From: a virus
DNA: 64,000 nt
IMG/VR virus record: IMGVR_UViG_3300035696_000020
Span: 39,892-103,891 of that record
Reading direction: 5' to 3' (one strand)
Shown here: positions 1 to 64,000 of the stretch, in pieces
Layout of the letters: each line of letters opens with the position of its first letter
How positions within the stretch are numbered: the first letter of the stretch is position 1
Position numbers and translations under genes: made by a program
The notes under the pieces: model-generated
What the model saw: only the letters and a program-made list of their open reading frames with translations
Told to the model about the DNA's origin: nothing
Database searches by the model: none

Positions 1-1
1 A

Positions 2-1120
2 TGGCTACTCGAACCTGGCTGGAAAGACGTGCCGTTCATCGGTTTGAGTGCGACTCCGTGGACGAAAGGGCTGGGCAAGTATTTCGATTCCCTGCTGATT
101 GCGGCGACGACTCGGGAGTTGATCGACAAGGGTTTGCTTTCGAAATTTCGGGTATTTGCGACCGGCCATCCCGATTTGCGCGACGTGAAGATCGTTGCTG
201 GCGACTACCACGAGGGCGAACTTTCGGACGCGATGCAGGCCGGTACGTTGACGGCGGACATCGTTCGGACGTGGCAGGAAAAATGGGGCAAGGACAAGAC
301 GCTGGTGTTCGGGGTGGACTGCGCGCACGCCAAGGCATTGCAGGAAAGGTTTATCTCTGCTGGCGTGAAAGCAGCCTACCAGGACGCACGGACGCCGGAT
401 GATGAACGGCGCGCGATCCGCAAGGGCTTCCATGATGGGGCCTATCAGGTTGTCTGCAACGTCGGGACGCTGACGACGGGAGTGGACTGGGATGTTAGAT
501 GCTTAGTCCTGGCTCGGCCCACGAGGTCAGAAATGCTGTTCGTGCAGATCATCGGGCGCGCGTTGCGGACGGCACCGGGGAAGGAACACGCGCTGATCCT
601 CGACCATTCCGACACGACAATGCGCATGGGATTCGTGACGGATATTCACCACGATGGCTTGGACGACGGACTACCGAAGGCGAAGGCTGAGAGGCGCGTT
701 CGGCTACCAAAGGAATGCCCGTCATGCCAAGCCTTGCGACCAAAGGGACATGCGGCGTGCCCACATTGCGGGTTCAAACCAGAGGTTGTTTCGGGGACGA
801 TCGAGCGCGACGGCGAACTTATGGAAATCAATCCAGATGCGCCGGTTTACCAAAAGAAGGGGGCAAGCAGGAATTATACGATGGCCGAGAAGACACGCTT
901 CCTTGCGCAACTGAAAGCCTATGGATTGCTGCACGGTAGGAAGCCTGGGTGGTCGGCGTGGAGCTACAAGGAAAAGTTTGGGGTCTGGCCTGATCCGTCA
1001 ATCAAAAACACTCCACCGGCCAGCATGGTCGATGTCGAGGTGAAGGCGTGGATTAAATCGCGACAAATTGCTTTTGCGAAAAGTCGTAAAAATCCAGCGA
1101 ACGCAGGAGCGCGGGCGTGA
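2..1120 (+). CDS. Superfamily II (DEAD/DEAH-type) DNA helicase, 5'-truncated by the window, with C-terminal Zn finger
   Basis: Motif III GLSATP, motif V LTTGVD, motif VI QIIGRALR, CPSC..CPHCG; frame is open from position 2. Confidence 0.9.
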   Translation, partial: WLLEPGWKDVPFIGLSATPWTKGLGKYFDSLLIAATTRELIDKGLLSKFRVFATGHPDLRDVKIVAGDYHEGELSDAMQAGTLTADIVRTWQEKWGKDKTLVFGVDCAHAKALQERFISAGVKAAYQDARTPDDERRAIRKGFHDGAYQVVCNVGTLTTGVDWDVRCLVLARPTRSEMLFVQIIGRALRTAPGKEHALILDHSDTTMRMGFVTDIHHDGLDDGLPKAKAERRVRLPKECPSCQALRPKGHAACPHCGFKPEVVSGTIERDGELMEINPDAPVYQKKGASRNYTMAEKTRFLAQLKAYGLLHGRKPGWSAWSYKEKFGVWPDPSIKNTPPASMVDVEVKAWIKSRQIAFAKSRKNPANAGARA

Positions 1121-1275
1121 TTTGCGGGACGTGCCATGGCGACCGAGTTCTGATTATCGACCCTCGGCCTGAGAAGTTTACGACGGTGCCTTGTCCGACG
1201 TGTGAGGGCTGGGGCATTGTGCATTGCTGTGAAGGCGAGTGCGCCCAGCCCGAGAAGGAAACACCCGATGAGTGA
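1117..1275 (+). CDS. Small Cys-rich zinc-finger-like protein (52 aa; not in the ORF track)
   Basis: GTGA overlap with the helicase stop; MICGTCHG...CPTCEGWG.VHCCEGEC; overlaps the primase start. Confidence 0.6.
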   Translation: MICGTCHGDRVLIIDPRPEKFTTVPCPTCEGWGIVHCCEGECAQPEKETPDE

Positions 1276-2185
1276 GGCTTTCGTTTACCAAGTCGGCAAC
1301 CGCTGGCATGAAATCCTCCCCGCGCTCGGCGTTCCGTCCAAGTTTCTAACCGGGAAGCATCAACCGTGCCCGCTGTGTGGTGGCAAAGATCGCGCACGGT
1401 TCGACAACAAGCAGGGCCGTGGTACGTGGTTCTGCACACACTGCGGAGCCGGGGATGGTGTTACCCTAGTCATGAAAATGAAGCGGTGTTCGTTCAATGA
1501 CGCCGCAAACTTAATCAAGCCGCTAATCGGCCAAGCACGCCCGAGGAAAGTCATGGAGCAATCACCCGACGCCGCCAAGGAAATGTACCGGGGGCTGTGG
1601 AAGGCGTCCGCCCTGATCACGCTGAACGATGCGGCGGGGAAGTGGCTGAATCGGCGCTGCGGGCTTACGAAATTCCCGAAGGACCTCCGCTACGTTGAAA
1701 CGATGAAGTACGCCGACGATCCGCCCCAATATTTCTCTGGCATGATTGCACTGGTCCGGGATGCGAGCGGAAAGCCTATCAACATTCACCGGACGTTTCT
1801 GACCCCGGAAGGCGAGAAGGCCCCGGTAGAGACCCCCCGCAAGATGATGCCGGGGAGCATTCCGAAGGGTGGCGCTGTACGTCTTGGCGAGCCCAAGGAT
1901 GCGTTGGGCGTAGCCGAGGGTATCGAGACTGCGATTTCTGCTGCAACGCTCTCAGGCGTCCCCGTATGGGCTGCAATCAACGATCTGGGACTAAGCCAAT
2001 GGGAGCCTCCACCGGGGGTGGAGAAAATCCTGATCTATGCGGACAACGATAAGAACTTCGTAGGGCAGACTGCGGCGCACGTTCTGGCTAAAAGACTGGT
2101 AACTAAATACCAAGTAGAGTTGAAAATTCCACTTCACGACGGGGACGACTGGAACGACGTGGAATACCGTCTGAGGCGTGGATAA
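1268..2185 (+). CDS. Phage primase (N-terminal zinc-binding domain + Toprim)
   Basis: HQPCPLCGGKDRARF...WFCTHCGAGDG; Toprim VAEGIETA, YADND, DWND. Confidence 0.9.
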   Translation: MSEAFVYQVGNRWHEILPALGVPSKFLTGKHQPCPLCGGKDRARFDNKQGRGTWFCTHCGAGDGVTLVMKMKRCSFNDAANLIKPLIGQARPRKVMEQSPDAAKEMYRGLWKASALITLNDAAGKWLNRRCGLTKFPKDLRYVETMKYADDPPQYFSGMIALVRDASGKPINIHRTFLTPEGEKAPVETPRKMMPGSIPKGGAVRLGEPKDALGVAEGIETAISAATLSGVPVWAAINDLGLSQWEPPPGVEKILIYADNDKNFVGQTAAHVLAKRLVTKYQVELKIPLHDGDDWNDVEYRLRRG

Positions 2186-2263
2186 CCGCGATGGGGTTCT
2201 ACTGGGGGCTTGTGCTCACACGAATTATGGTGGACATTTGGGGAACGTGGTGGTGGATGCCGT

Positions 2264-3352
2264 ATGAAACAACACTTGACGATCAAACTTCGCCTTCGCG
2301 ATAAGCACGCCGCAGAACTTAATCGGCAGGCTCGCGCAGTCAATGCGGTATGGAACTACTGCAATGAGGCCCAACGGCACATGCTGCGGTGGGATCGATG
2401 GTTGTCGGCGTTTGATTTGATGAATTTAACTTCACATTCTTATTTGGAGTTGAATTTACATAGTAGCACCATTCAGCGCGTTTGTGCTCGTTATGTAAAA
2501 TGCAGATTTGCAGTCAAAATGCCGTATTTGCGGTGGCGGGGGAAGAAATCGTTAGGTTGGGTTCCATTTAATACGTCTAGAGTGTCGTTTGATGGTAAAA
2601 CGTTTAAATTTCGTGGCGTTTGCTATGAGCCTATGCATTTGCGTGATTTGCTTATACCTGGGATAAAAATTGGAGCTGGCAGTTTTAATGCAGATAACCG
2701 AGGCCATTGGTACATCAACGTCCCAATTGAGATCGACTGCGTAAATGTTGCGTCTAATTCGAAAGTAGGCATTGATCTTGGTCTAAAGAATTTGGCTGTT
2801 TTGTCTGATGGCGATGTTGTTGAGGCACCGCAGTTTTATCGCAAGAACGAAGCTGCCATTGCGACCGCACAACGAGCCAAGAAAGGCAAGAGAGCGCGAG
2901 CGACCCATAGCAAGATCGCAAATCGGCGCAAGGATTTTCTGCATAAGGCGAGTACGAGGATTGCCAAAGAATACGGACTGATAGTAGTAGGTAACATCGG
3001 TCCGTCGAAACTTGCCAAGACCCATCTAGCGAAGTCAATTCACGACGCCGGCTGGGCGGATTTCAAACGTATGCTGTCGTACAAGTCCATTAGGAATGGC
3101 GGCAGCACGCTTGAAGTCTCTGAGGCATTTAGTTCCCAAGTCTGTTCGGAGTGTGGCAGTTTGCCTACTTCGCGGCCGAGAGGTATCGCAGACCTTGGAA
3201 TAAGAGAGTGGACGTGCAGTGATTGCGGAACGGTTCATGACCGCGACGTTAATGCTGCCCGGAACATTCTCCATCGCGGGCTAGCGATGCTTGCAGAAGG
3301 TGCCTCTAAGTCGGGGAGTGGCCAAAGTTGCCGGGTTGAGGCGGGTTTGTGA
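2264..3352 (+). CDS. tnpB: IS200/IS605-family RNA-guided nuclease TnpB (no tnpA nearby)
   Basis: VWNY, RuvC-I GIDLGLK, CSECG...CSDCG Zn finger, RuvC-III HDRDVNAARNI. Confidence 0.9.
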   Translation: MKQHLTIKLRLRDKHAAELNRQARAVNAVWNYCNEAQRHMLRWDRWLSAFDLMNLTSHSYLELNLHSSTIQRVCARYVKCRFAVKMPYLRWRGKKSLGWVPFNTSRVSFDGKTFKFRGVCYEPMHLRDLLIPGIKIGAGSFNADNRGHWYINVPIEIDCVNVASNSKVGIDLGLKNLAVLSDGDVVEAPQFYRKNEAAIATAQRAKKGKRARATHSKIANRRKDFLHKASTRIAKEYGLIVVGNIGPSKLAKTHLAKSIHDAGWADFKRMLSYKSIRNGGSTLEVSEAFSSQVCSECGSLPTSRPRGIADLGIREWTCSDCGTVHDRDVNAARNILHRGLAMLAEGASKSGSGQSCRVEAGL

Positions 3353-3388
3353 TAATAACCAGCCGAAATGCACTGCGGAGGGCGAGAG

Positions 3389-3643
3389 ATGTCTGAAAAG
3401 CCTATCGTTGCCATGAACAGAGAGGACAGAGACGACATCAATAGCCCTGTAATCGGCTATATGTGCCTGATCGAGTATGAATACGAAGTCGGGGCGGCTA
3501 GTGGTGGCAGTATGGTCTATCCTAGCGTTGACGATCTTAAGAAAAATCATCTGTGCGTTGATTCTTGCGGGGTCGTTGAGGTTGAGGTTCGGGCACGACG
3601 TATCGTTCAGGAACCCAAAGAAGAGGAATGGGTAGCCGAATGA
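3389..3643 (+). CDS. Hypothetical protein
   Basis: ORF with GGAGGG RBS downstream of a TTGCCG-17-GATAAT promoter-like site. Confidence 0.55.
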   Translation: MSEKPIVAMNREDRDDINSPVIGYMCLIEYEYEVGAASGGSMVYPSVDDLKKNHLCVDSCGVVEVEVRARRIVQEPKEEEWVAE

Positions 3644-3724
3644 CCACCCTCGCCAAGCGCGCGACTCCAGCGCAGGCCAAGATTAAGCTGCGGGCGATCG
3701 ACAAGTTGCAGCGGGAGTTAGGCA

Positions 3725-3937
3725 ATGAGCGACCTTAACGACGCTGACCTTGCGCCATGTCCATTTTGCGGCAGTCCCGCAGAGTTTGAACGGAAGGGCA
3801 CGCACGCTCGTTCCTGTATCGTGGCTTGTACTATGTGTGGCTGTAGCCTTGAAACCGGAGAAACTTGGAACTCAGGGAAGGCTTGGAATACGCGATGGTC
3901 GATTGAAAGAGCCGTCGCGGAAAATGGGGGAAACTAA
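3725..3937 (+). CDS. Lar-family restriction alleviation-like Zn-finger protein
   Basis: LAPCPFCGS...CTMCG...AWNTR pattern. Confidence 0.75.
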   Translation: MSDLNDADLAPCPFCGSPAEFERKGTHARSCIVACTMCGCSLETGETWNSGKAWNTRWSIERAVAENGGN

Positions 3938-4453
3938 GTGGAGCAATGGTATTGTGCTTTCTGCACGCCGCAGGGGGAGGCTCGTGCAAAGTTGGGAATT
4001 GAAGCCGCAGGGTTCGAAGCGTTCCTACCCGTAGAAAGGATACGCGGGCCACTGAGCGTAAAGCGCCGGCAACATGCTGTCATGGCCAGACCGCTGTTCC
4101 CACGCTACCTATTCGCGTACTTCGACGCAGGGACGGACCACCATAAGATCATCGCAATCGACGGGATCGAGCACCTACTACAGAACGCCGGGAAGTTGGT
4201 AAAGGTCCCGCAATCCACAATCGATGTGTTCCGCAATCTCCAGCGTGCGGGGGTGTTCGATAGGGTCGATCCGATGTCTGGCTTGAAGTCGGGGGACGCG
4301 GTAAAGATCACGGAGGGGCCATTTGCGGGGCTGATAGCTCGGGTGAAGTCGGCGCGGTCGAGGGACAGGATTAAGGTGTTGTTGGAGTTCTTGGGGCAGG
4401 CGACGGAAGCGGATTTGTCGGTGGAAATGATGGGAAAGGTGGGGCATGTTTGA
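3938..4453 (+). CDS. NusG/RfaH-family transcription antitermination factor
   Basis: WY...PQGE, PLFPRYLF (NGN domain), GDAVKITEGPFAG (KOW). Confidence 0.9.
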   Translation: MEQWYCAFCTPQGEARAKLGIEAAGFEAFLPVERIRGPLSVKRRQHAVMARPLFPRYLFAYFDAGTDHHKIIAIDGIEHLLQNAGKLVKVPQSTIDVFRNLQRAGVFDRVDPMSGLKSGDAVKITEGPFAGLIARVKSARSRDRIKVLLEFLGQATEADLSVEMMGKVGHV

Positions 4454-5687
4454 CAACGCAATCACTTGGGCGACATCTAATCCTATCTTGGTCGGTGGCG
4501 TAGGGACGCTTCTGTTTGGCTCTCTTCTGTATCTAGCGAAGGCTATTCCGTCAACGATCTACAATTCAATTCGTCGTATGTTGACGATTGATTTTACAAT
4601 GACTTCCGAAGCCTATCTTTATGAAGAGGTAATAGAGATTCTGAGCAAGTCAAGGGTTCCACTGTTCTGCCGTAGTTACGCGATTAGTCAAAAGACTGGC
4701 AGGACGCTAGGTGCGGGGTTTGGCTCATCGATAGGGTTCTATCGTGGACGATTGGTATTTTTCCACCGTCAGTTAATGGATGGTAAATTGTATTTGTTCG
4801 AACAAGTACATGCGACCTTGTTTTCTCGTAATACAAAATTGTTGGAGAAAATATTAGAGGAAGCGGCGGCGCCTAAGAATGATGATGATATTACTGTCTA
4901 TCTTTCGGTGGCAGCATCATGGAATTATTCAACAAAGAAACGCAAGCGACCTCTTGATACGGTATTCTGCAACAATGGAACGAAGCAGGATATCATCAAT
5001 GAAATCGATTGGTTCTTTGCAAATGAGGATTGGTATCGTCGTCGGGGGATGCCGTATAAGAAGGTGTTTTTGCTTTCAGGTCCTCCGGGGTGTGGCAAGT
5101 CAAGCCTGATTTATGCGATTTCATCGCACTTCAATCGTAACGTAGCTAGTATGACGAACGTTCTTAATGTTGGGCAACTTTTGTCTAATATTCCAGAGAA
5201 TGCCTTTGTCGCGATTGAAGACATTGATATGCTTGCGATATCTCGGGATGAGAGTCCGCAAGATATGCCGGCGCCGCCAACACTGACTGGTAAATTGGAA
5301 ATCAAGTCCATTTCTGCAAAAACAGCGTTGCACCATCTAATCAATACACTTGATGGACTTGCGACGCCAGAAGGAATGGTTGTCTTCATCACCACGAACT
5401 ACAAGGATCGTCTCGATCCAGCCCTTATCCGTCCTGGCCGGATCGACCATGACATTGAAATCGGCCCTCTCAATGCACAGGCAACCGAGGAAATGTTCGT
5501 ATCGTTCTACGGGGATGAGTATCGCTATTTGATTCGTGGCTACACGACCTCCCGTCATTTCATCCCGCAGACCGGCGCCGAGTGCCAACGTGTCTTCATG
5601 GCGTGTAAAAGCGCAAATGAGGCGGTGCACGAACTGCATCGGCGGGAGGGTGAGGTAGTGCATCGGTTGGGAACGGTATCGGGATAA
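4446..5687 (+). CDS. BCS1-like membrane-anchored AAA+ ATPase
   Basis: N-terminal TM helix; KRPLDTV; WYRRRGMPY; Walker A GPPGCGKSS; IEDID; LINTLDG; TTNYKDRLDPALIRPGRID. Confidence 0.85.
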   Translation: MFDNAITWATSNPILVGGVGTLLFGSLLYLAKAIPSTIYNSIRRMLTIDFTMTSEAYLYEEVIEILSKSRVPLFCRSYAISQKTGRTLGAGFGSSIGFYRGRLVFFHRQLMDGKLYLFEQVHATLFSRNTKLLEKILEEAAAPKNDDDITVYLSVAASWNYSTKKRKRPLDTVFCNNGTKQDIINEIDWFFANEDWYRRRGMPYKKVFLLSGPPGCGKSSLIYAISSHFNRNVASMTNVLNVGQLLSNIPENAFVAIEDIDMLAISRDESPQDMPAPPTLTGKLEIKSISAKTALHHLINTLDGLATPEGMVVFITTNYKDRLDPALIRPGRIDHDIEIGPLNAQATEEMFVSFYGDEYRYLIRGYTTSRHFIPQTGAECQRVFMACKSANEAVHELHRREGEVVHRLGTVSG

Positions 5688-5851
5688 AGTACGAATTGTG
5701 TGCGTAATGCGGCGAGTATGGTTGACAAAACGACGATAAAATGCAAGGGATGTGCGATGTTTGAACACGTATTCGGCGCGCTTATCATGTTCGGGGTGTT
5801 TGCGATCCTGGTCATTCTGTTGTGGCGCGGCGCTGGGAATGCCTAACTGAA

Positions 5852-6151
5852 ATGATACGCCTATTCCGAACTTGCTACGCTTGTCCTGAGCAATACGATG
5901 CCTATGATGGCGACAAACAGGTAGGGTATCTTAGGCTGCGGCACGGTTGCTTTACTGTAGAATGCCCAGATGTGGCTGGGACAATGGTTTATTCGGCTGG
6001 TCCAAGAGGGGATGGAATCTTTGAGGATGACGAGCGGGATTACTATCTGAGGTTCGCGGTGGACGCAATTCAACGGTGGCAGGCCGGTAGTAAGACTGAC
6101 CCTCCCGATGTGCAATATGAGATTGTAGAGGAAAAAGATGTGGAAGCCTGA
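5852..6151 (+). CDS. Conserved phage hypothetical protein
   Basis: TCYACPEQYDA...VGYLRLRHG; overlaps the next gene. Confidence 0.65.
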   Translation: MIRLFRTCYACPEQYDAYDGDKQVGYLRLRHGCFTVECPDVAGTMVYSAGPRGDGIFEDDERDYYLRFAVDAIQRWQAGSKTDPPDVQYEIVEEKDVEA

Positions 6152-7004
6152 CGTTTGCTTTTACCACAAGGATTGCCCAGACGGTTTTGCGGCTGCCTGG
6201 GTAGTCAAGCGTAAGTGGCCGGATGTAGTCTGCGAGCCGGTTAACTATGGCTTGGAACTGCCGGATGTAGACCTGACTAGCAAGAATCTGCTGGTGGTGG
6301 ACTTCTCGTTCAAGCCAGATGTGTGCCGGAAACTGGCGGAACGGGCGAAATCAATTGTGATAGCCGATCATCACAAAACGGCAAAGGCTGATTTGCAAGA
6401 GTTTATCGTCCCTGAAAATCTGACGTATGTGACGGCAGATATGTATCCGTCCTCTCAATCAATTCTTGCAAACTTCGATATGGACCGTTCCGGCGCGCGT
6501 ATGGCATGGGATTTCTGCTTCCCTGGCGAGGAATGCCCTATGCTCGTGCAGTTTGTCGAGGACCGGGACCTGTGGCGGTTCAAGTTGGAAGGGTCGCGGG
6601 CGTTTGGGTTGTATCTGCGAAGCGTGCCGTACAGTTTTGAGTCTTGGGACGGCGTTTACGAGTTTATGAAGGCAAACCCAAGCGTTCTCATGCAACAGGC
6701 GTACTGCATCGAGCAATTCTTCGACCAACAGATTGAGGATATGGTCAAAACCGCAATCTTCAAGAAGATCGGCAAGTGGGAAGTCCCAGTAGCCTATGCG
6801 CCGTATGCGTTCACAAGCGATCTGGCGCACCAATTGCTGAAAAAGTACCCTGACGCTCCGTTTGCGGCGGTAATCGTGGATGCCTACGGTGAGCAGACCT
6901 ATTCACTTCGATCAGAGGATGGTCGTGAGGACGTTAGCGAGGTGGCGAAGCAATACGGTGGGGGCGGGCATCGTAATGCAAGTGGTTTCCGCGTCCCGAG
7001 TTGA
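6138..7004 (+). CDS. DHH/DHHA1-family phosphoesterase
   Basis: YHKDCPDG, VVDFS, ADHHKT, EDRDLW, YSLRS, GGGGHRNASGF. Confidence 0.9.
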   Translation: MWKPDVCFYHKDCPDGFAAAWVVKRKWPDVVCEPVNYGLELPDVDLTSKNLLVVDFSFKPDVCRKLAERAKSIVIADHHKTAKADLQEFIVPENLTYVTADMYPSSQSILANFDMDRSGARMAWDFCFPGEECPMLVQFVEDRDLWRFKLEGSRAFGLYLRSVPYSFESWDGVYEFMKANPSVLMQQAYCIEQFFDQQIEDMVKTAIFKKIGKWEVPVAYAPYAFTSDLAHQLLKKYPDAPFAAVIVDAYGEQTYSLRSEDGREDVSEVAKQYGGGGHRNASGFRVPS

Positions 7005-7063
7005 GGTTACTTGACTTTTGCTGAAATCTATGGCAGCAATTGGAAATGAGAGAGGGGAATGTC

Positions 7064-7801
7064 ATGGCAAAGTTGAATCAGATTATCGCGATCGAAAAGG
7101 GTATCAAATCAAGGGTCTACAGTGAATTGACCGACTTGAACAAGGCTATCCAGAAGCCTGAATTGTTCAACGGCTTTTCTAAGACATATCAAAAGAAGGA
7201 TGAGGACGGCGAGGATTTGCCGGCTGAAAAGAAGCGCGTCCAGTTCATCGGTGATGAGGTGTTGCGCGCGGTCGAGCGGTCAATGACTGAATTGATGGAG
7301 GTCACTGCCCGTAAGGATTGGACGAACTGCGTCGCTACTGCGAATGTGGTGGTAGATGACCAAGTTCTGATCTCTGGGGCGCCAGTCAGTTTTCTGCTAT
7401 TTTTGGAAAAGCAGTTGACCGATCTTCGTACTTTGGTCGCCAATATGCCGGTTCTTGATGAGGCCGAGACTTGGAGCAAGGATTCCAACTCTGGCCTGTA
7501 TAAGACTGAGGCCACCTCGACGCATCGGACCAAGAAGGTTTCGAAGCCAATCGTTCTTTATCCAGCTACACCGGAGCATCCGGCGCAGACTCAGATGACA
7601 ACCGAGGATGTGATCGCCGGGTTTTGGCATCAGGTCAAACATAGCGGCGCACTTCCAAAGCCGGAAAAGCAAGACATTGCCAGCCGGGTTGAAAAGTTGC
7701 TCAAGGCTGTGAAAGAGGCTCGCGAGGCAGCGAACATTCACGATGAGGTCACATCGCCGGCTGTCGGTGGTGCGGTTTTTGGGTATCTGTTGGGAGATTA
7801 A
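7064..7801 (+). CDS. Uncharacterised helical protein (245 aa) coupled to the downstream ncRNA
   Basis: GAGGGG RBS, TTGACT promoter-like box near 7011; MAKLNQIIAIEKG..., LLFLEKQL, AVKEAREAAN; no catalytic motif recognised. Confidence 0.85.
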   Translation: MAKLNQIIAIEKGIKSRVYSELTDLNKAIQKPELFNGFSKTYQKKDEDGEDLPAEKKRVQFIGDEVLRAVERSMTELMEVTARKDWTNCVATANVVVDDQVLISGAPVSFLLFLEKQLTDLRTLVANMPVLDEAETWSKDSNSGLYKTEATSTHRTKKVSKPIVLYPATPEHPAQTQMTTEDVIAGFWHQVKHSGALPKPEKQDIASRVEKLLKAVKEAREAANIHDEVTSPAVGGAVFGYLLGD

Positions 7802-8160
7802 CGAACAAGCTCAAGCTTGTTGTGAAACTGAAAGACGAACGTGAAGGTTCGAGTCCTTCCCCCCGCACCAAAACCTGAGCGGGGGTGCCGGAACGCAGAC
7901 GGGCGGTCTAAAGCCGTGTTCGTTCAATCTCAGATTATTCACCCCAAGTTGAGCATTGTCGCGCTGATCCTATCAAGGTGCATGGTGAAAAGCTCGAAAG
8001 ACACTGGTTCAAATCCAGTCGGCCGCTCCAAAACCTGTGCGGCCGTAGTTCAGTGGAAGAACGTTCGTCCTGAATCTTATACCGTGTATTAAACGCCGAG
8101 GATTGGGTGAAGTCGCGATTAAGCGGTCCCGTGGCATCGGATACATGCCACGGGACACCA
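7802..8160 (+). ncRNA. Structured RNA with two circularly permuted tRNA-like modules (YrlA/two-piece-tmRNA-like topology)
   Basis: Twice: T arm, 7-nt acceptor 3' strand + NCCA, AAACCTG linker, complementary 5' strand, D arm (7843-7903 and 8003-8063); nested long-range stems; terminal 12-bp hairpin. Confidence 0.75.
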
Positions 8161-8165
8161 TTTTC
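8126..8165 (+). terminator. Probable intrinsic terminator or 3' hairpin of the ncRNA
   Basis: GTCCCGTGGCAT/ATGCCACGGGAC perfect 12-bp stem followed by ACCATTTTC. Confidence 0.5.
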
Positions 8166-8189
8166 GAGGTTTGGTCGCAAAAAAAGTGC

Positions 8190-8218
8190 TTGACTTGCCG
8201 TCAAAAGTGTGGTTCAAT
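8190..8218 (+). promoter_or_regulatory. Sigma70-like promoter heading the RNA island
   Basis: A-tract, TTGACT-17 bp-TTCAAT. Confidence 0.5.
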
Positions 8219-8505
8219 ACAAGGATGAAGTTTGCGACACGTAAATCCGCCACGAACTGTTGGCATCGGGAACGCCCGGTGTCGTTGTGTGGCATGAATC
8301 CCGAGGTCGGGATTTAATACGGTAGGGGAAACTCTGCCGAATCACAGGCAGAGATCACGGTTCCACTTCAAATCATGATCGAAGCCTGACTAGGCCCTCC
8401 ACGGATGTACTGGAGGGTCTGACGCCTTATTTTTCTGTGGATAAAGCCACTTAGGATAGGGCGTGCTGTTTGACATTGTGGATGTGAACGTTCACTGTTT
8501 GTTCC

Positions 8506-9252
8506 ATGAACAGTGAAGCAAACAGTACTGTGGCTGGTATTCGGGTGTGCACTAAATGTGGCATTCCGAAGCCAGCTACAGTAGAATTTTTCGTGCCGCA
8601 TTGGCGTGGTGACCTATTGCGAGGTCATTGCAGGGAATGTGAACGAGCGTATCAGGCTGCTTATCGTAAGCGTGACCCAGAAAAGTGGCGTGTTTACCAT
8701 AAGAAGCGTTATCGGAAATATATCGAAAAGCCAGAGCAAAAAGAAAAAAGACTAGAAGCAGCAAGGGCTTACCATCACAAGAACAAAGAAAAGGCAAATG
8801 CGGCAAGTCGAGAATACTATAGGAAAAGGAAGGCCGCTGGGACTCTTTGGCAGACGAACGGATGGCCAAAAAGAAAAAGAAAACAATATCTTGAGACAAG
8901 GCGACTTGCGTATCAGAGGCGTAAACAGTCTCCTAGTTTTAGATTGCGCGATGCGATTAGTAGCGCGATGCATATTTGTCTTAAGGGGAAAAAAGAAGGG
9001 CAGAAATGGGAATCATTGGTTGGCTATTCTCTTGCAGAGTTAATTGTCCATCTAGAGCGCCAATTTACCGGAAAGATGAATTGGCAGAACTACGGGAAGT
9101 GGCACGTAGACCATATCGTCCCGCTTTGCTCTTTTTCGTTTGAAACGCCGTCTGATCCAGATTTCAAGGCTGCGTGGGCGCTAACGAACCTGCGCCCGCT
9201 TTGGCGGATACCGAATATAAAGAAAGGTGGCAAAAGACTCCATCTTCTATGA
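8506..9252 (+). CDS. HNH homing-endonuclease-like protein
   Basis: N-terminal CTKC..CREC; MNWQNYGKWHVDHIVP...TNLRPLW..NIKKG. Confidence 0.85.
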   Translation: MNSEANSTVAGIRVCTKCGIPKPATVEFFVPHWRGDLLRGHCRECERAYQAAYRKRDPEKWRVYHKKRYRKYIEKPEQKEKRLEAARAYHHKNKEKANAASREYYRKRKAAGTLWQTNGWPKRKRKQYLETRRLAYQRRKQSPSFRLRDAISSAMHICLKGKKEGQKWESLVGYSLAELIVHLERQFTGKMNWQNYGKWHVDHIVPLCSFSFETPSDPDFKAAWALTNLRPLWRIPNIKKGGKRLHLL

Positions 9253-9359
9253 ATCAAGTGGGTGTCGCCCGAGCCCGCTTCCTTATCTGCCGTATCGGGG
9301 ATTTAGGCATGCGAGTCCGACGCAGAGCAGGCGATTATCGGGCGGCGGCAGAAATTCAG

Positions 9360-9437
9360 GCCGGCTTAGTTTCCAGATAGGCAAAACAGCGAGTTCGTAC
9401 CTCGCAGTGGGTTGTTCAAGTCAACCAGTCGGCTCCA
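9360..9437 (+). tRNA. tRNA-Thr(CGT)
   Basis: GCCGGCT/AGTCGGC acceptor, GCGAG-TT CGT AC-CTCGC, TTCAAGT T loop, CCA. Confidence 0.85.
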
Positions 9438-9580
9438 AGATTTCTCACGGCCCCTGTTTGAGAGACTAAGGCCCCGTCTACGGACGGACGAGCCTAAAGG
9501 GGAAGGGAGGTAGATCGCCTCGCCGTTAGCGCAATTTCCTAGGTGCCTAAAAAAGGCGGTAGCGCCCGCCCCGTGAGAAA

Positions 9581-10395
9581 GCCAATTCCCTTGACTGGGA
9601 AGGATGACGCTGAACCTTTGGATAGAGGATCGTTAGACCTCGGGGCAGTACCGAGCTAGTCCACCACGAATACCATGGCAGTAAGCCGTTTTTATAGGAC
9701 GGGGGATGCTCTTGGTTATCGCGCCATTGCGAAGTCGGAACAATGGAGTCGCAGTAACGTGGTATTCCTGATGGGCTAGAAATAGGATCGATAGCGATAC
9801 GAAACCCAAAGCTGTGTCCGGTAGGCACCGATATTTGCCAGACGTTACGAGGATAGACAAGAATGGCTTTAACACCTTCACAAAGGGTAAGTTTGTGGCG
9901 TAAAAACAACCTAGAGAAAGCTCGCGAAATAGATAGAAGGTACAGAGCGAAGTACAAAGAGAAATATGGGTTTCTCCCTTCTACTAAGTCCGTGCGAAAA
10001 GCGAGACAACTTAATCCTGCCAAATTGCTTCTTAAGTCTGCCAAAAATAGGGCTAAGCAAAAAGGTATTCCGTTTAATATTACGGAAGAGGATATTCCTA
10101 TACCTGAATTTTGCCCAATCTTGAAGGTAAAGATCGAACTTGAACCGTTTCGACACAGACATGGGCCTTCAATAGATAGAAAGATTCCATCCTTAGGGTA
10201 TGTAAAGGGGAATGTGGCAGTCATATCCATGCGAGCTAATCTCATGAAAAGAAATTACACTCTAGATTTTTTTGAAGCCGTTGTTGCCTATCTTCGTAGC
10301 GAATAACATACGCCAACGACAACGTTGACATGGATGCGGTTCGCCTCGCGGCGTAACCAATCCGGGGGACGGGGCACCTAGCAACAGAACGCCCC
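9581..10395 (+). ncRNA. ssrA: Two-piece (permuted) alphaproteobacterial-type tmRNA, interrupted by a nuclease ORF
   Basis: T arm CTCGG-GGCAGTA-CCGAG + CTAGTCC-A-CCA (ends 9666); 5' strand GGGCTAG (9773) gives G3:U70; AAATAGGATCGA D loop; pk1 9818-9839; tag ANDNVDMDAVRLAA* 10312-10356; 3' GGGGCACCTAGCAACAGAACGCCCC. 5' boundary approximate. Confidence 0.9.
9863..10306 (+). CDS. His-Me finger (HNH-like) endonuclease inside the tmRNA coding piece
   Basis: AKNRAKQKGIPFNIT..CPIL..SIDRKIPSLGYVKGNVAVISMRANLMK; GAGGA RBS. Confidence 0.8.
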   Translation: MALTPSQRVSLWRKNNLEKAREIDRRYRAKYKEKYGFLPSTKSVRKARQLNPAKLLLKSAKNRAKQKGIPFNITEEDIPIPEFCPILKVKIELEPFRHRHGPSIDRKIPSLGYVKGNVAVISMRANLMKRNYTLDFFEAVVAYLRSE

Positions 10396-10477
10396 AACCT
10401 ATCCGACGCGACACCTGCCGGGGCTGTGATGGCCGCAAGGAGTGGTGTGACAGCCTAGAGAGCGAGGTCTAAGATTG

Positions 10478-10552
10478 GCCCGGTTAGTTCAGTGATAGAA
10501 CGTCTGTTTTGTACTCAGAATGTCGGGGGTTTGATTCCTCCACCGGGCTCCA
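10478..10552 (+). tRNA. tRNA-Thr(TGT)
   Basis: Cloverleaf, loop TT TGT AC, CCA. Confidence 0.85.
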
Positions 10553-10604
10553 CTGCCGTTGGTCTCCCAACCGATCTGACACGGAGACATCTGGCCCAGC
10601 ATTC

Positions 10605-10654
10605 TTGCGGCTGACGAAGCATCGGAAGATGCAGAAACCGTTCAGGTTCCGCGG
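10605..10654 (+). ncRNA. Hammerhead-ribozyme-like motif
   Basis: CTGACGA, stem GCATC-GGAA-GATGC, GAAA, ACC/GGT stem III, GTT triplet, stem I TTGCGG/CCGCGG; A-A at the base of stem II is non-canonical. Confidence 0.45.
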
Positions 10655-10698
10655 AGTCCTCCCCGCTGGGGAATAAATGAGGACCTAGGATCGGTATT

Positions 10699-10772
10699 GC
10701 TCCCGTAGTATAGTGGCATTACATCACTCTGGTACAGTGGTAACGGCTGTCCGATTCAGCCCAGGAGCACCA
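10699..10772 (+). tRNA. tRNA-Thr(GGT)
   Basis: Cloverleaf, loop CT GGT AC, T loop TCCGATT, CCA. Confidence 0.85.
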
Positions 10773-10778
10773 TTTCTA

Positions 10779-10861
10779 GGGCCAGTGGTGAAATTGGCGA
10801 TACACGTCGGATTTAGATTCCGATGACGCAAGTCGTGGGGGTTCGAGTCCCTCCTGGCCTA
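10779..10861 (+). tRNA. tRNA-Leu(TAG)
   Basis: Type II cloverleaf, loop TT TAG AT, no encoded CCA. Confidence 0.85.
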
Positions 10862-10868
10862 GAAGTTA

Positions 10869-10953
10869 GTCCCGATGATGGAATTGGCAGACATGCGGGC
10901 TTCAAATACCCGTGCCGAAAGGCGTGCAAGATCGTGGCTTGCTCGGGACACCA
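10869..10953 (+). tRNA. tRNA-Leu(CAA)
   Basis: Type II cloverleaf, T loop ATCGTGG, CCA. Confidence 0.85.
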
Positions 10954-11023
10954 CACCACTTGTAATAGAACCACCGGAACATTACATGAACGGTGTAACG
11001 TTTAGAGTCGGGGGCTTCTGTGA

Positions 11024-11641
11024 ATGTCTACTAGACCAAGGGGGTTGGCTAAGGAAATTCGTGGTCTTCTATTAAGCGGAATGTCATCAGCAGATGTTAG
11101 AAGAAAACTTGGGGTCGGAAAGTCAACCGTTAGTTTCCACGCTCAGAAACTAGGACTTGGCGGGCGCCGTCATAAGAGAGATTGGAGCGATGTCCAGAAA
11201 TTGCTTGATGAGGGGCACACGGCCAGAAAAGTCATGGAACTTAGCGGGGTTAAATCGACTCCGTTTTATCTTGCTGTCAAAAGAGGTAAAATCACAGTCC
11301 CAACGAGGGAACACGCCCATTCTTGGCTAGGTCCAGAAGAACTCTCACAGAGATTGATGGGGAAGTCAGGTCGCGGTCCTCGTTACCGAATGAAGAAAAG
11401 GTTGCTAGAATGTGGCGTGCTAGAGTACGAATGTAAAATTTGTGGTATTTCAGAGTGGAGGGGCGCACGCATTGATCTGAGGTTGGATCACATTGACGGT
11501 GACGGTACTAATTTTGCCATCGACAATCTTAGATTGTTATGCCCGAATTGTGATAGCCAGCAAGACACTTATTGTCACAAGCACCCAAAATCTAAAAGTA
11601 GTATGCGGGAGTGGTGGAATAGCAAGACACAGCCGCCTTAA
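11024..11641 (+). CDS. HTH-HNH endonuclease
   Basis: N-terminal HTH; CKICG...LDHIDGD..N...NLRLLCPNCD. Confidence 0.85.
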   Translation: MSTRPRGLAKEIRGLLLSGMSSADVRRKLGVGKSTVSFHAQKLGLGGRRHKRDWSDVQKLLDEGHTARKVMELSGVKSTPFYLAVKRGKITVPTREHAHSWLGPEELSQRLMGKSGRGPRYRMKKRLLECGVLEYECKICGISEWRGARIDLRLDHIDGDGTNFAIDNLRLLCPNCDSQQDTYCHKHPKSKSSMREWWNSKTQPP

Positions 11642-11689
11642 GATCGGCCGACGAAAGTTATGCGGGTTGAAGTCCCGCTTCCCGCACCA
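11605..11689 (+). tRNA. tRNA-Leu(TAA)
   Basis: Type II cloverleaf, loop CT TAA GA, CCA; overlaps the 3' end of the HNH ORF. Confidence 0.8.
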
Positions 11690-11690
11690 T

Positions 11691-11764
11691 GGGAGATTAG
11701 CTTAATAGCAAAGCGCCTGCTTTACACGCAGGATTCGGCGGGGCAGTACCGTCATCTCCTACCA
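11691..11764 (+). tRNA. tRNA-Val(TAC)
   Basis: Cloverleaf, T loop GGCAGTA, CCA. Confidence 0.85.
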
Positions 11765-11769
11765 TTTAC

Positions 11770-11842
11770 GCGGTGATAGGTTAGTGGCAAACCATCGCTT
11801 CGACATAGCGAGATCAAGGGTTCGATTCCCTTAACCGCACCA
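11770..11842 (+). tRNA. tRNA-Val(GAC)
   Basis: Loop TC GAC AT; acceptor/T junction one nt short; CCA. Confidence 0.7.
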
Positions 11843-11944
11843 CCTTAGCTTTGCTGGCAAAACCGCGTCACTAGGCGCGTACCTAGCTGTAGGGTCATAC
11901 CAGCCCGCACGGGCAAAGATACAGTCAAGGCTATCCATTTTCAC

Positions 11945-12018
11945 GGTCTCGTAGCTCAGTGGCAGAGCCGGCGCTTGATAGGCGTCTGACGCAAGTTCGA
12001 TTCTTGACGGGACTACCA
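11945..12018 (+). tRNA. tRNA-Ile(GAT)
   Basis: Cloverleaf, loop TT GAT AG, CCA. Confidence 0.85.
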
Positions 12019-12137
12019 ATCACCGTGGCCGCTCGCATGACCGTTCCGAGAGGTAAAAGCAAAGGTCGTTAATCATTGCTGCCACAACTTGAAGGACACC
12101 AACGTATGAGTGACTATCTCAAACGCAGGGGCATTAC

Positions 12138-12220
12138 GGACCCCGAGCGTAGTCAGCCTGGATCGGCCGGGCAATGGGCCTTTAACCCATCCGCATGAAG
12201 TTCGAGCCTTCCGGGGTTCA
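12138..12220 (+). tRNA. Atypical tRNA-Lys(TTT)-like gene
   Basis: GACCCCG/CGGGGTT acceptor, ATGGG-CC TTT AA-CCCAT, TTCGAGC T loop; enlarged D region. Confidence 0.55.
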
Positions 12221-12221
12221 C

Positions 12222-12298
12222 GGGTAACTAGCTTAAATTGGCAGAGCGACGGTCCCTTAAACCGTTAGGTCCCAGATCATGGCTGGGGTTACCCTCCA
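12222..12298 (+). tRNA. tRNA-Lys(CTT)
   Basis: Cloverleaf, loop CC CTT AA, T loop ATCATGG, CCA. Confidence 0.8.
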
Positions 12299-12333
12299 AC
12301 TATCGCGTACCTCAAGTACGTCAAAGTTAGAAT

Positions 12334-12408
12334 GCTCCGTTACGCATCTGGTGAGGCGGCACGTCTGTCTAACGTGTGAGAGGGGGTCAGAACCCCTACG
12401 GAGCGCCA
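12334..12408 (+). tRNA. tRNA-Asp(GTC)
   Basis: Cloverleaf, loop CT GTC TA, T loop GTCAGAA, GCCA. Confidence 0.8.
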
Positions 12409-12499
12409 ATTATGAAAACCGAGTTCGAATATGTGGCATGGTGGCTGAATGCGCTGATGAAGCCTGCGCCACCTAAGCCTGGGGTGTTTGAGGTGCTAC

Positions 12500-12577
12500 G
12501 GTCGTCTAGCTTAATCGGTAAAAAGCCCGCGCCTCATAAGCGCAGTGATTCAGGTTCGAGCCCTGAGACGACTACCA
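12500..12577 (+). tRNA. tRNA with CAT anticodon (Ile2 or Met)
   Basis: Cloverleaf, loop CT CAT AA, ACCA. Confidence 0.8.
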
Positions 12578-12594
12578 CTCTATGAGTTATAGCC

Positions 12595-12945
12595 ATGAAG
12601 ATCATAGCTCACCTATTCGAACAGCCTGGGTCGCCATTGATCCGCCTATTTATCCACGATGCACCGCACAGACGGATGCACCGCAAAGTCTTGCAGCAAT
12701 ACCGAGAGTACCTGCATAAGGCGATTGCCAAAACAGGGCTAAGGATGCCCTATCTAGGCCCGATTGAGTTATCGATCGTGTATGTCAATCCAACATCGCC
12801 GGATATAGGCAATTTATACAGTTGCACGGAGAGGTGTTTCGATGGCAAAGCCCTTGACCCACCTTATATCTTGGCAGATGATAGCCAGATACAGGTGCTT
12901 CACCATGTTTCGAAGATGTATACAGGTGGGGTGACAGAGAAATAA
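12595..12945 (+). CDS. RusA-like Holliday junction resolvase
   Basis: GPIELSIVY...PDIGNL....DG...ILADDSQI. Confidence 0.65.
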   Translation: MKIIAHLFEQPGSPLIRLFIHDAPHRRMHRKVLQQYREYLHKAIAKTGLRMPYLGPIELSIVYVNPTSPDIGNLYSCTERCFDGKALDPPYILADDSQIQVLHHVSKMYTGGVTEK

Positions 12946-13022
12946 CGTAACATAGCTCAACTGAATAGAGCGCAGCCCTCCGAAGGCTGGAGATGCGGGT
13001 TTGAGTCCTGCTGTTACGACCA
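12946..13022 (+). tRNA. tRNA-Arg(CCG)
   Basis: Cloverleaf, loop CT CCG AA, CCA. Confidence 0.85.
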
Positions 13023-13037
13023 ACTTAGGAGGGGATG

Positions 13038-13817
13038 ATGACGGCACGCGAGGTTGCACTAGACAATGAAATCCTGCGCGGGGTTGTCGGTTCGACGGCC
13101 CATGGTACGGCAATCGAAGGCCAAGACGATCGCGACGAAATGGGAGTGTTTATCGAGCCTCCCGAGTACGTGTGTGGTCTGACGCCCTGCGATCATTACA
13201 TCTATCGGGATGCAGCCGAAGGAGAGCGTAGCAAGCCAGGAGATTTAGACTTGACGCTCTACAGCCTGCGCAAGTTCTGCCGGCTAGCGACGCAGGGTAA
13301 CCCAAGTGTGATAATTCTTCTATGGCTGCCACAGCATCTCATAGAGAAAACGTTAGGGCTTTCGCTAAAGTTGATGCGGTCTGCCTTCATCAGTAGAGAA
13401 TCCGGCAAGCGGTTCCTAGGCTACCTCGTCGCCCAGAAGATGAAGTTGAAAGGCGAGCGCGCCCATACGGTCAATCGGCCTGAATTGGTCGAAAAGTACG
13501 GTTACGACACAAAGTTTGCGATGCATGCTCTCCGATTGGGGTTCGAAGGCATCCAACTGTTGACGGAACGCCGTCTGTCATTACCAGTCGAAGAGCCTAA
13601 CCTGACGACGCTTCGAGCGGTGCGGAGTGGACAGGTCAAGTTTGCCGAGGCGTTGCAGTTGATCGAGGACGCGGAGATCAAACTTCGTGGCTTGCTCGAT
13701 AACTTCAACGTTGAAGCAGATCGGGATGCAATCAACAGGTTCATGGTCGAGGCTCATCAAGAGCATTGGCAAAAGAATAAGGAAGGGTGGCCGAGTGGCT
13801 TAAGGCAGCAATCTTGA
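13038..13817 (+). CDS. Pol-beta-superfamily nucleotidyltransferase
   Basis: VGSTAHGT....DDRDEMGVF; YSLRKF..LA.QGNPS; GYDTKFAMHALRL. Confidence 0.85.
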   Translation: MTAREVALDNEILRGVVGSTAHGTAIEGQDDRDEMGVFIEPPEYVCGLTPCDHYIYRDAAEGERSKPGDLDLTLYSLRKFCRLATQGNPSVIILLWLPQHLIEKTLGLSLKLMRSAFISRESGKRFLGYLVAQKMKLKGERAHTVNRPELVEKYGYDTKFAMHALRLGFEGIQLLTERRLSLPVEEPNLTTLRAVRSGQVKFAEALQLIEDAEIKLRGLLDNFNVEADRDAINRFMVEAHQEHWQKNKEGWPSGLRQQS

Positions 13818-13868
13818 AAATTGAAGGCCCGAAAGGGTCCGTGGGTTCAAATCCTACCCCTTCCGCCA
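13781..13868 (+). tRNA. tRNA-Ser(TGA)
   Basis: Type II cloverleaf, loop CT TGA AA, GCCA; overlaps the 3' end of the nucleotidyltransferase. Confidence 0.9.
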
Positions 13869-14034
13869 AAATTTATGAGCTTGTGTCCGTGCTTGCCCTT
13901 TACGATCCTGGTTGCAAACAGGGGAGAGGTAGACGGAGTGGTTAGGAGCGATCGTCAGGCATAGTTCCTAGCTCTGTATCTGAGACAGACAAAGAGTGGA
14001 GTGATGGCCCTATACTCAGAACCATCAACTATTA

Positions 14035-14111
14035 TGCGCCGGTGGAGCAGAAGCTAGCTCGTTTGCCTCATAAGCAAAAGGTCGGAGGTGCAAGTCCTTC
14101 CCGCGCAACCA
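14035..14111 (+). tRNA. tRNA-Met(CAT), fMet-like D/T arms
   Basis: GAGC-AGAAGCTA-GCTC, loop CT CAT AA, AACCA; lacks the three G-C anticodon-stem pairs; bulged C in the acceptor. Confidence 0.7.
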
Positions 14112-14114
14112 ATT

Positions 14115-14185
14115 GGGTGAGCCTCTGGGAGGGGCCGGCTCTGTAAAAGCACGCCAGCGGTGTTCGATTCACCGATCACCCACCA
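14115..14185 (+). tRNA. Minimal tRNA-Tyr(GTA)-like gene
   Basis: GGGTGA/TCACCC acceptor, loop CT GTA AA, CGGTG-TTCGATT-CACCG, ACCA; tiny D arm, no long variable arm. Confidence 0.55.
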
Positions 14186-14206
14186 TATGTAAAAAGGACA
14201 AAATCA

Positions 14207-14683
14207 TTGTTTGGAAGAGCCAAAAATACGAAACAAAAAGGTAATGTTGGAATTGGGGTTGCGATATCACATTATCTTTCTGAGATGTGTACCGTATCGA
14301 TACCAATAAATGATAGCCAAGATTACGATTTGGTTGTGGAAAAGGGTGGAATGCTTTTTAAGGTGCAAGTAAAGACAGCGGAAAGTAAAAGCAAAAGCGG
14401 TAAAATGTTTAGGGTTTGGCTATCTGTTCAGGGTGGTAACCGCAAGAAAAACTATATAAGTAAGTTGGGATCAGACTTGATATATGACATTCTATTCGTG
14501 GTTACTTCCGATGGTGAAAGATACGAGATTCCTCGTAGTGCCATCAGCCATATAAATCGCGTTATAGAAGTACCAGGAAAGTACATACAATACCGATGCG
14601 GGCGTAGCTTGACGGTCGAGCATATCAGCGCCACTGATAAGGCCCGGTTTCAATTACCGGCGCCCGCACCAAAAGAAGCCTGA
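14207..14683 (+). CDS. PD-(D/E)XK endonuclease (group I intron-associated type)
   Basis: KQKGNVG...VSIP..DSQDYDLVV...KVQVKT. Confidence 0.8.
   Translation: MFGRAKNTKQKGNVGIGVAISHYLSEMCTVSIPINDSQDYDLVVEKGGMLFKVQVKTAESKSKSGKMFRVWLSVQGGNRKKNYISKLGSDLIYDILFVVTSDGERYEIPRSAISHINRVIEVPGKYIQYRCGRSLTVEHISATDKARFQLPAPAPKEA
14598..14671 (+). tRNA. tRNA-Gly(GCC)
   Basis: GCGGGCG/CGCCCGC, loop GC GCC AC, CCA; lies inside the 3' end of the PD-(D/E)XK ORF. Confidence 0.75.
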
Positions 14684-14753
14684 GAAGATAACTTAGTAGA
14701 ATCGCCAGACTGAAAATCTGGAGGACGCCGGGCGGAACGGCGCTCAGGCACCA
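14678..14753 (+). tRNA. tRNA-Phe(GAA)
   Basis: Loop CT GAA AA, T loop GGCGGAA, CCA. Confidence 0.8.
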
Positions 14754-14759
14754 AATTAC

Positions 14760-14834
14760 GGGGGTATAGCTCAATGGCAGAGCCCTCGCCTTGCAAGCGA
14801 TAGACGGCGGTTCGACTTCCGCCTGCCTCCACCA
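14760..14834 (+). tRNA. tRNA-Ala(TGC)
   Basis: G3:U70, loop CT TGC AA, ACCA. Confidence 0.85.
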
Positions 14835-14839
14835 AGTTT

Positions 14840-14914
14840 TCCAGGGTCGACTAACGGAAAGTCCCGATGCTGTTAACATCGCCAATGGGTGTTCGAATCA
14901 CTCCCCTGGAGCCA
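14840..14914 (+). tRNA. tRNA-Asn(GTT)
   Basis: Cloverleaf, loop CT GTT AA, GCCA. Confidence 0.85.
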
Positions 14915-14918
14915 ATAC

Positions 14919-14992
14919 GCGGCCATCTTCTAACGGTAGGAACCTCGGCTCTCATCCGAGAAACGGGAGATCGTCACTCCCTGGCCGCGCCA
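14919..14992 (+). tRNA. tRNA-Glu(CTC)
   Basis: Cloverleaf, T loop ATCGTCA, GCCA. Confidence 0.8.
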
Positions 14993-14998
14993 AGTATC

Positions 14999-15075
14999 CC
15001 TCCCGTAGCTCAATGGACAGAGCACCACTCTACGAAAGTGGGTTTGTGCGTGTTCGACTCACGCCGGGAGGTCCA
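14999..15075 (+). tRNA. tRNA-Arg(ACG)
   Basis: Cloverleaf, loop CT ACG AA, TCCA. Confidence 0.9.
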
Positions 15076-15096
15076 TTATTTGTGCAATATGTGGGG

Positions 15097-15125
15097 TTGC
15101 GCGGATTGCTGCGGTGCGGTATAAT
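15097..15125 (+). promoter_or_regulatory. Sigma70-like internal promoter
   Basis: TTGCGC-17 bp-TATAAT. Confidence 0.55.
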
Positions 15126-15162
15126 GCGGATTCGCAATCTCGCGAAGGAAAAAGGACTTGAA

Positions 15163-15276
15163 ATGAGACTGATTTTTGCTATTGTAATGAGCCTTGTTGT
15201 TGCGGTGCCGGCATTTGCGGGGACCAAGCATCAGGTCGATGTGGATGCGCGCGATCGGCACGACAGCCACTTCTAA
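15163..15276 (+). CDS. Small secreted peptide (37 aa)
   Basis: AAGGA RBS; MRLIFAIVMSLVVAVPAFA signal-like sequence. Confidence 0.45.
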   Translation: MRLIFAIVMSLVVAVPAFAGTKHQVDVDARDRHDSHF

Positions 15277-15284
15277 ACGAATAA

Positions 15285-15363
15285 CTGCCATTAGGGGAGT
15301 CTGGCCGTCCCCGCAACCCTTGGAAGGTTGAAATCCGAGGTTCAAATCCTCGATGGCAGACCA
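15285..15363 (+). tRNA. tRNA-Pro(TGG)
   Basis: Cloverleaf, loop CT TGG AA, ACCA. Confidence 0.9.
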
Positions 15364-15367
15364 CTAT

Positions 15368-15443
15368 AGGGAATTAGCTCAGTTGGAAGAGCGCCGCTCT
15401 CTGAAAGCGGAGGTGCTTGGATCGAAGCCAAGATTCCCTGCCA
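15368..15443 (+). tRNA. tRNA-Gln(CTG)
   Basis: Cloverleaf, T loop ATCGAAG, GCCA. Confidence 0.85.
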
Positions 15444-15448
15444 ACAAT

Positions 15449-15522
15449 GACGGCATGGCCGAGCGTCCAGGCTGGTGGCTGCAACCCACCCTAGGCAAGT
15501 TAAACTCTTGCTGCCGTCTCCA
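15449..15522 (+). tRNA. tRNA-Cys(GCA)
   Basis: Cloverleaf, loop CT GCA AC, TCCA. Confidence 0.85.
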
Positions 15523-15526
15523 ATAT

Positions 15527-15601
15527 GCTCCGGTGGTCCAAAGGATGGTCGCCACTCTTCTAAAGTGGTTTTTTATGCTGGTTCGAGTCCAGCCCGGAGT
15601 G
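15527..15601 (+). tRNA. tRNA-Arg(TCT)
   Basis: Loop CT TCT AA, TTCGAGT T loop, no CCA. Confidence 0.8.
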
Positions 15602-15602
15602 C

Positions 15603-15676
15603 GGTCGCGTAGCCTAGCGGACGAGGCACCCTTCTCCTAAAAGGGATTTACGGATGTTCGACTCATCCCGCGACCT
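15603..15676 (+). tRNA. tRNA-Arg(CCT)
   Basis: Loop CT CCT AA, TTCGACT T loop, no CCA. Confidence 0.85.
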
Positions 15677-15684
15677 CTAAATTA

Positions 15685-15770
15685 CGGAAAGTTAAGCCGG
15701 CAGGGCCGGTCCTGCTTTGCTAAAGCAAGGGTGGGCGCAAGTCCATGGGAATCGTGTTCTCAGCTTTCCG
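15685..15770 (+). tRNA. tRNA-Ser(GCT)
   Basis: GGAAAGT/GCTTTCC, long variable arm, T loop ATCGTGT, no CCA. Confidence 0.7.
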
Positions 15771-15771
15771 C

Positions 15772-15845
15772 GCGGGCGTGGCGTAACAGCAACGTACTAG
15801 TCTTCCAAACTAGGGTCCTCGGGGCAGCACCGAGCGTCCGCACCA
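15772..15845 (+). tRNA. tRNA-Gly(TCC)
   Basis: Loop CT TCC AA, T loop GGCAGCA, ACCA. Confidence 0.85.
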
Positions 15846-15967
15846 AATTTACCGTTCGGGTTCCCGCTCGGTAAGATCGGCCAAAAGATCGGCCATTGTT
15901 CCCGTTCGGGAATAGCGGTGTCAGAAAGTGATAGGACTAGTCTCCTAAAAGTGCATGAATTTTCAAT

Positions 15968-16044
15968 GGACCCTTCGTCTAGTCGGCCGAGGATACCTGA
16001 TTTTCACTCAGGAGACGCGAGATCGTGCCTCGCAGGGTCTACCA
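15968..16044 (+). tRNA. tRNA-Glu(TTC)
   Basis: Loop TT TTC AC, T loop ATCGTGC, ACCA. Confidence 0.8.
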
Positions 16045-16046
16045 AT

Positions 16047-16119
16047 AGGCAAGTAGCTCAACTGGCAGAGCATTCCGCTTTGAACGGAAAGGTTGGGGTT
16101 TCGATCACCTCCTTGCCTG
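16047..16119 (+). tRNA. tRNA-Gln(TTG)
   Basis: Loop CT TTG AA, no CCA. Confidence 0.85.
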
Positions 16120-16120
16120 C

Positions 16121-16195
16121 GGCGGCAGTTCGGTAGGCGAACAGGTGTTGCTCATAACGACACATAGGCGAGTTCGACCCTCGCAGCCGCTACCA
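16121..16195 (+). tRNA. Atypical tRNA with CAT anticodon (Met-like)
   Basis: GGCGGC/GCCGCT, 5-bp D stem, loop CT CAT AA, TTCGACC, ACCA. Confidence 0.65.
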
Positions 16196-16200
16196 GTTAC

Positions 16201-16274
16201 GCCATTGTAGTTTAACGGTAAAACGCCTCGCTGTGGACGAGGAAACCGTGGTTCGACACCACGCCTTGGTGCCA
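16201..16274 (+). tRNA. tRNA-His(GTG)
   Basis: Loop CT GTG GA; two acceptor mismatches; CCA. Confidence 0.7.
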
Positions 16275-16280
16275 AAATAT

Positions 16281-16358
16281 AGGGGTGTAGCTTAGCCTGT
16301 TCCAAAGCACTCGTCTCCAAAACGAGGATCGTGGGTTAAAATCCTACCACCCTTGCCA
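16281..16358 (+). tRNA. tRNA-Trp(CCA)
   Basis: Loop CT CCA AA, GCCA. Confidence 0.85.
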
Positions 16359-16401
16359 AATCTGGGCGTTCACTTTCCATGTGGATTCATCGTCAAAGGG
16401 C

Positions 16402-16431
16402 TTGACAAAACAAGGAAAATCTGCCTATAAA
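16402..16431 (+). promoter_or_regulatory. Sigma70-like promoter
   Basis: TTGACA-18 bp-TATAAA. Confidence 0.55.
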
Positions 16432-16555
16432 GGGAGACTGACTTGGTGGCCTTTCGCCCTCGGGGATTGGCAGGTTGGGGCCTCGCGCAGCGGGGCGGTC
16501 CCTGGTCTCACCACGGACTGGGTTAATGTACCCAAAGTTGTCTATCGCGTTTCCT
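16432..16555 (+). ncRNA. Candidate 6S-like RNA
   Basis: Rod with closing stem GGGAGAC/GTTTCCT, central bubble holding a TGGGT/ACCCA hairpin, GGGGCC...GGTCCCTGG apical stem. Confidence 0.4.
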
Positions 16556-16581
16556 GAATAAAATCAACTAGTTGAGGTGCA

Positions 16582-16893
16582 ATGAGCACAAAGAAAAAGC
16601 TCACGGTTGCATTTAGGAATCTGCGTAAGGCCGGCTACTTCGCGGAAGCGCGTTTCGGCTGTTGTCAGGGCTGTGGCTGGGCTGCGGTCCCTGATGAAAT
16701 GTGTGATAACGCAGTCTTTTACCACGAACAGGATGCCGAAGAGCTGAAATATGTCGGCCACGTCCATCTGGCATGGTCAGGCAACGGCGCGGAGATCATG
16801 CGGCACCTACGGGATGCGGGGCTTTATGTGGATTGGGATGGGGACCCTGCCAAGAGGATATGCGTTGGCGAGGTGCCGTTTACACGCCAATGA
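16582..16893 (+). CDS. Hypothetical protein
   Basis: GAGGTG RBS; CCQGCGW, AVFYHEQD, WDGDPAKRI. Confidence 0.7.
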   Translation: MSTKKKLTVAFRNLRKAGYFAEARFGCCQGCGWAAVPDEMCDNAVFYHEQDAEELKYVGHVHLAWSGNGAEIMRHLRDAGLYVDWDGDPAKRICVGEVPFTRQ

Positions 16894-17061
16894 CAGGTTA
16901 CCTGGTCAGACAATAGGCGTTCTCGAATTGCCCAAAAGAGGCAATTTTGTAATCCTTCACCAACTCGGGAAAGCGTTCGGTGTAAATCTCTCGCTCATAG
17001 GATGACGGCCAGACCATGTATTTCTTGCCGTCAATTCCAGTGCGATATTCGTAGCTGAACA

Positions 17062-17286
17062 TTAGGCTTCCTCCCAACTCGACAACAAGCCCAACACTTC
17101 CTCGTCTGATAAGACGTGCTTCTCGTGCAACATCTCCACAAGTTTGCCCAAGAACTCAGCGGTATTAGAGGCCGTGTATTGTGCAGCCTCTAGGGCTCCA
17201 CGTTCATAATCGTGGCCGTCGCATTCACGTTCGACTGCCGTAGATAAATCCACCGGCCGACTGCATTTGTAAGACTTGAGTTTCAT
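17062..17286 (-). CDS. Hypothetical protein
   Basis: ORF with GGAG RBS. Confidence 0.55.
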   Translation of the reverse strand: MKLKSYKCSRPVDLSTAVERECDGHDYERGALEAAQYTASNTAEFLGKLVEMLHEKHVLSDEEVLGLLSSWEEA

Positions 17287-17506
17287 TTCATTCTCCTGGC
17301 TTGCTCTACCCCCACCACCCTACCGGAAAGAACAGGATGTCGTATTAGGTTCCGTTCGCTCTAAAGGCTTGCCACGCGGCAAGGGAAAATCCGCAGGCTA
17401 TCACTAACCACAGCCAAAAGAGTGATGTACTATAGGTTAATAAGCCAGCGGCAAGTATTAGAACTGTGCTGACACCAAAGAGAACGATCGTTGGGGATAG
17501 CATGGT

Positions 17507-17719
17507 TCAATCGCCCGTTTTGATGCGGCTTTCGCTCAGAACACGTTCCTGTTCATCCCAAAAGGCTTGGTTCCAGCCTGCCACGAACCACTCACGTTCA
17601 AGCATGATGCTGTAATTCTTGATTGCGAAACGTTCAGCAGCCGCGTAGCTTGGAATTTCTCCGCTGTGGTAGGCGTGTTTGCCAGCCTTTTCCGCGTTCG
17701 CTAGGGTTTGGTTGGTCAT
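17507..17719 (-). CDS. Hypothetical protein
   Basis: Follows the repeated upstream cassette; GGAG RBS. Confidence 0.55.
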   Translation of the reverse strand: MTNQTLANAEKAGKHAYHSGEIPSYAAAERFAIKNYSIMLEREWFVAGWNQAFWDEQERVLSESRIKTGD

Positions 17720-17727
17720 CTTCATCT

Positions 17728-18059
17728 CCGTTCCCATCTACGAGTAACATAGAGACTGCTGGACGATTTGTCCAATCACGAAATGTTACAAACCGAATGA
17801 TTTGGCGATACGTTCTGCCATCTCAATACCGCCTTGGTTGACACAAGCGACTGCTATCCGTACTTCGGTGTTGAAACGTCGCGATGATAGGTGGTCCAAC
17901 GTCCCATGCTCCGAACGCATGTACCCTTCAATATGGCGAGGGTCGTAGGTAGGCGCGATTTGTTGGATTTGTTGGCGGTAGTTCATGTTTAGCCCTCCGT
18001 TCCATCTACACAGAACATAAGACAAAACGTCCAAGACTACAAATCACGAAATGTTACAA
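17728..18059 (-). repeat. Two ~63-bp promoter/leader cassettes (17728-17791 and 17997-18059)
   Basis: Exact 18-mer AATCACGAAATGTTACAA at 17774 and 18042, plus shared CCGTTC(C)CATCTAC and AACATA. Confidence 0.75.
17786..17986 (-). CDS. Hypothetical protein
   Basis: GGAGG RBS; DPRHIEGYMRSEHGTLDHLS. Confidence 0.6.
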   Translation of the reverse strand: MNYRQQIQQIAPTYDPRHIEGYMRSEHGTLDHLSSRRFNTEVRIAVACVNQGGIEMAERIAKSFGL

Positions 18060-18128
18060 TAAAGTGCGGCCGCTATTACAACCTAATATTTTTTTCAACC
18101 CTTGCGTGCATATAGATAAGAATAGACC

Positions 18129-18515
18129 ATGGCTAAAGGCTTCAAAACAGGTGGGCGTCAGAAGGGAAGTCCCAATAAGATCAAGGCTGTCTCGTCTGGC
18201 ATGGATGAGGCAATCAACGAGGCATTTGAGGTCGCGAGTGCTAGTGACGAAACCCCATTGCAGTATATGCTAAGGATCATGCGGGACTCACGGGCTGCGG
18301 TCGGTCGCCGGGACAATATGGCAAAGGCGGCTGCGCAATACCTGCATCCCAAGCTCGTATCGACCGAAACCAAAGACATCACCGAGAAACCGCAGACCGT
18401 TGAAGACGCTTGGTCCCGTGTCTTTGCCCAGATCAACAAAATGGGTCTTCGGCCCGAGGACGTATTCCAGCGGCAGGGCGTAGTTGTGGACGAGGAACGG
18501 GGGACTGCGCACTAA
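18129..18515 (+). CDS. Probable terminase small subunit
   Basis: KTGGRQKGSPNK, TPLQYML, AKAAAQYLHPKL; upstream of TerL. Confidence 0.6.
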   Translation: MAKGFKTGGRQKGSPNKIKAVSSGMDEAINEAFEVASASDETPLQYMLRIMRDSRAAVGRRDNMAKAAAQYLHPKLVSTETKDITEKPQTVEDAWSRVFAQINKMGLRPEDVFQRQGVVVDEERGTAH

Positions 18516-19473
18516 GGTTGACAACGCGGCGGGAATGTGGTCGAAGGAACTATGGAACCTGACGACCTCGCGCCTTCCCGTGGCATAGTGAACGGGCTCC
18601 TGATCTCGTCTGCACTCTGGCTGCTATTGGGCTGGGCGTTCTATGCGCTTTAACATCAACGTGGATTGCCCGGAACTGAGGCTTGGCTAGTCAGTCTTTT
18701 GGTAGTAGCGTTTGTCTTCTATGTCGTGACTCGATAGGGGATGGGAAGTGTCACGGTCGCACCGGAATGCGGGACTTAATCAGCTAGGACCGAAGCGCTG
18801 GGTTGAGGACGGGCTAAAGCTCAAGCGCACCGGCATGAAGCAGCACCATGCCTTGGTTTCGCTCACTGGCGAGGATAAGGCTGCGATCGATGCATGGCGT
18901 AAGAGACACGGGATAGTCTCGGTTGATTATGAGATCGCGAGACGGGAACTTATCACGCTGAAAAACGCATGGCACGCTGGGCGTCGCAAGGTCACTCCAA
19001 GCCTGCCTAAGTTGAATCTGCCACCGCTGTTGGATGAGCAGTGAGCACGTACACTGAACAAAACGCTAAACTGAGATTGTGCCCATTGCTCACTATTGCC
19101 AATCGGATGGCAGATGTCAATGCTGCATCAACGCCTTGTCTAGCCAGTGGTTGTATGATGTGGCGTTGGGATCGTTTCGCTAATAGGATGAGTTCGAGAC
19201 GCGGAGAGGACCGGATTGGTCGATGTGGCCTTTCTGGAGAAGATGAGGGAGACTAACATGAAATTCTCGATAATGGATCATAGCGGTCACAGTACCGAGG
19301 CGTTCGACAAGGCGTCGGCCGAATCCTTGGCTGCCGCCCAAGCTCGGTTCGATGAACTGATTGCCGAGGGTCGGACTGCCGCAGTACGGACTGGCGAAGG
19401 CTCTGGCCGAGTGATTAAGGCGTTCGAGCCGGCCGATGAGGTGCTGTTTATCCCGCGTCTCATGGGTGGCTGA

Positions 19474-20538
19474 TTGCCTCTCAACGCTAGGGATATTGCG
19501 CTTCGGAGTGCGGAAGAGGCGTTCTATTCGGTCATTCGTAGTGCTGGGCAAGATCGTCCGCCGTACCTCGACCGCATTGATTATCATAGGAACCACGACA
19601 ACGGTTCTCTAGCGTTTGAAGCGCGGTTCCACTCCTATGTAGGCCAATCTGTTCATTGGATGCTGTTTGAGAGATTGGACTACTCTCGGTTTGATCTTGG
19701 CGGGTATGTTCGTGAATGCCATTCGCTCTATTCCCGCCTATACGAAGATCACATGCTACAATTGGAGTTGCAACCAAGACGGGAGGCACTTGAGCGCCTA
19801 TACCGGATAATGGCGCCGGCCCATATGATCGAGAACGCCCGTGAGGACTATAGGCGATTTGAAGAGCACTTACGGCGGCATCACAGTTACGTGCGTCCTG
19901 GCTCAGTGTGGAATGACCCAAATCCGTACTACATCAACCGGACCATACGCGAGATCGAGCCGTTCCGACATGAAGGACCAAGCCAAGTATTCAGGGACGT
20001 AGAGGAAACGCTACGTCGGTCTCGCAATGCAGTTGAAGCCCAAATGTTTATGGGCAGCGCGACGACCTCCACGACGGCAACCGAACAGCGGACGTTGACG
20101 GCTGACAGTGTACTCCGAGCGTATGAACGTTTTGCGTCCACTCCTAGCTCTTGGAACAATCTTGTAGCCTCAGACCTAACCGAAGCTAGTCTCCAGCGTC
20201 TACGTGACTATGTTCTAGGCGACTATGCGCCTCAAAATACAGAGGCCGACAAAAAGGGCATCGAACTACTCAAATCCTGGCTGACACCTGACCAACTAGC
20301 CCAATACGAGAAGTCAAAGGCGTTCGAGGTCACAGGTTCGCACACTGGCAAGCGCTACCGAATCAAGCACGGTCGGCAGATGAACATCGAGGAACTTGAC
20401 AAGAACGGGAAACGAGTTCAGGGTTTATGTGCACTGCCGATCGGGACGCTTGTGGCCGGCGATTGTGTTCTTGCCCAAAAGCTCGCGATCGAGACCAACG
20501 AGAAGCAATTCCTAGAGGTTGCAAATAAGTTCGCATGA
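19474..20538 (+). CDS. Hypothetical protein
   Basis: Long ORF; C-terminal FEVTGS.TGKRYRI..G, GD..LAQKL. Confidence 0.65.
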   Translation: MPLNARDIALRSAEEAFYSVIRSAGQDRPPYLDRIDYHRNHDNGSLAFEARFHSYVGQSVHWMLFERLDYSRFDLGGYVRECHSLYSRLYEDHMLQLELQPRREALERLYRIMAPAHMIENAREDYRRFEEHLRRHHSYVRPGSVWNDPNPYYINRTIREIEPFRHEGPSQVFRDVEETLRRSRNAVEAQMFMGSATTSTTATEQRTLTADSVLRAYERFASTPSSWNNLVASDLTEASLQRLRDYVLGDYAPQNTEADKKGIELLKSWLTPDQLAQYEKSKAFEVTGSHTGKRYRIKHGRQMNIEELDKNGKRVQGLCALPIGTLVAGDCVLAQKLAIETNEKQFLEVANKFA

Positions 20539-21020
20539 GCATGTTGCAACGCGAGATAAACGGCCTAGTCTCTGAACTTGACTTCGCATCTAAAGATAAG
20601 GCGGAATCACCACCAACCCGTGATTTGATGCGACGCGCGAAACAGTGCATTGAAGAGCTATTGGGCCACGAACGTAGGGCTAATGAAGTTGCTGATAGGC
20701 TGGCTAAAGTTTTAAGCCTGCAAGCCGAAGCCATTTGCTCCTGTGGCCAGATGCCAAAGTCTCGTTGCGATGGGGCAACGACGTGCCAATTGGGGTAATA
20801 TGATGGGATGGGCAAGCGGGAGTCGTCTATTTAGTTCAGTGATCGAGGCCGTCAAGCAGACTCGATTGAACGAAACAGAGCGAGAGCATCTTTACGAAAA
20901 GCTAATTGACGCCTTTGCGGACGCCGACTGGGACACGATGGATGAGTGTCTTGGCGAAGATAGCGCATACGACAAAGCCTATCGGGCGTGGTCAAAGGCA
21001 CATGGATTTGACGAAGACGA

Positions 21021-24000
21021 TTGAGCCTAATCCCATTTCTCTCTGGCAAGCATAACCCCTCCGATGTCCTGCTTCTCAATGAATACATTGCAGACGCGGA
21101 AACCGTAGAGAACAGGATAAGGTACGAGAACAGCCTAAGCGAGTTCGTAAAGGACGCTTGGCACGCGGTTGACCCGAGTACCTATCAAGAATCTTGGGTT
21201 ATCGACGCGGTTTGCGACCACCTGATGGCAGTTTCCACAGGTGATATTAAGCGCTTGCTGGTGAATGTGCCCCCACGCACTGGCAAAACTACCGTGATTT
21301 CAATACTTTATCCGATGTGGACATGGATACAGCCTAACGCAGACCCAGATGAAGACTTCCTACGTGGTCCGCATGTCCGGTTCCTGTGTGCGAGCTACGA
21401 TCACTTCCTTGCCATGGACAACTCGAACAAATCTCGTCGGTTGGTCTATTCGCCTTGGTTCCAGAAATACTGGCCTGACCGGATACATCTACAGGTAGAC
21501 CAAAACGCTAAGGCTAAATGGGACAATACGTTCGGAGGGTCGCGGCAGTCTACATCAGTTGCGGGTGGTCTGCTTGGTCGCGGCGGGGATGTTCTGATCG
21601 GGGATGATTTGAATGACACTCAGGTTGAGGGTGGCGAATCTGACGCAGATCGCAAGTCGGTAGCAACGTTCTGGCGTGAGTTCTCGACAACCCGCCTCAA
21701 CAACCAGCGGCGCGGTGCGATAATCAACGTTCAACAGAGGACACATACTGGCGACGTTTCTGGTATCATCATGGGCGGTCAAGAGGATTACGTCCAGCTT
21801 GTCGTTCCGATGCGCTATGATGCAACAAGGCATTGCGTAACCGTAGTTCTACCTCAGTACGATGACGATGAGCCCTGGCAGGACCCTAGGTCTGTCGAAG
21901 GCGAACTTATGTGGCCTGAACGCTTCAATGATGAAGAGATCAGGCGCATGGAAATCGGCCTCGGCAAGTACATGGCAGCCGGCCGACTTCAACAGCGTCC
22001 GGTGCCTGCGGGCGGTGGCATCATTCAATGGGAGTGGTGGAAGCCGTGGGACCAGATCGAAGCAAGATCATATGGCTTGGAATGGGGTTCGCCGCCCTGT
22101 GAGGTCTGTAACGGCGAGAAGACATACACGACACCATCTGGCCGGCTAAGGCTCTGCCAGCACTGTCAAGGGACAGGTGAAGAGCCTGGGAAGATTCGCA
22201 AGGAGTTCCCGGATTTCGATCTGAGGTTTGCAAGCCTCGATACCGCGTTCGGAGAGAAGGAAGAGAACGACTACTCCGCGCTCACGGTTTGGGGCGTCTG
22301 GCTAGACAAGAACAAGAATCGACGCCTGATGCTGATGTATGCGTGGAATAAGCGATTACCATTGCACGGGAGACAGTTGTCTTTCGATCCTGGCACGTCC
22401 GGGGATAAGGTCCGCAAGGCCCAAGATCAGGAATGGGGACTCGTGGAGCTAGTCGCGGATACCTGCAAGCGGTACAAGGTCCACCGACTATTGATCGAGG
22501 ATAAGTCGCGCGGGACCGACGTTTCGAACGAACTGCACCGATTGTATGCCCGTGAGAACTTCGGGATCATGATGATTAACCCAACACGGGATAAGGTCTC
22601 GCGGTGTCACTCCGTTGTCCCGATGTTTGCGGACAACATGATTTACTGCCCTGAGACTGCGTGGTCGGACAAAGTTCGCGAGCAGATGTCTGAATTTCCT
22701 AAAGCAGATCACGATGATCTGGTCGATTCATGCCTGACTGGCAGCACTGGCATTGTAACGACACGTGGTATCGTAAGTATTGCGGAAGTAATCTGTGGTG
22801 ATCTTGTTCTAACCCATAAGGGTAGGTGGCGCAAAGTTCTTAGGACAGGCTCTAGGATTTCAGATCACTATTATAGAGTCAAGGCTAAGGGCTTAGATCA
22901 GATTGAGATTACAGGCGAGCATCCGTTTCTAACGATGAGAGTGCGGTGCCCACAGACCGCTGGCAAAGAGTGTGTAGGGACTGCATGGAAAGCTACCAAA
23001 GAACTAGTCGCTAGGCCGACTTATGCCTTCCGCAGGAATGGCAAATTGGTACAATCTCAGCGGCGCGTTAATCACGACGCGCTTGTTATCCCAAGGCTTG
23101 CTGGTCAAGCCAAGGATAGGATTGATCTAGCGGAGGTCTGGGGTGACACTGTTACCCATGACGATCACAAGATTTATCATAAGCGCGCTCCGTTGGGTCG
23201 GTTCTCGTTTAGAGATGCTGAGAATATAATTCTTCTCGCGCAGCACCGTGAGCAAAAAGAAATTGCCGAAATGTACGGCGTTTCAACGGGTATGATATCC
23301 CTAATTGTCAAGGGTAAGGTCGGCCCTCTAAGAGAAAAGCAGCACCAAGATAGTGTTGGTAGATTTATCAGTCTTGATAGAGAGGCAGGATGGGTATTCG
23401 GACTCTATGCGGCAGAGGGTTGTGTAAGTAAACATTCCCAAGTGAAGTGGTCTTGTGATTACGAAGCGATCTCTAGAATCCAGACGTGGATAAATTCAAC
23501 CTTCGGTAAAAGCGTTAAGATCACGAAAGGTAACGGTTGTTATTCAGTAGTTCTATCTTCCCTTCTCGTGACTCCAATTTTCATGGAGTTTGGCTATCTA
23601 GCCGAGAATAAGATAGTGCCGCAATGGGCTCTAGATGCTCCGTTAGACTTCGTCCAGGGCTTTATTGATGGGTATTCTTACGGCGATGGGTGCGCGGTTG
23701 GGAACCGCATTGCATTGACTTCTACATCTCAATCGTTGCTCTGGGGTGTTAGACTTATGCTGGCCAGATTAGGAATACCCTCTTGGTATCAGATCGATAA
23801 GGAAGAAGGCCCGCGCAAGGTATTTGGTCGAATGTCGGAGTGTCTAGAGGCATACCGGCTTGATTATGCTATCAAGGCGAAGCATAGCGGTGCCGTTGTG
23901 AGCGAAGACTACATAGGCACTCATATCGAGAAGATTGAGCGCGTCAATGAGAAAGCGATCGTCTACAATCTATCAGTAGAAGAAGATGAGAGCTACGTTA

Positions 24001-24155
24001 CGGTTGGCGGGACTGTGCACAACTGCACGCAAGCTCTCAACTGGTTCCGCGAATCTGGTCTAGTGTATCGTGCAGATGAGGCGACTGCGATGGAGGAAGA
24101 AGAGGCGACGTGGCGGCCAAGGACGGAGAGCGTGGCGGCGCAATATGGGGTCTAA
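21021..24155 (+). CDS. terL: Terminase large subunit with intein
   Basis: LLVNVPPRTGKTT Walker A, IGDD Walker B, QQR.H..D, SLDTA, NDYSA, IEDKS.G, HDDLVDS. Confidence 0.95.
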   Translation: MSLIPFLSGKHNPSDVLLLNEYIADAETVENRIRYENSLSEFVKDAWHAVDPSTYQESWVIDAVCDHLMAVSTGDIKRLLVNVPPRTGKTTVISILYPMWTWIQPNADPDEDFLRGPHVRFLCASYDHFLAMDNSNKSRRLVYSPWFQKYWPDRIHLQVDQNAKAKWDNTFGGSRQSTSVAGGLLGRGGDVLIGDDLNDTQVEGGESDADRKSVATFWREFSTTRLNNQRRGAIINVQQRTHTGDVSGIIMGGQEDYVQLVVPMRYDATRHCVTVVLPQYDDDEPWQDPRSVEGELMWPERFNDEEIRRMEIGLGKYMAAGRLQQRPVPAGGGIIQWEWWKPWDQIEARSYGLEWGSPPCEVCNGEKTYTTPSGRLRLCQHCQGTGEEPGKIRKEFPDFDLRFASLDTAFGEKEENDYSALTVWGVWLDKNKNRRLMLMYAWNKRLPLHGRQLSFDPGTSGDKVRKAQDQEWGLVELVADTCKRYKVHRLLIEDKSRGTDVSNELHRLYARENFGIMMINPTRDKVSRCHSVVPMFADNMIYCPETAWSDKVREQMSEFPKADHDDLVDSCLTGSTGIVTTRGIVSIAEVICGDLVLTHKGRWRKVLRTGSRISDHYYRVKAKGLDQIEITGEHPFLTMRVRCPQTAGKECVGTAWKATKELVARPTYAFRRNGKLVQSQRRVNHDALVIPRLAGQAKDRIDLAEVWGDTVTHDDHKIYHKRAPLGRFSFRDAENIILLAQHREQKEIAEMYGVSTGMISLIVKGKVGPLREKQHQDSVGRFISLDREAGWVFGLYAAEGCVSKHSQVKWSCDYEAISRIQTWINSTFGKSVKITKGNGCYSVVLSSLLVTPIFMEFGYLAENKIVPQWALDAPLDFVQGFIDGYSYGDGCAVGNRIALTSTSQSLLWGVRLMLARLGIPSWYQIDKEEGPRKVFGRMSECLEAYRLDYAIKAKHSGAVVSEDYIGTHIEKIERVNEKAIVYNLSVEEDESYVTVGGTVHNCTQALNWFRESGLVYRADEATAMEEEEATWRPRTESVAAQYGV
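22731..24023 (+). mobile_element. Intein (431 aa) with LAGLIDADG endonuclease and an HTH
   Basis: S/CLTGST...; ITGEHPF block B; GLYAAEG and FIDGYSYGDG; VYNLSVEEDESYV...VHN/C. Confidence 0.93.
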
Positions 24156-24347
24156 TCATTCTCTCAAAGATCATTTCACGCGCAAGACCGGTTTCAAACG
24201 GGGTTAGGACTATCCTCATTCGGCTGGAATGGTCCAATACGCTCATCGTCGGCATCACAATCCCCCGCACTGGCATAAGGGACGAGACTGCGACCACTGC
24301 GGGGGTAGCGACTAGGCCACGGAGTAGAGAACGGCGGGTGAGGATCG

Positions 24348-24596
24348 TCATTTGTTAGCCTCTCGTAGCAAGATGTCTGCATGGCACGATTTTGGTGCAC
24401 AGTAGCATATAAGGTCCTTGCCTCGCAACGGTTCTAAGTCAAGAGTAGGAAGCGTGTTGAGTTCGAACAGTCGGATTACCTCTTCGCGGTTGCCGTGCAC
24501 GCCAATGCGGTAAGGATTACCCCACGGTGAACCTCGCCCTACATAGACTGCATCTGGCGGCGCGGTTCGTGCGTATTTGTTGTGGACTTTAGGCAT
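24348..24596 (-). CDS. DUF4326-like protein
   Basis: VYVGRGSPWGNPY...LRGKDLICYCAP..CHADIL. Confidence 0.8.
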   Translation of the reverse strand: MPKVHNKYARTAPPDAVYVGRGSPWGNPYRIGVHGNREEVIRLFELNTLPTLDLEPLRGKDLICYCAPKSCHADILLREANK

Positions 24597-25004
24597 GATT
24601 GGTGAGGGTGTGCATGATGGAATCTCCAAGGCGTACAGTTCGACCGATTCGCAAGGAAGTCAAGCCAAAGGGAATGTCCTACTGGCGCGTACCTAACAAT
24701 GGCTACGTGCTCCCGAGGCTTCAATCTCCTGGCGTGGCTGACAAACTAGAGAGCGCAGTAGGCTTTTGGACGCCGCAGGGGCCAGACTTCGAAGGGTTGT
24801 GGGCGAAGAAGTGAATGGCTCGCCCAGTCTACTACCGCGTCCGTGTCCGTCGTGCAACAGAAACTTGGGTCGAAGTCGCCGCCTTATCCACAGAAAACGC
24901 CGAAGATGAGGCATTAAAAGTGCCTGGGGTCTTGAGCGTCTTTGGGAAGTCGGCTATACGTGTAGATGAGACGAATCGGCCGGGGAGACCTGAGGGGGTC
25001 CGGG

Positions 25005-25577
25005 ATGAGTGAAGGAATTGTAGAGATTGGCGTTTATGCGCCACCATTCGAGCCCTTCCAGAAGATAGCACGCCTTAGCCGCGAATGCTACGTGCTCGAA
25101 AAAATTGATGGCACGAATGGGCAAGTTTACATCACCGAGGATGGCGACATCTTTGCCGGTAGTCGCACTCGCTGGGTAACTCCCGAGCAAGACAACGCAG
25201 GCTTTGCGAAGTGGGTACAGGGCAATAAGATGGACCTGCTAAGGCTTGGTCCTGGCAGGCATTTTGGTGAATGGTGGGGCGCTGGTATCCAAAGGGGTTA
25301 CGGCCTCAAGGAAAAGCGGTTCTCGCTATTCAATGTGTCACGGTGGGGAGATGATGCGGTGCGGCCGGCGTGCTGCCATGTGGTGCCGGTGCTGTATCGT
25401 GGCGAGTTCGATACGCAGACGGTTCAGTATTATCTCGATCGGTTGCGCGAGCGTGGTTCATTGGCAGCGCCTGGGTTCAATCGTCCCGAGGGTATCGTAG
25501 TCTACCACACTGCGGGCAATCTCCTATTCAAGAAGACGATCGAGGACGACGCAACTCCGAAAAGTATGGTGGCGTGA
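25005..25577 (+). CDS. ATP-dependent RNA ligase-like protein (adenylation domain only)
   Basis: Motif I EKIDGTN, GSR, FGEWWG, FSLF, PEGIVV, KK. Confidence 0.8.
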   Translation: MSEGIVEIGVYAPPFEPFQKIARLSRECYVLEKIDGTNGQVYITEDGDIFAGSRTRWVTPEQDNAGFAKWVQGNKMDLLRLGPGRHFGEWWGAGIQRGYGLKEKRFSLFNVSRWGDDAVRPACCHVVPVLYRGEFDTQTVQYYLDRLRERGSLAAPGFNRPEGIVVYHTAGNLLFKKTIEDDATPKSMVA

Positions 25578-28123
25578 TGAGGATTGAAATTTCTGAGGAT
25601 GAGGACGATTTCGTTCGCAGCACCTCATTCAAGTTGCCGTGGCGTCTAAGCACCAAGTATTATCCTACACGCTACGGTCGTGGTTGTCCTGCGATCGTTG
25701 ACGCAGATGGGGCGGTGATCGTGCTCTTGGACCCGTCGAACAACGAATACGCGCCAGCCTGTAGCAAGGAAGCCGCAGAGGCGATTGTCAACTTGGCGTT
25801 CCGTATGCATGGGCTGGAAAAGTGAACATGAATGGCGAGCCGCAACCAATCCTCGTCTCTAATCCATTGGCGGATATGGTGTCTACCCTACTCAAGGACA
25901 TTCAAGCGGGGCAGATTACATCAGTCGCGGTTGTCGCGGTCATGCGTCAGGGCGGGTGCGGATCGATGTACGCAGGCCCACAGCGCGGCGATCTGTTTAT
26001 TGGGGCGTCGTCGTTGACCAAGAAGTTGCTCGCGGACATTGAGGCGCCGCAACCGAAGTCTTCGATTATACGGGCGGTCCCTGGTTGAAACGCCTCCTTG
26101 GCTGCATTGAAGTCTTTATAGGCGTAGGGATCGTAGTCGGGCTGGGGTACTTTGCGGTGTATGCGTTTCACCAGATGGCTGGGATGATCGCGGCGGGGTG
26201 GATTTTGCTATGAATGAGGAACAGAAAGATCATCTAGCGGTGAGAATTAAGCATCGTGATCAGTGTCCTTATGAGAAGGGGCACGATGATGGCGATGCTC
26301 TTGCTGGGTTTATGTTTGGGTTGGTGTTGTCATCAGCGATTTGGCTTCTGATCTTGGGGGTAACGCTGCACAAATGAACCGCCTAATCTCAGCCAAGTGG
26401 GTCTATCGAGACTTCGGTGGTGAGACTGATGAATTGGTAGTCCGTGTCCGGTTCGTGCGAGGGGATCGCGCGTGTGTCTCGTATGCGGAGAATATGTTCA
26501 GTAGGTCAATCCAAAGGGCGATGGAGAGTTACCGATGAAAGAGGTAATCTTCGTTCTGACGTTGCTTTTTCCGAAAGAGACGATCAACCCAGAGTTCCCA
26601 TTCTACAATCCGTATTCGGTTGAATTTAGTTCGCCGCGAGACTGTGTGCAAGCCGAAAGACTTCTGGGGATGTGGCTTGATAAATCTCGTATTTTTGAGA
26701 TTACTTGTAGTCGGAAGTTCGATGGGTTCCTTATCTCAAAGACGGAGAACGTAGAACAGGACCGCGAACTCAAAGACTAAGGTAGGGCGCGGATGATATC
26801 ATGCAACGTGTATGCAAGTGTGGTCGCAAGATCGTGGCATGGTTGCCAAAGCGCAGGGGTGTGACAAGGCCTAATCGAGACCATGATCTGTGCCAAAAGT
26901 GTTGGAAAGCAGAGCAAGACAGGGAAAGGGTAAAACATGAGCGAGAAAGTCACAACGATTCACGTGCATACGGGCGACAAGGGCTGCAAGATCAAGATGC
27001 GCAGCTTTGATACGTGGGACTGTGAAAGTTGCGTCGAGGAAACTGAGACCTCGACCGAAGTGACGGTGCATCCTCACAAGTCTTGGACTGGTACGATTTC
27101 GGACAATGACACGATCGAGTACATCGAAGAGTTCGAGCCCGACGAAAGAGTGAACGAAAATGGAGTTAGTGGCCGAGGTTATTGATAGTCCACGTCTCCC
27201 TTCAAAAGATGAGGCTTGGCGTGATCTTTTGGACGCGATTGACAATCTTTGGGAAGCGCGATCTGACTGGATAAAGCCTGGGGGCAAGAAAGAAGTAGTT
27301 TCCGCGCTGCGACAGGTTGATTTATGTGGTAGCATTTTTCGTCAAGTCGTGTGGCAAGATGGGGGATGGAAGGAAAATGAGTGAGCATCTTTCCCACACA
27401 TGGCTTCCGGCCGGGAGGGTTGATGAAACAATCTCGACCAAGGATCGCAAGCCCGTGAAGTGGGAGTGGTACTATTGTAAAGACTGCGGGCATCCTGGGT
27501 TTTCTCGGGATGCTAGCCGTGTGGTGGCATGGTTGCCGATGCATTCGGTGAGCGTATGAGCGACGAAGTAATCTCCAATCTCAAGGCGCTAGCCTCCGCA
27601 TACGAAGGCAGTTATTTTCCAAACGGGACTGGCGAAATTTCAATTGAGGTTGTCTGCGCAGATGCGATTGCCGAGATTGAAACCTGTCGTGGAGCAATCA
27701 GGATGGTGAAGGGTTCGGTAGCATTTGCTACGCTTCCTCTTGCCGACTTTATCAGGCCAGCGAAATGAGCGCGGACGTTGTTGAAGAGTTAAAGAAATGG
27801 GCTGGCCTAAAGGCTGGTGACACCGTTGACTTTGCTCCTGGGAATTGGGGCGATGCGCTTCATAAAGTCTTGGTGGATGCGATTGCCGAGATCGAGAACC
27901 AACGCGACTTGGTTGCTGGGATGACCAAGGCCCTCGATATCATGAAGGATTCGATTGCGTTCCAGACCAAAGGCCACTCGTTTGGAAGCGGCGAGACTTA
28001 CAACGTGCTTGAAAAGAAATGGCAGGGATCACCACCAACGGACAAGTCTCCGATCGCGCGGGCAACTGTAGACGGTATTGCAGAATATAAAAAAGTTTAT
28101 GCTAGCTTGAAACTTGGGACTAG

Positions 28124-30769
28124 TTGACCGACGTACCAATTGATTTAGGACAGAATTATCGCTATCCGGCGCCTCCCGCACTAGAAGGGGCGAGTATCAC
28201 CGTCATTGCAGACGGGATAGATGCGCCGTCTTTCGACCCATCGGACGGCACGACACAGATAGATTTGCCGGATGGTAGCGTACAGATCACCTTTGGCGAG
28301 CCGGAAAAGAAAAAGCGCACGTCCACCGGGTTCAATGACAACCTCGCCGAGGACCTAAGCGATTCCGATTGCGCGTCCATCGCGGAAAAGCTATTACTCG
28401 GCATAGACCAAGACGTTCAAAGCCGTTCCATGTGGCTAGAGAACATGGCGAACGGCATCTCGCTCTTAGGTCTGGAGATCAAGAACCCTCGTGGCGCCGC
28501 AGCGTCCGGGGCAACCCCACAAGAGGGTGTAAGCACAGTAGATCATCCGTTGCTCCTAGAAGCGGTGCTACGCTTTCAAGCTAACGCACGTGGGGAATTG
28601 CTCCCTACCGATGGCCCGGTCAAGGTCCGAAACGACGGCGAAGGCAACGAGCTAGCAGATAAGCTCGCTGACGCCCTCGAAAAGGACATGAACCACTATT
28701 TAACAAAGGTAGCGAAGGAATACTACCCGGACACCGACAAGTTGCTGTTTATGGTCGGGTTCTCGGGGATAGGCTTTAAGAAGGGTTTTCATTGTCCGAT
28801 TCGGCGGCGGCCGGTCATTGAGAGTATCGATTCCAAGGACCTGATCGTAAGCAATGCCGCGACGAACCTGGAAGGCGCAGGGCGGGTAACCCACCGGATC
28901 ATGATGCGTCCGCCCGTGTTGCGCAGGATGCAGTTGTTGGGCGCATACCTCGACATCAAGCTTCATAACCCTGGCATGCCGGCAGTCCAGAACCCGGTCG
29001 ATACCAAGATCAATCAAACGCAGGGCATTGCACCTCCGACCTACGTTGAGAACGAGGAACAGGACCGCGAGCTTTACGAGTGCTACTGCGAAATCGAAGT
29101 TCCCGGCTTTGAGCACGAAATCGACGGCAAGCAAACTGGGCTTCCGCTTCCGTACAAGGTAACGATCGACCGCGAATCACGGCGCATCCTTGAAATCCGT
29201 AGGAATTGGGCGGAAGACGATGAGTTCTGTATGCCGCTCAACAGGATCATCGCGTATATCTTCATTCCTGGCCTGGGCTTCTATGGGATAGGGCTTCTGA
29301 ATGTCCTAGGGAATGCGACTAAGGCGGTAACTGCGGCATGGCGTCTGATGATCGACGCCGGCATGTTCGCAAACTTCCCTGGCTTCCTGTACCTCAAGAA
29401 CCTAGCCAAGCAGTTAACGAACCAATTCCGCATCCCGCCCGGTGGTGGCATGGCGATCGATGCGACAGGTCCGAACGCCGATGTGCGCCGGATGATTATG
29501 CCACTCCCGTATAAAGACGCAAGCCCAGTCTTTATGCAGTTGATTGAAAATGTAGTCCAGACTGCGCAGCGTGTCGGTGGAACCGCAGAGCTACAGATCG
29601 GGGAGGGGAAGGCTGACGCGCCAGTAGGTACGACGCTGGCGATGGTCGAGCAAGCCACGAAGTTGATGAGCGCGGTCCATAAGAGACTGCACCAAGCCCA
29701 AGGACAGGAACTCGATCTCCTAAAGACGCTTCTCATGGAAGACCCCGAGGCACTTTGGCGGCACCACAAGAAGTCAAAGATTCTCAAAGAACTAACCGCA
29801 ATGGCAGGACAACAGCCTGTCGTAGATGCCGAGGAATCCGCCGAGGACCGGCACCGTGCATTGTTTCTGGCCGCACTGAGTGATTGTGAATTGATTCCGC
29901 GCGCTGATCCTAACACCTCGTCGCATACCGAGCGCTACCTAAAGATTGTGGCAATGCGTCAGATGGCAATGACCCCTGGCAGCAACATGGACCTTAACAA
30001 AGTCGATGAGCGTGGATTATCGGCGATTGGTGTTGATGATCCTGATTCGCTGATGAAGGACCCGCCACCACCGGGCGCACCGCCACCGCCGCCGTCGCCA
30101 GAACAGTTAACCGCGCAAGCCACGATGATGGCCGCGCAAGCCCGTGTTTCCGAGGCTCAAGCCCGTGCCGCCGATGCCGCAGCGAAGGCCCGTCAGTCTA
30201 CCGTAGATACGGCAACCGACGCGCAGATCAAGATGGCAGAACTCGCCGCGAAAGAGCGTATCGCCGCGCAAGAAGTAGCCAAGGAAACGGTTATCCACCA
30301 AGCCGACCAAGCCAAGGAAGAGCGTGCGGCGCAGATGGAAAACGAACAACGCAGCGCAGATCGGTTGCATAAGTTGGCGATGGCGTCCGTTCAGTCTAGG
30401 GCTAGCGCACGTGATTCTGCGTTGCAGCGTGCCCACGATATGCGGCAGACCAACCAAGGCTTGGCACATGAGGCAATCCAATCTCACTTGGATAGGACGC
30501 ACGAAGCAGGACTTGCCGGTGCGGCGCAGCAACATGAGGCAGGGCTAGAGCACGGCGGCCGGGTTCACGAAGCAATGCAAGCCCATGCCGACCGGATTAA
30601 CGAAGGACTAGGCCGCGCACACGAAGCCCAACAGAATGCCGTGGATAGGCAACATGAGGGGCTGGCGCGTAGCTTTGAAGCAGACCAGAATGAGAAGGAT
30701 CGGGCACACGAAATCGCCAAAATAAAGGCGACGCCAAAGCCCCCAAAGGGAAATAGGGGAAAGAAATGA
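28124..30769 (+). CDS. Portal protein
   Basis: HPLLLEAVLRFQA.A..ELLP..GPVK, GFYGIGL, IDAG..AN.PG, APVGTTLA..EQ; long coiled-coil C-terminus. Confidence 0.9.
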   Translation: MTDVPIDLGQNYRYPAPPALEGASITVIADGIDAPSFDPSDGTTQIDLPDGSVQITFGEPEKKKRTSTGFNDNLAEDLSDSDCASIAEKLLLGIDQDVQSRSMWLENMANGISLLGLEIKNPRGAAASGATPQEGVSTVDHPLLLEAVLRFQANARGELLPTDGPVKVRNDGEGNELADKLADALEKDMNHYLTKVAKEYYPDTDKLLFMVGFSGIGFKKGFHCPIRRRPVIESIDSKDLIVSNAATNLEGAGRVTHRIMMRPPVLRRMQLLGAYLDIKLHNPGMPAVQNPVDTKINQTQGIAPPTYVENEEQDRELYECYCEIEVPGFEHEIDGKQTGLPLPYKVTIDRESRRILEIRRNWAEDDEFCMPLNRIIAYIFIPGLGFYGIGLLNVLGNATKAVTAAWRLMIDAGMFANFPGFLYLKNLAKQLTNQFRIPPGGGMAIDATGPNADVRRMIMPLPYKDASPVFMQLIENVVQTAQRVGGTAELQIGEGKADAPVGTTLAMVEQATKLMSAVHKRLHQAQGQELDLLKTLLMEDPEALWRHHKKSKILKELTAMAGQQPVVDAEESAEDRHRALFLAALSDCELIPRADPNTSSHTERYLKIVAMRQMAMTPGSNMDLNKVDERGLSAIGVDDPDSLMKDPPPPGAPPPPPSPEQLTAQATMMAAQARVSEAQARAADAAAKARQSTVDTATDAQIKMAELAAKERIAAQEVAKETVIHQADQAKEERAAQMENEQRSADRLHKLAMASVQSRASARDSALQRAHDMRQTNQGLAHEAIQSHLDRTHEAGLAGAAQQHEAGLEHGGRVHEAMQAHADRINEGLGRAHEAQQNAVDRQHEGLARSFEADQNEKDRAHEIAKIKATPKPPKGNRGKK

Positions 30770-31065
30770 GCAAAGTTAACAATGTTTCGTCCGCTCTCGC
30801 TAGGTTTGCTAAGGATGTATCGTCTGGCGAATATCCGCAATTTGTAATGGTCGTTGTCTCTAAAGACGGTAATCCATTCGCATGGATAGCCGGTGCTCAA
30901 GAACAGCCAGATAGGATGTTGAAAGCTTTGGATTTTGCAAAGGCCGGGGTTGATCGAATACGAGATAGCGAGTCAGTGTTTGTAGTTGAAGGATGGGCGG
31001 CTAGGTTCATTCCATTGAAGGAACTTGAGAACAAACCTGATCTATCTGCTCATCTAAGGTTCTAA
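30766..31065 (+). CDS. Hypothetical protein (paralog of 31685)
   Basis: KV.NVSS..A.F...V.SGEY...RF.PLK. Confidence 0.65.
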   Translation: MSKVNNVSSALARFAKDVSSGEYPQFVMVVVSKDGNPFAWIAGAQEQPDRMLKALDFAKAGVDRIRDSESVFVVEGWAARFIPLKELENKPDLSAHLRF

Positions 31066-31092
31066 GGGGAACTAAGCTCTAAGGAGAGACTG

Positions 31093-31668
31093 ATGGGATG
31101 GGATGATATTTTTAGAATAGGAAAAGAACTTTGTGCTAAGGAAATAGCACTTATCCCTAAAAAGGGTAATTTTATCGGAATTACATCGGCGCAAAAGTCT
31201 ATTTTAGTAAACATGAAGCTTTATCCTGAATATTTGCCACCAAATAATAATGACACAGAGGACTTGGTACAACGTGGTTTATTGTATCCTTCATGGAATG
31301 GAACTCTTCTTCTTAATTGGTCACAAATACCGTGGAGTGATAAGAAATCGTTCTTTTCTTGTGAGGATGGTGTTATGGATAAGGGTAATGCGCCGAAGCC
31401 AATATCATTGGTAGTTGAAGAGATTAAATACAAACTTGGCAAACTTCCTATTGATGTTGTTGTGGAAGCGGGCGATGATTGCGTGTTGGTTGGGAGCAAC
31501 GGCTTAGACCTTGGGTTCTGCATCACCAGAAATTGCATAGACAATGAAGACTATCTTGGGACGCATCTAAGAGCGTCATGGCGTGTATTTCTGATAGCCG
31601 CCGCCGAGAAATGCAGAGAAATTGCAGACGAATTTGGCGACGCCAAAGCCAAAGGTGACGAAGCCTAA
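31093..31668 (+). CDS. Hypothetical protein (DLGFCITR family)
   Basis: C-terminal half resembles 32866 and 35067. Confidence 0.6.
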   Translation: MGWDDIFRIGKELCAKEIALIPKKGNFIGITSAQKSILVNMKLYPEYLPPNNNDTEDLVQRGLLYPSWNGTLLLNWSQIPWSDKKSFFSCEDGVMDKGNAPKPISLVVEEIKYKLGKLPIDVVVEAGDDCVLVGSNGLDLGFCITRNCIDNEDYLGTHLRASWRVFLIAAAEKCREIADEFGDAKAKGDEA

Positions 31669-31684
31669 GAAGTGAGGATAGGGG

Positions 31685-31957
31685 ATGGGAAAAGTTGACA
31701 ATGTATCATCGGTAGTTGCCGGGTTTGTCGATAGGGTTACGTCGGGGGAGTATTTATCATTCGTAATGATAGGCATCCCGAAAGAGGGGCCTTCAATAGT
31801 TTATATAAAGGGCGGCCAAGAGCGTCCAGACGTTATAATCGAATCTTTGGGTGAAGCAAAGGAAAGCGTGCAATCCATTCGTGATGGAAGGTCATTGTTC
31901 GAGGTTGAGATGTCCGCAAGAATGCGGTTCCTTCCATTGAAGGATGTCTCAAAATGA
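31685..31957 (+). CDS. Hypothetical protein (paralog of 30766)
   Basis: Colinear similarity to 30766. Confidence 0.65.
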   Translation: MGKVDNVSSVVAGFVDRVTSGEYLSFVMIGIPKEGPSIVYIKGGQERPDVIIESLGEAKESVQSIRDGRSLFEVEMSARMRFLPLKDVSK

Positions 31958-32262
31958 AAGCGGCACTAAGTATCGTCTTCATCATGGCTGCATCTATATC
32001 CCACGCAGCCGATATGTGCCCAGCCGATCACCCGCATGCCCGCAAGGTGATTGACTATACAAAGTCGGTACAGTGCACGCTGATGATGTGCCTCCCGGTT
32101 CTGACGTGCCCTGCGGAAGGGGATTGTGTTTACACCTCGTCCTCGTGCAACACGTGTACGAACAACACGACGGAGATATGTCTGTCGGATGATGAGTTGC
32201 AGCGAGCACAAGGGATGGCGAATCCACTTAGTTTGCCAGTCTATCAGGGGATAGCGCAATGA
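31954..32262 (+). CDS. Secreted Cys-rich protein
   Basis: Signal peptide ending SHA-A; 8 Cys. Confidence 0.6.
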   Translation: MKAALSIVFIMAASISHAADMCPADHPHARKVIDYTKSVQCTLMMCLPVLTCPAEGDCVYTSSSCNTCTNNTTEICLSDDELQRAQGMANPLSLPVYQGIAQ

Positions 32263-32865
32263 CCTGGAAGCGCTCTGCTGGCCCACGCAAGCCCCGTCCT
32301 GCAAGCACATACCGTGCAGCACGTCGTAATCAAGTGAAAGAGATACGCGGCGTATGGCGTCCCGGAGAGCCACCTAACTACCGGCCCGCAGGACCAAAGC
32401 AAACTCTTGGTTTACGGTTTGGCCGGAAGGAAATACGGCCTTTGACCTATCGACCGAATGGTGAACGCGAGGTGGCGCGGCGCAAGCGGCAGTTCACGGA
32501 ATGGCTGTATCGGGAATTGACGGCGTGACACCGCACGAAATCACTCTCGCTAAGGCACTCGGCAGTTGCAGTTATATGCCGGGTTCGAGCCAAAAGCGCT
32601 TTGCAAAGGACATATCATTCCTGGCAGAACACTCGCCAGAACGCGAACTATCGTTAAGGCAGCGGCACTACATGGAACTGATGGCATGGCGCTATCGTCG
32701 CCAACTCCCGGAAAGTTTAGTGCCAAAGGCAAAGCCGCCTGATCTGCCTAAGAAAATACGAACTCCGTGCTCGACAACAAGTCAGAAAAAGAATGTCAGC
32801 GCTACAAGGCACACGATGGGAATCGCCGTGGCCACGGATGACTATTTAGAGGGGGAGTTGTTCCA

Positions 32866-33213
32866 ATGATAAACCGTCGTAGTCTGTTTTGTGCTGTACC
32901 ACTATTGCCATTTATAAGTATAGGCGTGTTGGCATCTACAGCAGATCAAGGCTTAGATGGTAAGCGTACAATTTACGATGCTGCTAACGAAATTCTAGAG
33001 GAATTATCTCCACTTCCTATTGGGTATCGAGTTAACGTTGACTATAGAACAGATTGCATCTTCATTCATAATGAAGAATTTGGATTTGCGATTACGCGCC
33101 GCGTAATTAAGGACGGCAATCATGTTAAGAATGCCAAAGCTGAATTTGAGAATCTTCTAAGTCGTGATCCCATGACTTATTTGGGGAGGTCTAGAGCTTT
33201 TCGAAGGCTCTAA
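32866..33213 (+). CDS. Hypothetical protein (FGFAITR family) with RR leader
   Basis: MINRRSLF + hydrophobic stretch. Confidence 0.55.
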   Translation: MINRRSLFCAVPLLPFISIGVLASTADQGLDGKRTIYDAANEILEELSPLPIGYRVNVDYRTDCIFIHNEEFGFAITRRVIKDGNHVKNAKAEFENLLSRDPMTYLGRSRAFRRL

Positions 33214-33314
33214 CTGGCTATCGCCGTACAGGTCGGTGAACCTGGGCTAAAGCGGTAGATGTGATGCACGCCCATCACCCTCCCCGCCTCATTTTTTCAA
33301 GGAGAGTTGTTTTG

Positions 33315-33548
33315 ATGTCGCTAGAGATTGGCACGATTGGGTGGGCCGTAAAGCACATGCAAGATGGTGGCAGAGTGCGTCGTCGCGGTTGGAACGGGAA
33401 GGGCATGTGGCTAGCAATTGAGCAGCCGCGTGGGCTTGGGATGGGGATGACGGTGCCGTTTGTTTTCATGAAAACGGCAGATGAGCAAAAGGTTCCTTGG
33501 CTGTGCTCACAAACTGATTTGCTCGCTATTGATTGGGAGACTGCATAA
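33315..33548 (+). CDS. DUF2829/Tad2-like protein (possible anti-defence sponge)
   Basis: GWAV..MQDG.RVRRRGWNGKGMWL...VPWLCSQTDLLAIDW. Confidence 0.8.
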   Translation: MSLEIGTIGWAVKHMQDGGRVRRRGWNGKGMWLAIEQPRGLGMGMTVPFVFMKTADEQKVPWLCSQTDLLAIDWETA

Positions 33549-33717
33549 TGACCTATCCTGTTAAAGATGCAACCTATAAGCACTCACCGAAATGGATTGA
33601 CCGCGAACGCGAATTAGAGCGTCGGGACACTACGCCATTCAAACAACCGGCAGATGATGGGATGTCGGCTGAGAAGCAGTACCAAAACGACGCCACGATG
33701 GATTAAAGGAGAACAGC

Positions 33718-34482
33718 ATGGCCCATCCCCTAAAAGATTCCGCAAGAGATTCCCACGGCAGCAAGCTTCGCCGCCTAACCGAAGGCTATGGTAGCGCTTC
33801 CGGCCCAGCCAATAACATCCTGGCTGAAACCAATAAGCACAAGGCGGAAGGCGCGGAACCCGCAGTAGGTTTCGGCGCCGACTCCGCAATGGCAAAGGCA
33901 CGTGGCGATCGTCCAATGCGCCGCACTGCCACCGCGAACCCACTCGCAACCCTAAAGAAGGGAGGCGTGGTTGAGCGTGCCAAGGGTGGACGTACGAAGC
34001 ACCATGGGAAGACGAATGTGAATGTCATTGTTGGAGGACCTAATGCTCCTGCAATGCCGCCGCGTCCTCCGGTTGCCGCTGTACCTCCGATGATGCCGCC
34101 ACGTCCGCCAATCGCACCTCCTGGCCCGCCTCCTGGTGGGCCGATGGGTGCAGGACCAATGGGCGCGCCGCCTCCAGGTCCTGGAGCCCTTCCGCCTCCG
34201 GGACTACCCGTCCGCAAGAAGGGTGGCCGAGTCCATGAAGATGCCGCCGAGGACAAGGCGCTGATTATGAAGACGCTCAAGTCCGAAGGACTTACGCGAT
34301 CAAGCAAGCCCGAGAAGATGGGGCTTCGTGAGCGTGCCGATGGTGGGCGCCTCGTTGCTCCGAAACGGTTGCCAAGCCAGAAGCATCACATGGAATCAGG
34401 AAGTGTGACGGGCAATGGAAGATTAGAAAAGATCGGCGAGACTAGCAAAATTAAGAACGCTGGGCGTCCACAAACCGTTTGA
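33718..34482 (+). CDS. Basic Pro-rich probable internal virion protein
   Basis: Repeated [KR]xxGG[RV] motifs, poly-Pro tract. Confidence 0.65.
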   Translation: MAHPLKDSARDSHGSKLRRLTEGYGSASGPANNILAETNKHKAEGAEPAVGFGADSAMAKARGDRPMRRTATANPLATLKKGGVVERAKGGRTKHHGKTNVNVIVGGPNAPAMPPRPPVAAVPPMMPPRPPIAPPGPPPGGPMGAGPMGAPPPGPGALPPPGLPVRKKGGRVHEDAAEDKALIMKTLKSEGLTRSSKPEKMGLRERADGGRLVAPKRLPSQKHHMESGSVTGNGRLEKIGETSKIKNAGRPQTV

Positions 34483-34512
34483 GGTACTGCACTAAAATCT
34501 TCGGAGGGGAAA

Positions 34513-35067
34513 GTGACTAGACCTGATATGACTCAGGAAATTCTTCGCTCTTTGGTTGATTACGATCCAGAGAGCGGAGAATTCACATGGTTGAAAAGAA
34601 ACGATCCTAGTAGGACGGGAAAATCTTGGGATGCTAGGTATTCTGGTAAGAAGGCAGGATGGCGGCGTAGCAATGGGTATATTGGCATAGATGTTACGTT
34701 TAGCGATGGTACTAGGAGAAAATATGCGGCCCATCGGCTAGCATGGCTTTACGTCTACGGTGAATGGCCTCAATCGGAATTAGACCACATCAATAGAATT
34801 AGAACTGACAATAGGATTAGTAATTTAAGGTTGGCCGACAGGTCTCAACAAACTCATAATCTAACCATTCGAAGCGACAATACCAGTGGTTTTACTGGCG
34901 TTAGTTGGAATAAGAATGAAAGGAAGTGGGTGGCGTACATCACATTTCATGGGAAGACAAAAACGTTAGGTTACTTTCGTGATCTTGATGCTGCAAAAGA
35001 AGCGTATATCGCTGCTTCACTCGCCCAAGCAAAAGAGTTCTCGGTTCATGCTCAAGGAGCCGCATAA
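34513..35067 (+). CDS. HNH-AP2 homing endonuclease
   Basis: YDPESGEFTW, AHRLAW, DHINRIRTDNRISNLR, NTSGFTGVSW..LGYF. Confidence 0.9.
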   Translation: MTRPDMTQEILRSLVDYDPESGEFTWLKRNDPSRTGKSWDARYSGKKAGWRRSNGYIGIDVTFSDGTRRKYAAHRLAWLYVYGEWPQSELDHINRIRTDNRISNLRLADRSQQTHNLTIRSDNTSGFTGVSWNKNERKWVAYITFHGKTKTLGYFRDLDAAKEAYIAASLAQAKEFSVHAQGAA

Positions 35068-35573
35068 TGCCACGCACAATACAGTCCATAGCAGACGAGA
35101 TCAAGGAAAAGTTCGGCCCGTTTCCGTATGACGTGGAGATCAAAGTAGACCATCTCATGGACAATCTCCTTGTATCGAGTAAGCATGCCGATCTTGGGTT
35201 TTGCATCACGCGCAAGTCAATTGCCGATGGCTTACACATGCGGCATTTCCCTGCCTCTCTGCTTGGTCTAAAGCGCGCGATGGCGAACAAATACTTTGTT
35301 ATGGCGGCTACTCTCTGGCCTGAAATGGCGCAGACCACCGACGACTTAGCCAAGCGATGGCACGAAGCATTCGGCCCAATCCCTAATCAGCCAAGCACGG
35401 TCGGGAGCGATCCCGTTAGAGAGGCTGAATGGCAGCAATTGGTTGTTGATACTGCTCTGCGGCCGGGAACAGCCGATAGCGACGTGAACTGCATGGATCA
35501 AAAGCCCGTCGAAACTGACGAAGAGCGCAAGGCCCGCATCTGGCAGGCAGTCTGCGCTTTGGCAAAAGCGTGA
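35067..35573 (+). CDS. Hypothetical protein (DLGFCITR family)
   Basis: Shared motif with 31093 and 32866. Confidence 0.6.
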   Translation: MPRTIQSIADEIKEKFGPFPYDVEIKVDHLMDNLLVSSKHADLGFCITRKSIADGLHMRHFPASLLGLKRAMANKYFVMAATLWPEMAQTTDDLAKRWHEAFGPIPNQPSTVGSDPVREAEWQQLVVDTALRPGTADSDVNCMDQKPVETDEERKARIWQAVCALAKA

Positions 35574-36875
35574 AAGTCTGGTTAGTCGTCTACATCATTA
35601 TTGCGGGCCATGACGACACTGTAAAGCTTGAAGACACAGAGCAACCCACCATTGAGATGTGTCTAACCGAGGCAAGGCACATCCTAGACAAGACTTCGGA
35701 CATGCATGGGACGTTCGAACTATCGGTAGCATGTCAGGTAACTAAGGTCGAGAGTGATCCGCTATAGGGGGATGGGATGACAAAGACAGAAGTGCAACAG
35801 GCGATTGATACTGCGGCCGATGCGCGGCTTCAAGGCTTGGCGAACATGGTGTTTGAAAACCTTGTTACCGGGCAGACCGAGGAACAGGTCACGCGAGAGT
35901 TTACCCGTGGCTTGAAGATTCTACATCAGGCCCACGAAATCGCACTTAAGGCGGTAGACAAGGTTGAACTATGACGGAAGGCTGGATTTGTCCTAGATGT
36001 AAGGCGTCCAATGCGCCAAGCGTGCAGAAGTGTTCGTGCGTGGATGCGATGCCGAGCACGATACCGTTGCCGCCGACAATTCCTGTGTGGCCGCCATTTG
36101 TGCCATATGCGCCTAAGCCCAATGAGATAGGATGTGAGGCATGTCGTAACGGTGTTTGCATGTGCGTTCGCTATCCTACCACGACTTATACCATCAAGTG
36201 ATGACCGACGACTCATTCGCCGGCCACCCTCAATCTCTTGGCGAGATACGCGCTGCCTCCGGTGGCGATTCAACCCAATGGACCCCACGTGAAGTATTGA
36301 TTGCAATGCTGCGCCAGATCGATGACGGCGCGGACATTGACACACTGATTGTCTGTTATCGCCAGACTAAGGAAGATGGGCAAAAATACGCGCGTTTCTG
36401 GCACTCAGGGGATGACCAATTGGTTACGCTCGGGCTGTTGTCGAAGGCGACGGCGGATTTTGCGTCGTGACTAAGCGGTGGTCTTCTACCAAGAGTGGTG
36501 ATGGCAAGACGAAGCGGCAGGCATCAAAGGATGAGCGCCGTGATCTCGCAAAACAATTACGTCAATTGGCAAAAGAACCGCCAGAAGCCGTCTTTAACAA
36601 TTTTGGCGATATGATGCGTTGGTTGAACGACAAGAGGGGATGATGAGCGACGCAATTATAGACCCGTTTCATCGGCGTCTATATCCGATAATTACGAAGC
36701 ATATCAATGACGCCATGGTTGACCTCGCGGGTGGGTCCGCAGAGACGCTAGAGCAATATCATGGACAGGTCGCATACATCGCCGCGATGAACGCCGTATT
36801 GGCGCTCTGCAAGGAGATCGAGATTAGCATGCACGGCACGGTGTCGAGCAAGGATGAAGGGGAGACTGAGTAAAT

Positions 36876-37286
36876 ATGCCACCTCGTTTAATGGTCCATG
36901 AAGAAGACCCGAAGGATGTAATCTTTAAGCAAGTTGGGATGACGAAAGACCTAAAAATTCCCGGCTTCACACTGTTTGGCAACCGCGTCCTATGCGGAAT
37001 TTACGAGATGCCGGAAAAGACACGTAGCGGAATCATCATGCCAGACAGGTCCAGAGACGAAAGCAAGCACCAAGGCAAGGCTTGGCTGGTCTTGGCACTC
37101 GGGCCTACAGCGTTCGTGTCTGACGATCAATTCACGTTCGGTCCTGAACACAAGCTGGAAGTCGGCGATTGGTGCATGGGGTTTGTGTCTCTTGGCATGC
37201 AATGCACTATCAACGGACAACTTTGTCGTCTTGTTAGGGACCAAGACATTCCATTCAAAATTCCATTCCCTGACCAAGTTTGGTAA
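36876..37286 (+). CDS. GroES/Cpn10-like co-chaperonin
   Basis: GNRVL...EKTRSGIIMPD...VLALGP.AF...EVGDW. Confidence 0.8.
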   Translation: MPPRLMVHEEDPKDVIFKQVGMTKDLKIPGFTLFGNRVLCGIYEMPEKTRSGIIMPDRSRDESKHQGKAWLVLALGPTAFVSDDQFTFGPEHKLEVGDWCMGFVSLGMQCTINGQLCRLVRDQDIPFKIPFPDQVW

Positions 37287-37298
37287 TAAGGAGAAAAT

Positions 37299-38348
37299 AT
37301 GACTGACAGTACGGTAATTGAAGTCGAAGATGAGGGCGTGGTTACGATCGACTTGCCAGAGGGTGAGGGAACGGAGGCCACTGAATCAGAAGTTGCGGTA
37401 AAGGCAGAACCAAAGCCTCGGGTACGCAAGGTCGCCGCCGATGAAGCCGCCGAAGCACTCAAGCAGGCAGTTGAGAAGGCGCAATCGGAAGCCGTCGCCA
37501 AAATCCGCGCCGCAGAAGAGACCGCGCAAGCCGAGCGGACACGTGCCGAGGCCGCACAACGTCTCGCAGAACAGCGTGACGCAGAGGCCAAGGCGTATAA
37601 AGAGGCTGCGGAAAGTTCTGAACTTACCCTCCTGAACTCGGGGATTGAAAGTGAAACTCGGGAAGTAGCCTCGCATCAGGCTGCGCTAGAAGCAGCTTGG
37701 GAGGCCGGCGAGTTCAAGAAGGCCGGTGAGCTACAGGTCAAACTTGCGAAGGCGACTGCACGCCTAGATCGCCTGGAAGCGGCCAAGGAAGACTATGAGG
37801 CGGGAGCGCGTAAAACTCCGGTCACCGAGGGTCGCGTAGAGCCGCAGATTCAGCAGTCTCCGCTGGAGCAATACCTATCCCGGATGGCACCTCGCGCGCA
37901 GGCGTGGCTACGGTCACATCCTGAGTGTGCACCACCGCAGTTAGGTGGCGACCCGGTGAAGCACAATGCCATGATGAAGGGGCATTATGCAGCGGGTGAA
38001 CAGAAAATCACTGAGGGCAGCGATGACTACTTCCGGGTGATTGAAGAATCGGCCGGGTATCGTCAACCTGCCGCGCCGGTATCTGCCGCCGCTGAGATAG
38101 TCCCGGCAGAACGTCCACGTCGCGCCGCCCCAGTCCCGGCCGCGCCCGTTACCCGCGAGCCTCCGGGCAGTAATGCTCCTGGCCCGAAACGTACCTACAC
38201 CCTGACAAAGGAACAGCAAGAAGCGGCAAAGATCACCTACCCGCATCTTGATACCCGTCAGGCGTTCGCAAAGTACGCGGAAGGGCTGTACTCGCTAGAT
38301 GCGGAGACGCCGAACTGGCGTGGCCGATCTGCCGCGATGACGCATTAG
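37299..38348 (+). CDS. Probable capsid scaffolding protein
   Basis: Acidic coiled coil, AQAWL..HP, GSDDYF, LTKEQ.EAA; lies between GroES and the capsid genes. Confidence 0.7.
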   Translation: MTDSTVIEVEDEGVVTIDLPEGEGTEATESEVAVKAEPKPRVRKVAADEAAEALKQAVEKAQSEAVAKIRAAEETAQAERTRAEAAQRLAEQRDAEAKAYKEAAESSELTLLNSGIESETREVASHQAALEAAWEAGEFKKAGELQVKLAKATARLDRLEAAKEDYEAGARKTPVTEGRVEPQIQQSPLEQYLSRMAPRAQAWLRSHPECAPPQLGGDPVKHNAMMKGHYAAGEQKITEGSDDYFRVIEESAGYRQPAAPVSAAAEIVPAERPRRAAPVPAAPVTREPPGSNAPGPKRTYTLTKEQQEAAKITYPHLDTRQAFAKYAEGLYSLDAETPNWRGRSAAMTH

Positions 38349-39389
38349 CGCATTTCAGGAGCGGGAGCGGTTCCGACATAACGGGTTTTGCACTTTCTGC
38401 ACACAAAGGCACGAGAGCAGCATTCCCAAGGGCGCCCACATCCGTACTTAGCAATTTCGTCGGCTGTGCATGAAACACGATCCGCATAGCCGCCACATTT
38501 GCATGGGATGCTGTAATCGTCACGTTCCAACGATCTCTCAACAGAGAATTTCGATGGGATAGGTTTCCTCAACGTTGGTCTCTTACGGGTAGCCTTTGCT
38601 GCGGCGAAGGCTCTCTTCAATCCCTCTCCCATTTGGTGTTCTCCATTAAGGTTGGTAAATCCCTAGATCGCCTACACGTCTGTATGGCTTGAACGCTTCT
38701 GCCATATAGTGCTGTACGAGGTCTTGACCAATCGAGGTCACTAGTCCACTTCTAACCGCGTAGTCTTGTAGGTCGTCAACAACTTGGTGTAGGTCAACAC
38801 CAGCACACCATAATTTGGCGCCCTCTTGGCACTTGTTTTGGAATATCGCGATAGAACTGGGGATGGTCATATGCTCTTCACCACGTTGGCTTTTGGCCTT
38901 TGCGCTAGTATTTACAACCCAAACACACTCGCCGTAGGGTATATCTCATCTGGCGAGTGTGTCATTCAGTACATCATTACCGAAGGTGTAACCGCGCGAC
39001 TTAATGACCACGAAGTAACGACGACGATCCTAGAGGGTGGGGCGGAAGTGACCGTGGATGAGTTAAAGTTTGTCATTCAGGGCGTTAAGCCTGTGTGATG
39101 GCACCATAGCACTCCAAACAAGAATCCAACTGCTATTAACCCGAGCCAGAAAGCAACGCCAAGAATAGTGTACTTGGTGTCATTCTCCATGCATTTTTCC
39201 CTCCTGATTTATCAACTCTCTTAAATCAGACTTTTCGTCTGCTGTCAACAATTTTCAGTTTCGCCTCGTGCGGAACGTGAGCCGCCCAGCGGCTACTGCG
39301 CGCTCCCATCCCCTCATCCCACGCGCGGTAAGGTTGTCGGTTCCGAACACGTAAAACACGTGAAACCGTCGTTCATTCAAGGACTTATT

Positions 39390-39971
39390 ATGACTTCTGA
39401 TGAGGCAACCGCGTACACTGCAATACCACAAGCGGATACCGTAGCACCTGGGCGTCGCGGACCAGGACGGCCAAGAAAGAACGCAGAACACGCGCCACAA
39501 CATACCGCAGCCCATACTGCGGAACGGGAAGTAGAACGCGAGCCGGCACATAGCACGCCTCGCCGTATGCGTCGCCGCAAGGGATTGCAGCATGACGACC
39601 CGTTCTACATCCCACTAGACGAGATTCCCGAGGGGTTGAGCTACGAGTGGAAGCGATTCTCCGTGGCCGGTCAAGAGGACCCGTTCTACCTCGCGCAGAT
39701 GCGTGCACAGGGCTGGGAGCCGGTTGATCCGAAGATGCATCCCAATTGGGTGCCACCGGATTACACCGCACCGAACATCATCAAGGGTGGGCAGATTCTC
39801 ATGGAACGCCCGATCGAACTCACCAACGAGGCCCGTGCGGAACTTGATGCCCTTGCGAATCAGCAAATGCGCGAAGTCCGAGCACGTGTTGGCAAGTCTG
39901 AGCCGGGCGAACTGGAGCGGGTCAAGCCAAGGATTGAGAACGAGTGGAACCGGATGGTGGTTGAGGAATAA
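39390..39971 (+). CDS. Conserved head-region protein
   Basis: IPEGLSYEWKR.S..GQ.D, GWEPV, GGQILMERP. Confidence 0.65.
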   Translation: MTSDEATAYTAIPQADTVAPGRRGPGRPRKNAEHAPQHTAAHTAEREVEREPAHSTPRRMRRRKGLQHDDPFYIPLDEIPEGLSYEWKRFSVAGQEDPFYLAQMRAQGWEPVDPKMHPNWVPPDYTAPNIIKGGQILMERPIELTNEARAELDALANQQMREVRARVGKSEPGELERVKPRIENEWNRMVVEE

Positions 39972-40305
39972 GGGGAAAATATGGCTAAGAGGGGAAAGAA
40001 GATCATTCCAAGAAGCCCAGATGTGGATCGATTGGAGAAGATCATTGACAAGCTTGCCGGTGGTTTGACTGACAAGATTGCGAAAGTGGAGTTTGAGCGC
40101 GATTTGGCGTTACGTGAACTTAACGCGCTCAAAGAACGGCTGGTTGGGTTGCTCGTACCTGACCAATTAGAGGCGGCGAGGGTATGTTGCGTTCCACCGG
40201 AGCAATATGCCCTAGAAGTGATTGATCTATGGAAGTTCAGAACGTTTCCGACGTTTGTTCCTGAGATTAAGCATCTTGGCGCGCTTCAAGCAGGCAAGGG
40301 AGTAT

Positions 40306-40545
40306 ATGAGTAACAATCGTCCCTCCGTCTATCGTAACCGCGTCGTCGGCCTACTCTCCGATAAAGAGTACATTAAACTAATGGACCTCGTGGAAGAGAA
40401 TAACGTAAGCGTTTCCGAGTACATACGGGCCATTATCGTTGATGTTTTGGCAGAAGAGGACGATAAAAAGAAGCCTCCGCATCCCTTGAGATTGGTAAAA
40501 CATGGGATGCAACCTCATAACGTCGTGGTACTTGCGCGACGATAA
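40306..40545 (+). CDS. Ribbon-helix-helix-like DNA-binding protein
   Basis: RVVGLLSDKEY..L...VEENNVSVSEYIRAII. Confidence 0.5.
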   Translation: MSNNRPSVYRNRVVGLLSDKEYIKLMDLVEENNVSVSEYIRAIIVDVLAEEDDKKKPPHPLRLVKHGMQPHNVVVLARR

Positions 40546-40561
40546 CATATTGTAGTATAAT
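40532..40561 (+). promoter_or_regulatory. Sigma70-like promoter of the capsid operon
   Basis: TTGCGC-18 bp-TATAAT. Confidence 0.5.
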
Positions 40562-40573
40562 AGCGTTTAATCA

Positions 40574-40701
40574 GACCTACGCGCCGTAGGTTGAATTTCG
40601 GAAGCCGCCGCCCGCGCCGGGTAGGCATCTCCACCAAACAATCTGTACTCCCGCGCCGGGAGTGATTTTAACTCAGGCTATCCTGTACCGCGCCGGTCCA
40701 G
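40574..40701 (+). repeat. Four hairpins sharing a C-GCGCC-G loop in the capsid-operon leader
   Basis: GCGCC loops at 40581, 40614, 40653 and 40690, each closed by a different stem. Confidence 0.75.
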
Positions 40702-40729
40702 TCGATGCCAAGACTGGGACCATATTGCT

Positions 40730-41350
40730 ATGGCAAACACCCTCGGAGCCTTTGGCTTTAAGCCCTACGGCACCGCATCCGGCCCGGTAAACTTTGCCGA
40801 GAGCCACAACCCGCCGTACCGAATTGCGTCGGGCTACGGTACTGCGATTTTCTATGGCGATGCTGTTCGCATGAACAACTCGCCGACTGGATACATTGAG
40901 CGTTGGGCGGCTGGCGACGGCGGCACGGCGACCTACATTCTCGCCGGTATTTTCGTTGGGTGCTCATACTACTCAACGAGCCAACGCAAGTGGGTTTGGA
41001 ACAACTATTGGCCCGGTGCTGATGCTACGGGCGATGTTGACGCATACGTGGTCGATGATCCGAATGCTCAATTCCTCGTCCAGTCAAATGGTTCGGGTTC
41101 TCCGATTACCCAAGTGTCGATCGGTCAGACTGCGGATATCGTATCCGGCTCTGGCTCGAATGGCAGTACGGTAACTGGGATATCTGGCATGACGTTGGAC
41201 AATCCAACTACCACAGTAACATTCCCATTCAAAGTGGTGAACGTCCTTAACACACCTCCTGGTGCGAACGGCACAGACCTGACGACTAAGAACAACTACG
41301 TCATGGTCGCCTTCAATAACCAGACCTACAAAGCATTGCTGGGAGTATAA
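40730..41350 (+). CDS. Probable capsid decoration/cement protein
   Basis: MAN..GAFGF.P, AIFYGD.V, GIFVGC.Y, VVDDPNAQFLVQ; immediately upstream of the MCP. Confidence 0.7.
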   Translation: MANTLGAFGFKPYGTASGPVNFAESHNPPYRIASGYGTAIFYGDAVRMNNSPTGYIERWAAGDGGTATYILAGIFVGCSYYSTSQRKWVWNNYWPGADATGDVDAYVVDDPNAQFLVQSNGSGSPITQVSIGQTADIVSGSGSNGSTVTGISGMTLDNPTTTVTFPFKVVNVLNTPPGANGTDLTTKNNYVMVAFNNQTYKALLGV

Positions 41351-41353
41351 TAG

Positions 41354-42280
41354 ATGGCTATTAACGTCGCAGCAATTCGTGACCTACTGCTCCCAGGTCT
41401 CCGTGGTGTCACTGGCGAATATAAGCAATGGCCGGCAATCTGGCCAAAGCTCTTCGACCAGGGCAAGTCAGAAATGGCACAGGAACGCACTGCTTCTATG
41501 CGCTTCCTGCCAGTCGCATCGCTTAAGACGGACGGCGGACAAACTCCGTTCGATAACAACAGCGGTGAGGCATTCGTCTACAACCAGCTTCATACTGGTA
41601 TCGGTCTCGGCTATGCGATCACTCGCAATACCATCTCCGACAACCTGTATAAGGCCCAGTTCCGTCCGTCGAACCTCGGTCTACAGCGTTCATTCGCCCA
41701 GACCAAGGAAATCTACGCGGCGAATGTATTCAACACCTCTGGCACGTTCCAAACCACAGTTGGTGGCGACGGCGTATCATTGCTGAATGTTGCGCACCCA
41801 CTCCCTGCGGGTGGTAGCGGTCCTTCAACTTGGGCCAATACTCCAAGCGTCGCCGTCGATCTGAACGAAACCTCATTGCTTAACGGCATGATCTCAATTC
41901 AGACCGGATTCTATGACAACGCCGGCCTGCGCATGATGGCTACGGGCAAGACGCTCGTAATTCATCCGAACAACGAACCCGTGGCACTTCGTTTGCTGCG
42001 CGCCGAGCTTCGCCCCGGCACCGCAATGAACGATCCAAACGTCATCCCAACCGTTGCTGGCGGTATCACGGATTACGTCAAGGACGTGTTCTTCACCTCA
42101 AACTTTGCATGGTTCATCAAGACCGATCAGCCAGGGTTGCTATACCTTGAGCGTGAGCCGTTCGAGATCGACATGCAAGTGGATTTTACCACCGACAATT
42201 TGCTGGTAAAGGGTTGGGAAAGATATAGTTTCTCTTACAACGATCCTCGCAGCATATATGGGTCGCTGCCAACTTCGTAA
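41354..42280 (+). CDS. Major capsid protein
   Basis: LLLPGLRG, LGYAITR..I.DNLY, SF.QTKE..AANVFN, GGDGVSL...AHP, ERYSFSY.DPR. Confidence 0.9.
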   Translation: MAINVAAIRDLLLPGLRGVTGEYKQWPAIWPKLFDQGKSEMAQERTASMRFLPVASLKTDGGQTPFDNNSGEAFVYNQLHTGIGLGYAITRNTISDNLYKAQFRPSNLGLQRSFAQTKEIYAANVFNTSGTFQTTVGGDGVSLLNVAHPLPAGGSGPSTWANTPSVAVDLNETSLLNGMISIQTGFYDNAGLRMMATGKTLVIHPNNEPVALRLLRAELRPGTAMNDPNVIPTVAGGITDYVKDVFFTSNFAWFIKTDQPGLLYLEREPFEIDMQVDFTTDNLLVKGWERYSFSYNDPRSIYGSLPTS

Positions 42281-42427
42281 TAAAATCAATGGCTTGTGAG
42301 TGAATACCACTCGCAGCCAAGATCAAGCCAAGAGTGATTTACTACGGTGATATAACTCCCAAGAAAAAGCTTGACACGATGTTGAAAGTGTGAGAGGGTT
42401 CATCCCGGTAATAACGGGAGAACCCAG

Positions 42428-43519
42428 ATGGTACGAGAGACGAGACTAACCCACGAGCGCGTTCTAGAGCTTTTTGACTACGACGCGGCAACTGGGAACC
42501 TGCTTTGGAGGAAACCAACTTCCAATGCAGTTAAGGTCGGCGATGTTGTGGGTGTAGTAGCCACGAATGGCCGACGATACTTAAAGGTGGACAATGAAAA
42601 CCACATGGTCCACCGGGTGGTGTGGTTCTTTCATAAGGGCGAATGGCCTAAGTACCATTTGGCCCCAGTTGATAAAGATTACCTGAACACGAGACTAGAA
42701 AATCTCGTTGAACAGACACCACGAGAGACGATTAAAAAGGGCGGCCTTCGCTCCACTAATACTACTGGCGTGAAGGGCGTTTCTTGGGACGAAAGTAAGA
42801 AAGAGTACGCTGTTTTCGCATATATAGACGGGAAAAGCGTATTCCACAGTAGCCATAAGTCGCTTGAAGATGCCGCCGTGGCCGCGAAAGAGGCAGAACA
42901 GGGCATCATTCCAACGGCGGAATGGCGCAAGGCGCATCATGATCGAAAGATCGCTAACAAGCGTCTTTGGGCCAAGATGGTTAAGTGGTGTAAGGGACTG
43001 CATCGATGGGAATCCGTCGAACAGTTTTTAGGAGAAGTTGGCGAGCCGCCGCATGAAAACTCTAGGCTTGCTCCGGTTGATGAAAGCAAACTAATCGGAC
43101 CTGGGAATTTCAAGTGGACGGAGCCTGATACTGACCACAGATCGCCAGAAGCGATCAAGGCGGCAAAGAAGCGAGAAGACAATAGAGAGTGGTATCGAGA
43201 CTACCATCTGAACAGGAAGTACAAGATTAGCAGTAAGAAATATGTTGAACTTCTTGTACAGCAAAAGGGTGTGTGCGCGATTTGTGGAAACCCTGAAACA
43301 GATACAGATGAGAATGGTAGAGTAAGAGAGTTTCATGTTGACCACGACCACGATACGGGAACTGTAAGAGGATTGTTGTGTGGTGCCTGCAATAAAGGCA
43401 TAGGCCACATGCGAGAAGACATCGAAAGATTAAAGTCAGCCATTCGGTACATAGAATATTGGAACCGAGTGATTGCTGAAAAGAACCCGAAGATTGGCGA
43501 CGGGAAAATCGCCGAATAA
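42428..43519 (+). CDS. Composite homing endonuclease (degenerate HNH + AP2-like + endonuclease VII)
   Basis: VHRVVW; NTTGVKGVSW; QKGVCAICG...HVDHDHDTGTVRGLLCGACNKGIG. Confidence 0.85.
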   Translation: MVRETRLTHERVLELFDYDAATGNLLWRKPTSNAVKVGDVVGVVATNGRRYLKVDNENHMVHRVVWFFHKGEWPKYHLAPVDKDYLNTRLENLVEQTPRETIKKGGLRSTNTTGVKGVSWDESKKEYAVFAYIDGKSVFHSSHKSLEDAAVAAKEAEQGIIPTAEWRKAHHDRKIANKRLWAKMVKWCKGLHRWESVEQFLGEVGEPPHENSRLAPVDESKLIGPGNFKWTEPDTDHRSPEAIKAAKKREDNREWYRDYHLNRKYKISSKKYVELLVQQKGVCAICGNPETDTDENGRVREFHVDHDHDTGTVRGLLCGACNKGIGHMREDIERLKSAIRYIEYWNRVIAEKNPKIGDGKIAE

Positions 43520-43534
43520 AAAAAGGACTAAGAA

Positions 43535-44521
43535 ATGACGCTTTTTAGCACTGGCGGCCAGAATATCTCCAGTCAATTCGGGATGCCGTTGTATGGCATT
43601 TCCAATGTGCCGCCCTTTGGTGGCAATTACTTTTTCGTTGACCCGAACTTTGGGTCGGACGGAAATACGGGTGGTCCGCAGGACCCATTCAAGACCCTGA
43701 CTCAGGCGCACAGTGCGTGTCTCGCCGGCAACAACGATGTGGTGTTCCTGACCGGCAACATCGGTGCGGGTGTCAGTGCGTATCAGTCGGCACCGTTGGT
43801 GTGGAGCAAGAACTGTACGCATTTGTTTGGTCTGTGTCCGCCGGTAAAGCGTGGCAAGCAAGCACGTATTGCAATCACGGGAACTACCGCATTTAGCCCG
43901 CTGTTTAGCGTAACGGCAACTTGCTGCTGGTTCTCGAACCTGCAATTCTATCATGGCTTTGCTACGGATGGGGGGACCACTTCGTACTGCGTTGAGGATA
44001 GTGGTGGTCGAAATATGTTCGACAACTGCGAAATTCTTGGCTTTGCGGGAGCGGGCACTGCGGGTAACACCGGAGCACGCGCGCTTCACGTGACTGGATC
44101 AACTGGCGAAAGCACGTATCGTAACTGTGTCTTTGGCTTGGATACCGTACAGCGCACAGTAACAAACTATACTGTTGAATTTGCTGGCGGGACTCCACGT
44201 AATCACTTCATTGATTGCGAATTTGAGGCTTGGCTAAGTTCCGGTGGTGCCGCAGCATGCCATCTCTACACGGCAACATCTACCAGCATTGATCGCTATA
44301 CCTCATTTGATCGCTGCGATTTCCTAAGTGATGTAAAGTCAAGTGGTACCGCCATGACCTCGGCGGCGTTGCTTACTGCTGGTGGTGGTTTATTCAAAAT
44401 GCGCGATTGTCTCGCGGTTGGTATAACACATTGGGAAGCTTCAATCAGCGATGTGTTGTACCTCAACAACCCAGCTATAAACCAGACCAATCCTGGCGTG
44501 ATGCTGAACCAGACCACGTAA
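43535..44521 (+). CDS. Beta-helix-like virion protein
   Basis: FFVDPNFGSDGNTG..PQDPFKTLTQA..AC.AG.NDVVFL; repeated F.NC/F.DC turns. Confidence 0.65.
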   Translation: MTLFSTGGQNISSQFGMPLYGISNVPPFGGNYFFVDPNFGSDGNTGGPQDPFKTLTQAHSACLAGNNDVVFLTGNIGAGVSAYQSAPLVWSKNCTHLFGLCPPVKRGKQARIAITGTTAFSPLFSVTATCCWFSNLQFYHGFATDGGTTSYCVEDSGGRNMFDNCEILGFAGAGTAGNTGARALHVTGSTGESTYRNCVFGLDTVQRTVTNYTVEFAGGTPRNHFIDCEFEAWLSSGGAAACHLYTATSTSIDRYTSFDRCDFLSDVKSSGTAMTSAALLTAGGGLFKMRDCLAVGITHWEASISDVLYLNNPAINQTNPGVMLNQTT

Positions 44522-44604
44522 TTTTGAGCACGTAACAATTTTCCCTGACGATATGCAGGATTTTACATATCGCCGAGCCCACGGAGCCGGGTGAAGGAAG
44601 TAAT

Positions 44605-44898
44605 ATGAGCAGAGCACGACACAAGATGAAGGCTAACGGCGGTCCAGTCAAGCAAGTCTGGAACGCAGGCGGTGAACAAAACGCCGCGCATGAGGCCGAA
44701 GAGAAGAAGAAGGGCGGACGAGTTCACGGTGAAGGCGAGAAGTCCAAGATGCGTATGGATCGCCCGAAGCGTGCCCGTGGTGGCCGTCTCCGTGGCGAAG
44801 GCATGGGCGCAGACAAGTCGCCACTGACCACCGCAGCCAAGGTGAAGCATGTTACTCCCGGAGAAACTGGTGAGGACGGCGCCGACAAAGTAATGTAG
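44605..44898 (+). CDS. Small basic protein with xxGG motifs
   Basis: KANGGPV, KKKGGRV, RARGGRL. Confidence 0.65.
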   Translation: MSRARHKMKANGGPVKQVWNAGGEQNAAHEAEEKKKGGRVHGEGEKSKMRMDRPKRARGGRLRGEGMGADKSPLTTAAKVKHVTPGETGEDGADKVM

Positions 44899-44986
44899 TC
44901 GGGGATAAGCGTCAAAGTTCGGGCCGAGCAAGCATTGGCGTGCTATACTCGGCCCTGACCGATCCCGAGTGTTGGAGGCACCCGAA

Positions 44987-45655
44987 ATGGCTGACGCATT
45001 TATAGGACATCCTCGCCTTGCAAGGCAAGAGGCAAAACGTACAGGTCAACAAAGATATTTTACGGGCAAACCGTGTTCTAGGGGACACACTGTCGAACGT
45101 AAGACTTCTACTGGCCAATGTCTCAAGTGCTGTGAAGAGGACAGGATTAGGTGGCGGGCCGATAACAGAGAACGATACCTAGCACAGTCTAGGGAACAAA
45201 AGAAAAAATGGCGTACTGAGAATCCTGAGAAGGTCAAAGAGGCTAGAAAGCGATTTGCTACTAAGCACGCTGATAGGCTCAAAAAGGCTGAAAGAGAACG
45301 GGCTAGAAGACGGTACAATACAGAAGGCTATCAACAGTCAAAGGCTAGGCGCAAGGCAAGAATAGAAGCCGAGTTAGCCGCAGTAGCAGGACGACCAAGG
45401 CCGACAGTCTGTGATATTTGTAACGAGCCTGTGAAAAAGACAGTATTCGACCATTGTCATAAGCATGGTCATTTCCGTGGGTGGCTGTGTAATGCTTGCA
45501 ACAAGGCGCTTGGACTTGCCAAGGATAACCCCTCCCTACTAAGAAAAATGGCAAGGTATTTGGAGAGGACGAGTGGCGAAGTTGAAGGCAGCACAGAGAA
45601 ACAAACTCCCCTCTTCGACCTTTGCACTGCCGGAACAGCGGAAGTATCCGCTTGA
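44987..45655 (+). CDS. Endonuclease VII-type homing endonuclease
   Basis: YFTGKPCSRGH; CDIC...FDHCHKHGHFRGWLCNACNKALG. Confidence 0.85.
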   Translation: MADAFIGHPRLARQEAKRTGQQRYFTGKPCSRGHTVERKTSTGQCLKCCEEDRIRWRADNRERYLAQSREQKKKWRTENPEKVKEARKRFATKHADRLKKAERERARRRYNTEGYQQSKARRKARIEAELAAVAGRPRPTVCDICNEPVKKTVFDHCHKHGHFRGWLCNACNKALGLAKDNPSLLRKMARYLERTSGEVEGSTEKQTPLFDLCTAGTAEVSA

Positions 45656-45818
45656 CACAGAGAATCGAGCCCGTAATGCGCTTTCGCGTGGGGCTCAAAA
45701 TGCTTCTCCCGAACAACTAGCGACGATCAAAGCTAAAGTCCGTCGTCGCTACCCATCAATTCATGTGGAAGGCGAACCCTCTAAGTCCAGAGGCGATCGT
45801 CCGTCACGCAGAAAATGA
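45573..45818 (+). CDS. Small basic phage protein
   Basis: RNKLPSSTFALP..RKYP....RARNALSR. Confidence 0.7.
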   Translation: MAKLKAAQRNKLPSSTFALPEQRKYPLDTENRARNALSRGAQNASPEQLATIKAKVRRRYPSIHVEGEPSKSRGDRPSRRK

Positions 45819-45829
45819 GGTGACATAGA

Positions 45830-46711
45830 ATGGGTACGCATGTCACCTTTACCAAGCAACTCGCCACCGCACATTCCGCAGGCATTGCGGCCTCACAGTC
45901 TGTGACCGGCGGCAATGCGTTCGTCCTGAACGGCAGCAACTACACCAACTACCTTTCCACGACCTCTAGTGCCGCTGCCGCCGTAGGCGCGGTGGTTATC
46001 CCAATGACGGCAACAACTGGAGTTGTTGTTGGGCAGACCATTACAGACACCACGACCTCTGGCGCGCTTGTTGCGGGTACGACCGTCCAAGCTGTTAGCG
46101 CAACCTCAGTAACTATCTGGCCTCCAGTTGCGGGGTCTGTGGGCATTGGCAGTGGCGATACCATTGTCTTCCCTGGCTTGGCGACGATCGACACCGCTAC
46201 GGCGGCAAATAGTGCAATTGGCCGGCGTGTTGTCATTGCATACTCAGGCTCAGATACGACGTTCACCATTGTTGGCACGAACACCAACGGTGCCACGATT
46301 AGCGAGACTATCACTGGTGTAAGTGGTGCAGTCCAGTCCAACATGGATTTTGTGACGGTATCGAGCATTACCCCGGTCGGTAGCATCACCGGAGCCACCG
46401 CTGGGACTAACGGTGTCGGTTCGTCTCAATGGTGGACATTCAACTGGCGTGGTTACTCGCCAATGAATTTGGGCATGGCGGTGGAACTTGTGTCTGGCGC
46501 TGTCAACTTCACGGTACAGCACACCTACGATGATCCGAACAATCTAAGGGCTAGCGCAACCTATCCGCTACCATTCAATGATCCAATCATCACTGGCGCA
46601 AGCAATAATATTGACGCTATTTCCACGGGACCAATTACCGCGTCTCGTGTGCTCATAAATTCAGGAACCGGCGAAATTAGAGTGCGCTTCCTGCAAGCTG
46701 GGGCTGGCTAA
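45830..46711 (+). CDS. Virion structural protein
   Basis: Thr/Gly-rich beta protein; NFTVQHTYDDP; C-terminal LQAG. Confidence 0.7.
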   Translation: MGTHVTFTKQLATAHSAGIAASQSVTGGNAFVLNGSNYTNYLSTTSSAAAAVGAVVIPMTATTGVVVGQTITDTTTSGALVAGTTVQAVSATSVTIWPPVAGSVGIGSGDTIVFPGLATIDTATAANSAIGRRVVIAYSGSDTTFTIVGTNTNGATISETITGVSGAVQSNMDFVTVSSITPVGSITGATAGTNGVGSSQWWTFNWRGYSPMNLGMAVELVSGAVNFTVQHTYDDPNNLRASATYPLPFNDPIITGASNNIDAISTGPITASRVLINSGTGEIRVRFLQAGAG

Positions 46712-47982
46712 TGCTTAAATTTTGGATTGCCATAGCTGCATTCTTAAGTGCGGCATCATTTTCCTATGGGCAGGAAGCAATTCCGGTCATTCCATTGCCG
46801 TTTGCGCCGAATGGAGCGTTTGCGACGCTCACGGCTACGGGTTCATCAGCATCGGTTGCATTGCCGGCAGGTTCATCGGTGATTTTTTATAATACTGGTA
46901 CAACTACGGTTAGTTGCACGTTGGGGGTTGGGTCTGCAACAGCTACGACTAATGAGAACCAAATTCCGTCAGGTGGCAGTCTAGGGTTTACCGTTGGCGC
47001 AAATACCTTTGGAGCCTGTATTGACCAAACTGGTTCCGCAAGTAACGTTGTTGTCCTGGCTGGCGGGGCGGGTGGTGGTGGGGGTGGTTCAGGTGGCGGT
47101 GGTGGGTCTGGTGGAAGTGGCCTTGCAGTAACCGATGAGGCTTCATGGACTGCTGGTACATCTCAATTCACCCCGACAGGCGGTGTTTTTAACGATAGTG
47201 CCCAGGCGCTTACCAGCGGGCAGCAAGGTACGGTTCGTCTTACGAACGATAGACAGATGCATGTTCTTGACTCTGCGGTACTCGCAGCGGTGGAGTCGGC
47301 TGTTCCATTATATAATGTGACGGCATGGAATACAATCACTCCGTACACAACTGGTACGACAAATGCTGGTACGGGTAACTTATACGGCAATCTGTATGTC
47401 GATCTTGGCAAGAACAACGGTAGTGCAGGAACTGCCTCCACTAATGTACTGACTGTTCAGGGCATTGCATCGATGACTGCCCTTACGGTGGCTGGTGCCG
47501 TTGCTCAGGGTGCTGCATATTCCGCGCAGACATTTGTTCCCGTAATGGGTCTCGCTTCAACAAATGCTCCAACAGCAACTACGGGGGATTTGTGGGCTCT
47601 TAGCATTTCGCCAGCGAGTGGTGGCGTCCGCATCGATCTAAAGGACACGGCAGCAAATACGAACAACTTAAACGTCATCAATGGTGCCAATTTCTATCAA
47701 ACTCAGGCAGCCTCAACGGGGATAACCGCTTTGACTGGCGGCGGTGGTGGTGCGACGGGTGACTATCTCTCTCATTGCACCGTGATCCCGACATCAACCA
47801 CGACCGGGGTGTTTACGATTACCGACAATGCAACTGCCATTTATTCCTTCCCTGGCGGCACATCGGCCCTTTCAAATTTGGTTCCGTGGACAATTCCGGT
47901 CGGGGCTAAGAGCGTTAGCGGGGCGTGGAAGATCACGACAGGCGCAGGTCTCTCGGTCGTCTGTGTAGGCAAGTTCACATGA
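46711..47982 (+). CDS. Gly/Thr-rich fibre-like protein with signal peptide
   Basis: MLKFWIAIAAFLSAASFSYG/Q; C-terminal S.SGAWKITTGAG.SV...GKFT. Confidence 0.7.
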   Translation: MLKFWIAIAAFLSAASFSYGQEAIPVIPLPFAPNGAFATLTATGSSASVALPAGSSVIFYNTGTTTVSCTLGVGSATATTNENQIPSGGSLGFTVGANTFGACIDQTGSASNVVVLAGGAGGGGGGSGGGGGSGGSGLAVTDEASWTAGTSQFTPTGGVFNDSAQALTSGQQGTVRLTNDRQMHVLDSAVLAAVESAVPLYNVTAWNTITPYTTGTTNAGTGNLYGNLYVDLGKNNGSAGTASTNVLTVQGIASMTALTVAGAVAQGAAYSAQTFVPVMGLASTNAPTATTGDLWALSISPASGGVRIDLKDTAANTNNLNVINGANFYQTQAASTGITALTGGGGGATGDYLSHCTVIPTSTTTGVFTITDNATAIYSFPGGTSALSNLVPWTIPVGAKSVSGAWKITTGAGLSVVCVGKFT

Positions 47983-48217
47983 TCCGATACATTATCATCT
48001 TTGTAATTGCGTTCATGCTCGGCTCTGCCGGGGCGCGGTATGTCGCCGCTCCATTAAAGGAACGCGAGGCAGCAGGATCGAATGCCTGCGGCTACATTAT
48101 GGCAATGTGGTTGACGCCTAGTTGGAGGGGACAACTCAACGAATCTGCCCAGCACGATCTAAGGGAAGTTTTCAGGATTTGTCGGCCATTTAATGCCGCT
48201 CCCGAGGAAGCCTATAA

Positions 48218-49210
48218 ATGATTGCGCGCAGCATCGCTGCTGTTTTATTGGCGCTCGGCCTTGCGGCGCTTGCCCACGCGCAGCAGATAGGCGGGTTTCC
48301 TCCCGGTGTGTTTCTTGATCGCGGGGCACTTGATCCGGTAGTCGCGTCCTATTCGGGGCCAGGCGATGTCGTCAGCGGCGCTTATATGTGGTGGGGCCTG
48401 CGCTGCTATACAGCGACCTATTCCGGGAATGTCGTTGACATCACGGACTCTGCCACAGGAAATACGACCGGCACTCGTCTTCAGTGTTCCACTGGCGGCG
48501 TCATTTCTGCGGTCGTAAGCGCAAGCGCCTGTACTTTTGTCACCGGAAATGCCTGTTCGCCATTATTGACGACGTGCGCCCTGGCCTGCAATGTCGAGAA
48601 GCTTTACGATCAAAGTGGCAATACGAACTGCAACAGCGCAGCGTGTGATATATATAGGCCGGTTAACGCAAACCGGCCGACCCTTACTTTGAATTGCGTT
48701 AATACTACGTTGTCTTGTATAAGTTTTGTCGGAACTGCTCTAACTCTCACATCAGTAAGTCAAGTCATTCCAACCGCAGCACAGCCTTTAACTTATTCAA
48801 TTATGTCGGTTAGAACGGGTTCGTTTACCACGGAGCAATATATTGCTTCGGATAGCGGCATCAATAATATCATTGAATATAAAGCGGCAAATACCGTCCA
48901 AATGTATGCCGGATCGGCTTTCAAGGCCGCGACGGCATCAGATAGTTCTTTTCATGCCCTGCAAGCCATTTTGAGTGGTACATCAAGTGTTTTTGATGTG
49001 GATGGTACTGACACGCCGGAAAACACACCAGGAACATCAGGCATAACTAGCGGTGGTCATATATTACTTGGTAATAGCGGCGCGGCCAGTTACCAACTGA
49101 CCGAAGCTGGTGTTTGGAACTCAGCGTTTACGACAGGTGCGGGGTCGCAAGCCGCCAAGATGTGCCATAATCAACGACTTTATTGGCTTGCGGATAGTTC
49201 GACATGCTAA
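48218..49210 (+). CDS. Lectin/ConA-like (arabinofuranosidase-B-like) protein with signal peptide
   Basis: AHA/Q signal; WGLR; VEKLYDQSGN; RPTL. Confidence 0.65.
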   Translation: MIARSIAAVLLALGLAALAHAQQIGGFPPGVFLDRGALDPVVASYSGPGDVVSGAYMWWGLRCYTATYSGNVVDITDSATGNTTGTRLQCSTGGVISAVVSASACTFVTGNACSPLLTTCALACNVEKLYDQSGNTNCNSAACDIYRPVNANRPTLTLNCVNTTLSCISFVGTALTLTSVSQVIPTAAQPLTYSIMSVRTGSFTTEQYIASDSGINNIIEYKAANTVQMYAGSAFKAATASDSSFHALQAILSGTSSVFDVDGTDTPENTPGTSGITSGGHILLGNSGAASYQLTEAGVWNSAFTTGAGSQAAKMCHNQRLYWLADSSTC

Positions 49211-49365
49211 AACGCATTGTCGTAGCCATTGTGGTTGTCACTGGCCTCTCAATCTCAGCGTCAGCATGGGTGCACGGCATCTTAGGCGGTGGCGCGAATT
49301 GCCTACTCGACGGCAGTGGCGGGCTCATTCTTGATGGCAGCGGTGGATGTATAGTCGCGCAATGA
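49204..49365 (+). CDS. Small signal-peptide protein (53 aa; not in the ORF track)
   Basis: MLKRIVVAIVVVTGLSISASA/W; LLDGSGG-LILDGSGG; ATGA overlap with the next gene. Confidence 0.6.
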   Translation: MLKRIVVAIVVVTGLSISASAWVHGILGGGANCLLDGSGGLILDGSGGCIVAQ

Positions 49366-52166
49366 AGCGGATCGTTCATGCGTTCATTGGCGCGGCGCTG
49401 TTCGCCGTGCTGGTGCTGGCGCTTGACTTGCACAGCGTCAGTGTGCGGTGGGCGCTCGCGAACACGAACTGGTCGTCGTTCACCTACTGCTTGACGGGCG
49501 GCAGTCTTTGCCGGGGCGACTACAATCGCTTCACCGACTATGGCATCAACGTCCTTGAGTTCAGCGGCATCGATCCTAGTGGCAGTGCGGACTCAACCGC
49601 TGCAATCCAAGCAGCAATTGACTGCTCATTCGGTACTGGCATGGGTTGCTCCAGCTTTACCAGCGGTAAGGTCTATATCCCAGCCGGCGTCTACAAGACG
49701 ACGCAACCGATCTTCGATGACCCACCCGGAAACCTGCGCGGCAAGGTCAGTTACGTCACCAGTGCAAATTCGACCGTTGCCGCGACGACTGCCCTGGTAC
49801 TCGGCGGCAGCGATACAACGAATGGCCTTTATGCCGGGATGCAGATTTCTGGTACTGACATCCAAGCTGGCACCTTCATCGCGAGCATCACGGACAGCAA
49901 GAATATTGTAATGAGCCAAGCCGGAAGCGGCGCGGCATCCAATGTCGTCATCACATTCAACGGCGCATGGAGCAACAGCGTCGGTTACGCGCAGAACTAC
50001 ATCGTCAGCTACAACGGCATTCCGTGGGTTTCGCTCGATGCAGGGACCAACACCGGCAACACGCCATCAGTGTCATCGACGCATTGGGCCTCGACAACGA
50101 TCACTCCGACCAACGGTAGCGTCACGCCGTCCCTGACGGGAGTTGCTGGACTTCCGAGCAATGCCTACGGGGCGTCGTTACACCCGCAATTCAACAATGC
50201 CCCGATCCTGTGGACGAGCACAGGCAACGGTCACACTGTCTCGAACCTTGACATCTATGCCTCCGCTGCCCTGACGGGTAGCGCGGCGCAACGATACAAC
50301 TGCGGGCTTCCGCCTGCTGGGATCAGCGGAGCGGTTGCTGGTGCCAATGGTGGTGCGGTCGTCGGTGGTGTCGGCATCGCGATCCCGAGCGGCACCAACG
50401 GTGCATCTGGGACGACCATCGAGAACGTCAGAATAACTGATGTCTTCGCGAGCATCATGGTCGGTGCGGACGGCATCTCAGCGACGGGGTCGGAGAACTA
50501 TTTTCGCAATGTATGGAACAACAATGCCTGTATTGGCATCTGGTTCTCGACCAATGAAGTGTTCACAAACTCGGTCGTGGACTCGCACATCTGTGGAACG
50601 ATTGCCTACTACGCAGTCGTTGGCGGCGATGTACGGATAAGCCACGGCGACACGGGCGCCTGCGGATCGAACGGCAAGACAAACAGCTTTACGGTCGGAA
50701 GCACCGGATCGTTCAGCATCAGCGGCAACAACGTTACGTTCAACACGACAATCACGCTCAATGGCGACGGAAACGACTCCTACCTGACGGTGTGCGCAAC
50801 GGCGCCGAGCAACATCGGAATGCCACTTGGCTCCCTGTTTTGCAATTACAATACCTGGACGATGATTTCGAGTTACTATGGCGTCGTCCCATTGATCTTA
50901 AAAGCGTATAATTCCAGCACTCAGGTCGCGACGTTCCAGACACTTCCGATGTGGGGACAGCAGAACTTTGCCACGCTGAGCGCAACGGACTTGCAAGCCG
51001 ATCTAACCGCTGTGACGACGATCTACACTGCCGAACAGGTGACGCTGTTCTATGGCGGGAACATCTCGGCGGATGGGCTACACATCGAGGTCCAGGTCCC
51101 GCCCACGTTGATCGCCGATACCTATCAGGCAGTCGGTTCGGCGACGAATACCGTGCGGCTCCAGAACATCATGCTAAACTATGGACCGGACGAAACTTGT
51201 TCTCCCTATCCATGCTCCGCTGCCAATCTATCGACGTTCCTGACGGCGCAGTCATTCCCGACCTTTTACGTCCAAACCACAAACCTCACCGGCCGCAATA
51301 TCAGTTCGGCACAGGGTACTAACAACATCATCATTGATGTGCTGAACACCAAACGCTTCGACTTCCAGCAAGTCGGCCTAAAGCCCAATATGCGTGTCTC
51401 CACCAATGGCGGCGGCCCATTCACGCAATATTACTATAGCTGGTGCGGACCTGCCTACGGATGTGGAACGTGGGATGTGAGCCCGTTCGTACCGATACAA
51501 AATTCGGACTCCAAGTCGATGCGGACGGTTGGTTGGACTTCCGGTCAAGCGTGGGGTGTGCGGCCGGCGCTTAACTCGACGCCCCGCATCACGCCAACGA
51601 CGCTCACGACTACTATGGGGTGTACTGGCGGCCCGCCGTTGACGTGCACGCTTCCCGCGATCAGCCCCAGCGCTAATATTTCTTATCCGCTATTGAGCGG
51701 CGACGTTTTTTACAGCCTCGGTCCCGACTGGAACAGCGGCTCGCTCACCCACGCTTTCTTCCATAGCTCGCACAAGTTCTACAGTTACGGCCAGCCGCTC
51801 ACGACCAGCAACGTGACCGGGCTCAACTGGACGTACAAGGGGCAGAGCTGGGTCGTGTACTTGTGCGCGAACGCGCCGGGTGCGGTGCCGGGGCAGTGCA
51901 CCGCAAACGAGACGGCGCTGCTCGGCATGATGTTTCCTGGTCTCGGCGTCCAGTTCAACTGCGGCACTGATTGCAGCAACACGGATGAGACCTACATGGT
52001 GACGGGCGTTTACCCAGGCCTTGGCTATATCACGGTTCTCAATGCCAATCAGGATGGCGGGCCGAACGGTCTCGTGGGCACCAAGACGACGGTCTACACT
52101 TGCCCGAGCAATTGCCCGGTGACGCAGATCAACCAACAATTATATTCAATCACCGAGTATCCCTGA
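49362..52166 (+). CDS. Tailspike/pectin-lyase-like beta-helix protein with CBM5/12-like insert and signal peptide
   Basis: INVLEF..IDPSGSADSTAAIQAAID...KVYIPAGVYK; AWSNSVGYAQNYIVSYNG..W...NTGNTP....HW. Confidence 0.75.
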   Translation: MKRIVHAFIGAALFAVLVLALDLHSVSVRWALANTNWSSFTYCLTGGSLCRGDYNRFTDYGINVLEFSGIDPSGSADSTAAIQAAIDCSFGTGMGCSSFTSGKVYIPAGVYKTTQPIFDDPPGNLRGKVSYVTSANSTVAATTALVLGGSDTTNGLYAGMQISGTDIQAGTFIASITDSKNIVMSQAGSGAASNVVITFNGAWSNSVGYAQNYIVSYNGIPWVSLDAGTNTGNTPSVSSTHWASTTITPTNGSVTPSLTGVAGLPSNAYGASLHPQFNNAPILWTSTGNGHTVSNLDIYASAALTGSAAQRYNCGLPPAGISGAVAGANGGAVVGGVGIAIPSGTNGASGTTIENVRITDVFASIMVGADGISATGSENYFRNVWNNNACIGIWFSTNEVFTNSVVDSHICGTIAYYAVVGGDVRISHGDTGACGSNGKTNSFTVGSTGSFSISGNNVTFNTTITLNGDGNDSYLTVCATAPSNIGMPLGSLFCNYNTWTMISSYYGVVPLILKAYNSSTQVATFQTLPMWGQQNFATLSATDLQADLTAVTTIYTAEQVTLFYGGNISADGLHIEVQVPPTLIADTYQAVGSATNTVRLQNIMLNYGPDETCSPYPCSAANLSTFLTAQSFPTFYVQTTNLTGRNISSAQGTNNIIIDVLNTKRFDFQQVGLKPNMRVSTNGGGPFTQYYYSWCGPAYGCGTWDVSPFVPIQNSDSKSMRTVGWTSGQAWGVRPALNSTPRITPTTLTTTMGCTGGPPLTCTLPAISPSANISYPLLSGDVFYSLGPDWNSGSLTHAFFHSSHKFYSYGQPLTTSNVTGLNWTYKGQSWVVYLCANAPGAVPGQCTANETALLGMMFPGLGVQFNCGTDCSNTDETYMVTGVYPGLGYITVLNANQDGGPNGLVGTKTTVYTCPSNCPVTQINQQLYSITEYP

Positions 52167-52417
52167 TGCTCTGGTTCATCTCCGCACAACTGGCGTGCTC
52201 GCCAACCTAATGGTCTACGCTAAACAAATCAAAGAACTATCAGACTCGATGTCCCAACTCCTAGATGACATGGGTAGGGAAGGACAGTCTGTAAGCCTAT
52301 ACGCCAAGGCAAAGGCACGTATAGCCTTTGAGCCATTCCGTGATCTGGATGACGACCCTACGGCGTATATGAACCTAGATCACGCAATCAGCATCGTCGC
52401 AGAAACAGAGGGATGAG

Positions 52418-52642
52418 ATGAAAAAGATCGTAGCAGTAGCGTTATTCCCATGGCTTGTAATGACTGCCAATGCCGCAGACAAGATTGTAACGCTCAATGA
52501 CAATGAGCGCGCCGCAATCACCAAAGAACTCTGCGACGCGGCACGATACGCAAACCGCATGCTCGCCGATCAGGTGTGCGCGTACTTCGAAAAGAAGTTT
52601 GCCGACGCGCCGGTAGCCGAGCCAAAGAAGGACGACAAGTAA
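52418..52642 (+). CDS. Small secreted helical protein
   Basis: MKKIVAVALFPWLVMTANA/A. Confidence 0.55.
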   Translation: MKKIVAVALFPWLVMTANAADKIVTLNDNERAAITKELCDAARYANRMLADQVCAYFEKKFADAPVAEPKKDDK

Positions 52643-52995
52643 TGAATGCCTTTGACCAGTTGGTTGAAACCATTTCCAAGACAGAAAACCCGCTATCGTT
52701 GGCTGGGTCATTGCCGGAAGTTAAGGCTGGCATGGCAGCACTTTTGGAACGGTTGCAAGCTCTAGAAAACAAGGCAGGCATCACGCCAGAAACGCCAGAT
52801 TTCCCAACTAACTGATGTGTTGGCTGTCATTCCTCGCAGGGATGGCAACTACAGGGCTGCTACTTGTCGCGGCGTTCGTCGGGGTCGTGCTGTGGATTTT
52901 CTTTCATAGGAAGGTGAAGAGTGGACCTAGGCACTTGCGCACCTAGCAGTCATTACGTACCATTCCCGATTGATTCGGGGAAGGGGGAAGGCGTG

Positions 52996-53856
52996 ATGAA
53001 GGGGTGGGCGTATGAGGTGTCTGACTACTACCGCATGTCACCAAGGCCAAAGCCTTCCTATGAAGCGGTAAGGCGAGCACGGCCACAGGTCGTCAAGAAT
53101 CTGCTTATTGCGTTTAGAATTAACGACAATACGCGACACAAGTGCATTGTCTATGCCGCAATCAACAAAACTAACAACAAGATTTATATTGGCAAGACCG
53201 TCATGGGTCTGGCTAGGCGCAAGATAGGACATTTGGTAGCGTCTAATCAGGATAGGAAAAGTCTCTTTTGTTCCGCTATCAAAAAATATGGCATAGATGG
53301 GTTCCATTGGATCGTTCTACAAAAATGTAGAGATGAGGAACACGCGTATGAAAGAGAAAAATACGCTGTAGCTGCCATATTGCCAGAATACAATATGTCC
53401 GAGGGAGGGATAGGCGGTGCTGCTGGTAAGATTGTTCAGACCACAGAATGGGAGCCATCTCCAGAGGCCATCGATATTGCTCTCAAAGAGCAAAGAGAAC
53501 TAGCCAAGAAAAATAACGTATCAAAGATCGAACCTAAATGGTCTCATTCTCAGGAATCGAAAGAAAGACGTTCTGCCGCTAAAAAGAAATGGTGGGACGA
53601 TAAAAGAAAAAATGAGGAAGAGTTCTCTGCGTTTCTGGCTGATATGCGCATTTCGAGACGAAAGCCAGAGTTTCATAAAAAAGCAAAAAGAGTTATGTGC
53701 ATAACTGATAATAATAAGGTGTTCCCGAGCATAGCATCTGCGGCAACTTTTTACAATATCAGCAAACCTACTGTTGCAAGGTCCTGCAAGAAAAATGGGG
53801 CATACAAGTACCCTAGAAATCATAGATTTGTATATGTAGATTCTATAAAGAAATGA
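52996..53856 (+). CDS. GIY-YIG homing endonuclease with C-terminal NUMOD1-like HTH (start uncertain)
   Basis: IVYAAINKTNNKIYIGKT..L.RR; AIKKYG; E...YN; VFPSIASAATFYNI. Confidence 0.85.
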   Translation: MKGWAYEVSDYYRMSPRPKPSYEAVRRARPQVVKNLLIAFRINDNTRHKCIVYAAINKTNNKIYIGKTVMGLARRKIGHLVASNQDRKSLFCSAIKKYGIDGFHWIVLQKCRDEEHAYEREKYAVAAILPEYNMSEGGIGGAAGKIVQTTEWEPSPEAIDIALKEQRELAKKNNVSKIEPKWSHSQESKERRSAAKKKWWDDKRKNEEEFSAFLADMRISRRKPEFHKKAKRVMCITDNNKVFPSIASAATFYNISKPTVARSCKKNGAYKYPRNHRFVYVDSIKK

Positions 53857-54539
53857 CAGGCACCTCAGGAACCTATTCATTCAATCCACCTATAGGCTCT
53901 TTAGCTCAAAGCGCTTTAGCACGTTGCGGAGTTCATAGAACAGCGATCACTTCGCAGCATATGGACGACGCTTATCTTGAATCTAACTATATGCAAAAAG
54001 CGTGGTCCAATGATGGACTGACGCTATGGACGGTTGACTTACAGACTATTTCCTTAATTCAAGGGACTGCTACCTATTCCGTCCCGGCAGAAACGGTGAT
54101 GATTCTTGACCTTTACATTACTGTTTCAAACAATAACAATCGCTTGATATATCCATTTTCGCGAACTGACTACGCGAGTTTAGCTAACCCACAAACTCAA
54201 GGCGTACCGACAAGCTTCTGGTTCGATAGGTTGGAAACATCTCCCACGGTTACTTTCTGGCCTGTACCAGATGGTGGAGGACCGTACACGGCTAGCTATT
54301 ACCGCTACAGGGAAATTCAAGATGCAAACATACCGCAAGGCGGCAATGTCGAAGTGCCAGAACTCTGGCTAGACGTTTTTGTTGCCGGTTTAGCCCATAG
54401 ATTATCAAGAATATATGCACCTACTTTAGAAGCACAACGTAAGGCTGATTACGATATTGCTTATGAGTTGGCAGCAAAGCAGAATACGGAAAACGTGCCT
54501 TTGTTTTTTAACCCAGCTTTGCAAGGCTATTTTAGATAA
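53853..54539 (+). CDS. Head-tail adaptor/connector-like protein
   Basis: TSGTYSFN, WSNDGL.LWT, SRTDY..L.N..TQG.PT.FWFDR, FWPVPD, AGLA.RL. Confidence 0.75.
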   Translation: MTGTSGTYSFNPPIGSLAQSALARCGVHRTAITSQHMDDAYLESNYMQKAWSNDGLTLWTVDLQTISLIQGTATYSVPAETVMILDLYITVSNNNNRLIYPFSRTDYASLANPQTQGVPTSFWFDRLETSPTVTFWPVPDGGGPYTASYYRYREIQDANIPQGGNVEVPELWLDVFVAGLAHRLSRIYAPTLEAQRKADYDIAYELAAKQNTENVPLFFNPALQGYFR

Positions 54540-54959
54540 ATGGGTCGCCCGCAGAGTAGATATACTAGAGTTAATCCGACCAATCCCGAAGGCGCCGGTC
54601 AGTGCGACAGGTGCGGGAGATGGTTTAACCTTCGTTCTTTGCAATGGCAATACGAATGGAGTGGAACGCACCTTTATAATAAAAGAATACTAGTATGCAC
54701 CGAAGGCGGTTGTCTAGATGTTCCGCAGGAACAATTGAGGACAATTATACTTCCTCCAGACCCTCCACCACTAGTTAATGCTCGTGTTCCTGATTTCTAT
54801 TATGAAGAGCAGACTGTTCGTATAGTACAGTTTGCCGATCCAACATTAGCCCAGCCACCTTGGGGAGACGGCCCACAATTAACGCGGTGCCTGCAATTTG
54901 CTGGGCAAAATTCGAACAGTCCCATTACGCGCGAAATACAATATTTGACTAGCATTTGA
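54540..54959 (+). CDS. Zn-binding conserved virion-region protein
   Basis: CDRCG...LVC...CLD.PQEQL...DP.P..NAR. Confidence 0.7.
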   Translation: MGRPQSRYTRVNPTNPEGAGQCDRCGRWFNLRSLQWQYEWSGTHLYNKRILVCTEGGCLDVPQEQLRTIILPPDPPPLVNARVPDFYYEEQTVRIVQFADPTLAQPPWGDGPQLTRCLQFAGQNSNSPITREIQYLTSI

Positions 54960-54965
54960 GGTTTG

Positions 54966-55451
54966 ATGGCCCTAGCAGTACCGGCTGATGGCCGTATAAC
55001 ATCCCAAGCAATTCTAGTACCACCGCAGACTGGTGGCGAGGTGATGGAAATCGTCTCGCCTGGGAACGCGGCATTAGGGAACACGTATCAAATTACGCTT
55101 GCGAATCTCGCGGCGTTCTTTGCCGGGTATCCGGTGATGAATACCGAGACGATCACTGCGGGCGCGACGCTTGCTAGTCCGTTCCAAGTTGAGACTACGG
55201 ACACGTGGATTCTGTTTAACAAGACGATTGGCTCGGCGAGCTATGCGACGTTACCGTTGGCTGCGAGCATGGTTTATCCTGGCCCGGTCTTTTTCAAGGA
55301 TTTGAAGGGCGACGCTGCGACGAATAACATTACGATTCAGTTCAGCGCAGGGCAATTGTGTGATGGGCTGACCACTATCGTTATTTCCGATGCCTACGGA
55401 TGGGTACGCATTGCGCCAGTTAGCGGGGGTAATGCATGGTATCAGTGCTAA
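54966..55451 (+). CDS. Virion structural protein
   Basis: TLPLA, KD..GDAATNNITI, I...YG. Confidence 0.65.
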   Translation: MALAVPADGRITSQAILVPPQTGGEVMEIVSPGNAALGNTYQITLANLAAFFAGYPVMNTETITAGATLASPFQVETTDTWILFNKTIGSASYATLPLAASMVYPGPVFFKDLKGDAATNNITIQFSAGQLCDGLTTIVISDAYGWVRIAPVSGGNAWYQC

Positions 55452-57556
55452 AACGTGTGAAATATTTCGTCATTGCGGTTGTTTTAACTCTTGCCTCGGC
55501 GAGCGCGGCATTCGCAGATTGTACTGGACAGTTTGCGGTTGGGCAAATCTGCGGCAACGATACTGCGTCTCAGGCACCTCCGACTGGAGTAGGCATTAGC
55601 GCGTTTCTTGATTCGCAGTATAGTACCCAGCCAGGAACGATAATCTACCGTGGATCATCAGGGTGGACGAGTTTACCGGGAAATAATAGCGGAACCAAGG
55701 TTCTTTCTGAAAACAATACTGGTGTGCCGTCTTGGGCATCGGCGGCAGGCACGGGTACGGTTACCTCGGTGGGATTGGTGCTACCGAATATTTTCACGGT
55801 AACCGTATCTCCAATTACCACATCTGGCTCGCTTACGGCGGTCCTTGCATCTCAGAATCAGAACTTAGTCTTTGCCTCGCCAGATGGATCAAGCGGTACA
55901 CCTACATTTAGGTCACTTCTTCTTGATGACTTCCCAGCGATAACAGCTAATACGGTTTTAGGGAACGGTACTGGATCAAGTGCTATTCCTACCGCGCTTA
56001 CGATGCCGTCATGCAGTAGTGCGACCTCGGCGCTGACATGGACGACTAGCACTGGTTTTGGTTGCAACAGCATTACCGGAACTGGTACGGTCACTTCGAT
56101 CGTGATTGGGACAGGACTAGCCAGTACGCAAAGCCCATTGACCACGACTGGCACGCTTTCGCTAGCCACGATCTCTGCGGATAATCTTCTCGGGAATGCT
56201 TCTGGCAGCACTGCCGCGCCGGGTGCGGTTCCACTTACAAGTTGCTCTTTGACACAACAGGCATTGACGTACAATACAACTACGCATGCCTTTGGTTGTA
56301 ACACTATCACAGGTTCCGGTACGGTCGTGGCTAGCACCGCAGGGCAGATGGCATGGTACTCGACTTCTACAAACGTCGTCGTCGGAAGCCTGAATGCAAA
56401 TCTAAGCAATGGTGCACTTACACTTGGGCAATCTACATCAGTCCAAGGTGAATTGATTCTTGAAGGCGGGACTAGTGGCGCACTGACAATCACCACACAA
56501 GCCACAGCTAGTACCCCGACGTGGACCGCAGGAACCTCAAGCGGCACTCCAGCCGTTACTGCAAGCTCACCACTAGCAATTACGACTGCGACTGGCAATA
56601 TCACTATCACTGGTGCAGCGGGTAAGGTTCTCGCGGGTTCAGGTCCAGCATTCACCGCGACTCCGACTATCGGTGTTGCGTCTAGTACTACAGGTTCTTT
56701 ATCTTTTGTAGGCACAACAAGCGGAACCGTCGTACTTTCGGTTCAGGACATCGCAGGCTCGTGGACGTTTAAATTTCCGACTAGCGGCGGCTCAAACGGC
56801 GAATTTCTTCAAACGGATGGTTCTGGGAATACTACTTGGGCATCACCTTCTGGCAGTGGTACGGTTAATTCCGGCGCTTCTGGACAAATAACCTATTATG
56901 GTTCAAGTGGAACTGCAGTTTCTGGAAATTCTAATGCGAACATTAGTGCTGGTGCGCTTACGCTTGGACAGGCAAATTCTACCCAAGGCGAAGTGATCCT
57001 AGAGGGTGGGACTAGCGGCGCGTTGACGATTACTACCCAAGCCACAGCGGGAACGCCGACATGGACGGCGGGCACCTCAAGCGGTACTCCCGTCGTTACC
57101 GCATCTTCACCGCTTTCGATCACGACGGCGACTGGCAACATTGTAATCACTGGCGCGGCAGGACAGGTCCTCGCGGGGTCAAGCCCTGCATTTACAGCAA
57201 CTCCTACGCTAGGCGCTTCTGGAACGCTCGGCACAATCGCGTTCGGGAATGCTTCCAGCGGCACCGTCACACTTGGCACCGTCACAGGCCCACTTGGCAG
57301 TGTGACAGCATCTTTGCCGGCAAACACTGGCACGATCGCGGAAACAAATTACGCTCAAACTTGGAGTGCAGTTCAGACCTTCACGAACTCCGACATCTGC
57401 CTTCTCGGTTCCTCAACCGGCTGCACAACATTCACGAGCGCCAATGTCAGCGCTACGAATTACACGCTCACCATTCCAGCCGCGACAGGCACTCTGGCTC
57501 TGACGACTAATGCCGGCATCGCTGCCTTTCAACAAGCCTCACTGGGGGGCATCTGA
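55445..57556 (+). CDS. Ser/Thr/Gly-rich tail-fibre-like protein with signal peptide and internal repeats
   Basis: AFA/D signal; GTGTVTSV, SGTPTFRSL, FPTSGGSNGEFLQTDGSGNTTW fibre motifs. Confidence 0.75.
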   Translation: MLKRVKYFVIAVVLTLASASAAFADCTGQFAVGQICGNDTASQAPPTGVGISAFLDSQYSTQPGTIIYRGSSGWTSLPGNNSGTKVLSENNTGVPSWASAAGTGTVTSVGLVLPNIFTVTVSPITTSGSLTAVLASQNQNLVFASPDGSSGTPTFRSLLLDDFPAITANTVLGNGTGSSAIPTALTMPSCSSATSALTWTTSTGFGCNSITGTGTVTSIVIGTGLASTQSPLTTTGTLSLATISADNLLGNASGSTAAPGAVPLTSCSLTQQALTYNTTTHAFGCNTITGSGTVVASTAGQMAWYSTSTNVVVGSLNANLSNGALTLGQSTSVQGELILEGGTSGALTITTQATASTPTWTAGTSSGTPAVTASSPLAITTATGNITITGAAGKVLAGSGPAFTATPTIGVASSTTGSLSFVGTTSGTVVLSVQDIAGSWTFKFPTSGGSNGEFLQTDGSGNTTWASPSGSGTVNSGASGQITYYGSSGTAVSGNSNANISAGALTLGQANSTQGEVILEGGTSGALTITTQATAGTPTWTAGTSSGTPVVTASSPLSITTATGNIVITGAAGQVLAGSSPAFTATPTLGASGTLGTIAFGNASSGTVTLGTVTGPLGSVTASLPANTGTIAETNYAQTWSAVQTFTNSDICLLGSSTGCTTFTSANVSATNYTLTIPAATGTLALTTNAGIAAFQQASLGGI
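56315..57214 (+). repeat. ~120-codon internal duplication offset by 540 nt
   Basis: GALTLGQ..S.QGE.ILEGGTSGALTITTQATA.TPTWTAGTSSGTP at 56411 and 56951. Confidence 0.85.
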
Positions 57557-58947
57557 TGCACGTCGAAGAACTGTTCGAATCGGCGATCGTCACTGCTCAG
57601 GATGGCAAATATGTTGCTGCGCTTATAGCGATGCAAGAGGTATTATTGCGTGATCCAAAGCATGCGCGTGCATGGAACGGGTACGCGATGCTCGCGGGAA
57701 AGTTAGGAAATCACTTCGTTGCGTTAACTGGCTTTGACCAAGCGATTATCTGCGATCCAAGCAATCCTGACTATGTGAGCAACCGTGGCTTTGCACTCAT
57801 GGACCTCGACAAGATTGAAATGGCACTTGCGGCGTTTGAGGATACGCTAAAGATCAAGCCAGATCATACTGCTGCTTTGGTCAACCGTGGGAATGCGTTG
57901 CGTCGCCTACGTCGTGAACAGGAGGCAGTAGAATCATATCGACGGGCGATTGAAATCAATCCAGAATTGGCACAGGCGCATTTTGGCTTGGCAACTGCAT
58001 TGCTTGCTCTTGGGCACCTCAAGGAAGGGTTTTCTGAATTTGAATGGCGTTGGAAAAACGGCAGCGGTGGGATTGAGCGGGAGTCTTCACACAAGAGGTG
58101 GCGTGGCGAGCCATTGACAAAGCGTGACGGTTTATTGATCTATGGTGAGCAAGGAATCGGCGACTGTATTCAATTCGCAAGGTATGCACCGCTAGTCAAG
58201 AAACGATGGCCGGAAGCCAAGGTTTACCTTGAAGTCCGCCCTATGTTCGCAAGGCTTGCGAAGACAATGACGGGAATTGATGGGATTTGCCAAGTAGGAG
58301 ACACACTACCTGATGGGATCACGCATATCGTGCCTATCCTTAGCCTCCCGCACATACTCGGAACTGACTTGGATTCCATACCATCTGCGCCATCGTATTT
58401 TCATGCCAACAGCGATGCCGTCAAGGTGTGGGAAAAAACATTCAGTAATCTTCCTGGCTTGAAAGTTGGGTTGTGTTGGGCTGGCAGGGCGCGACCAAAT
58501 CAACCTGTGGCGGATGCGATCGATCAAAGACGATCAATGAAGCTTGCTGATTTTGCGCCTTTGGCCGGCATGGCATCATTCGTCAGTCTCATGGAAGTTA
58601 CTAATCCGGCCGCGCAACAAGTCCACAATCCTCCAGATGGGTTAAAGATTGTTGATTGTGCAGATTGCATGGATGATCTCTATGCAACTGCGGCACTTAT
58701 TACCTCACTTGATCTTGTAATTACGGTGGATACCGCGATTGCACATTTGGCCGCTTCGTTAGGTAAAGAAACATGGATGCTGGCGAGATTTGATACTTGC
58801 TGGCGTTGGCTAACGGGACGATCTGACAGTCCATGGTATCCCACCATGCGTATTTTCACCCAGCCACAACCGGGTGATTGGGCATCCGTGGTGGAGAGCG
58901 TAAGGGATGGTCTACAGGGTCGGAAGCATTTATTTTTGGCTGCATAA
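57556..58947 (+). CDS. TPR + glycosyltransferase (GT9-like GT-B) protein
   Basis: N-terminal TPRs; EWRW; EQGIGD.IQFARY; KVGLCWAG; LDLVITVDTAIAHLAASLGKETW; WRW...RSDSPWYP. Confidence 0.9.
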   Translation: MHVEELFESAIVTAQDGKYVAALIAMQEVLLRDPKHARAWNGYAMLAGKLGNHFVALTGFDQAIICDPSNPDYVSNRGFALMDLDKIEMALAAFEDTLKIKPDHTAALVNRGNALRRLRREQEAVESYRRAIEINPELAQAHFGLATALLALGHLKEGFSEFEWRWKNGSGGIERESSHKRWRGEPLTKRDGLLIYGEQGIGDCIQFARYAPLVKKRWPEAKVYLEVRPMFARLAKTMTGIDGICQVGDTLPDGITHIVPILSLPHILGTDLDSIPSAPSYFHANSDAVKVWEKTFSNLPGLKVGLCWAGRARPNQPVADAIDQRRSMKLADFAPLAGMASFVSLMEVTNPAAQQVHNPPDGLKIVDCADCMDDLYATAALITSLDLVITVDTAIAHLAASLGKETWMLARFDTCWRWLTGRSDSPWYPTMRIFTQPQPGDWASVVESVRDGLQGRKHLFLAA

Positions 58948-58961
58948 AAGGAAAAATTGCC

Positions 58962-59450
58962 ATGTTGAAAGTTCTTCGAAAGCATCGTTGGTTCGCGACA
59001 GTTGCTCAGATTGCACTGTTGTTGGGACCATCATCAGAAGTTTTTGCGGCAGTTACTGCTACTCCCGTATATGTGCAAACGCCCAACTTCGGACAAGCGA
59101 TTAGCAACGGCGCAACGGCGGTCGGTCTCTATACAGGAGGGGCTAACGGATCGAAATGCGTTGGCGCGTGGGCGAGTAATACTCAAGCTGCTACAGCATA
59201 CAATCTTAGCCTCGTCATAGTTTCCACGAATACTGCGACCTATGAGACCATATCTATTCCAGGCAACGCTGGTCTGTCAACCACACAGGCAGCCATCAAT
59301 CTGATGTCTAGCGCAAATTGGCCTGGATTACCGCGAGATTCTGACGGCAATCCATTCTTTTACCTCAAGAGCGCAGCGGTAATAAATATCATCAGCGCAG
59401 CGGCTGCTTCCGCATTTCTACAAGCAGGTATTGTATGCGGAGATTTTTAA
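58962..59450 (+). CDS. Virion-type beta protein with signal-like leader
   Basis: VFA/A; AVTATPVYVQTP, YTGGANGSK, DSDGNPFFYL, GDF end. Confidence 0.65.
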   Translation: MLKVLRKHRWFATVAQIALLLGPSSEVFAAVTATPVYVQTPNFGQAISNGATAVGLYTGGANGSKCVGAWASNTQAATAYNLSLVIVSTNTATYETISIPGNAGLSTTQAAINLMSSANWPGLPRDSDGNPFFYLKSAAVINIISAAAASAFLQAGIVCGDF

Positions 59451-59935
59451 AAGTGCGTTGGGGGGTTCTCGCATTCTTTCTCTTATTCAGCAGTCTAGCA
59501 TCGGCGCAACAATCACCAATGCCAGGTGAACGCTCGGTCGCGGGTGAGGTTGCTTCCCTTCTCAGGCAGGGGCAAATCCTCCGTGGCGGCGCTAAGGTCC
59601 GCTCAGTGTGCGCCACGGGCGCGCTGGATGTCGCCAATACCCAGTGCATTGCTCCTTCCTCGATTACGATCGATTGTAGCCTTGGCCCACTTCAGTTTGT
59701 CGAAAACAATGGCGCCTTTACATTCAATGCGCCGTTAGACGACGGCAATTGCTTCGTTATGTTCTACAATGGAGCTAGTGCTGGAACTCCAACACCGGGT
59801 GGGTTTACAGTAGGCTCTAATACGGGATCAGCCTTTACCACGACCAGCACCAACCTCTTCACCGTCTCGATCTGGCGCATCACTATTCCCGGTGTGGGTT
59901 CGACATCTGGCTACACGGTTTTCGCGCACCAATGA
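59435..59935 (+). CDS. Fibre-tip-like protein with signal peptide
   Basis: ASA/Q signal; NNGAFTFNAP, NGASAG. Confidence 0.6.
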   Translation: MRRFLKVRWGVLAFFLLFSSLASAQQSPMPGERSVAGEVASLLRQGQILRGGAKVRSVCATGALDVANTQCIAPSSITIDCSLGPLQFVENNGAFTFNAPLDDGNCFVMFYNGASAGTPTPGGFTVGSNTGSAFTTTSTNLFTVSIWRITIPGVGSTSGYTVFAHQ

Positions 59936-60846
59936 TTAAACGCTTCATAGTAGGTCTGACCGTTGTTTTTTTCGCTGGGATTGCGACCGCGCAGATAGGT
60001 CCTATCCCTGGTTATGGTCCTTCATTATTTTTTACAGCAGGAAAATCGCCATGTACTGGAGGCTCACTTACTACTGTTGGTGGTAAACGAGTTTACACTT
60101 TCACATCAACTGGTTCTTTACAATGCCCAAGCACAAGGACTGTCAATCTTCTCGTCATTGGCGGCGGCGGCGGCGGCGGTAAGCTTGTTGGCGGCGGCGG
60201 TGGCGGAGGAGGATATCTTTCTGTTACTGGTTATAATATATCTAGTACGAGCAGTCTGACTATAACTGTTGGTACAGGTGGATTAGGATCAACGTCAAGT
60301 AGTTCAAAAGGTGGAAGCGGAAATTCTTCTTCGTTCGATACAACTGGAGTTATCTTAACTGAAACGGCCACAGGCGGAGGCGGTGGCGGAAGCGACAGTT
60401 CGGGTGTTGGAACTGGCGCAAACGGAGCGAATGGCGGCGGTGGTAGCGGCGGCCAGTACGGTGGTAATGGCGGGACTGGCTCCCCCGGTAATAACGGCGG
60501 CAACGGCAATACCGTATCGGGGGCAGTTGGCGGCGGCGGCGGCGGTGGCAATGGTGCGGCGGGGAGTAACGGTACGACTCTTGTGGGCGGCAATGGCGGT
60601 ACTGGTTCAGCAAGTAGCATAAGTGGATCGTCTGTTACTTATGGATGCGGCGGCGGCGGCGGCGCAGACGGTAATACCGCTGGAACCGGAGGATGTTCGT
60701 CTGCTGGTAACGGAACTAACAGCGACAGTACTGCCGGCGCTGGAACGGCCAATACGGGATCGGGCGGCGGTGGCGGAGGACTTTCTTCTAGTGGCGGAAC
60801 TGGCGGTACAGGTGGCAGCGGAATCGTTATTGTTGCAGAACAATAA
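59932..60846 (+). CDS. Glycine-rich-domain fibre protein with signal peptide
   Basis: ATA/Q signal; YTFTSTG, LVIGGGGGGG, ITVGTGG, ANTGSGGGG, GGSGIVIV. Confidence 0.75.
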   Translation: MIKRFIVGLTVVFFAGIATAQIGPIPGYGPSLFFTAGKSPCTGGSLTTVGGKRVYTFTSTGSLQCPSTRTVNLLVIGGGGGGGKLVGGGGGGGGYLSVTGYNISSTSSLTITVGTGGLGSTSSSSKGGSGNSSSFDTTGVILTETATGGGGGGSDSSGVGTGANGANGGGGSGGQYGGNGGTGSPGNNGGNGNTVSGAVGGGGGGGNGAAGSNGTTLVGGNGGTGSASSISGSSVTYGCGGGGGADGNTAGTGGCSSAGNGTNSDSTAGAGTANTGSGGGGGGLSSSGGTGGTGGSGIVIVAEQ

Positions 60847-60864
60847 CAGTACAAGGAATTTACG

Positions 60865-62187
60865 ATGTCTGAAAAATTGCGCTACGTAGTTTTCGACGAT
60901 AATTATCCGGTTCAGGTCAACGCCGCAGTCGTCACTGACTATATGCCGGAACCGTTCGAACTTGACGACCTTTGTGCTTGTCTGACGACACCACAAGCGA
61001 CCGGCAATCCAATTACCATCGATGTGCTTAAGAATGGCGTTTCTCTACTCGCGACTAAGCTTACATTCGACAATACTAAGAACAGTACGCGCGGTGCTTC
61101 AGTGCCCTTCGTGTTTGTGGCTTCTCAACAGCAATTCAATCTAGACGACAAACTCAATATCGCTGTGACGCAGATCGGGGACGGTACAGCCGCAGGTCTT
61201 AAAGTCACGATGATGGGCCGCCAACCAGCGACCGCAGTCGTGCAATCCGGCGGCGGGGGCGGCGGCATTGGCGCTCCTGTTGTTTCAAGCATCAGTCCCA
61301 ATACCGGACCATTGGCTGGCGGCACCAGCGTTACCATTAGCGGCTCCAACTTCACAGGCGCCACCGCCGTCACGTTCGGAAGCCAACCTGCGACTAACGT
61401 CATGGTTGTCAACGCCAACACGATCACGGCGACGACGCCGGCTGGGACCGTAGGCGCGGCCAATGTCTCGGTGACCACGCCAGCAGGCACAGGCGTCGGG
61501 AGCAACCTGTTTTCTTATATTTCCAGCGGTGGTCAATTCGGTGTACCGCGTAAGATTGGCACCGCGTCTCCTGGCAGCAACCAATCCTCGACCAGTTTTA
61601 CCACGATCGCAGCACTTGCGGATGGTGATTTGCTTGTAGTAGCTGCAACTGCCCTTGTTGGCGGTTCATCTGGCAAATTTATCAGCATGAACATCAATGG
61701 CACGGCGCTTACTCCACGTAAGCAGAGTCTATGTTCCAGCGGTGGCGATGCAGGATTTGCTGAAATATGGGAATTGTTTTGTCCATCGGCTTTCCCGATT
61801 GGAGCAACCATTACTGTCAGCGCTAGCGGGACTTCTGTTGGAGGTATTGCCGTTGCCGCTGGTGCGATCACTGGTCCGACTGCTTTCGATGTTGGGAACG
61901 TCGCAAATAGCAATGGTACGGCAACACAGAATGTCCCAGTATCAACTGGCACGCTCTCGACACAGCCAGAGGTTGTTGTTGGAGTCATTGGAAGCAACCT
62001 CGCAGGGTCGTTCTCACATAATAACGATGTTTTCGGCGCCTCGGTTATTGCTGATCTCTCTGGTTCGCCGTATATTTCACTAGAACTCGCGATGTTGGTC
62101 GTCACCGCGACTCAGAGTGTTACTTACAATCCCACGACTAGCGGGAGCGGAGCATACATCGAATCAGCCGTCGCGGCCTATCGGTAG
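60865..62187 (+). CDS. Virion protein with IPT/TIG (Ig-like) domain
   Basis: PVVSSISPNTGPLAGGTSVTISGSNFTGATAVTFG...ITATTP. Confidence 0.8.
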   Translation: MSEKLRYVVFDDNYPVQVNAAVVTDYMPEPFELDDLCACLTTPQATGNPITIDVLKNGVSLLATKLTFDNTKNSTRGASVPFVFVASQQQFNLDDKLNIAVTQIGDGTAAGLKVTMMGRQPATAVVQSGGGGGGIGAPVVSSISPNTGPLAGGTSVTISGSNFTGATAVTFGSQPATNVMVVNANTITATTPAGTVGAANVSVTTPAGTGVGSNLFSYISSGGQFGVPRKIGTASPGSNQSSTSFTTIAALADGDLLVVAATALVGGSSGKFISMNINGTALTPRKQSLCSSGGDAGFAEIWELFCPSAFPIGATITVSASGTSVGGIAVAAGAITGPTAFDVGNVANSNGTATQNVPVSTGTLSTQPEVVVGVIGSNLAGSFSHNNDVFGASVIADLSGSPYISLELAMLVVTATQSVTYNPTTSGSGAYIESAVAAYR

Positions 62188-62204
62188 GCATAGGAGCAGC
62201 CGCC

Positions 62205-62906
62205 GTGACATTCCTCATGAAGCGCTCCTATACGCCGGTTCCAGTCGGTACAACTGCGTCTTTTTCTACGGTATTTGCTTACCTTCCTCCGATTGGGACA
62301 CCATCTGGCAAGCGCGTTTATGTGTGGCCTGGGCTAAACGGCGACAATTCCCAGTGGAGTACGTCACCGTTCGATACACTGATTTCAAACTTCACCGCTG
62401 CCGGGCATTCGGTCGTCGAGATAGTCGAGCCCAATTCCAATCCGGCTAATTTCACGAATGGCGGTTGGCAATATCGTGCCGCGTTCAATGCGGCGATCAA
62501 TACGATCATGAACGCGGTCGAGGCACAACATGGGCCAGTGCCGAAGAACATCGCCGGAGGCGCCTCCTACGGCGGCCTGCATTCGATGATGGCATTTGCG
62601 ATGAATGGCCGCTTTTATGGCTGGTGGGCGCACGAGCCAGTCACTGAGTTGTGCGAGCTTAATCCAGAATATGCCGGGCTGACGATCGGCGAGGCTTATC
62701 GTTTTGACCCGTTTTTTGAGGTGGCGGCGCTCAAGAACACAAAAGGGTGGATATCGAATGGAACGCAGGACACCCGCGTCAATGGCCCATTATGCGGCAC
62801 CTTGATGGCGAAGCTTGGATCGGTGCAGCAGGTCACCTACGACCAAGAGCACGAGACGAATGCACAAAATGTTACAGATATTTCAGCCTGGGTAAATGAC
62901 GTATAG
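62205..62906 (+). CDS. Alpha/beta-hydrolase-like protein
   Basis: GASYGG nucleophile elbow, G..D.RV, C-terminal H. Confidence 0.6.
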   Translation: MTFLMKRSYTPVPVGTTASFSTVFAYLPPIGTPSGKRVYVWPGLNGDNSQWSTSPFDTLISNFTAAGHSVVEIVEPNSNPANFTNGGWQYRAAFNAAINTIMNAVEAQHGPVPKNIAGGASYGGLHSMMAFAMNGRFYGWWAHEPVTELCELNPEYAGLTIGEAYRFDPFFEVAALKNTKGWISNGTQDTRVNGPLCGTLMAKLGSVQQVTYDQEHETNAQNVTDISAWVNDV

Positions 62907-63621
62907 CAGCTATCTAAATTATGGCACGTTCGTTTCTACTATCGCGAACCTTCTCGTCGTGCCGACAACAGACCCTAATTTCCAGCAAATCCTGCCAGCA
63001 ATGATTGCTGACGGGGAACAGCGTTGTTATCGGGAATTGGATTTGTTGGACACGCAGGTACGCGACACTGCGGGGACACTAACCGCGAACTCTAGGACCT
63101 TCACGCTGCCGCAGACCTACGGCATGTTTATCGTCACCAATAACATGAACGTCTTCACACCATCAGGGACACAGACGAACCGGAATCAGCTTATCCCGAC
63201 GACACGGGACTGGATGGACGCGGTGTACGGGAATGAAGCCTCGTCCACGACACCTTCGGTCCCACGATACTACGCGCCGATTACGGACCAGATTTTCATT
63301 GTAGGGCCGTCACCGGATGCAGGGTACACGATGGAAGTGCTCGGGACGATTAGGCCGACACCATTGAGCGCGTCTCAGACGACTACTTATTTGACGACAG
63401 TTTTGCCGGACCTTTTCATCGCGGCTTGCATGATTTTCGGATCGAGTTACCAACTCAATTTCAGCCAAGTTGCCGATGACCCTCAACAGGCAGTTTCGTG
63501 GGAAACGCATTTCAACAAACTCTTGGCATCTGCGAACACCGAAGAGAACCGCAAAAAGTATGCATCTCAGGCGTGGACAAGTCAATCTCCTGCGCCACTC
63601 GCAACGCCGCCTAGAATGTAA
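62896..63621 (+). CDS. Tail adaptor/tubular-like protein
   Basis: I..GEQR.YRELDLL, P.YYA, IVGPSPDAGY..E, TTYL...LPDL. Confidence 0.7.
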   Translation: MTYSSYLNYGTFVSTIANLLVVPTTDPNFQQILPAMIADGEQRCYRELDLLDTQVRDTAGTLTANSRTFTLPQTYGMFIVTNNMNVFTPSGTQTNRNQLIPTTRDWMDAVYGNEASSTTPSVPRYYAPITDQIFIVGPSPDAGYTMEVLGTIRPTPLSASQTTTYLTTVLPDLFIAACMIFGSSYQLNFSQVADDPQQAVSWETHFNKLLASANTEENRKKYASQAWTSQSPAPLATPPRM

Positions 63622-63635
63622 ATGGGAGCTTTTAA

Positions 63636-64000
63636 TTGACCGAACCGACTACCGTAAATAAAGGTCTAATTGTTCCTAACACCGGCGATCTACCGGGAAC
63701 ATGGGGTTCTGCTGCGATCAATCCTGATTTGTCTGCTATTGATGGCATGTTGGGCGGTCTAGCAACTATCAGCCTTACCAATTCAAATGTTATACTGACT
63801 TCTCCTGCTGGGTTCACTGCAACACCGAGCGCGGGACCGACACAATCGCAAAACGGAATCCTGAGATTTACCGGAACGTTATCCGCTGCGGTAACAATCA
63901 CATTGCCGTTGCCTGGGTTCTACATTGTTGAGAATCTGTGTACGGTAGGGGCATATTACGTTGCTCTGTCTACTCCATCTCCTGGAAATGTGATTGGTGC
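63636..64000 (+). CDS. Tail protein, 3'-truncated by the window
   Basis: TTG start after GGGAG; TTVNKGL..P.TGD..GTWG...N. Confidence 0.65.
   Translation, partial: MTEPTTVNKGLIVPNTGDLPGTWGSAAINPDLSAIDGMLGGLATISLTNSNVILTSPAGFTATPSAGPTQSQNGILRFTGTLSAAVTITLPLPGFYIVENLCTVGAYYVALSTPSPGNVIG

What the first reader, a model, noticed from the sequence alone, without database searches (positions are those of the whole stretch)
7064..8160. Candidate new ribonucleoprotein system: unknown 245-aa protein plus an RNA with two circularly permuted, CCA-bearing tRNA modules
Seen: an RNA starts right at the stop codon and holds two modules in the order T arm, acceptor 3' strand, NCCA, linker, acceptor 5' strand, D arm. 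Module 1: GAAGG-TTCGAGT-CCTTC CCCCCGC A CCA aaacctga GCGGGGG (7843-7885), then a Leu/Ser-like D region. Module 2: ACTGG-TTCAAAT-CCAGT CGGCCGC T CCA aaacctgt GCGGCCG TA GTTC-AGTGGAA-GAAC (8003-8063). Both acceptor stems are perfect 7-bp helices of different sequence, while the linker CCAAAACCTG is identical. The anticodon arm is replaced by scaffold helices: ACGAAC/GTTCGT, GGTGCATGGT/ACCGTGTATT, and TTCACCCCAA/TTGGGTGAA with a bulged C. There are also two TCA-loop hairpins (7804-7821, 7926-7936) and a terminal 12-bp stem. Known: this permuted topology occurs in bacterial YrlA Y RNAs (Ro60 partner) and two-piece tmRNA, but here there is no Ro60/TROVE gene, no tag ORF and two modules. Inference: a protein-bound tRNA mimic, either a decoy for tRNA-targeting defences or an RNase P-processed multi-piece RNA with two chargeable CCA ends, sitting just upstream of the tRNA island.
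Basis: partly seen in the sequence, partly recalled or inferred. Interest (0 to 1): 0.92.

Follow-up and report, generated by a model that had tools for sequence, protein, structure and literature searches.

The report
Two-headed tRNA-mimic RNA beside DUF7873
A phage gene of unknown function (DUF7873) is followed by a folded RNA of about 360 bases that carries two back-to-front tRNA look-alikes without anticodons; the same gene-plus-RNA pair recurs in hundreds of phages and bacteria and appears in no RNA library or paper I could search, so it is probably an undescribed RNA-protein unit.

Summary
Both permuted modules lie at the stated coordinates. Each runs T arm, acceptor 3' strand, N73-CCA, 8-nt linker, acceptor 5' strand, D arm.

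The protein is not an orphan: it is Pfam DUF7873 (E 3.6e-95). The family has about 2,700 clusters at 50% identity, in phages and in at least six bacterial phyla.

The same RNA follows the gene in nearly every locus I tested:
- 57 of 87 sources held two strict modules.
- 77 of 80 bacterial loci had at least one module and 59 had two, against 3 and 6 control hits.
- The most distant phage homologs (27-32% identity) also carry a module.

Covariation is strong: Arm II is 86.6% paired against 56.0% in shuffles.

The RNA folds into two long arms, each capped by an anticodon-less tRNA body. Head 1 copies the tRNA-Leu D arm and A73.

No Rfam 15 family matches the RNA. No Ro60 gene is present in this phage or in five other carrier phages. 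DUF7873 has no recognisable fold and is predicted to form a homodimer.

Binding, RNase P cutting and charging remain inferences; no transcript data cover the RNA.

The closest known system is Ro60/YrlA, especially the RNase P-cleaved M. smegmatis form.

This scan has already reported the same class on at least 55 other genomes.

The parts
7064..7801 (+). DUF7873 protein gene (245 aa; ATG 7064, stop TAA 7799-7801)
   Evidence: Pfam PF25283, E 3.6e-95 over residues 1-243. AlphaFold2 model has pLDDT 91.4. Homodimer predicted: ipSAE 0.73, best control 0.00.
7802..8164 (+). Whole structured RNA, starting at the stop codon and ending at the terminal hairpin plus U run
   Evidence: The minimum-energy fold of 7802-8127 gives two arms, each capped by a tRNA-like body: -110.4 kcal/mol, z -2.34. 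Conserved blocks and covariation are seen in relatives.
7805..7840 (+). 5' strand of Arm I: about four tandem hexamers of type RRYTNA, then ACGAAC (the strand corresponding to the 3' half of a tRNA anticodon stem, i.e. the half next to the T arm, head 1)
   Evidence: T.A motifs recur at 6-nt spacing 177 times in 97 RNAs, against 19 in shuffles. The core helix 7809-7814 with 7949-7954 covaries at its variable position.
7843..7902 (+). Head 1: T arm 7843-7859, acceptor 3' strand 7860-7866, A73 7867, CCA 7868-7870, linker 7871-7878, acceptor 5' strand 7879-7885, Leu-type D arm 7888-7902
   Evidence: Read directly. T, acceptor and D stems are 99% paired with many pair types in 43 sequences. The D arm pattern matches the phage's own three tRNA-Leu genes.
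7903..7917 (+). Extra hairpin after the D arm of head 1; it is not an anticodon arm
   Evidence: Relatives have hairpins of other lengths here, with UUCG or GAAG loops, or no hairpin at all.
7918..7958 (+). 3' strand of Arm I (GTTCGT, TCAG, TTCAC, CAAG, TTGAGC, TTG)
   Evidence: Minimum-energy fold. A per-sequence helix next to the T arm is found in 45 of 50 sequences. Support for the inner helices is only partial.
7959..7998 (+). 5' strand of Arm II: TCGCG 7959-7963, GATCCT 7966-7971, conserved loop ATCAAGG 7972-7978, TGCATGG 7979-7985, CGAA 7995-7998
   Evidence: Helices 7966-7971 with 8099-8104 and 7979-7985 with 8082-8088 are 87-95% paired, with 4-6 pair types per position. An ATCGA-like motif occurs in 77 of 97 RNAs, against 9 in shuffles.
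8003..8067 (+). Head 2: T arm 8003-8019, acceptor 3' strand 8020-8026, U73 8027, CCA 8028-8030, linker 8031-8038, acceptor 5' strand 8039-8045, D arm 8048-8062, anticodon-stem strand 8064-8067
   Evidence: Read directly. T, acceptor and D stems are 97-100% paired in 46 sequences.
8068..8118 (+). 3' strand of Arm II, including the most conserved block TTAAACGCCG (8089-8098)
   Evidence: A TTAAACG-like motif occurs in 86 of 97 RNAs, against 15 in shuffles, at a median of 44 nt after the acceptor 5' strand.
8126..8164 (+). Terminal 12-bp hairpin (8126-8137 with 8145-8156) with loop motif GGATA (8139-8143), then ACCAUUUU; a likely terminator and conserved element
   Evidence: Read directly. GG[AC]TA occurs in the tail of 77 of 97 RNAs, against 20 in shuffles. 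The simple terminator scan did not flag it because the T run is short.

Best explanation
The locus is one member of a large, apparently undescribed two-part cassette: the DUF7873 gene and, transcribed right behind it, a roughly 360-nt RNA.

Shown here:
- The RNA folds into two long irregular stems.
- Each stem is capped by a complete tRNA body (acceptor, T and D arms, and the start of an anticodon stem) with the chain ends moved to the anticodon side. There is no anticodon loop.
- Head 1 copies tRNA-Leu (a 3-bp D stem with a GAAyrGCAGA-type loop, and A73).
- Head 2 is an ordinary type I body with G73 or U73.

Inferred:
- A DUF7873 homodimer binds the two pseudo-symmetric arms. Likely contact sites are the sequence-conserved parts that do not covary: the hexamer tract, the ATCGA/TTAAACGCCG internal loop and the GGATA loop.
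- The two tRNA heads stay exposed to enzymes that handle tRNA.
- RNase P cuts before G7879 and G8039, and the 3' sides are trimmed or rebuilt to CCA, as shown for M. smegmatis YrlA. This would leave a three-piece RNA held together by the acceptor stems.
- The particle then serves as a tRNA-shaped platform in tRNA or RNA quality control, repair or conflict, in the way Ro60/Y RNA does. The phage copy would serve its large tRNA set.
For: Family and linkage:
- Pfam DUF7873, E 3.6e-95.
- 75 phage records, 338 IMG/VR loci, at least 591 bacterial genome loci and 2,709 clusters hold the family.
- Two strict modules lie downstream in 57 of 87 sources. The looser scan found none in only 7, two of which hold under 200 nt of downstream sequence.
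- 77 of 80 bacterial loci have at least one module, against 3 and 6 control hits.
- Klebsiella phage KpLz-2_45 and Ralstonia phiRSL1, at 29-32% protein identity, keep both heads.
- Bacterial neighbours are unrelated genes, so the pair is self-contained.

Structure:
- Arm II: 86.6% paired against 56.0% in shuffles; covariation score 0.807 against 0.231; slid controls 0.13-0.20.
- Arm I: 74.4% paired against 59.8%; covariation score 0.365 against 0.138.
- The minimum-energy fold gives the same two arms.

Signs of tRNA-like end processing, over 97 RNAs:
- Acceptor stems are exactly 7 bp.
- +1 is G in 85% (head 1) and 66% (head 2).
- -1 is U in 43% and 58%.
- N73 is A in 86% of head 1, and G or U in 94% of head 2.
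- Position 74 is C in roughly 75-90%.
- CCA is encoded in 42-44%.
- Precedent: the 7-bp-stem YrlA of M. smegmatis is cut by RNase P and receives CCA in vivo (PMC4201824).

Leu likeness: the D arm and A73 match the phage's own tRNA-Leu genes.

Dimer: ipSAE 0.73, 0.73 and 0.74; best of 3 controls 0.00; the runs agree in at least 97% of contacts; partner pLDDT 90. The mark was reached by 20 of 30 proteins solved as pairs and 1 of 23 solved as single chains.

Independence from Ro60:
- No TROVE gene in this complete genome or in 5 other carrier phages.
- 3 of 5 carrier bacteria have none, and the 2 that do have it far from the cassette.

Context: the phage also encodes an RlaP RNA-repair nucleotidyltransferase inside the tRNA island and an RNA-ligase-family protein.
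Against: - There are no transcript, end-mapping, binding or charging data for any member.
- DUF7873 is mildly acidic (median pI 6.2). It has no recognisable RNA-binding fold.
- Many members have acceptor loops of only 5-8 nt without CCA. These could stay closed, as in Salmonella YrlA.
- The inner helices of Arm I are weakly supported across the family.
- Gene linkage alone does not prove a physical complex. DUF7873 could instead be an enzyme acting on or with the RNA.
- An earlier check within this scan priced the protein-binds-RNA claim at only 22 in 100.
Confidence: 0.5

Rival explanations
1. The RNA and DUF7873 work in one pathway but do not form a stable particle. DUF7873 would be an enzyme or chaperone that acts on the RNA or on tRNAs. 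The RNA would work alone as a tRNA mimic, for example as a sponge or decoy for nucleases or toxins that recognise the tRNA elbow, acceptor end or CCA.
For: - Linkage evidence is the same as for the main reading.
- The protein is acidic and has conserved polar motifs such as HPAQ and RTKK.
- Phage copies sit in tRNA islands.
- The phage carries RNA-repair genes.
Against: - The RNA has large blocks that are conserved in sequence but do not covary: the hexamer tract, the TTAAACGCCG loop and the GGATA loop. Such blocks are what a bound partner would read.
- The cassette also lives in bacterial chromosomes with no defence or repair neighbours.
Confidence: 0.2
2. The RNA is a cis-acting 3' untranslated element of the DUF7873 mRNA. 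The tRNA-like bodies would recruit RNase P to set and protect the mRNA 3' end, in the way the MALAT1 tRNA-like element does. It would have no function of its own.
For: - The RNA starts at the stop codon with no promoter-like site between.
- A cut at head 1 would leave the mRNA ending in a tRNA-like half.
Against: - One head would suffice, yet two heads plus 200 nt of conserved scaffold are kept across phyla.
- In some loci the RNA lies 400-600 nt from the stop codon.
Confidence: 0.1
3. It is a YrlA-type Y RNA that uses the host's Ro60 (Rsr).
For: - The module order (T, acceptor stem-loop, D, on a stem) is the same (PMC4201824).
- M. smegmatis has two tandem Y RNAs from one precursor.
Against: - No Rfam YrlA match at E up to 10 on this RNA, and no match at gathering score on 18 loci.
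- The Ro-binding motif GNCGAAN0-1G is not enriched: 19 of 97 RNAs against 25 of 97 in shuffles.
- No TROVE gene in 6 carrier phages or in 3 of 5 carrier bacteria, and where present it is never adjacent.
Confidence: 0.07
4. The modules are true split or permuted tRNAs, or a further two-piece tmRNA, and take part in decoding or ribosome rescue.
For: - Weak partial matches to the permuted tmRNA model over the T arm, acceptor and CCA: 13 bits, E about 2.5.
- Encoded CCA.
- Head 1 is Leu-like.
Against: - No anticodon loop. The hairpin after the D arm varies and carries UUCG or GAAG loops in relatives.
- G3:U70 is rare: 2 of 97 and 4 of 97.
- No full tmRNA match, while the phage has a real two-piece tmRNA at 9585-9903.
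- ARAGORN calls no gene here.
Confidence: 0.05

Closest known systems
YrlA / YrlB Y RNAs with Ro60 (Rsr), especially Mycobacterium smegmatis YrlA
   Same: - A tRNA body with T arm, acceptor stem-loop and D arm in that order sits at the tip of a stem and has no anticodon loop.
- It is encoded next to its protein partner.
- The M. smegmatis form has a 7-bp acceptor stem, is cut by RNase P and receives CCA. Two RNAs come from one precursor there.
   Different: - Here there are two heads in a single fold.
- Head 1 is Leu-type.
- The conserved motifs differ: a hexamer tract, TTAAACGCCG and GGATA, with no GNCGAA motif.
- The partner is DUF7873, a 245-aa protein of no known fold, rather than the Ro60 ring.
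- No Rfam match.
Two-piece (permuted) tmRNA with SmpB
   Same: - The gene order is T arm, acceptor 3' strand, CCA, spacer, acceptor 5' strand.
- The spacer is removed, and the pieces are held together by base pairing.
- A long helix stands in place of the anticodon stem.
   Different: - No tag reading frame or pseudoknots.
- No G3:U70 alanine mark.
- Two heads.
- The phage has a separate, genuine two-piece tmRNA.
[quoted passage not shown]
   Same: The idea of a tRNA-like RNA paired with a protein other than Ro60.
   Different: - DUF7873 shows no Band-7/SPFH match by Pfam or by fold search.
- b7a-tRNA is described as resembling an authentic tRNA and as lying next to RtcB. This phage has no RtcB.
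Permuted tRNA genes of Cyanidioschyzon merolae and some algae and archaea (from my own knowledge)
   Same: The 3' half is encoded upstream of the 5' half, joined through the acceptor ends.
   Different: Those yield normal decoding tRNAs with anticodons through a circular intermediate. Here there is no anticodon loop.

Membership tests
Pfam DUF7873 (PF25283) | Full-length match above the curated cut-off of 27 bits | tested here: met
   318.8 bits, E 3.6e-95, residues 1-243 on profile positions 1-242 of 244. One copy in the genome.
DUF7873-linked two-headed tRNA-mimic RNA (class defined here and in earlier notes of this scan) | Two permuted tRNA modules 150-200 nt apart, downstream of a DUF7873 gene on the same strand | tested here: met
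   Heads lie 42 and 202 nt after the stop codon. The same layout is seen in 57 of 87 viral-side sources and 59 of 80 bacterial loci.
DUF7873-linked two-headed tRNA-mimic RNA | Conserved blocks: hexamer tract, ATCGA-like loop, TTAAACG-like loop, GG[AC]TA terminal loop | tested here: met
   Window positions 7805-7831, ATCAAGG 7972-7978, 8089-8098 and 8139-8143. Family frequencies are 77-86 of 97 against 9-20 in shuffles.
YrlA (Y RNA-like A) | Match to the Rfam covariance model | tested here: not met
   No YrlA row at E up to 10 on 7700-8450. No match at gathering score on 18 related loci.
YrlA (Y RNA-like A) | GNCGAAN0-1G Ro-binding motif near the 5' end | tested here: not met
   The window has GACGAACG at 7834-7841 by letter. 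The motif is present in only 19 of 97 family RNAs against 25 of 97 in shuffles, and it is absent in the closest relatives.
YrlA (Y RNA-like A) | Encoded within about 4 kb of a Ro60/TROVE gene on the same strand | tested here: not met
   No TROVE gene in the complete 103,891-bp genome or in 5 other carrier phages.
YrlA (Y RNA-like A) | T arm, acceptor-like stem-loop and D arm in this order, on a stem | tested here: met
Two-piece tmRNA | Full model match, tag reading frame, G3:U70 | tested here: not met
   Only 13-bit partial matches. The 3:70 pair is G-C in both heads of the window, and G-U occurs in only 2 and 4 of 97.
Canonical or permuted decoding tRNA | Anticodon stem-loop of 7 nt with a conserved U33 | tested here: not met
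   ARAGORN and Rfam tRNA call nothing here. The only candidate hairpin (7903-7917) is variable in relatives.
Bacterial RNase P substrate | 7-bp acceptor stacked on a 5-bp T stem, D/T elbow, G+1, U-1 preference, RCCA | tested here: inconclusive
   The sequence features are present in the window and enriched in the family. Cleavage itself cannot be tested with these tools.
Band-7 (SPFH) partner of b7a-tRNA | Band-7 domain in the linked protein | tested here: inconclusive
   No Band_7 match in Pfam at E up to 0.1. No SPFH chain appears among the fold-search rows.

The most novel reading that the evidence does not exclude
After RNase P cutting and CCA completion, the RNA becomes a three-piece molecule with two free acceptor ends, held on a DUF7873 dimer. 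At least the Leu-like head is aminoacylated. LeuRS needs A73 and the D/T core but not the anticodon (my own knowledge, not checked here). The particle would then present one or two aminoacyl ends outside the ribosome, for example as a sensor or sink of charging state, or as a donor for a non-ribosomal aminoacyl transfer.
Probability: 0.12. Interest if true: 0.95.

Novelty: new variant of a known kind. Interest (0 to 1): 0.8.

Why it matters
If DUF7873 and this RNA form a particle, it would be a second, Ro60-independent family of tRNA-mimic ribonucleoproteins. It is spread over thousands of protein clusters in bacteria and large phages and has a protein fold with no known relative.

It would give a function to a large DUF family and to the unannotated 400-500 nt gaps in many deposited phage genomes. 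Examples are Arthrobacter phage Mimi, Gordonia phages Phendrix and GodonK, Klebsiella jumbo phages and Ralstonia phiRSL1.

The question is directly testable in culturable hosts. [quoted passage not shown]

Tried and rejected
- **Transcript evidence.** Only DNA metagenomes hold the stretch. The one RNA run (a wetland metatranscriptome) laid a single contig on 8242-8400, outside the RNA. Nothing can be said about expression or ends.
- **Fold of DUF7873.** Foldseek against PDB and BFVD gave nothing at E up to 0.001. The weak Cas7/Cascade rows have TM about 0.12 and are not credible. VIA wide search gave at best Z 8.9, on generic helical bundles. A PDB profile search and the ESM Atlas gave nothing usable.
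- **Does encoded CCA track the CCA habit of neighbouring ordinary tRNA genes?** Too few loci with tRNAs to tell: 9 of 12 against 5 of 10.
At or below about 60% paired at nearly every position in relatives, so rejected.
- **Anticodon reading of the hairpin 7903-7917.** Rejected.
- **Best-run complementarity against shuffles, for the anticodon-stem analogues.** The statistic did not discriminate (6.4 against 5.5). Only the constant geometry is informative.
- **Far relatives of the protein.** The representative search lists only the best 150 of 2,709, so the weakest members could not be fetched. I used GenBank phages at 27-33% identity instead.
- **Papers.** Burroughs and Aravind 2016 and the 2020 Ro60 review are not held. 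Searches for DUF7873 and for permuted or tRNA-like phage RNAs found no description.
- **Covariance model.** None was built, because the full RNA exceeds the practical model size.
Full report
**What is in the window.**
The window is the right-hand 64 kb of a complete 103,891-bp phage genome with terminal repeats, assembled from a peat metagenome. The ORF at 7064-7801 is a full-length member of Pfam DUF7873 (E 3.6e-95). It matches no PHROG family.

Upstream lie three genes:
- a NusG-like gene;
- a BCS1-like AAA ATPase;
- a DHH phosphoesterase.

Downstream lie an HNH endonuclease, a genuine two-piece alpha-type tmRNA (9585-9903) and 27 or more tRNA genes.

The string CCAAAACCTG occurs only at the two acceptor loops.

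**Is it a known RNA?**
At gathering score, Rfam 15 finds nothing between 7800 and 8165. At E up to 10, the only relevant rows are 13-bit partial matches of the permuted tmRNA model. These cover just the T arm, acceptor strand, CCA and acceptor strand. No YrlA row appears. Eighteen related loci also gave only tRNA and tmRNA matches. ARAGORN calls no gene here.

**Linkage to DUF7873.**
tblastn found the protein in 75 GenBank phage records, with hosts in Arthrobacter, Gordonia, Rhodococcus, Pseudanabaena, Microcoleus, Rhizobium, Ralstonia, Klebsiella/Serratia and Vibrio.
- In four annotated phages, the gene sits inside or beside a tRNA island and is followed by an unannotated gap of 400-500 nt.
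- A strict script demanded a 5-bp T stem, a TTCRA-type loop, a 7-nt strand and, after a spacer, its perfect complement followed by a D arm. It found two modules 120-260 nt apart in 57 of 87 sources.
- With longer spacers allowed, only 7 sources had none, and two of those are truncated.
- The Klebsiella jumbo phage KpLz-2_45 (32% identity) and Ralstonia phiRSL1 (29%) keep both heads.
- Vibrio phage K481 (27%) and Rhizobium phage RHph_TM16 keep one head. A Microcoleus phage has one with a spacer of about 100 nt, which I read by eye.

The family is also cellular. At least 591 loci were found in species-representative bacterial genomes, including Streptomyces, Nocardia, Myxococcota, Acidobacteriota, Abditibacteriota and Planctomycetota.
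- 77 of 80 loci tested have at least one module downstream and 59 have two. The controls gave 3 hits on the opposite strand and 6 in upstream regions.
- The neighbours there are unrelated housekeeping genes.
- A profile search counts 2,709 clusters at 50% identity. Nearly all of the best 150 are 241-257 aa long (outliers of 216 and 345 aa), with no evident fusion partner.

My structure-aware scan does not agree with that low figure. It agrees with the later fold test of 20 of 21 cited in the same note.

**Architecture.**
The minimum-energy fold of 7802-8127 gives two long arms (-110.4 kcal/mol, z -2.34).

Arm I:
- The strand 7805-7840 pairs with 7918-7958.
- The arm is capped by head 1.

Arm II:
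- The strand 7959-7998 pairs with 8064-8118.
- The arm is capped by head 2.
- On a 46-sequence alignment of phage and bacterial members, 86.6% of cells are paired, against 56.0% in shuffles.
- The covariation score is 0.807 against 0.231, and the slid controls give 0.13-0.20.
- The acceptor and T stems were part of the selection, so their perfection is by construction.
- The helices 7966-7971 with 8099-8104, 7979-7985 with 8082-8088, and the D stem were not selected. They are 87-97% paired, with up to six pair types per position.

On a 43-sequence alignment of Arm I, the tRNA stems and the core helix 7809-7814 with 7949-7954 are supported. The inner helices are weak. The stem next to the T arm is seen sequence by sequence, in constant geometry but with different letters.

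The hairpin at 7903-7917 is replaced in relatives by hairpins with UUCG or GAAG loops, or is absent. It is therefore not an anticodon arm.

**Features conserved in sequence rather than by pairing.**
- The 5' strand is built of tandem hexamers of type RRYTNA. T.A motifs at 6-nt spacing occur 177 times in 97 RNAs, against 19 in shuffles, and 120 times at 12-nt spacing.
- An ATCGA-like motif (77 of 97) faces a TTAAACG-like motif (86 of 97) across an internal loop of Arm II.
- The terminal hairpin carries GG[AC]TA (77 of 97).
- Shuffled counts for these three are 9, 15 and 20.
- These are the natural candidates for protein contacts. That reading is inference.

**tRNA-likeness of the heads.**
Counts over 97 distinct RNAs:

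| Feature | Head 1 | Head 2 |
|---|---|---|
| N73 | A 86% | G 55%, U 39% |
| +1 | G 85% | G 66% |
| -1 | U 43% | U 58% |
| CCA encoded | 42% | 44% |

- Position 74 is C in most, even where CCA is incomplete.
- G3:U70 is rare.
- The D arm of head 1 (TG, a 3-bp stem, a GAAyrGCAGA-type loop) matches the three tRNA-Leu genes of this phage.
- The seven-pair acceptor stem, G+1, the U-1 preference and RCCA are the known marks of bacterial RNase P substrates.
- M. smegmatis YrlA has a seven-pair stem, is cut by RNase P in vitro and in vivo, and receives CCA. Its two halves stay with Rsr (PMC4201824).
- Salmonella YrlA has six pairs and stays closed (10.1101/312249).
- I therefore rate processing of this RNA as about even odds. 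It is not shown.

**The protein.**
- The AlphaFold2 model is confident: pLDDT 91.4, pTM 0.74. It shows four long helices packed against long beta hairpins.
- No library gave a credible relative.
- Two copies are predicted to form a symmetric, intertwined dimer.
  - ipSAE was 0.73, 0.73 and 0.74, and the best of three controls was 0.00.
  - The runs agree in at least 97% of their contacts, and the partner pLDDT is 90.
  - The mark was reached by 20 of 30 proteins solved as pairs and 1 of 23 solved as single chains. These counts hold only roughly, because my own alignment was used.
- A dimer would fit an RNA made of two similar arms. That match is inference.
- The protein is mildly acidic, with median pI 6.2. 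This gives no electrostatic support for RNA binding.

**Independence from Ro60, and context.**
- This genome has no TROVE gene, and neither do five other carrier phage genomes.
- Of five carrier bacteria, three have none and two have one far from the cassette.
- The YrlA motif GNCGAAN0-1G is not enriched: 19 of 97 against 25 of 97 in shuffles.
- The phage has an RlaP RNA-repair nucleotidyltransferase (13035-13817) inside the tRNA island and an RNA-ligase-family gene. It has no RtcB and no CCA-adding enzyme.
- RlaP adds one or two nucleotides to damaged RNA 3' ends (PMC12776372).

**Comparison and novelty.**
The design follows the YrlA plan and, in its gene order, the plan of two-piece tmRNA. 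It fails the tested defining features of both families. In the papers I could search, the nearest idea is a tRNA-like RNA with a partner other than Ro60, the Band-7-associated tRNA. I know this only from its description in 10.1101/312249. DUF7873 shows no Band-7 signal. I found no paper naming DUF7873 or this RNA.

This scan has already reported the same class on at least 55 other genomes, with the same closest relative. My tests were made independently on this window.

I file it as a new variant of a known kind: a permuted tRNA-mimic RNA with a dedicated protein. Interest is high because the family is large, the partner fold is unknown and the key experiments are simple.

Noticed in passing
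window 9585-10306: A genuine two-piece alpha-proteobacterial-type tmRNA (Rfam RF04321 at 59.8 bits, RF01849 at 58.4 bits). Its acceptor is GGGCUAG/CUAGUCC-ACCA with G3:U70. A 147-aa HNH-type endonuclease ORF (9863-10306) starts inside the matched region.
   Followed up: partly
window 13035-13817 and 25083-25517: An RlaP (PF10127) RNA-repair nucleotidyltransferase lies inside the tRNA island. An RNA_ligase-family (PF09414) gene lies elsewhere in the genome. The genome has no RtcB and no CCA-adding enzyme.
   Followed up: partly
window 8242-8400: This non-coding stretch downstream of the RNA is the only part of 7000-8400 covered by a wetland metatranscriptome contig (95-99% alike). A lake metagenome contig covers it too. 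It may be another small RNA or a leader. Only a weak chance-level Rfam row falls here.
   Followed up: no
window 3938-7004: A NusG-like antiterminator (3938-4453), a BCS1-like AAA ATPase (4446-5687) and a DHH phosphoesterase (6138-7004) lie directly upstream of DUF7873 on the same strand. This order was not seen in the bacterial loci.
   Followed up: partly
L171 (Vibrio phage K481) 2756-3240: A one-headed variant. It has the hexamer tract and a single Leu-like permuted head with a 26-nt hairpin spacer. An ordinary tRNA gene stands where the second head usually is.
   Followed up: partly
L004 (Gordonia phage Phendrix) 2072-2600: A one-piece tmRNA (RF00023, 89 bits) in the same tRNA island as the DUF7873 cassette. 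It is not annotated in the stretch of the record that I viewed.
   Followed up: no
window 7871-7878 and 8031-8038; L017, L030: The spacer word ACCTG(A/T), just before the acceptor 5' strand, is shared by both heads here and by the heads of two related IMG/VR phages. Spacers elsewhere vary from 0 to about 70 nt, and some form their own hairpins.
   Followed up: no

Follow-up and report, generated by a model that had tools for sequence, protein, structure and literature searches.

A stem-closed nuclease gene cassette in the pk1-to-resume linker of a permuted phage tmRNA gene

Structure of the interrupted tmRNA gene

A 104-kb phage from peat soil was found to contain a gene for an alpha-type circularly permuted (two-piece) tmRNA, a ribosome-rescue RNA, that is interrupted by a 459-nt cassette (9843–10301; positions are those of the window, the whole 64-kb stretch of DNA analysed, and all features of the locus lie on the plus strand). 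The cassette is located in the linker between pk1 and the resume codon, with the insertion point 11 nt before that codon; it consists almost entirely of an open reading frame (ORF) for a PacI-like nuclease, and a 28-bp long-range helix is predicted to close it. A ribozyme-free, stem-closed nuclease cassette in the tmRNA linker is a mode of interruption with no counterpart in the tmRNA catalogue of 2025 (PMC11915505). The reading tentatively preferred here, which we place just short of an even chance, is that the insert is a selfish element resembling the intervening sequences (IVSs) of rRNA genes, and that its excision by the RNase III of the host would leave a tmRNA made of three pieces.

The Rfam alpha_tmRNA model (RF01849) matched the locus in two blocks, the first at 9585–9837 (model positions 40–216; 58.4 bits, cut-off 50, E 2.8e-15) and the second at 10263–10399, which covers the tag frame and the 3′ GCAACAGAA region (37.6 bits, E 5.7e-9). 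The tmRNA_permuted model (RF04321) gave a match from 9606 onwards (59.8 bits, cut-off 47). Both the covariance-model alignments and the sequence itself indicate a permuted order: acceptor piece, spacer, coding piece. A 5′ hairpin (9585–9602, alpha_tmRNA model positions 40–57 in the Rfam alignment) precedes the acceptor piece, which according to the RF01849 and RF04321 alignments and the sequence spans 9606–9666 and includes the P2 3′ strands, the T arm, the acceptor 3′ strand, the discriminator A and CCA (9664–9666). In the T arm (9639–9655; Rfam alignments and sequence), CTCGG (9639–9643) and CCGAG (9651–9655) enclose a GGCAGTA loop. The acceptor stem has 7 bp, formed by GGGCTAG (9773–9779) and CTAGTCC (9656–9662), with a G3:U70 pair; P2 is formed by CTTTGG (9616–9621) and CCAAAG (9806–9811). 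Between the two pieces lies an ordinary permuted-gene spacer (9667–9772), lost when the two pieces mature, which both covariance-model alignments leave as an unaligned insert within the acceptor stem; such a spacer IVS is a normal part of the permuted form of the gene (PMC11915505). The 5′ part of the coding piece (9773–9839; sequence and Rfam) contains the acceptor 5′ strand GGGCTAG, the D-loop AAATAGGATCGA, the P2 5′ strands and pk1 (9819–9839). It is followed by AGA (9840–9842), identified as the 5′ remnant of the linker by aligning the insert-less sequence with uninterrupted relatives. Downstream of the cassette, the sequence continues with the 3′ remnant of the linker (AATAACATAC, 10302–10311), which includes the stop codon of the nuclease ORF (TAA, 10304–10306), and then with the tag frame (10312–10356; sequence and Rfam), which opens with the GCC resume codon and encodes ANDNVDMDAVRLAA followed by TAA. 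The structured 3′ end of the coding piece (10357–10399), recognised in the second RF01849 match, has GCAACAGAA at 10381–10389. A preliminary description of this DNA had considered all elements of the two-piece alpha-type tmRNA to be intact, and this was confirmed: all the pairings it named, pk1, the tag and the 3′ hairpin are present.

The encoded tag, ANDNVDMDAVRLAA, differs in one residue from ANDNVDMGAVRLAA, the commonest bacterial tag of its type, which is specified by 86 of 140 related tmRNA genes. The bases that set the frame are also conserved, namely C10307 at position -5 and A10308 at position -4 relative to the resume codon; among the determinants read by SmpB, A86 is essential, and a pyrimidine at 85 and a purine at 86 are favoured (PMC2481249, PMC8363625). 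No SmpB gene was found in the phage, so that any tagging would need the SmpB of the host. What the locus lacks is a continuous coding piece with a linker of about 12 nt: the end of pk1 (9839) and the GCC (10312) are separated by 472 nt, and the distance from the acceptor 5′ strand to the resume codon is 539 nt, compared with 80–88 nt in the 30 relatives in which the motif could be located. ARAGORN, run in its tRNA and tmRNA modes, did not call a tmRNA at the locus, presumably because of the insert. Since ARAGORN returned nothing and Rfam only two partial matches, interrupted phage tmRNAs may be under-counted.

The gene is a mosaic. The module formed by the tag and the 3′ end shares up to 94% identity with bacterial tmRNA genes of the Microvirga type, its LAA end and stop codon being intact, while the two 5′ modules do not exceed 0.71 and 0.65 and gave no BLAST match. 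This pattern could indicate that the locus is not one gene, and that the nuclease gene lies between a ‘mini-tmRNA’ of the kind seen in mycobacteriophage DS6A, tRNA-like and without a tag, and a 3′ fragment captured from a host ssrA, for example an attP-type remnant; the 3′ ends of tmRNA genes are in fact often carried by islands and phages (PMC11915505). However, once the stem-loop is removed, the order, strand and spacing of the parts are exactly those of a single permuted gene. Further, neither a tyrosine nor a serine recombinase is encoded by the phage, which weakens an attP or integration origin, and an uninterrupted viral tmRNA (L088) is a mosaic of the same kind (0.73, 0.62 and 0.84 for the corresponding modules). 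A locus assembled from two unrelated parts is thus considered very unlikely. Resemblance of the tag module to host genes seems to characterise the phage tmRNAs inspected here, and does not point to two separate pieces. The similar pattern in L088 also led us to drop the idea that the mosaic is a footprint of recombination driven by the nuclease.

The metagenomic origin of the sequence is the one reason to suspect that a nuclease gene was fused to tmRNA fragments during assembly. A contig from run X1, which is possibly the source sample, covers 9265–10745 with zero differences, and contigs from a second study (X2) are identical over 9385–9851, 9881–10040 and 10041–10853. The X2 contigs bridge the right junction; on the left they extend only 12 nt past pk1, and the left junction is bridged by X1 alone. 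No joint was present in the DNA-run contigs; among the public runs listed for this stretch, none was an RNA run. The locus is not a chimera, which the preliminary description had named as a possible refutation: identical contigs came from two studies, one of them running across the whole locus, and a 28-bp helix spanning both joints is not expected of a chimera. An assembly artefact is accordingly regarded as extremely improbable.

The cassette and the nuclease it encodes

Removal of 9843–10301 in silico generates a pk1-to-resume linker of 13 nt, the linker of uninterrupted relatives being 12 nt. The 147-codon ORF (9863–10306) occupies the gap between pk1 and the GCC, and 444 of the 459 inserted nt correspond to it. 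As had been described, it begins 23 nt past pk1, ends 5 nt short of the resume codon and has a Shine-Dalgarno sequence of its own (GAGGA, 8 nt 5′ of the ATG), all of which can be read directly from the sequence. The proposed absence of an intron scaffold also held, since the covariance models for group I and group II introns gave no match between 9400 and 10600 even at E<=1; the same model library detected a group I intron in another viral locus (L010).

The GC content of the ORF is 39.9%, against 52.3% for the 64-kb window. The comparison with relatives that the preliminary description had asked for was made with the tmRNA genes that share the first 22 nt of the tag: wherever upstream DNA was present, all 140 others were uninterrupted. 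The behaviour expected of a mobile gene, that is, presence or absence at a conserved site together with a foreign base composition, was thus observed, and from its sequence the insert is best read as foreign and selfish. The searches revealed neither a close relative of the cassette nor, among the viral contigs, metagenome contigs and DNA-run contigs covered, a cassette-free allele of this phage. Searches for close relatives of the 5′ half by exact patterns (a D-loop/P2 22-mer in viral contigs and a pk1 22-mer in metagenome contigs) gave no match. An AAA/BCS1 protein used as a marker for sister phages retrieved no relative, and a DUF7873 marker led to two phages of about 100 kb (L083 and L084), both lacking a tmRNA. 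In a scan for promoters and terminators, no signal relevant to the insert exceeded the level expected from shuffled sequence.

The ORF (9863–10306) was assigned to the PacI-like His-Me finger (beta-beta-alpha-metal) nucleases from PHROG profiles, the PacI motif, an AF2 model and VIA structure comparisons. It matched phrog_3322 (E 1.2e-31) and phrog_1035 (endonuclease VII; E 3e-13); Pfam and NCBIfam gave no match. The AF2 model had a pLDDT of 93.4, and its best VIA match was PacI (3ldy_A; Z 6.7, rmsd 3.2 Å over 89 residues), followed by Hpy99I (5.0), TasH (4.6), Gme HNH (4.5) and T4 endo VII (3.7). The Z scores are moderate, and the best matches are all beta-beta-alpha-Me nucleases. Foldseek alone returned nothing at E<=0.001, with PacI in second rank at a probability of 0.75. 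In an alignment of 56 sequences, G112, Y113, N117, N126 and K129 are invariant and D105 and R106 nearly so, and the ORF has all seven. The motif aligns with PacI residues 87–124 (VDRSDSFEGY...N...CNRIKS). The earlier assignment to the His-Me nucleases therefore stands for the fold and the family, but not for the residue that gives them their name: the catalytic His is absent and a Tyr of the omega loop takes its place, within the PacI-type pattern D-R...G-Y...N...N-x-x-K. The role of this Tyr in PacI-type nucleases has been described (PMC5714182). From its sequence, the nuclease is predicted to be intact.

The ORF product thus resembles PacI (PDB 3LDY/3M7K; His-Me finger group 20, Jablonska et al. 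2017, PMC5714182) in fold, in the missing His, in the order of its motifs, in its size of about 145 aa and in belonging to a predominantly viral group. It differs in that identity is just 14% (profile E 0.35), in that helical repeats make up its N-terminal half, and in that the two four-cysteine zinc sites do not appear to be conserved: C84 alone is near-invariant in the family alignment, and the core of the ORF has a single Cys, as against the two Cys4 sites of PacI. The family has a scattered distribution, with members on more than 130 viral contigs at identities of up to 54%. The possibility that they are specific for tmRNA genes was rejected, since a tmRNA lies near the nuclease homologue in only one of 80 viral loci (L010). 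There, a beta-type permuted tmRNA starts about 190 nt downstream of a homologue with 42% identity, which is not a near relative of the 147-aa protein; this locus is a lead only. Over the other 79 viral records, RF04321 gave one sub-threshold match, 25 kb from the nuclease.

The closing helix and the proposed maturation of the transcript

The two ends of the insert are complementary, and segments 9843–9872 and 10272–10301 are predicted to pair in a long-range helix of 28 bp that shuts it. The 5′ strand contains the Shine-Dalgarno sequence (GAGGA, 9850–9854) and the AUG (9863–9865) of the nuclease ORF; the 3′ strand lies within its last 11 codons, which in the structure model form the C-terminal helix. 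Three nested constructs all had the 28 pairs in their MFE folds, and 26 of the 28 had a pair probability of at least 0.93. The energy of the duplex is -40.4 kcal/mol, compared with -13.7 ± 3.3 kcal/mol in 2000 shuffles (minimum -27.8; z -8.1), and the helix is the strongest among 111 pairs of start and stop flanks of ORFs in the window; its basal 14 bp alone account for -19.3 kcal/mol. Since the cassette has no close relative, covariation does not enter into this prediction, whose support is thermodynamics and controls on one sequence. The helix was absent at 55 loci with nuclease homologues, where the best duplex over all candidate starts reached -29 kcal/mol and was irregular. It is therefore not a trait of the nuclease family, and belongs to the insertion at this site.

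The base of the helix coincides with the boundaries of the insert. As far as the sequence shows through its pairing potential, the helix would restore the native spacing of the linker and tuck the insert away as a side arm, and in the predicted fold it buries the ribosome-binding site and the start codon of the ORF. The preliminary description had offered three outcomes for the gene: a looped-out ORF, an RNA in three pieces, or inactivation. The position of the helix at the insert boundaries favours an insulated or three-piece RNA over simple inactivation. The further suggestion that the folded tmRNA doubles as an mRNA is argued against by the pairing of both the Shine-Dalgarno sequence and the AUG.

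That the nuclease insertion simply inactivated ssrA is nevertheless a serious alternative, if on the unlikely side. The helix could then serve solely to restrain a potentially toxic enzyme by hiding its Shine-Dalgarno sequence, or could be a relic of the cassette. The pk1-to-resume linker of Escherichia coli is short and matters for function (PMC2481249). Further, the X1 and X2 sequences are identical, as they might be if the gene had been invaded too recently to show decay, and a gene killed recently would be expected to look just as intact. Against this, a local hairpin suffices to hide a Shine-Dalgarno sequence, while here that sequence and the AUG pair with the last codons of the ORF, 430 nt away, and so close the insert. 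The base of the helix also falls on the two edges of the insert and gives back a linker of 13 nt, with the pyrimidine at -5 and the A at -4; homologues of the nuclease at other sites lack such a helix; and the pairings, tag, LAA end and stop codon are all intact.

The preferred reading, in which the interrupted gene gives rise to a three-piece RNA, would operate as follows. A 459-nt cassette with a free-standing PacI-type nuclease gene would have invaded the single-stranded linker between pk1 and the resume codon. Folding of the helix would place the 400-odd foreign nt aside, and the native spacing and frame-setting bases would be preserved from pk1 through a linker of 13 nt to the tag frame. 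The nuclease would be made only from transcripts that have not yet closed, for example nascent ones. The duplex, of two and a half turns, would be a substrate for host RNase III, and the loop would be cut out without religation, leaving an acceptor piece, a piece with the TLD 5′ part and pk1, and a tag piece that a basal helix stub of 10–14 bp would hold to the pk1 piece. The nuclease presumably cuts cassette-free tmRNA alleles of co-infecting relatives and so spreads the cassette, as the mobile behaviour of its family would suggest. No RNase III gene was found in the phage, which, given that it also lacks SmpB, makes the model wholly dependent on the host.

In this model, RNA that has not been cut is unlikely to be competent, since the path of pk1 leads between the ribosomal subunits: during translocation pk1 passes between them, and the tmRNA must clear the intersubunit bridges (PMC8363625), which argues for trimming of the side arm. 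It could be proposed, instead, that the uncut RNA is functional and that the ORF remains as a permanent arm on a working two-piece tmRNA, given that the helix restores the local geometry and that the structure of pk1 can be altered without losing ribosome rescue (Miller et al., PMC2481249). Next to pk1, however, a folded arm of some 430 nt would impose a large steric load when pk1 is pulled between the subunits (PMC8363625), and a perfect-type duplex of 28 bp is unlikely to evade bacterial RNase III (PMC4990558). For these reasons a functional uncut RNA appears distinctly improbable.

A further alternative is that the loop is removed and the halves are rejoined in a protein-dependent manner, for example by an RNA-ligase-like protein of the phage. 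The phage does encode an ORF with an RNA_ligase domain (PF09414; 24966–25577, E 1.4e-14) and an RlaP RNA-repair nucleotidyltransferase (13035–13817). It has no RtcB, though, the locus has no intron core, and the literature searched contained no precedent in bacteria or phages. The ends left by RNase III (5′-phosphate, 3′-OH, staggered duplex) are, in addition, unusual substrates for tRNA-repair ligases, which counts against rejoining. Splicing of this kind therefore has very little probability.

Relation to known interrupted RNA genes

The tmRNA catalogue comprises 97,179 unique sequences and recognises three forms of the gene: standard, permuted and intron (PMC11915505). The gene described here is a bona fide permuted alpha-type gene that scores above the Rfam cut-offs, and in this it agrees with the permuted form (Rfam RF01849, RF01850, RF01851 and RF04321). 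It shares with the intron form the interruption by a mobile element able to carry an endonuclease gene. The known interruptions, however, are all self-splicing group I introns at four T-loop subsites, with nuclease genes of the LAGLIDADG type (PMC11915505), while this one lies in the pk1-to-resume linker of a permuted gene, has no ribozyme and encodes a PacI-like nuclease. The authors of the catalogue mention that interruptions at other sites may have been missed systematically (PMC11915505). The locus may represent a fourth form of the gene, a permuted gene with an IVS-type nuclease cassette, matured by RNase P/Z-type processing and RNase III to a working three-piece tmRNA. Its transcript would switch from nuclease mRNA, when nascent or open, to rescue RNA once the helix closes and is cut. 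We consider this full proposal possible, with the balance somewhat against it. Since tmRNA is among the best-catalogued small RNAs, a stem-closed cassette at this position would be new, and would reveal a route, free of introns, for the invasion of an RNA gene by a selfish nuclease. A working RNA would mean that the linker through which SmpB sets the frame can be broken, or can contain a helical stub, without loss of trans-translation; and if it works in three pieces, no covalent continuity would be required of the strand between pk1 and the tag template.

The closest counterparts are the IVSs of 23S rRNA genes that contain an ORF, found in Coxiella and also in Leptospira, Salmonella and many Alphaproteobacteria. 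The IVS in helix 45 of the Coxiella burnetii 23S rRNA is 428 nt long, with a stem of 28 bp at its termini that includes the Shine-Dalgarno sequence and a loop that encloses an ORF; RNase III cuts midway along the stem and no ligation follows, and alphaproteobacterial IVSs are RNase III substrates as well (PMC4990558). Like these, the tmRNA cassette is a selfish insert of some 430–460 nt in a gene for a stable RNA whose relatives have none, with a terminal stem of 28 bp that is imperfect at one or two points and includes the Shine-Dalgarno region, and with a loop that contains an ORF. By analogy, excision by RNase III would not be followed by ligation, and the fragmented host RNA would be expected to remain functional. 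The differences are that the host gene is a tmRNA, not a 23S or 16S rRNA; that the ORF encodes a nuclease, plausibly for mobility, in place of an S23p four-helix-bundle protein; and that the site is a single-stranded linker that is functionally read, not the tip of a peripheral helix. If the tmRNA works, the strategy of the rRNA IVSs (insertion, clamping by a helix and removal by RNase III) extends to another essential RNA of translation.

Phages also carry free-standing homing endonuclease genes, such as the Seg and Mob genes of T4 and the HNH genes of the T5 tRNA region, which normally lie between genes. The nuclease gene resembles these in being small, in having no intron or intein, in its foreign composition, in its presence in one phage and absence from relatives, and in its association with a tRNA cluster that contains further HNH genes. 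It differs from them in its location inside an RNA gene, accompanied by an RNA helix, brought along or acquired, that would insulate the host RNA. The HNH genes of the phage tRNA gene cluster are located at 8506–9252 and 11024–11641.

Anatomy of the interrupted tmRNA gene

Two separate blocks of the tmRNA gene, both on the plus strand, matched the Rfam alpha_tmRNA model. Within the first (9585-9837; model positions 40-216, 58.4 bits, cut-off 50) lie the acceptor piece, permutation spacer and 5′ acceptor strand, together with the D-loop and P2, as far as pk1; the second (10263-10399; 37.6 bits) takes in the tag frame along with the GCAACAGAA 3′ region. The newer Rfam model, tmRNA_permuted, scored above its cut-off (59.8 versus 47 bits); ARAGORN did not call the tmRNA gene. 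As read from the sequence, the acceptor stem (GGGCTAG/CTAGTCC) includes G3:U70 and is continued by an A and a CCA ending at 9666, and the 3′ end of pk1 lies at 9839. Translation of the tag frame (10312-10356, +) gives ANDNVDMDAVRLAA, after which comes a stop codon. The sole ORF between the two blocks (9863-10306, +) encodes 147 aa and has GAGGA 8 nt 5′ of its ATG. Rfam models for group I and group II introns gave no match in the region even at E ≤ 1, and the same library readily detected a group I intron at a locus unrelated to this one. The preliminary description of a two-piece tmRNA split by a nuclease gene, with no intron scaffold, is borne out by these data. The locus sequence is identical in contigs from two separate peat studies, one contig covering the entire locus and the other bridging the ORF-to-tag junction, which makes the assembly chimera considered in that description very unlikely. 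The observation as a whole is confirmed as real, and the anatomy of the interrupted gene is secure, with very high confidence.

A weak terminator-like hairpin with a T-run is present inside the permutation spacer (9675-9689). Shuffled sequence gave 3.0 ± 1.7 terminator-like sites for 8400-11100 and the actual sequence nine, an excess that probably stems from the abundance of RNA hairpins there. An aquatic metagenome run (X3) contained a 151-nt contig ∼98% identical to 9693-9821 (the tmRNA spacer and 5′ coding part), differing at 9723 and 9783, among other positions. This contig is the sole trace of a near relative beyond peat; it is too short to reveal whether the cassette is present.

The nuclease gene

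The ORF product had no match in Pfam or NCBIfam. In PHROGs, it matched phrog_3322 (‘endonuclease’, E 1.2e-31) and phrog_1035 (‘endonuclease VII’, E 3e-13). The gene is single-copy in the phage, and its family includes 132 relatives in viral contigs (≤54% identity) and 88 metagenome clusters. In a 56-member alignment, D105, R106, G112, Y113, N117, N126 and K129 were invariant or nearly so, and no conserved His occupied the general-base position. PacI, a textbook His-Me finger nuclease, has an omega-loop Tyr in place of the catalytic His (PMC5714182). In a profile search of PDB sequences, each motif of the core lined up with its counterpart in PacI (residues 87-124), albeit at a weak E of 0.35. 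The best structural match of the AlphaFold model (pLDDT 93.4) was also PacI (Z 6.7, rmsd 3.2 Å, 89 residues); further matches were Hpy99I, TasH, Gme HNH and T4 endonuclease VII, each of them a beta-beta-alpha-metal nuclease. The motifs and the modelled structure thus predict a PacI-type nuclease, apparently intact, and together with the PHROGs matches they uphold the earlier His-Me assignment. The ORF has a GC content of 39.9%, whereas the window as a whole has 52.3% and the tmRNA parts 54%, a difference that marks the ORF as foreign.

In a 7.4-kb viral contig (L010; IMGVR_UViG_3300000567_000033), the stretch 2968-3898 holds a free-standing 142-aa homologue with 42% identity and, starting ∼190 nt downstream of it, a permuted tmRNA of the beta type (RF04321, 77.4 bits). 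This proximity is a weak hint of a link between the nuclease and tmRNA; no such link was found in 79 other viral records containing the family. A group I intron-like match is also present at 2191-2373 of this contig, its 48.6 bits falling slightly short of the cut-off of 50.

Insertion point and closing helix

The first 22 nt of the tag frame were found unchanged in 140 other tmRNA genes, distributed over 3 viral contigs, 75 metagenome contigs and 62 bacterial genomes (mostly Microvirga and Enterovirga, but also Camelimonas, a Methylorubrum MAG and Rhodospirillaceae MAGs). In all relatives with upstream DNA, no more than 30 nt separate pk1 from the resume codon, the commonest linker being 12 nt. 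The 5′ acceptor strand is located 80-88 nt upstream of the tag in the 30 relatives in which the motif could be placed, versus 539 nt here. Removal of exactly 9843-10301 (459 nt) generates pk1-AGA-AATAACATAC-GCC, with a 13-nt linker, and the resulting sequence aligns in register with uninterrupted viral relatives. The linker retains C at -5 and A at -4. In Escherichia coli, the frame-setting information resides in the 11-nt stretch that separates pk1 from the resume codon; A86 (-4) is indispensable, and the linker tolerates a change of one nucleotide in its length (PMC2481249). The elements that are actually read were therefore left untouched by the insert.

The insert is clamped by a long-range helix that the preliminary description had missed. 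Positions 9843-9872 pair with 10272-10301 (28 pairs, two 1×1 mismatches), and the base of the helix coincides with the insertion point. It was present in the minimum-free-energy fold of all three nested constructs (501, 628 and 816 nt), with ensemble probabilities of at least 0.93 for 26 of the 28 pairs. The isolated duplex has an energy of -40.4 kcal/mol, compared with -13.7 ± 3.3 (minimum -27.8; z = -8.1) in 2000 shuffles of the two 40-nt flanks, and ranks strongest among 111 start-flank/stop-flank pairs of window ORFs of at least 100 aa. No comparable closing helix was found at the nuclease-type ORFs at 8506-9252 and 11024-11641. In 55 homologous loci the best equivalent duplex, even when scored with the most favourable of all candidate starts, was ragged and reached -29 kcal/mol, indicating that the clamp belongs to this insertion rather than to the gene family. 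The 5′ strand is made up of the ORF leader and first codons, so that both the Shine-Dalgarno sequence (SD; 9850-9854) and the AUG (9863-9865) lie within the duplex. The final 11 codons, corresponding to the predicted protein's C-terminal helix, form the 3′ strand. Were the tmRNA dead and the helix merely a restraint on the nuclease, there would be no account of why the SD pairs with the far end of the ORF, nor of why the helix base restores the linker; this explanation is considered less likely, yet it is a strong competitor, as no diverged relatives of the cassette were found that could show selection.

Possible fate of the transcript, and its genomic setting

The cassette has the architecture of the ORF-bearing intervening sequences (IVSs) of 23S rRNA, in which the ORF lies in the loop and the SD in the stem; RNase III cleavage falls mid-stem, no religation of the pieces follows, and they may be held together by the residual stem. 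Many alphaproteobacterial IVSs are handled likewise (PMC4990558). By analogy, host RNase III would cut out the loop, leaving a three-piece tmRNA: the acceptor piece, a piece with the 5′ part of the tRNA-like domain (TLD), P2, pk1 and the 5′ stem half, and a tag piece starting with the 3′ half. The basal 14 bp of the helix alone amount to -19.3 kcal/mol; the acceptor stem that helps join the two ordinary pieces has 7 bp. During translocation pk1 is drawn between the ribosomal subunits, and tmRNA has to pass the intersubunit bridges (PMC8363625). On steric grounds a short stub next to pk1 seems feasible, but a folded 430-nt arm does not; processing thus seems necessary rather than optional, and a functional uncut RNA is distinctly improbable. 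With the SD and AUG inside the helix, translation of the nuclease would be confined to the time before transcription reaches the 3′ strand, or to periods in which ribosomes hold the helix open, and transcripts might be kinetically partitioned between ‘mRNA’ and ‘tmRNA’ fates. Searches of the phage genome found no RNase III, SmpB or RtcB genes, so the phage would depend on its host. Excision by RNase III to give a functional three-piece tmRNA is the best-supported reading, although it is held tentatively.

A 203-aa RNA_ligase ORF (PF09414; 24966-25577) is also present. Cut-and-ligate splicing by this RNA-ligase-like protein, for which no precedent was found, is given very little credence. The ORF, an RlaP RNA-repair nucleotidyltransferase (13035-13817) and DUF7873 (7040-7801) suggest an RNA-repair toolkit around the tRNA array.

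The tag-plus-3′ module (10312-10399) is up to 94% identical to Microvirga/Enterovirga-type tmRNA genes, and a single residue separates the phage tag from ANDNVDMGAVRLAA. For the tRNA-like and pk1 modules, identity to any of 109 compared genes is only ∼60-70%. This mosaic is real, and might indicate two unrelated parts, a tag-less tRNA-like RNA next to an ssrA fragment captured from the host: identity is no higher than 0.71 and 0.65 in the two 5′ modules, and the TLD is normally better conserved between bacterial lineages (0.78 / 0.71 / 0.62 for the compared loci L196 and L092). However, no integrase was found in the phage, and the uninterrupted viral tmRNA L088 is similarly mosaic (0.73 / 0.62 / 0.84), making an unrelated origin hardly probable. 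Since L088 shows the same pattern, a host-like tag module looks general for these phage tmRNAs. These sequence similarities suggest a Microvirga/Enterovirga-like host and a host-tracking tag module, rather than a broken gene.

A 2025 database lists 97,179 unique tmRNA sequences in three gene forms. The known interruptions are 883 introns of group I, each located within the T-loop, 36 of them with LAGLIDADG genes; its authors caution that interruptions at other sites may have been missed (PMC11915505). None of the three forms has a ribozyme-free, helix-clamped PacI-like cassette placed within a permuted gene's pk1-to-resume linker. The locus nevertheless joins kinds already known (tmRNA gene forms, rRNA-type IVSs and free-standing homing nucleases), and is not a categorically new system.

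The record, put together from peat metagenomes, is a 103,891-bp IMG/VR virus with 127-bp terminal repeats, rated 100% complete; the window is its final 64 kb. The interrupted tmRNA stands at the head of an array of ∼30 tRNA genes, downstream of replication genes, a TnpB-like gene, a NusG-like gene, an AAA/BCS1 ATPase, DUF7873 and a canonical HNH gene. The TnpB-like ORF (2210-3352; OrfB_IS605 and Cas12f1-like TNB domains, E 7.7e-23) lies within the replication module. The canonical H-N-H gene (phrog_1035; 8506-9252) ends 108 nt before a tRNA-Thr and, with an HTH_7/HNH_3-like ORF (11024-11641), flanks or sits in the tRNA array. A 198-kb viral contig (L089; IMGVR_UViG_3300046003_007336) contains an uninterrupted alpha-type tmRNA with the tag ANDNVDMGSYALAA, and a GOLLD RNA match at 10880-11277 (116.6 bits against a gathering score of 150; E 2.5e-30).

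Follow-up and report, generated by a model that had tools for sequence, protein, structure and literature searches.

A leader-bearing fibre is encoded beside a leaderless, tail-anchored knob protein in a peat podovirus

Genes for a phage receptor-binding protein and its cognate exported receptor blocker may be paired, as with T5 pb5 and Llp. Blockers of this type (T5 Llp, phi80 Cor) are about 60-80 aa long and are either lipoproteins or membrane proteins. A different kind of neighbourhood is seen where gp10-like XD hubs form the base of branched receptor-binding complexes, among them CBA120 TSP4/TSP2, G7C gp66/gp63.1 and T4 gp9/gp10 (PMC8825819). There, a small N-terminal anchor fixes the hub to the tail, a fibre or spike encoded next door probably hangs from the hub, and attachment modules stay while distal modules are exchanged; the known partners are all leaderless, assemble in the cytoplasm and dock via XD2 or XD3, not XD1. 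In TSP4, gp10 and gp9, XD1 is not where partner binding has been shown; the authors considered it a spacer, and the XD1 fold binds glycans in StcE and CpaA (PMC8825819). Tail-fibre-like proteins with a signal peptide are known as cellular proteins, the mosaic adhesive trimer (MAT) fibres shown on the surface of the predator Bdellovibrio bacteriovorus, in which a conserved domain follows the signal peptide and the tips are swapped (PMC10769870). In Porphyromonas phages, Sec-type leaders on several proteins of unknown function were read as use of host secretion; capsid, spanin and unknown genes are named in that report, with no mention of tail fibres and no description of pairing with a leaderless adaptor (PMC10367356).

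Here we describe a locus of a peat podovirus (short-tailed; 104 kb, full genome 103,891 bp). The window, the whole stretch of DNA analysed, is 64,000 nucleotides long, and all features below lie on its + strand. An earlier note had listed nine ORFs with basic-hydrophobic-AxA-type leaders, and all nine are present on that strand with the same starts. A rule-based scan over the whole 103,891-bp genome bore the leaders out and added a tenth ORF absent from that list (SP80, 47979-48221, a small protein with leader end AGA|RY and 2 Cys), confirming, at the level of such calls, that ten late-operon proteins carry ordinary bacterial secretion signals. The leaders have an n-h-c layout of 1-4 basic residues, an uncharged hydrophobic stretch of 14-19 residues and a small-x-small site, mostly A-x-A, with cleavage predicted at, for example, SASA|WV and the sites quoted for individual proteins below. 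They are concentrated in positions 46711-60846, where 10/17 genes were flagged versus ~7/161 in the rest of the genome (Fisher one-sided p = 4e-8). Two are less classical: the 49362 protein (SP934) has an 18-residue hydrophobic core with the nearest A-x-A 11 residues beyond, so that it may be an uncleaved signal anchor, and the 58962 protein has a Gln within its core. The paired Cys residues claimed for these proteins were also found, with even counts in all ten (4, 2, 12, 2, 22, 2, 8, 2, 4, 4); their leaderless neighbours have 0, 0, 1, 6, 1, 5, 2 and 7. Ser+Thr content is 18-32% in the larger leader-bearing proteins.

Leader retention in homologues, a check that the note had proposed, was assessed by searches for three families (fibre, ConA/GH54-like and pectate-lyase-like). 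Leaders were present in 70/120 relatives of the fibre, in at least 96/120 relatives of the 330-aa protein and in most of 11 relatives of the 934-aa protein; in these families their function was conserved and their sequence was not. This supports the view that the leaders behave as real Sec/SPase I signals, the proteins being probably cleaved and exported.

The new result beyond confirmation of the leaders is a gene pair formed by the knob protein Anchor162 (54963-55451) and the fibre SP706 (55436-57556). Anchor162 is a leaderless mini-fibre or adaptor of 162 aa. Its residues 1-57 hold an anchor motif of the tail-fibre type, and residues 58-162 form an XD1-like knob at the C-terminus, modelled with pLDDT >90. 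The modelled knob matches CBA120 TSP4-N 78-175 with Z 12.1 (rmsd 2.5 A, 97 residues), T4 gp10 with Z 10.2 and T4 gp9 with Z 9.3, compared with ~3 for unrelated rows. SP706 (706 aa) has a leader ending in AFA|DC, a predicted N-terminal disulfide loop and a repetitive shaft, and its Ser+Thr content of 32% is the highest in the leader-bearing set. The predicted cut would expose a 10-residue Cys loop (C-x-G-Q-F-x2-G-x2-C-G-N) at the new N-terminus, and the fibre-family alignment contains six invariant Cys, in three pairs. ATG 55436, 5 nt past a GGGGGT Shine-Dalgarno-like run, appears to be a better start than GTG 55445; true starts downstream of the leaders had been named as a refuting outcome, and the fibre leader is kept with either codon. 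The SP706 and knob genes share 16 nt at the SP706 start. Leader and knob gene overlap by 10-58 nt in 22/23 knob-search loci with a leader-bearing fibre as the next ORF, the sole non-overlapping one (L133) having a 4-nt gap. Because the 3' end of the knob gene, read in another frame, encodes part of the fibre leader, the leader is under selection.

When the DNA pattern of the Cys loop was searched in IMG/VR, 16 true sites were obtained, and at every one a knob-family ORF ends 63-89 nt upstream; one site has a 169-aa ORF inserted between the knob ORF and the fibre. In the reverse search, a fibre with leader and Cys loop came directly after the knob gene in 25/28 evaluable cases, and three phages kept the knob with the fibre absent. 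The two-gene unit is common to ~29 uncultured phage contigs. Knob identity among relatives is 36-64% over ~100 aa, and in many pairs the first 13-55 mature residues of the fibre are kept and the distal parts are unrelated. In four phages (L093, L103, L108, L111) the HMM match is confined to the knob part; where the N-termini were read (L093, L111), the N-terminal part differs, with knob and fibre still together. Shaft homologues in other phages have ordinary N-terminal anchors in place of leaders at 63/80 loci, and in P0202 and P0275 an Anchor162-type anchor is fused straight to an SP706-like shaft. In every clade member examined, the core structural operon has the SP706-type fibre between the two adaptor genes. 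The fibre pairs obligately with a leaderless, tail-anchored XD1-like knob protein, and this pairing suggests that some of the host-recognition apparatus may mature beyond the cytoplasm and be added to the particle at a late stage.

Set beside the XD-hub complexes, the locus has the XD1 fold in the Anchor162 knob and the same constancy of attachment modules. It differs in that the knob is the terminal domain, and in that the putative partner, SP706, starts with a Sec leader that looks cleavable and, once mature, would have a disulfide loop at its N-terminus. SP706 resembles the MAT fibres in architecture: it is built like a tail fibre, with a signal peptide followed at once by a conserved module, then a long trimeric shaft and tips that can be exchanged. 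Unlike them, it is encoded by a phage, with a head-to-tail adaptor gene to either side, lacks an S74 domain and is paired with a tail-anchor protein. As with T5 Llp and phi80 Cor, an exported, leader-bearing phage protein is paired genetically with a virion receptor-binding gene, but here the partner is a 400-1300-aa fibre without a lipobox, and it is the fibre N-terminus, not the ligand-binding end, that is conserved with the neighbour.

The exported accessory genes occupy two hot spots whose content varies among relatives. SP423 (46711-47982; leader SYG|QE, 4 Cys) combines a ~90-aa disulfide domain, a Gly-rich linker and a C-terminal part; its Atlas model has pLDDT 0.61, and the nearest clusters are viral, without family. 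SP330 (48218-49210; leader AHA|QQ) is modelled (pLDDT 86.7) as a 12-Cys ConA-like beta-sandwich whose fold comes closest to that of the GH54 alpha-L-arabinofuranosidase catalytic domain (6sxs, E 1.7e-7, TMq 0.53), and PF13385 or PF09206 occurs in some homologues. From its model it looks like a GH54/ConA-type enzyme or lectin, and the set, read as appendages in the earlier note, need not consist of appendages throughout. Next come SP53 (49204-49365), a 53-aa Gly-rich peptide with a leader and 2 Cys; SP934 (49362-52166; 22 Cys), in which an N-terminal signal or signal anchor precedes a pectate-lyase-like, tailspike-like beta-helix (PF12708, E 9.6e-7); and SP74 (52418-52642; leader ANA|AD, 2 Cys), a small helical protein. 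Beyond the fibre, leader-bearing SP162 (58962-59450; 2 Cys, C-terminus VCGDF) is 38% identical to an ORF of L084 (E 3e-33), and its homologues come after leader-bearing fibres in two other phage contigs (L084, L091). SP166 (59435-59935; leader ASA|QQ) carries a stand-alone C-terminal tip domain that is part of the fibre itself in relatives (P0001 731-840, 39% identity, E 1e-19; L112 fibre C-terminus), and SP304 (59932-60846; leader ATA|QI) a glycine-rich domain (PF21722, E 8.7e-18; phrog_2295, E 2.3e-38, positions 563-847 of 1183) that is the distal part of long fibres elsewhere (P0009 C-terminus). Fibre, beta-helix, lectin/glycosidase-like and Gly-rich domains in the mature parts agree with the first description of the block.

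We tentatively favour, with a probability of about 0.42, a route in which the fibre, exported and disulfide-bonded, attaches at lysis to an adaptor already on the virion; the rest of the exported set would be partners or free enzymes. Its core would be a two-gene receptor-binding unit: Anchor162 would be built onto the tail in the cytoplasm, and the overlapping SP706 gene is probably translationally coupled to it. The host would be Gram-negative, and oxidative folding of the Sec-exported late-operon proteins would take place in its periplasm, where SP706, its leader removed at A-x-A to leave the disulfide loop as the new N-terminus, would trimerise and form its three disulfides; the exported, tip-like or chaperone-like SP162, SP166 and SP304 are its likely partners there. 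Contact between SP706 and finished particles would have to wait until holin and lysis open the inner membrane; the Cys-loop end of the fibre could then dock onto the knob. SP330, SP934, SP423 and the three small proteins would be variable accessory genes, their products more probably free envelope- or exopolysaccharide-directed enzymes, lectins, or further fibre partners. P22 tailspikes are known to join heads in vitro, which makes docking after release feasible in biochemical terms; such docking would be inefficient in a diluting lysate, and the mature N-termini of the ten exported proteins have no common docking domain. Addition at lysis, proposed earlier for the appendages in general, gains indirect support for the fibre only, from its obligate pairing with the knob protein.

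The main alternative, possible if somewhat doubtful, is that the exported proteins never enter the virion and act in the periplasm or lysate, masking, binding or degrading polysaccharide or receptor of the host's own surface; superinfection would be stopped, progeny kept off debris and slime, and particles freed from the exopolysaccharide matrix. The fold of SP330, be it enzyme or lectin, is typical of secreted glycosidases, and the pectate-lyase-type beta-helix of SP934 and the relative-dependent content of the two hot spots also fit; among relatives, the same slot holds an endolysin-like ORF in L116 and membrane-protein plus lipoprotein ORFs (putative lysis genes) in L114. Moreover, leaderless fibres already belong to the particle, so exported ones may be unneeded, and the knob does occur without the fibre. 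The pair would then consist of a virion receptor-binding tip (the knob) and its cognate exported blocker, like T5 Llp. XD1 is a spacer or glycan binder elsewhere (PMC8825819), and the knob could thus itself be such a tip; a blocker, however, should co-vary with the receptor-binding part, and instead it is the knob and the N-terminal 13-55 residues of the fibre that are conserved, the distal part, which presumably binds the ligand, being freely exchanged. With its constant N-terminus, variable C-terminus and constant place between the adaptor genes, the fibre is built and positioned like a receptor-binding protein, and before lysis outer-face receptors are out of reach for a periplasmic protein.

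We consider it improbable that the fibres are displayed on the infected cell, which would stick to neighbours or surfaces and burst beside new hosts. Bdellovibrio MAT fibres do sit on the cell surface (PMC10769870), and in an Acidobacteriaceae MAG (L086) a shaft homologue with a leader-like N-terminus lies among genes that are apparently not of phage type; yet outer-membrane translocation module, beta-barrel and lipobox are absent from all ten proteins, the obligate pairing with a leaderless tail-anchor-motif protein would go unexplained, and late-operon genes in a lytic-looking phage leave little time for surface display. That the leaders have no export role for the functional pool (whether as retained docking or trimerisation helices, through assembly from a cytoplasmic, unexported fraction with export as a side route, or as mis-called starts) is very unlikely: SP934 could be a signal anchor, but A-x-A stands at -3/-1 in 15/15 fibre leaders of otherwise unrelated sequence, 1-3 residues ahead of the first Cys, the fibre Cys loop lies directly past the predicted cleavage site, the positive n-regions, hydrophobic cores and paired Cys seen in all ten are as expected of exported proteins, no in-frame Met occurs in SP423 for ~180 residues past its leader (Met codons checked), and leaders are conserved in fibre and SP330 homologues.

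The TPR-GT9-like gene reported directly after the most Ser/Thr-rich protein (TPR-GT, 57556-58947) does start on the SP706 stop codon, sharing one base with it. Its leaderless product has TPR residues at ~5-160 and a GT-B, GT9-like domain at ~165-463, of which a 30-residue stretch alone reaches the Pfam GT9 cut-off. FlmG, with TPR and GT-B parts, O-glycosylates flagellins in the cytoplasm, and the GT9-like heptosyltransferases TibC/Aah are cited in the same paper as glycosylating autotransporters (PMC7591256). TPR-GT has the FlmG layout of N-terminal TPR and C-terminal GT-B, a likeness of architecture alone, and its gene likewise abuts a candidate substrate that is predicted to be exported later; the cytoplasmic enzyme may O-glycosylate the fibre ahead of export. 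The TPR-GT gene is absent from the relatives' cassettes.

That nearly all tail-fibre or spike genes carry leaders, as first stated, is an overstatement: leaders are lacking in the 162-aa knob, a 318-aa collar-domain fibre, both adaptors and a 684-aa ORF that synteny places at the nozzle position. Adaptor paralogue 1 (SU10 adaptor family, 53853-54539; PF24175, E 7.7e-12), with conserved synteny, is followed by Zn139 (54540-54959), a small Cys-rich, zinc-ribbon-like leaderless protein; other phages (P0143, P0140) encode it as a fusion with the knob protein. A leaderless 440-aa IPT/TIG-domain protein (60865-62187) follows the exported block, and adaptor paralogue 2 (SU10 adaptor family, 62896-63621; E 1.2e-20) ends the cassette in all relatives. 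The collar-domain tail fibre starts at 63636 and runs past 64000, over the circular junction, into the genome start. At the other end, a leaderless 293-aa protein (45830-46711) ends in a stop that overlaps the first leader-bearing gene at its start; in relatives the last ~100 aa of this protein are conserved just upstream of adaptor 1, with 63% identity to an L107 ORF and shorter homologues in L096 and L102.

The nine ORFs that the earlier note had singled out as starting with export leaders do so: each has a short basic stretch, an uncharged hydrophobic core of 14-19 residues and a small-x-small site. A tenth, absent from that list, lies at 47979-48221. Together, the ten leader-bearing products of the block at 46711-60846 are SP423, SP80, SP330, SP53, SP934, SP74, SP706, SP162, SP166 and SP304. 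Leaders were judged by rule only, the hallmarks of a Sec/signal peptidase I signal being a positive n-region, a hydrophobic h-region of 7-15(-20) residues and small uncharged residues at -3/-1. Across the whole genome, the rule-based scan flagged 10 of the 17 genes in the block versus about 7 of 161 elsewhere (p = 4e-8), counts that rest on rough genome-wide gene calling. By the same rules, eight of the ten leaders have the classical Sec/signal peptidase I form. Those of SP934 (ORF at 49362) and SP162 (ORF at 58962) are less classical, the former possibly an uncleaved signal anchor and the latter with a Gln inside its hydrophobic core.

No lipobox (L-[AS]-[GA]-C) was found at the cleavage site of any of the ten leaders, and the first Cys of SP706 comes after A-F-A-D. 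As for the Tat motif S/T-R-R-x-F-L-K, SP166 alone starts M-R-R-F-L-K, without the x position, and the other nine have no twin arginine. Cysteine counts are even in all ten proteins (4, 2, 12, 2, 22, 2, 8, 2, 4 and 4), a rule that leaderless neighbours break. Genes in the block are closely packed and frequently overlap. For SP706, a 706-aa Ser/Thr-rich fibre (55436-57556, + strand), the likeliest start is the ATG at 55436, behind a GGGGGT run, rather than the GTG at 55445 read previously, and the leader is retained from either codon. Export of these proteins and their disulfide folding outside the cytoplasm are very likely. Further small leader-bearing proteins were flagged by rule outside the block (window 31954-32262 and 32866-33213; genome 13186-13779 and 21216-21623), and the predicted exports of this phage therefore outnumber the ten discussed here.

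Leaders also recur among homologues. The strict rule was passed by 70 of the best 120 SP706 relatives and by at least 96 of 120 SP330 relatives, several of the SP330 failures being leader-like by eye, and most of the 11 SP934 relatives carry leaders as well. In the closest SP706 relatives (56-68% identity across the alignment), leaders are universal and unrelated in sequence, and each is followed by the motif C-x-G-Q-F-x2-G-x2-C-(G/A)-N. Six Cys, or three pairs, are invariant in the SP706-family alignment. Among shaft homologues more broadly, 63 of 80 viral loci have leaderless forms with ordinary N-terminal anchors. As single queries, SP934 and SP330 retrieved no related loci in IMG/VR. The literature that we searched, with incomplete coverage that leaves absence unproven, yielded no description of tailed phages whose tail fibres bear leaders.

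The mature parts of several exported proteins are related to fibre modules. SP706 is a fibre shaft whose repeats recur in fibres that bear a collar, an S74 or a pectate-lyase domain; some of the shaft's 380 relatives carry PF07484, PF13884 or PF12708. A pectate-lyase-type beta-helix (PF12708, 29.2 bits versus a gathering cut-off of 27) occupies residues 67-193 of SP934 and is found in 7 of its 11 relatives. SP304 matches Gly_rich_2 (PF21722, 65.6 bits versus a gathering cut-off of 24.3; phrog_2295, E 2.3e-38), which elsewhere forms the distal part of 1,000-residue fibres. SP166 is a stand-alone copy of a C-terminal tip domain that is fused to the fibre in relatives (39% identity, E 1e-19), and in two further phage contigs a homologue of SP162 immediately follows a fibre with a leader. 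The predicted fold of SP330 (pLDDT 86.7) is a ConA-like sandwich nearest to the catalytic domain of GH54 alpha-L-arabinofuranosidase, which accounts for the top five Foldseek matches (E 1.7e-7 to 5.7e-7, TMq 0.50-0.54, about 323 columns). Some SP330 homologues carry PF09206 or PF13385, and the model suggests an enzyme or a lectin. No common N-terminal domain was found among the ten mature proteins.

Nor was any recognisable tail-attachment domain found at the N-terminus of SP706, which in its predicted mature form begins with a 10-residue disulfide loop, the Cys loop. The anchor motif sits instead on a separate, leaderless 162-aa product, the knob protein, encoded directly upstream of the fibre gene (54963-55451, + strand). 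Its first ~57 residues carry a motif that many ordinary tail fibres have at their N-terminus. In the AF2 model, residues 58-162 are a compact knob (pLDDT >90) with the beta-sandwich fold of TSP4 XD1, gp10 XD1 and the middle domain of gp9. The structural matches were the N-terminal part of CBA120 TSP4 (Z 12.1, rmsd 2.5 Å over 97 residues), T4 gp10 (Z 10.2) and T4 gp9 (Z 9.3), with rmsd values of 2.4-2.5 Å over 92-97 residues, against Z of ~3 for unrelated rows. All three are proteins that tie fibres or spikes to tails (PMC8825819).

The knob and the Cys loop proved to be linked across phages. A degenerate DNA pattern for the loop alone returned 22 matches in IMG/VR, 16 of them true leader-plus-loop fibres and six chance matches in unrelated frames. 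At 16 of 16 true sites, a knob-family ORF ends 63-89 nt upstream of the loop, abutting or overlapping the fibre start, in one case with a 169-aa ORF between. We read 15 fibre leaders (14 from the 16 sites, among which two pairs are identical, and the one in the window), and all 15 end in A-x-A, 1-3 residues ahead of the first Cys. In the reverse direction, a profile-guided knob search found 29 loci. Of the 28 that were evaluable, 25 have a Cys-loop fibre with a leader as the next gene, and in the other three (L116, L120 and L139) an endolysin-like gene or adaptor 2, described below, comes next. Across these IMG/VR sites, then, every such fibre is accompanied by a knob, but a knob may stand without the fibre. 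We also considered fusion of the two by a programmed -1 frameshift and dropped the idea, since at several orthologous loci the fibre frame is closed by stop codons shortly before the fibre start.

Across pairs, the knob is 36-64% identical over ~100 residues. In many of them only the first 13-55 mature residues of the fibre are kept, that is, the loop and a little more, and the remaining 400-1,300 residues are unrelated. The HMM matched the knob part alone in four phages. The two N-termini read, from L093 (collagen-like) and L111, are of another type, with the knob-plus-fibre unit retained. In other phages (P0202 and P0275), this anchor is fused straight to a shaft of similar type, and both knob and leader are missing. 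Such covariation is the pattern expected of an adaptor, its anchor on the particle and its knob on the fibre, paired with a receptor-binding fibre that has a constant attachment end and a variable working end. An exported blocker tuned to its neighbour's receptor specificity would not be expected to show it. The knob/Cys-loop gene pair is a new finding, and the argument for docking is built on it.

Two observations, the obligate but one-sided pairing with an XD1-like protein that has a tail anchor and no leader, and the joint conservation of knob and Cys loop, lead us to favour docking of SP706 on the virion at or after lysis, tentatively and at somewhat less than even odds. In the fuller scheme, the main variable host-recognition fibre of this clade would start as a Sec precursor, which signal peptidase would cleave and which would acquire its disulfides in the host periplasm. 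Its N-terminal Cys loop would plug onto the virion-borne XD1-like adaptor only once lysis joins the two compartments. There the fibre would also meet the tip and chaperone-like proteins, each exported on its own, and O-glycosylation in the cytoplasm, by the neighbouring TPR-GT, might come first. We place the probability of this two-compartment route at roughly 0.38. It would be new, no such route being known for any tailed phage. Docking is weakened by two facts among others: XD1 is not the partner-binding surface shown in solved hubs and can bind glycans (PMC8825819), and the particle has fibres without leaders already. Leaders are absent from the core tail proteins, as seen by inspection for both adaptors, the knob protein and a collar-domain fibre and by rule-based scan for the ORF at the nozzle position. 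The presence of SP706 in particles is predicted from the genes.

The main rival, somewhat less probable, is that the exported proteins act free, on the envelope or slime, perhaps as receptor blockers like Llp of phage T5. A free role of this kind fits the enzyme-like members best. Llp-type blockers are small lipoproteins encoded beside the gene for the receptor-binding protein, and gene adjacency is all that SP706 shares with them; the partner here has 706 aa, no lipobox and a fibre architecture. Display on the surface of the infected cell is a minor alternative, modelled on the Bdellovibrio MAT fibres, in which a conserved ~130-aa beta-rich domain follows the signal peptide (PMC10769870); SP706 resembles them in overall design only. 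Use of the leaders for something other than export is likewise minor.

TPR-GT (57556-58947, + strand) starts on the stop codon of SP706, a fibre with 32% Ser/Thr. It combines TPR repeats (residues ~5-160) with a GT-B domain (~165-463) closest to GT9-annotated bacterial families. The Pfam GT9 match is confined to residues 375-405 (22.6 bits versus 22); the Atlas feature score to GT9-annotated clusters is 0.97, and TM is ~0.9 to bacterial TPR/GT9 proteins. A PDB sequence search returned TPR matches only. The architecture is very common in Pseudomonadota, and TPR-GT was not found in the stretches of relatives' cassettes that were examined. FlmG, a cytoplasmic enzyme that O-glycosylates flagellins ahead of their export, likewise joins an N-terminal TPR substrate-binding domain to a C-terminal GT-B domain, a likeness in architecture alone (PMC7591256). 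By this analogy, glycosylation of SP706 by TPR-GT is a reasonable guess, no more.

The surroundings of the pair are conserved in about ten related phages. There, the order is a homologue of p293 (45830-46711, + strand, in the window), adaptor 1, a Zn-ribbon-like Cys-rich protein, the knob protein, a leader-bearing fibre, 0-5 mostly leader-bearing genes, adaptor 2 and a ~320-aa fibre. In loci that reach far enough, an ORF of ~680-750 aa follows at the nozzle position. The two adaptors, which bracket the fibre cassette as a paralogue pair in about ten related contigs, belong to the SU10-type head-to-tail family PF24175 (Pfam cut-off 27) and lie at 53853-54539 (46.5 bits) and 62896-63621 (75.3 bits), both on the + strand. 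In the window phage, two variable insertions of leader-bearing genes were seen, before adaptor 1 (46711-52642) and after the fibre (57556-60846). The Zn-ribbon-like protein (54540-54959, + strand) always lies between adaptor 1 and the knob gene, and some phages encode it and the knob protein as a single fused chain (P0143, 361 aa; P0140, 280 aa). A role in the tail, bound to the knob protein, is therefore probable.

The second of these variable slots, behind the knob/fibre pair, is taken by lysis-type genes in two relatives. In L116 (1289-1951) it holds an endolysin-like ORF, and in L114 (3931-6091) it holds small membrane proteins, a lipobox protein that could be a spanin and a 219-aa ORF that is only a guessed hydrolase. 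In an Acidobacteriaceae MAG, a shaft homologue with a leader-like N-terminus (L086:3077-4303) has neighbours that do not look phage-like, a hint that cells too use these fibre modules, as adhesins.

Assembly of tailed phages is, by the textbook, wholly cytoplasmic. If the two-compartment route is true, what the virion contains, which hosts it infects and how infective it is would all hinge on the host's Sec, signal peptidase and Dsb functions and on the mode of lysis; the route would explain why phages can recruit disulfide-rich, bacterial-adhesin-like modules, and it would offer phage engineering a simple addition of fibres in trans. Should the proteins act free instead, the phage would still encode an unusually large set of exported tools with which to remodel or mask the envelope of its peat-bacterial host. 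The gene pair itself is a concrete and cheap test object, consisting of two small recombinant pieces.

The IMG/VR virus record (103,891 bp), whose final 64 kb is the window, carries a 127-bp repeat at both ends (window 63874-64000 = genome 1-127), through which an ORF reads straight. This is probably an assembler overlap and not a pair of true physical ends, so we treated the genome as circular; 127 bp is a common assembler k-mer length. Window genes lie on the + strand throughout and include an intein-bearing large terminase (21021-24155, with an intein-like insert), the portal (28124-30769) and the likely major capsid protein (41354-42280). The leaderless collar-domain fibre (318 aa, + strand) spans the circular junction, and internal-protein-like large ORFs lie at the genome start, as does a 684-aa ORF (+ strand) that synteny with relatives places at the nozzle.

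By its portal, the phage is related to podoviruses of Pelagibacter, Roseobacter and Caulobacter and to uncultured phages. One alphaproteobacterial MAG holds at least three full-length TPR-GT homologues (32-39% identity) and several partial matches. Together with MAG bins, these portal relatives and TPR-GT paralogues suggest a Gram-negative, probably alphaproteobacterial, host. Near-identical DNA was present in three peat metagenome studies, one possibly the source sample, and the same sequencing-run search found no RNA run with matching sequence. Megablast gave no cultured-phage match for the leader block, nor did tblastn for SP166 and SP162. Upstream of the window (genome 37277-38056; L083:17277-18056), a 259-aa protein with a leader ending PAWA/AD looks like a small outer-membrane beta-barrel; it had no Pfam match, and a search of 301 genomes from a single class gave nothing useful. 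Homing-endonuclease-like genes (HNH/EndoVII, GIY-YIG-like) are dotted through the structural operon (window 42428-43519, 44969-45655 and 52921-53856; genome 6111-6872), and GIY-YIG-like genes occur at differing points of the same cassette in relatives. Between the capsid gene and p293 lie two small, very basic proteins (window 44605-44898 and 45573-45818), both with clear counterparts at the same position in L096, L102 and L107.
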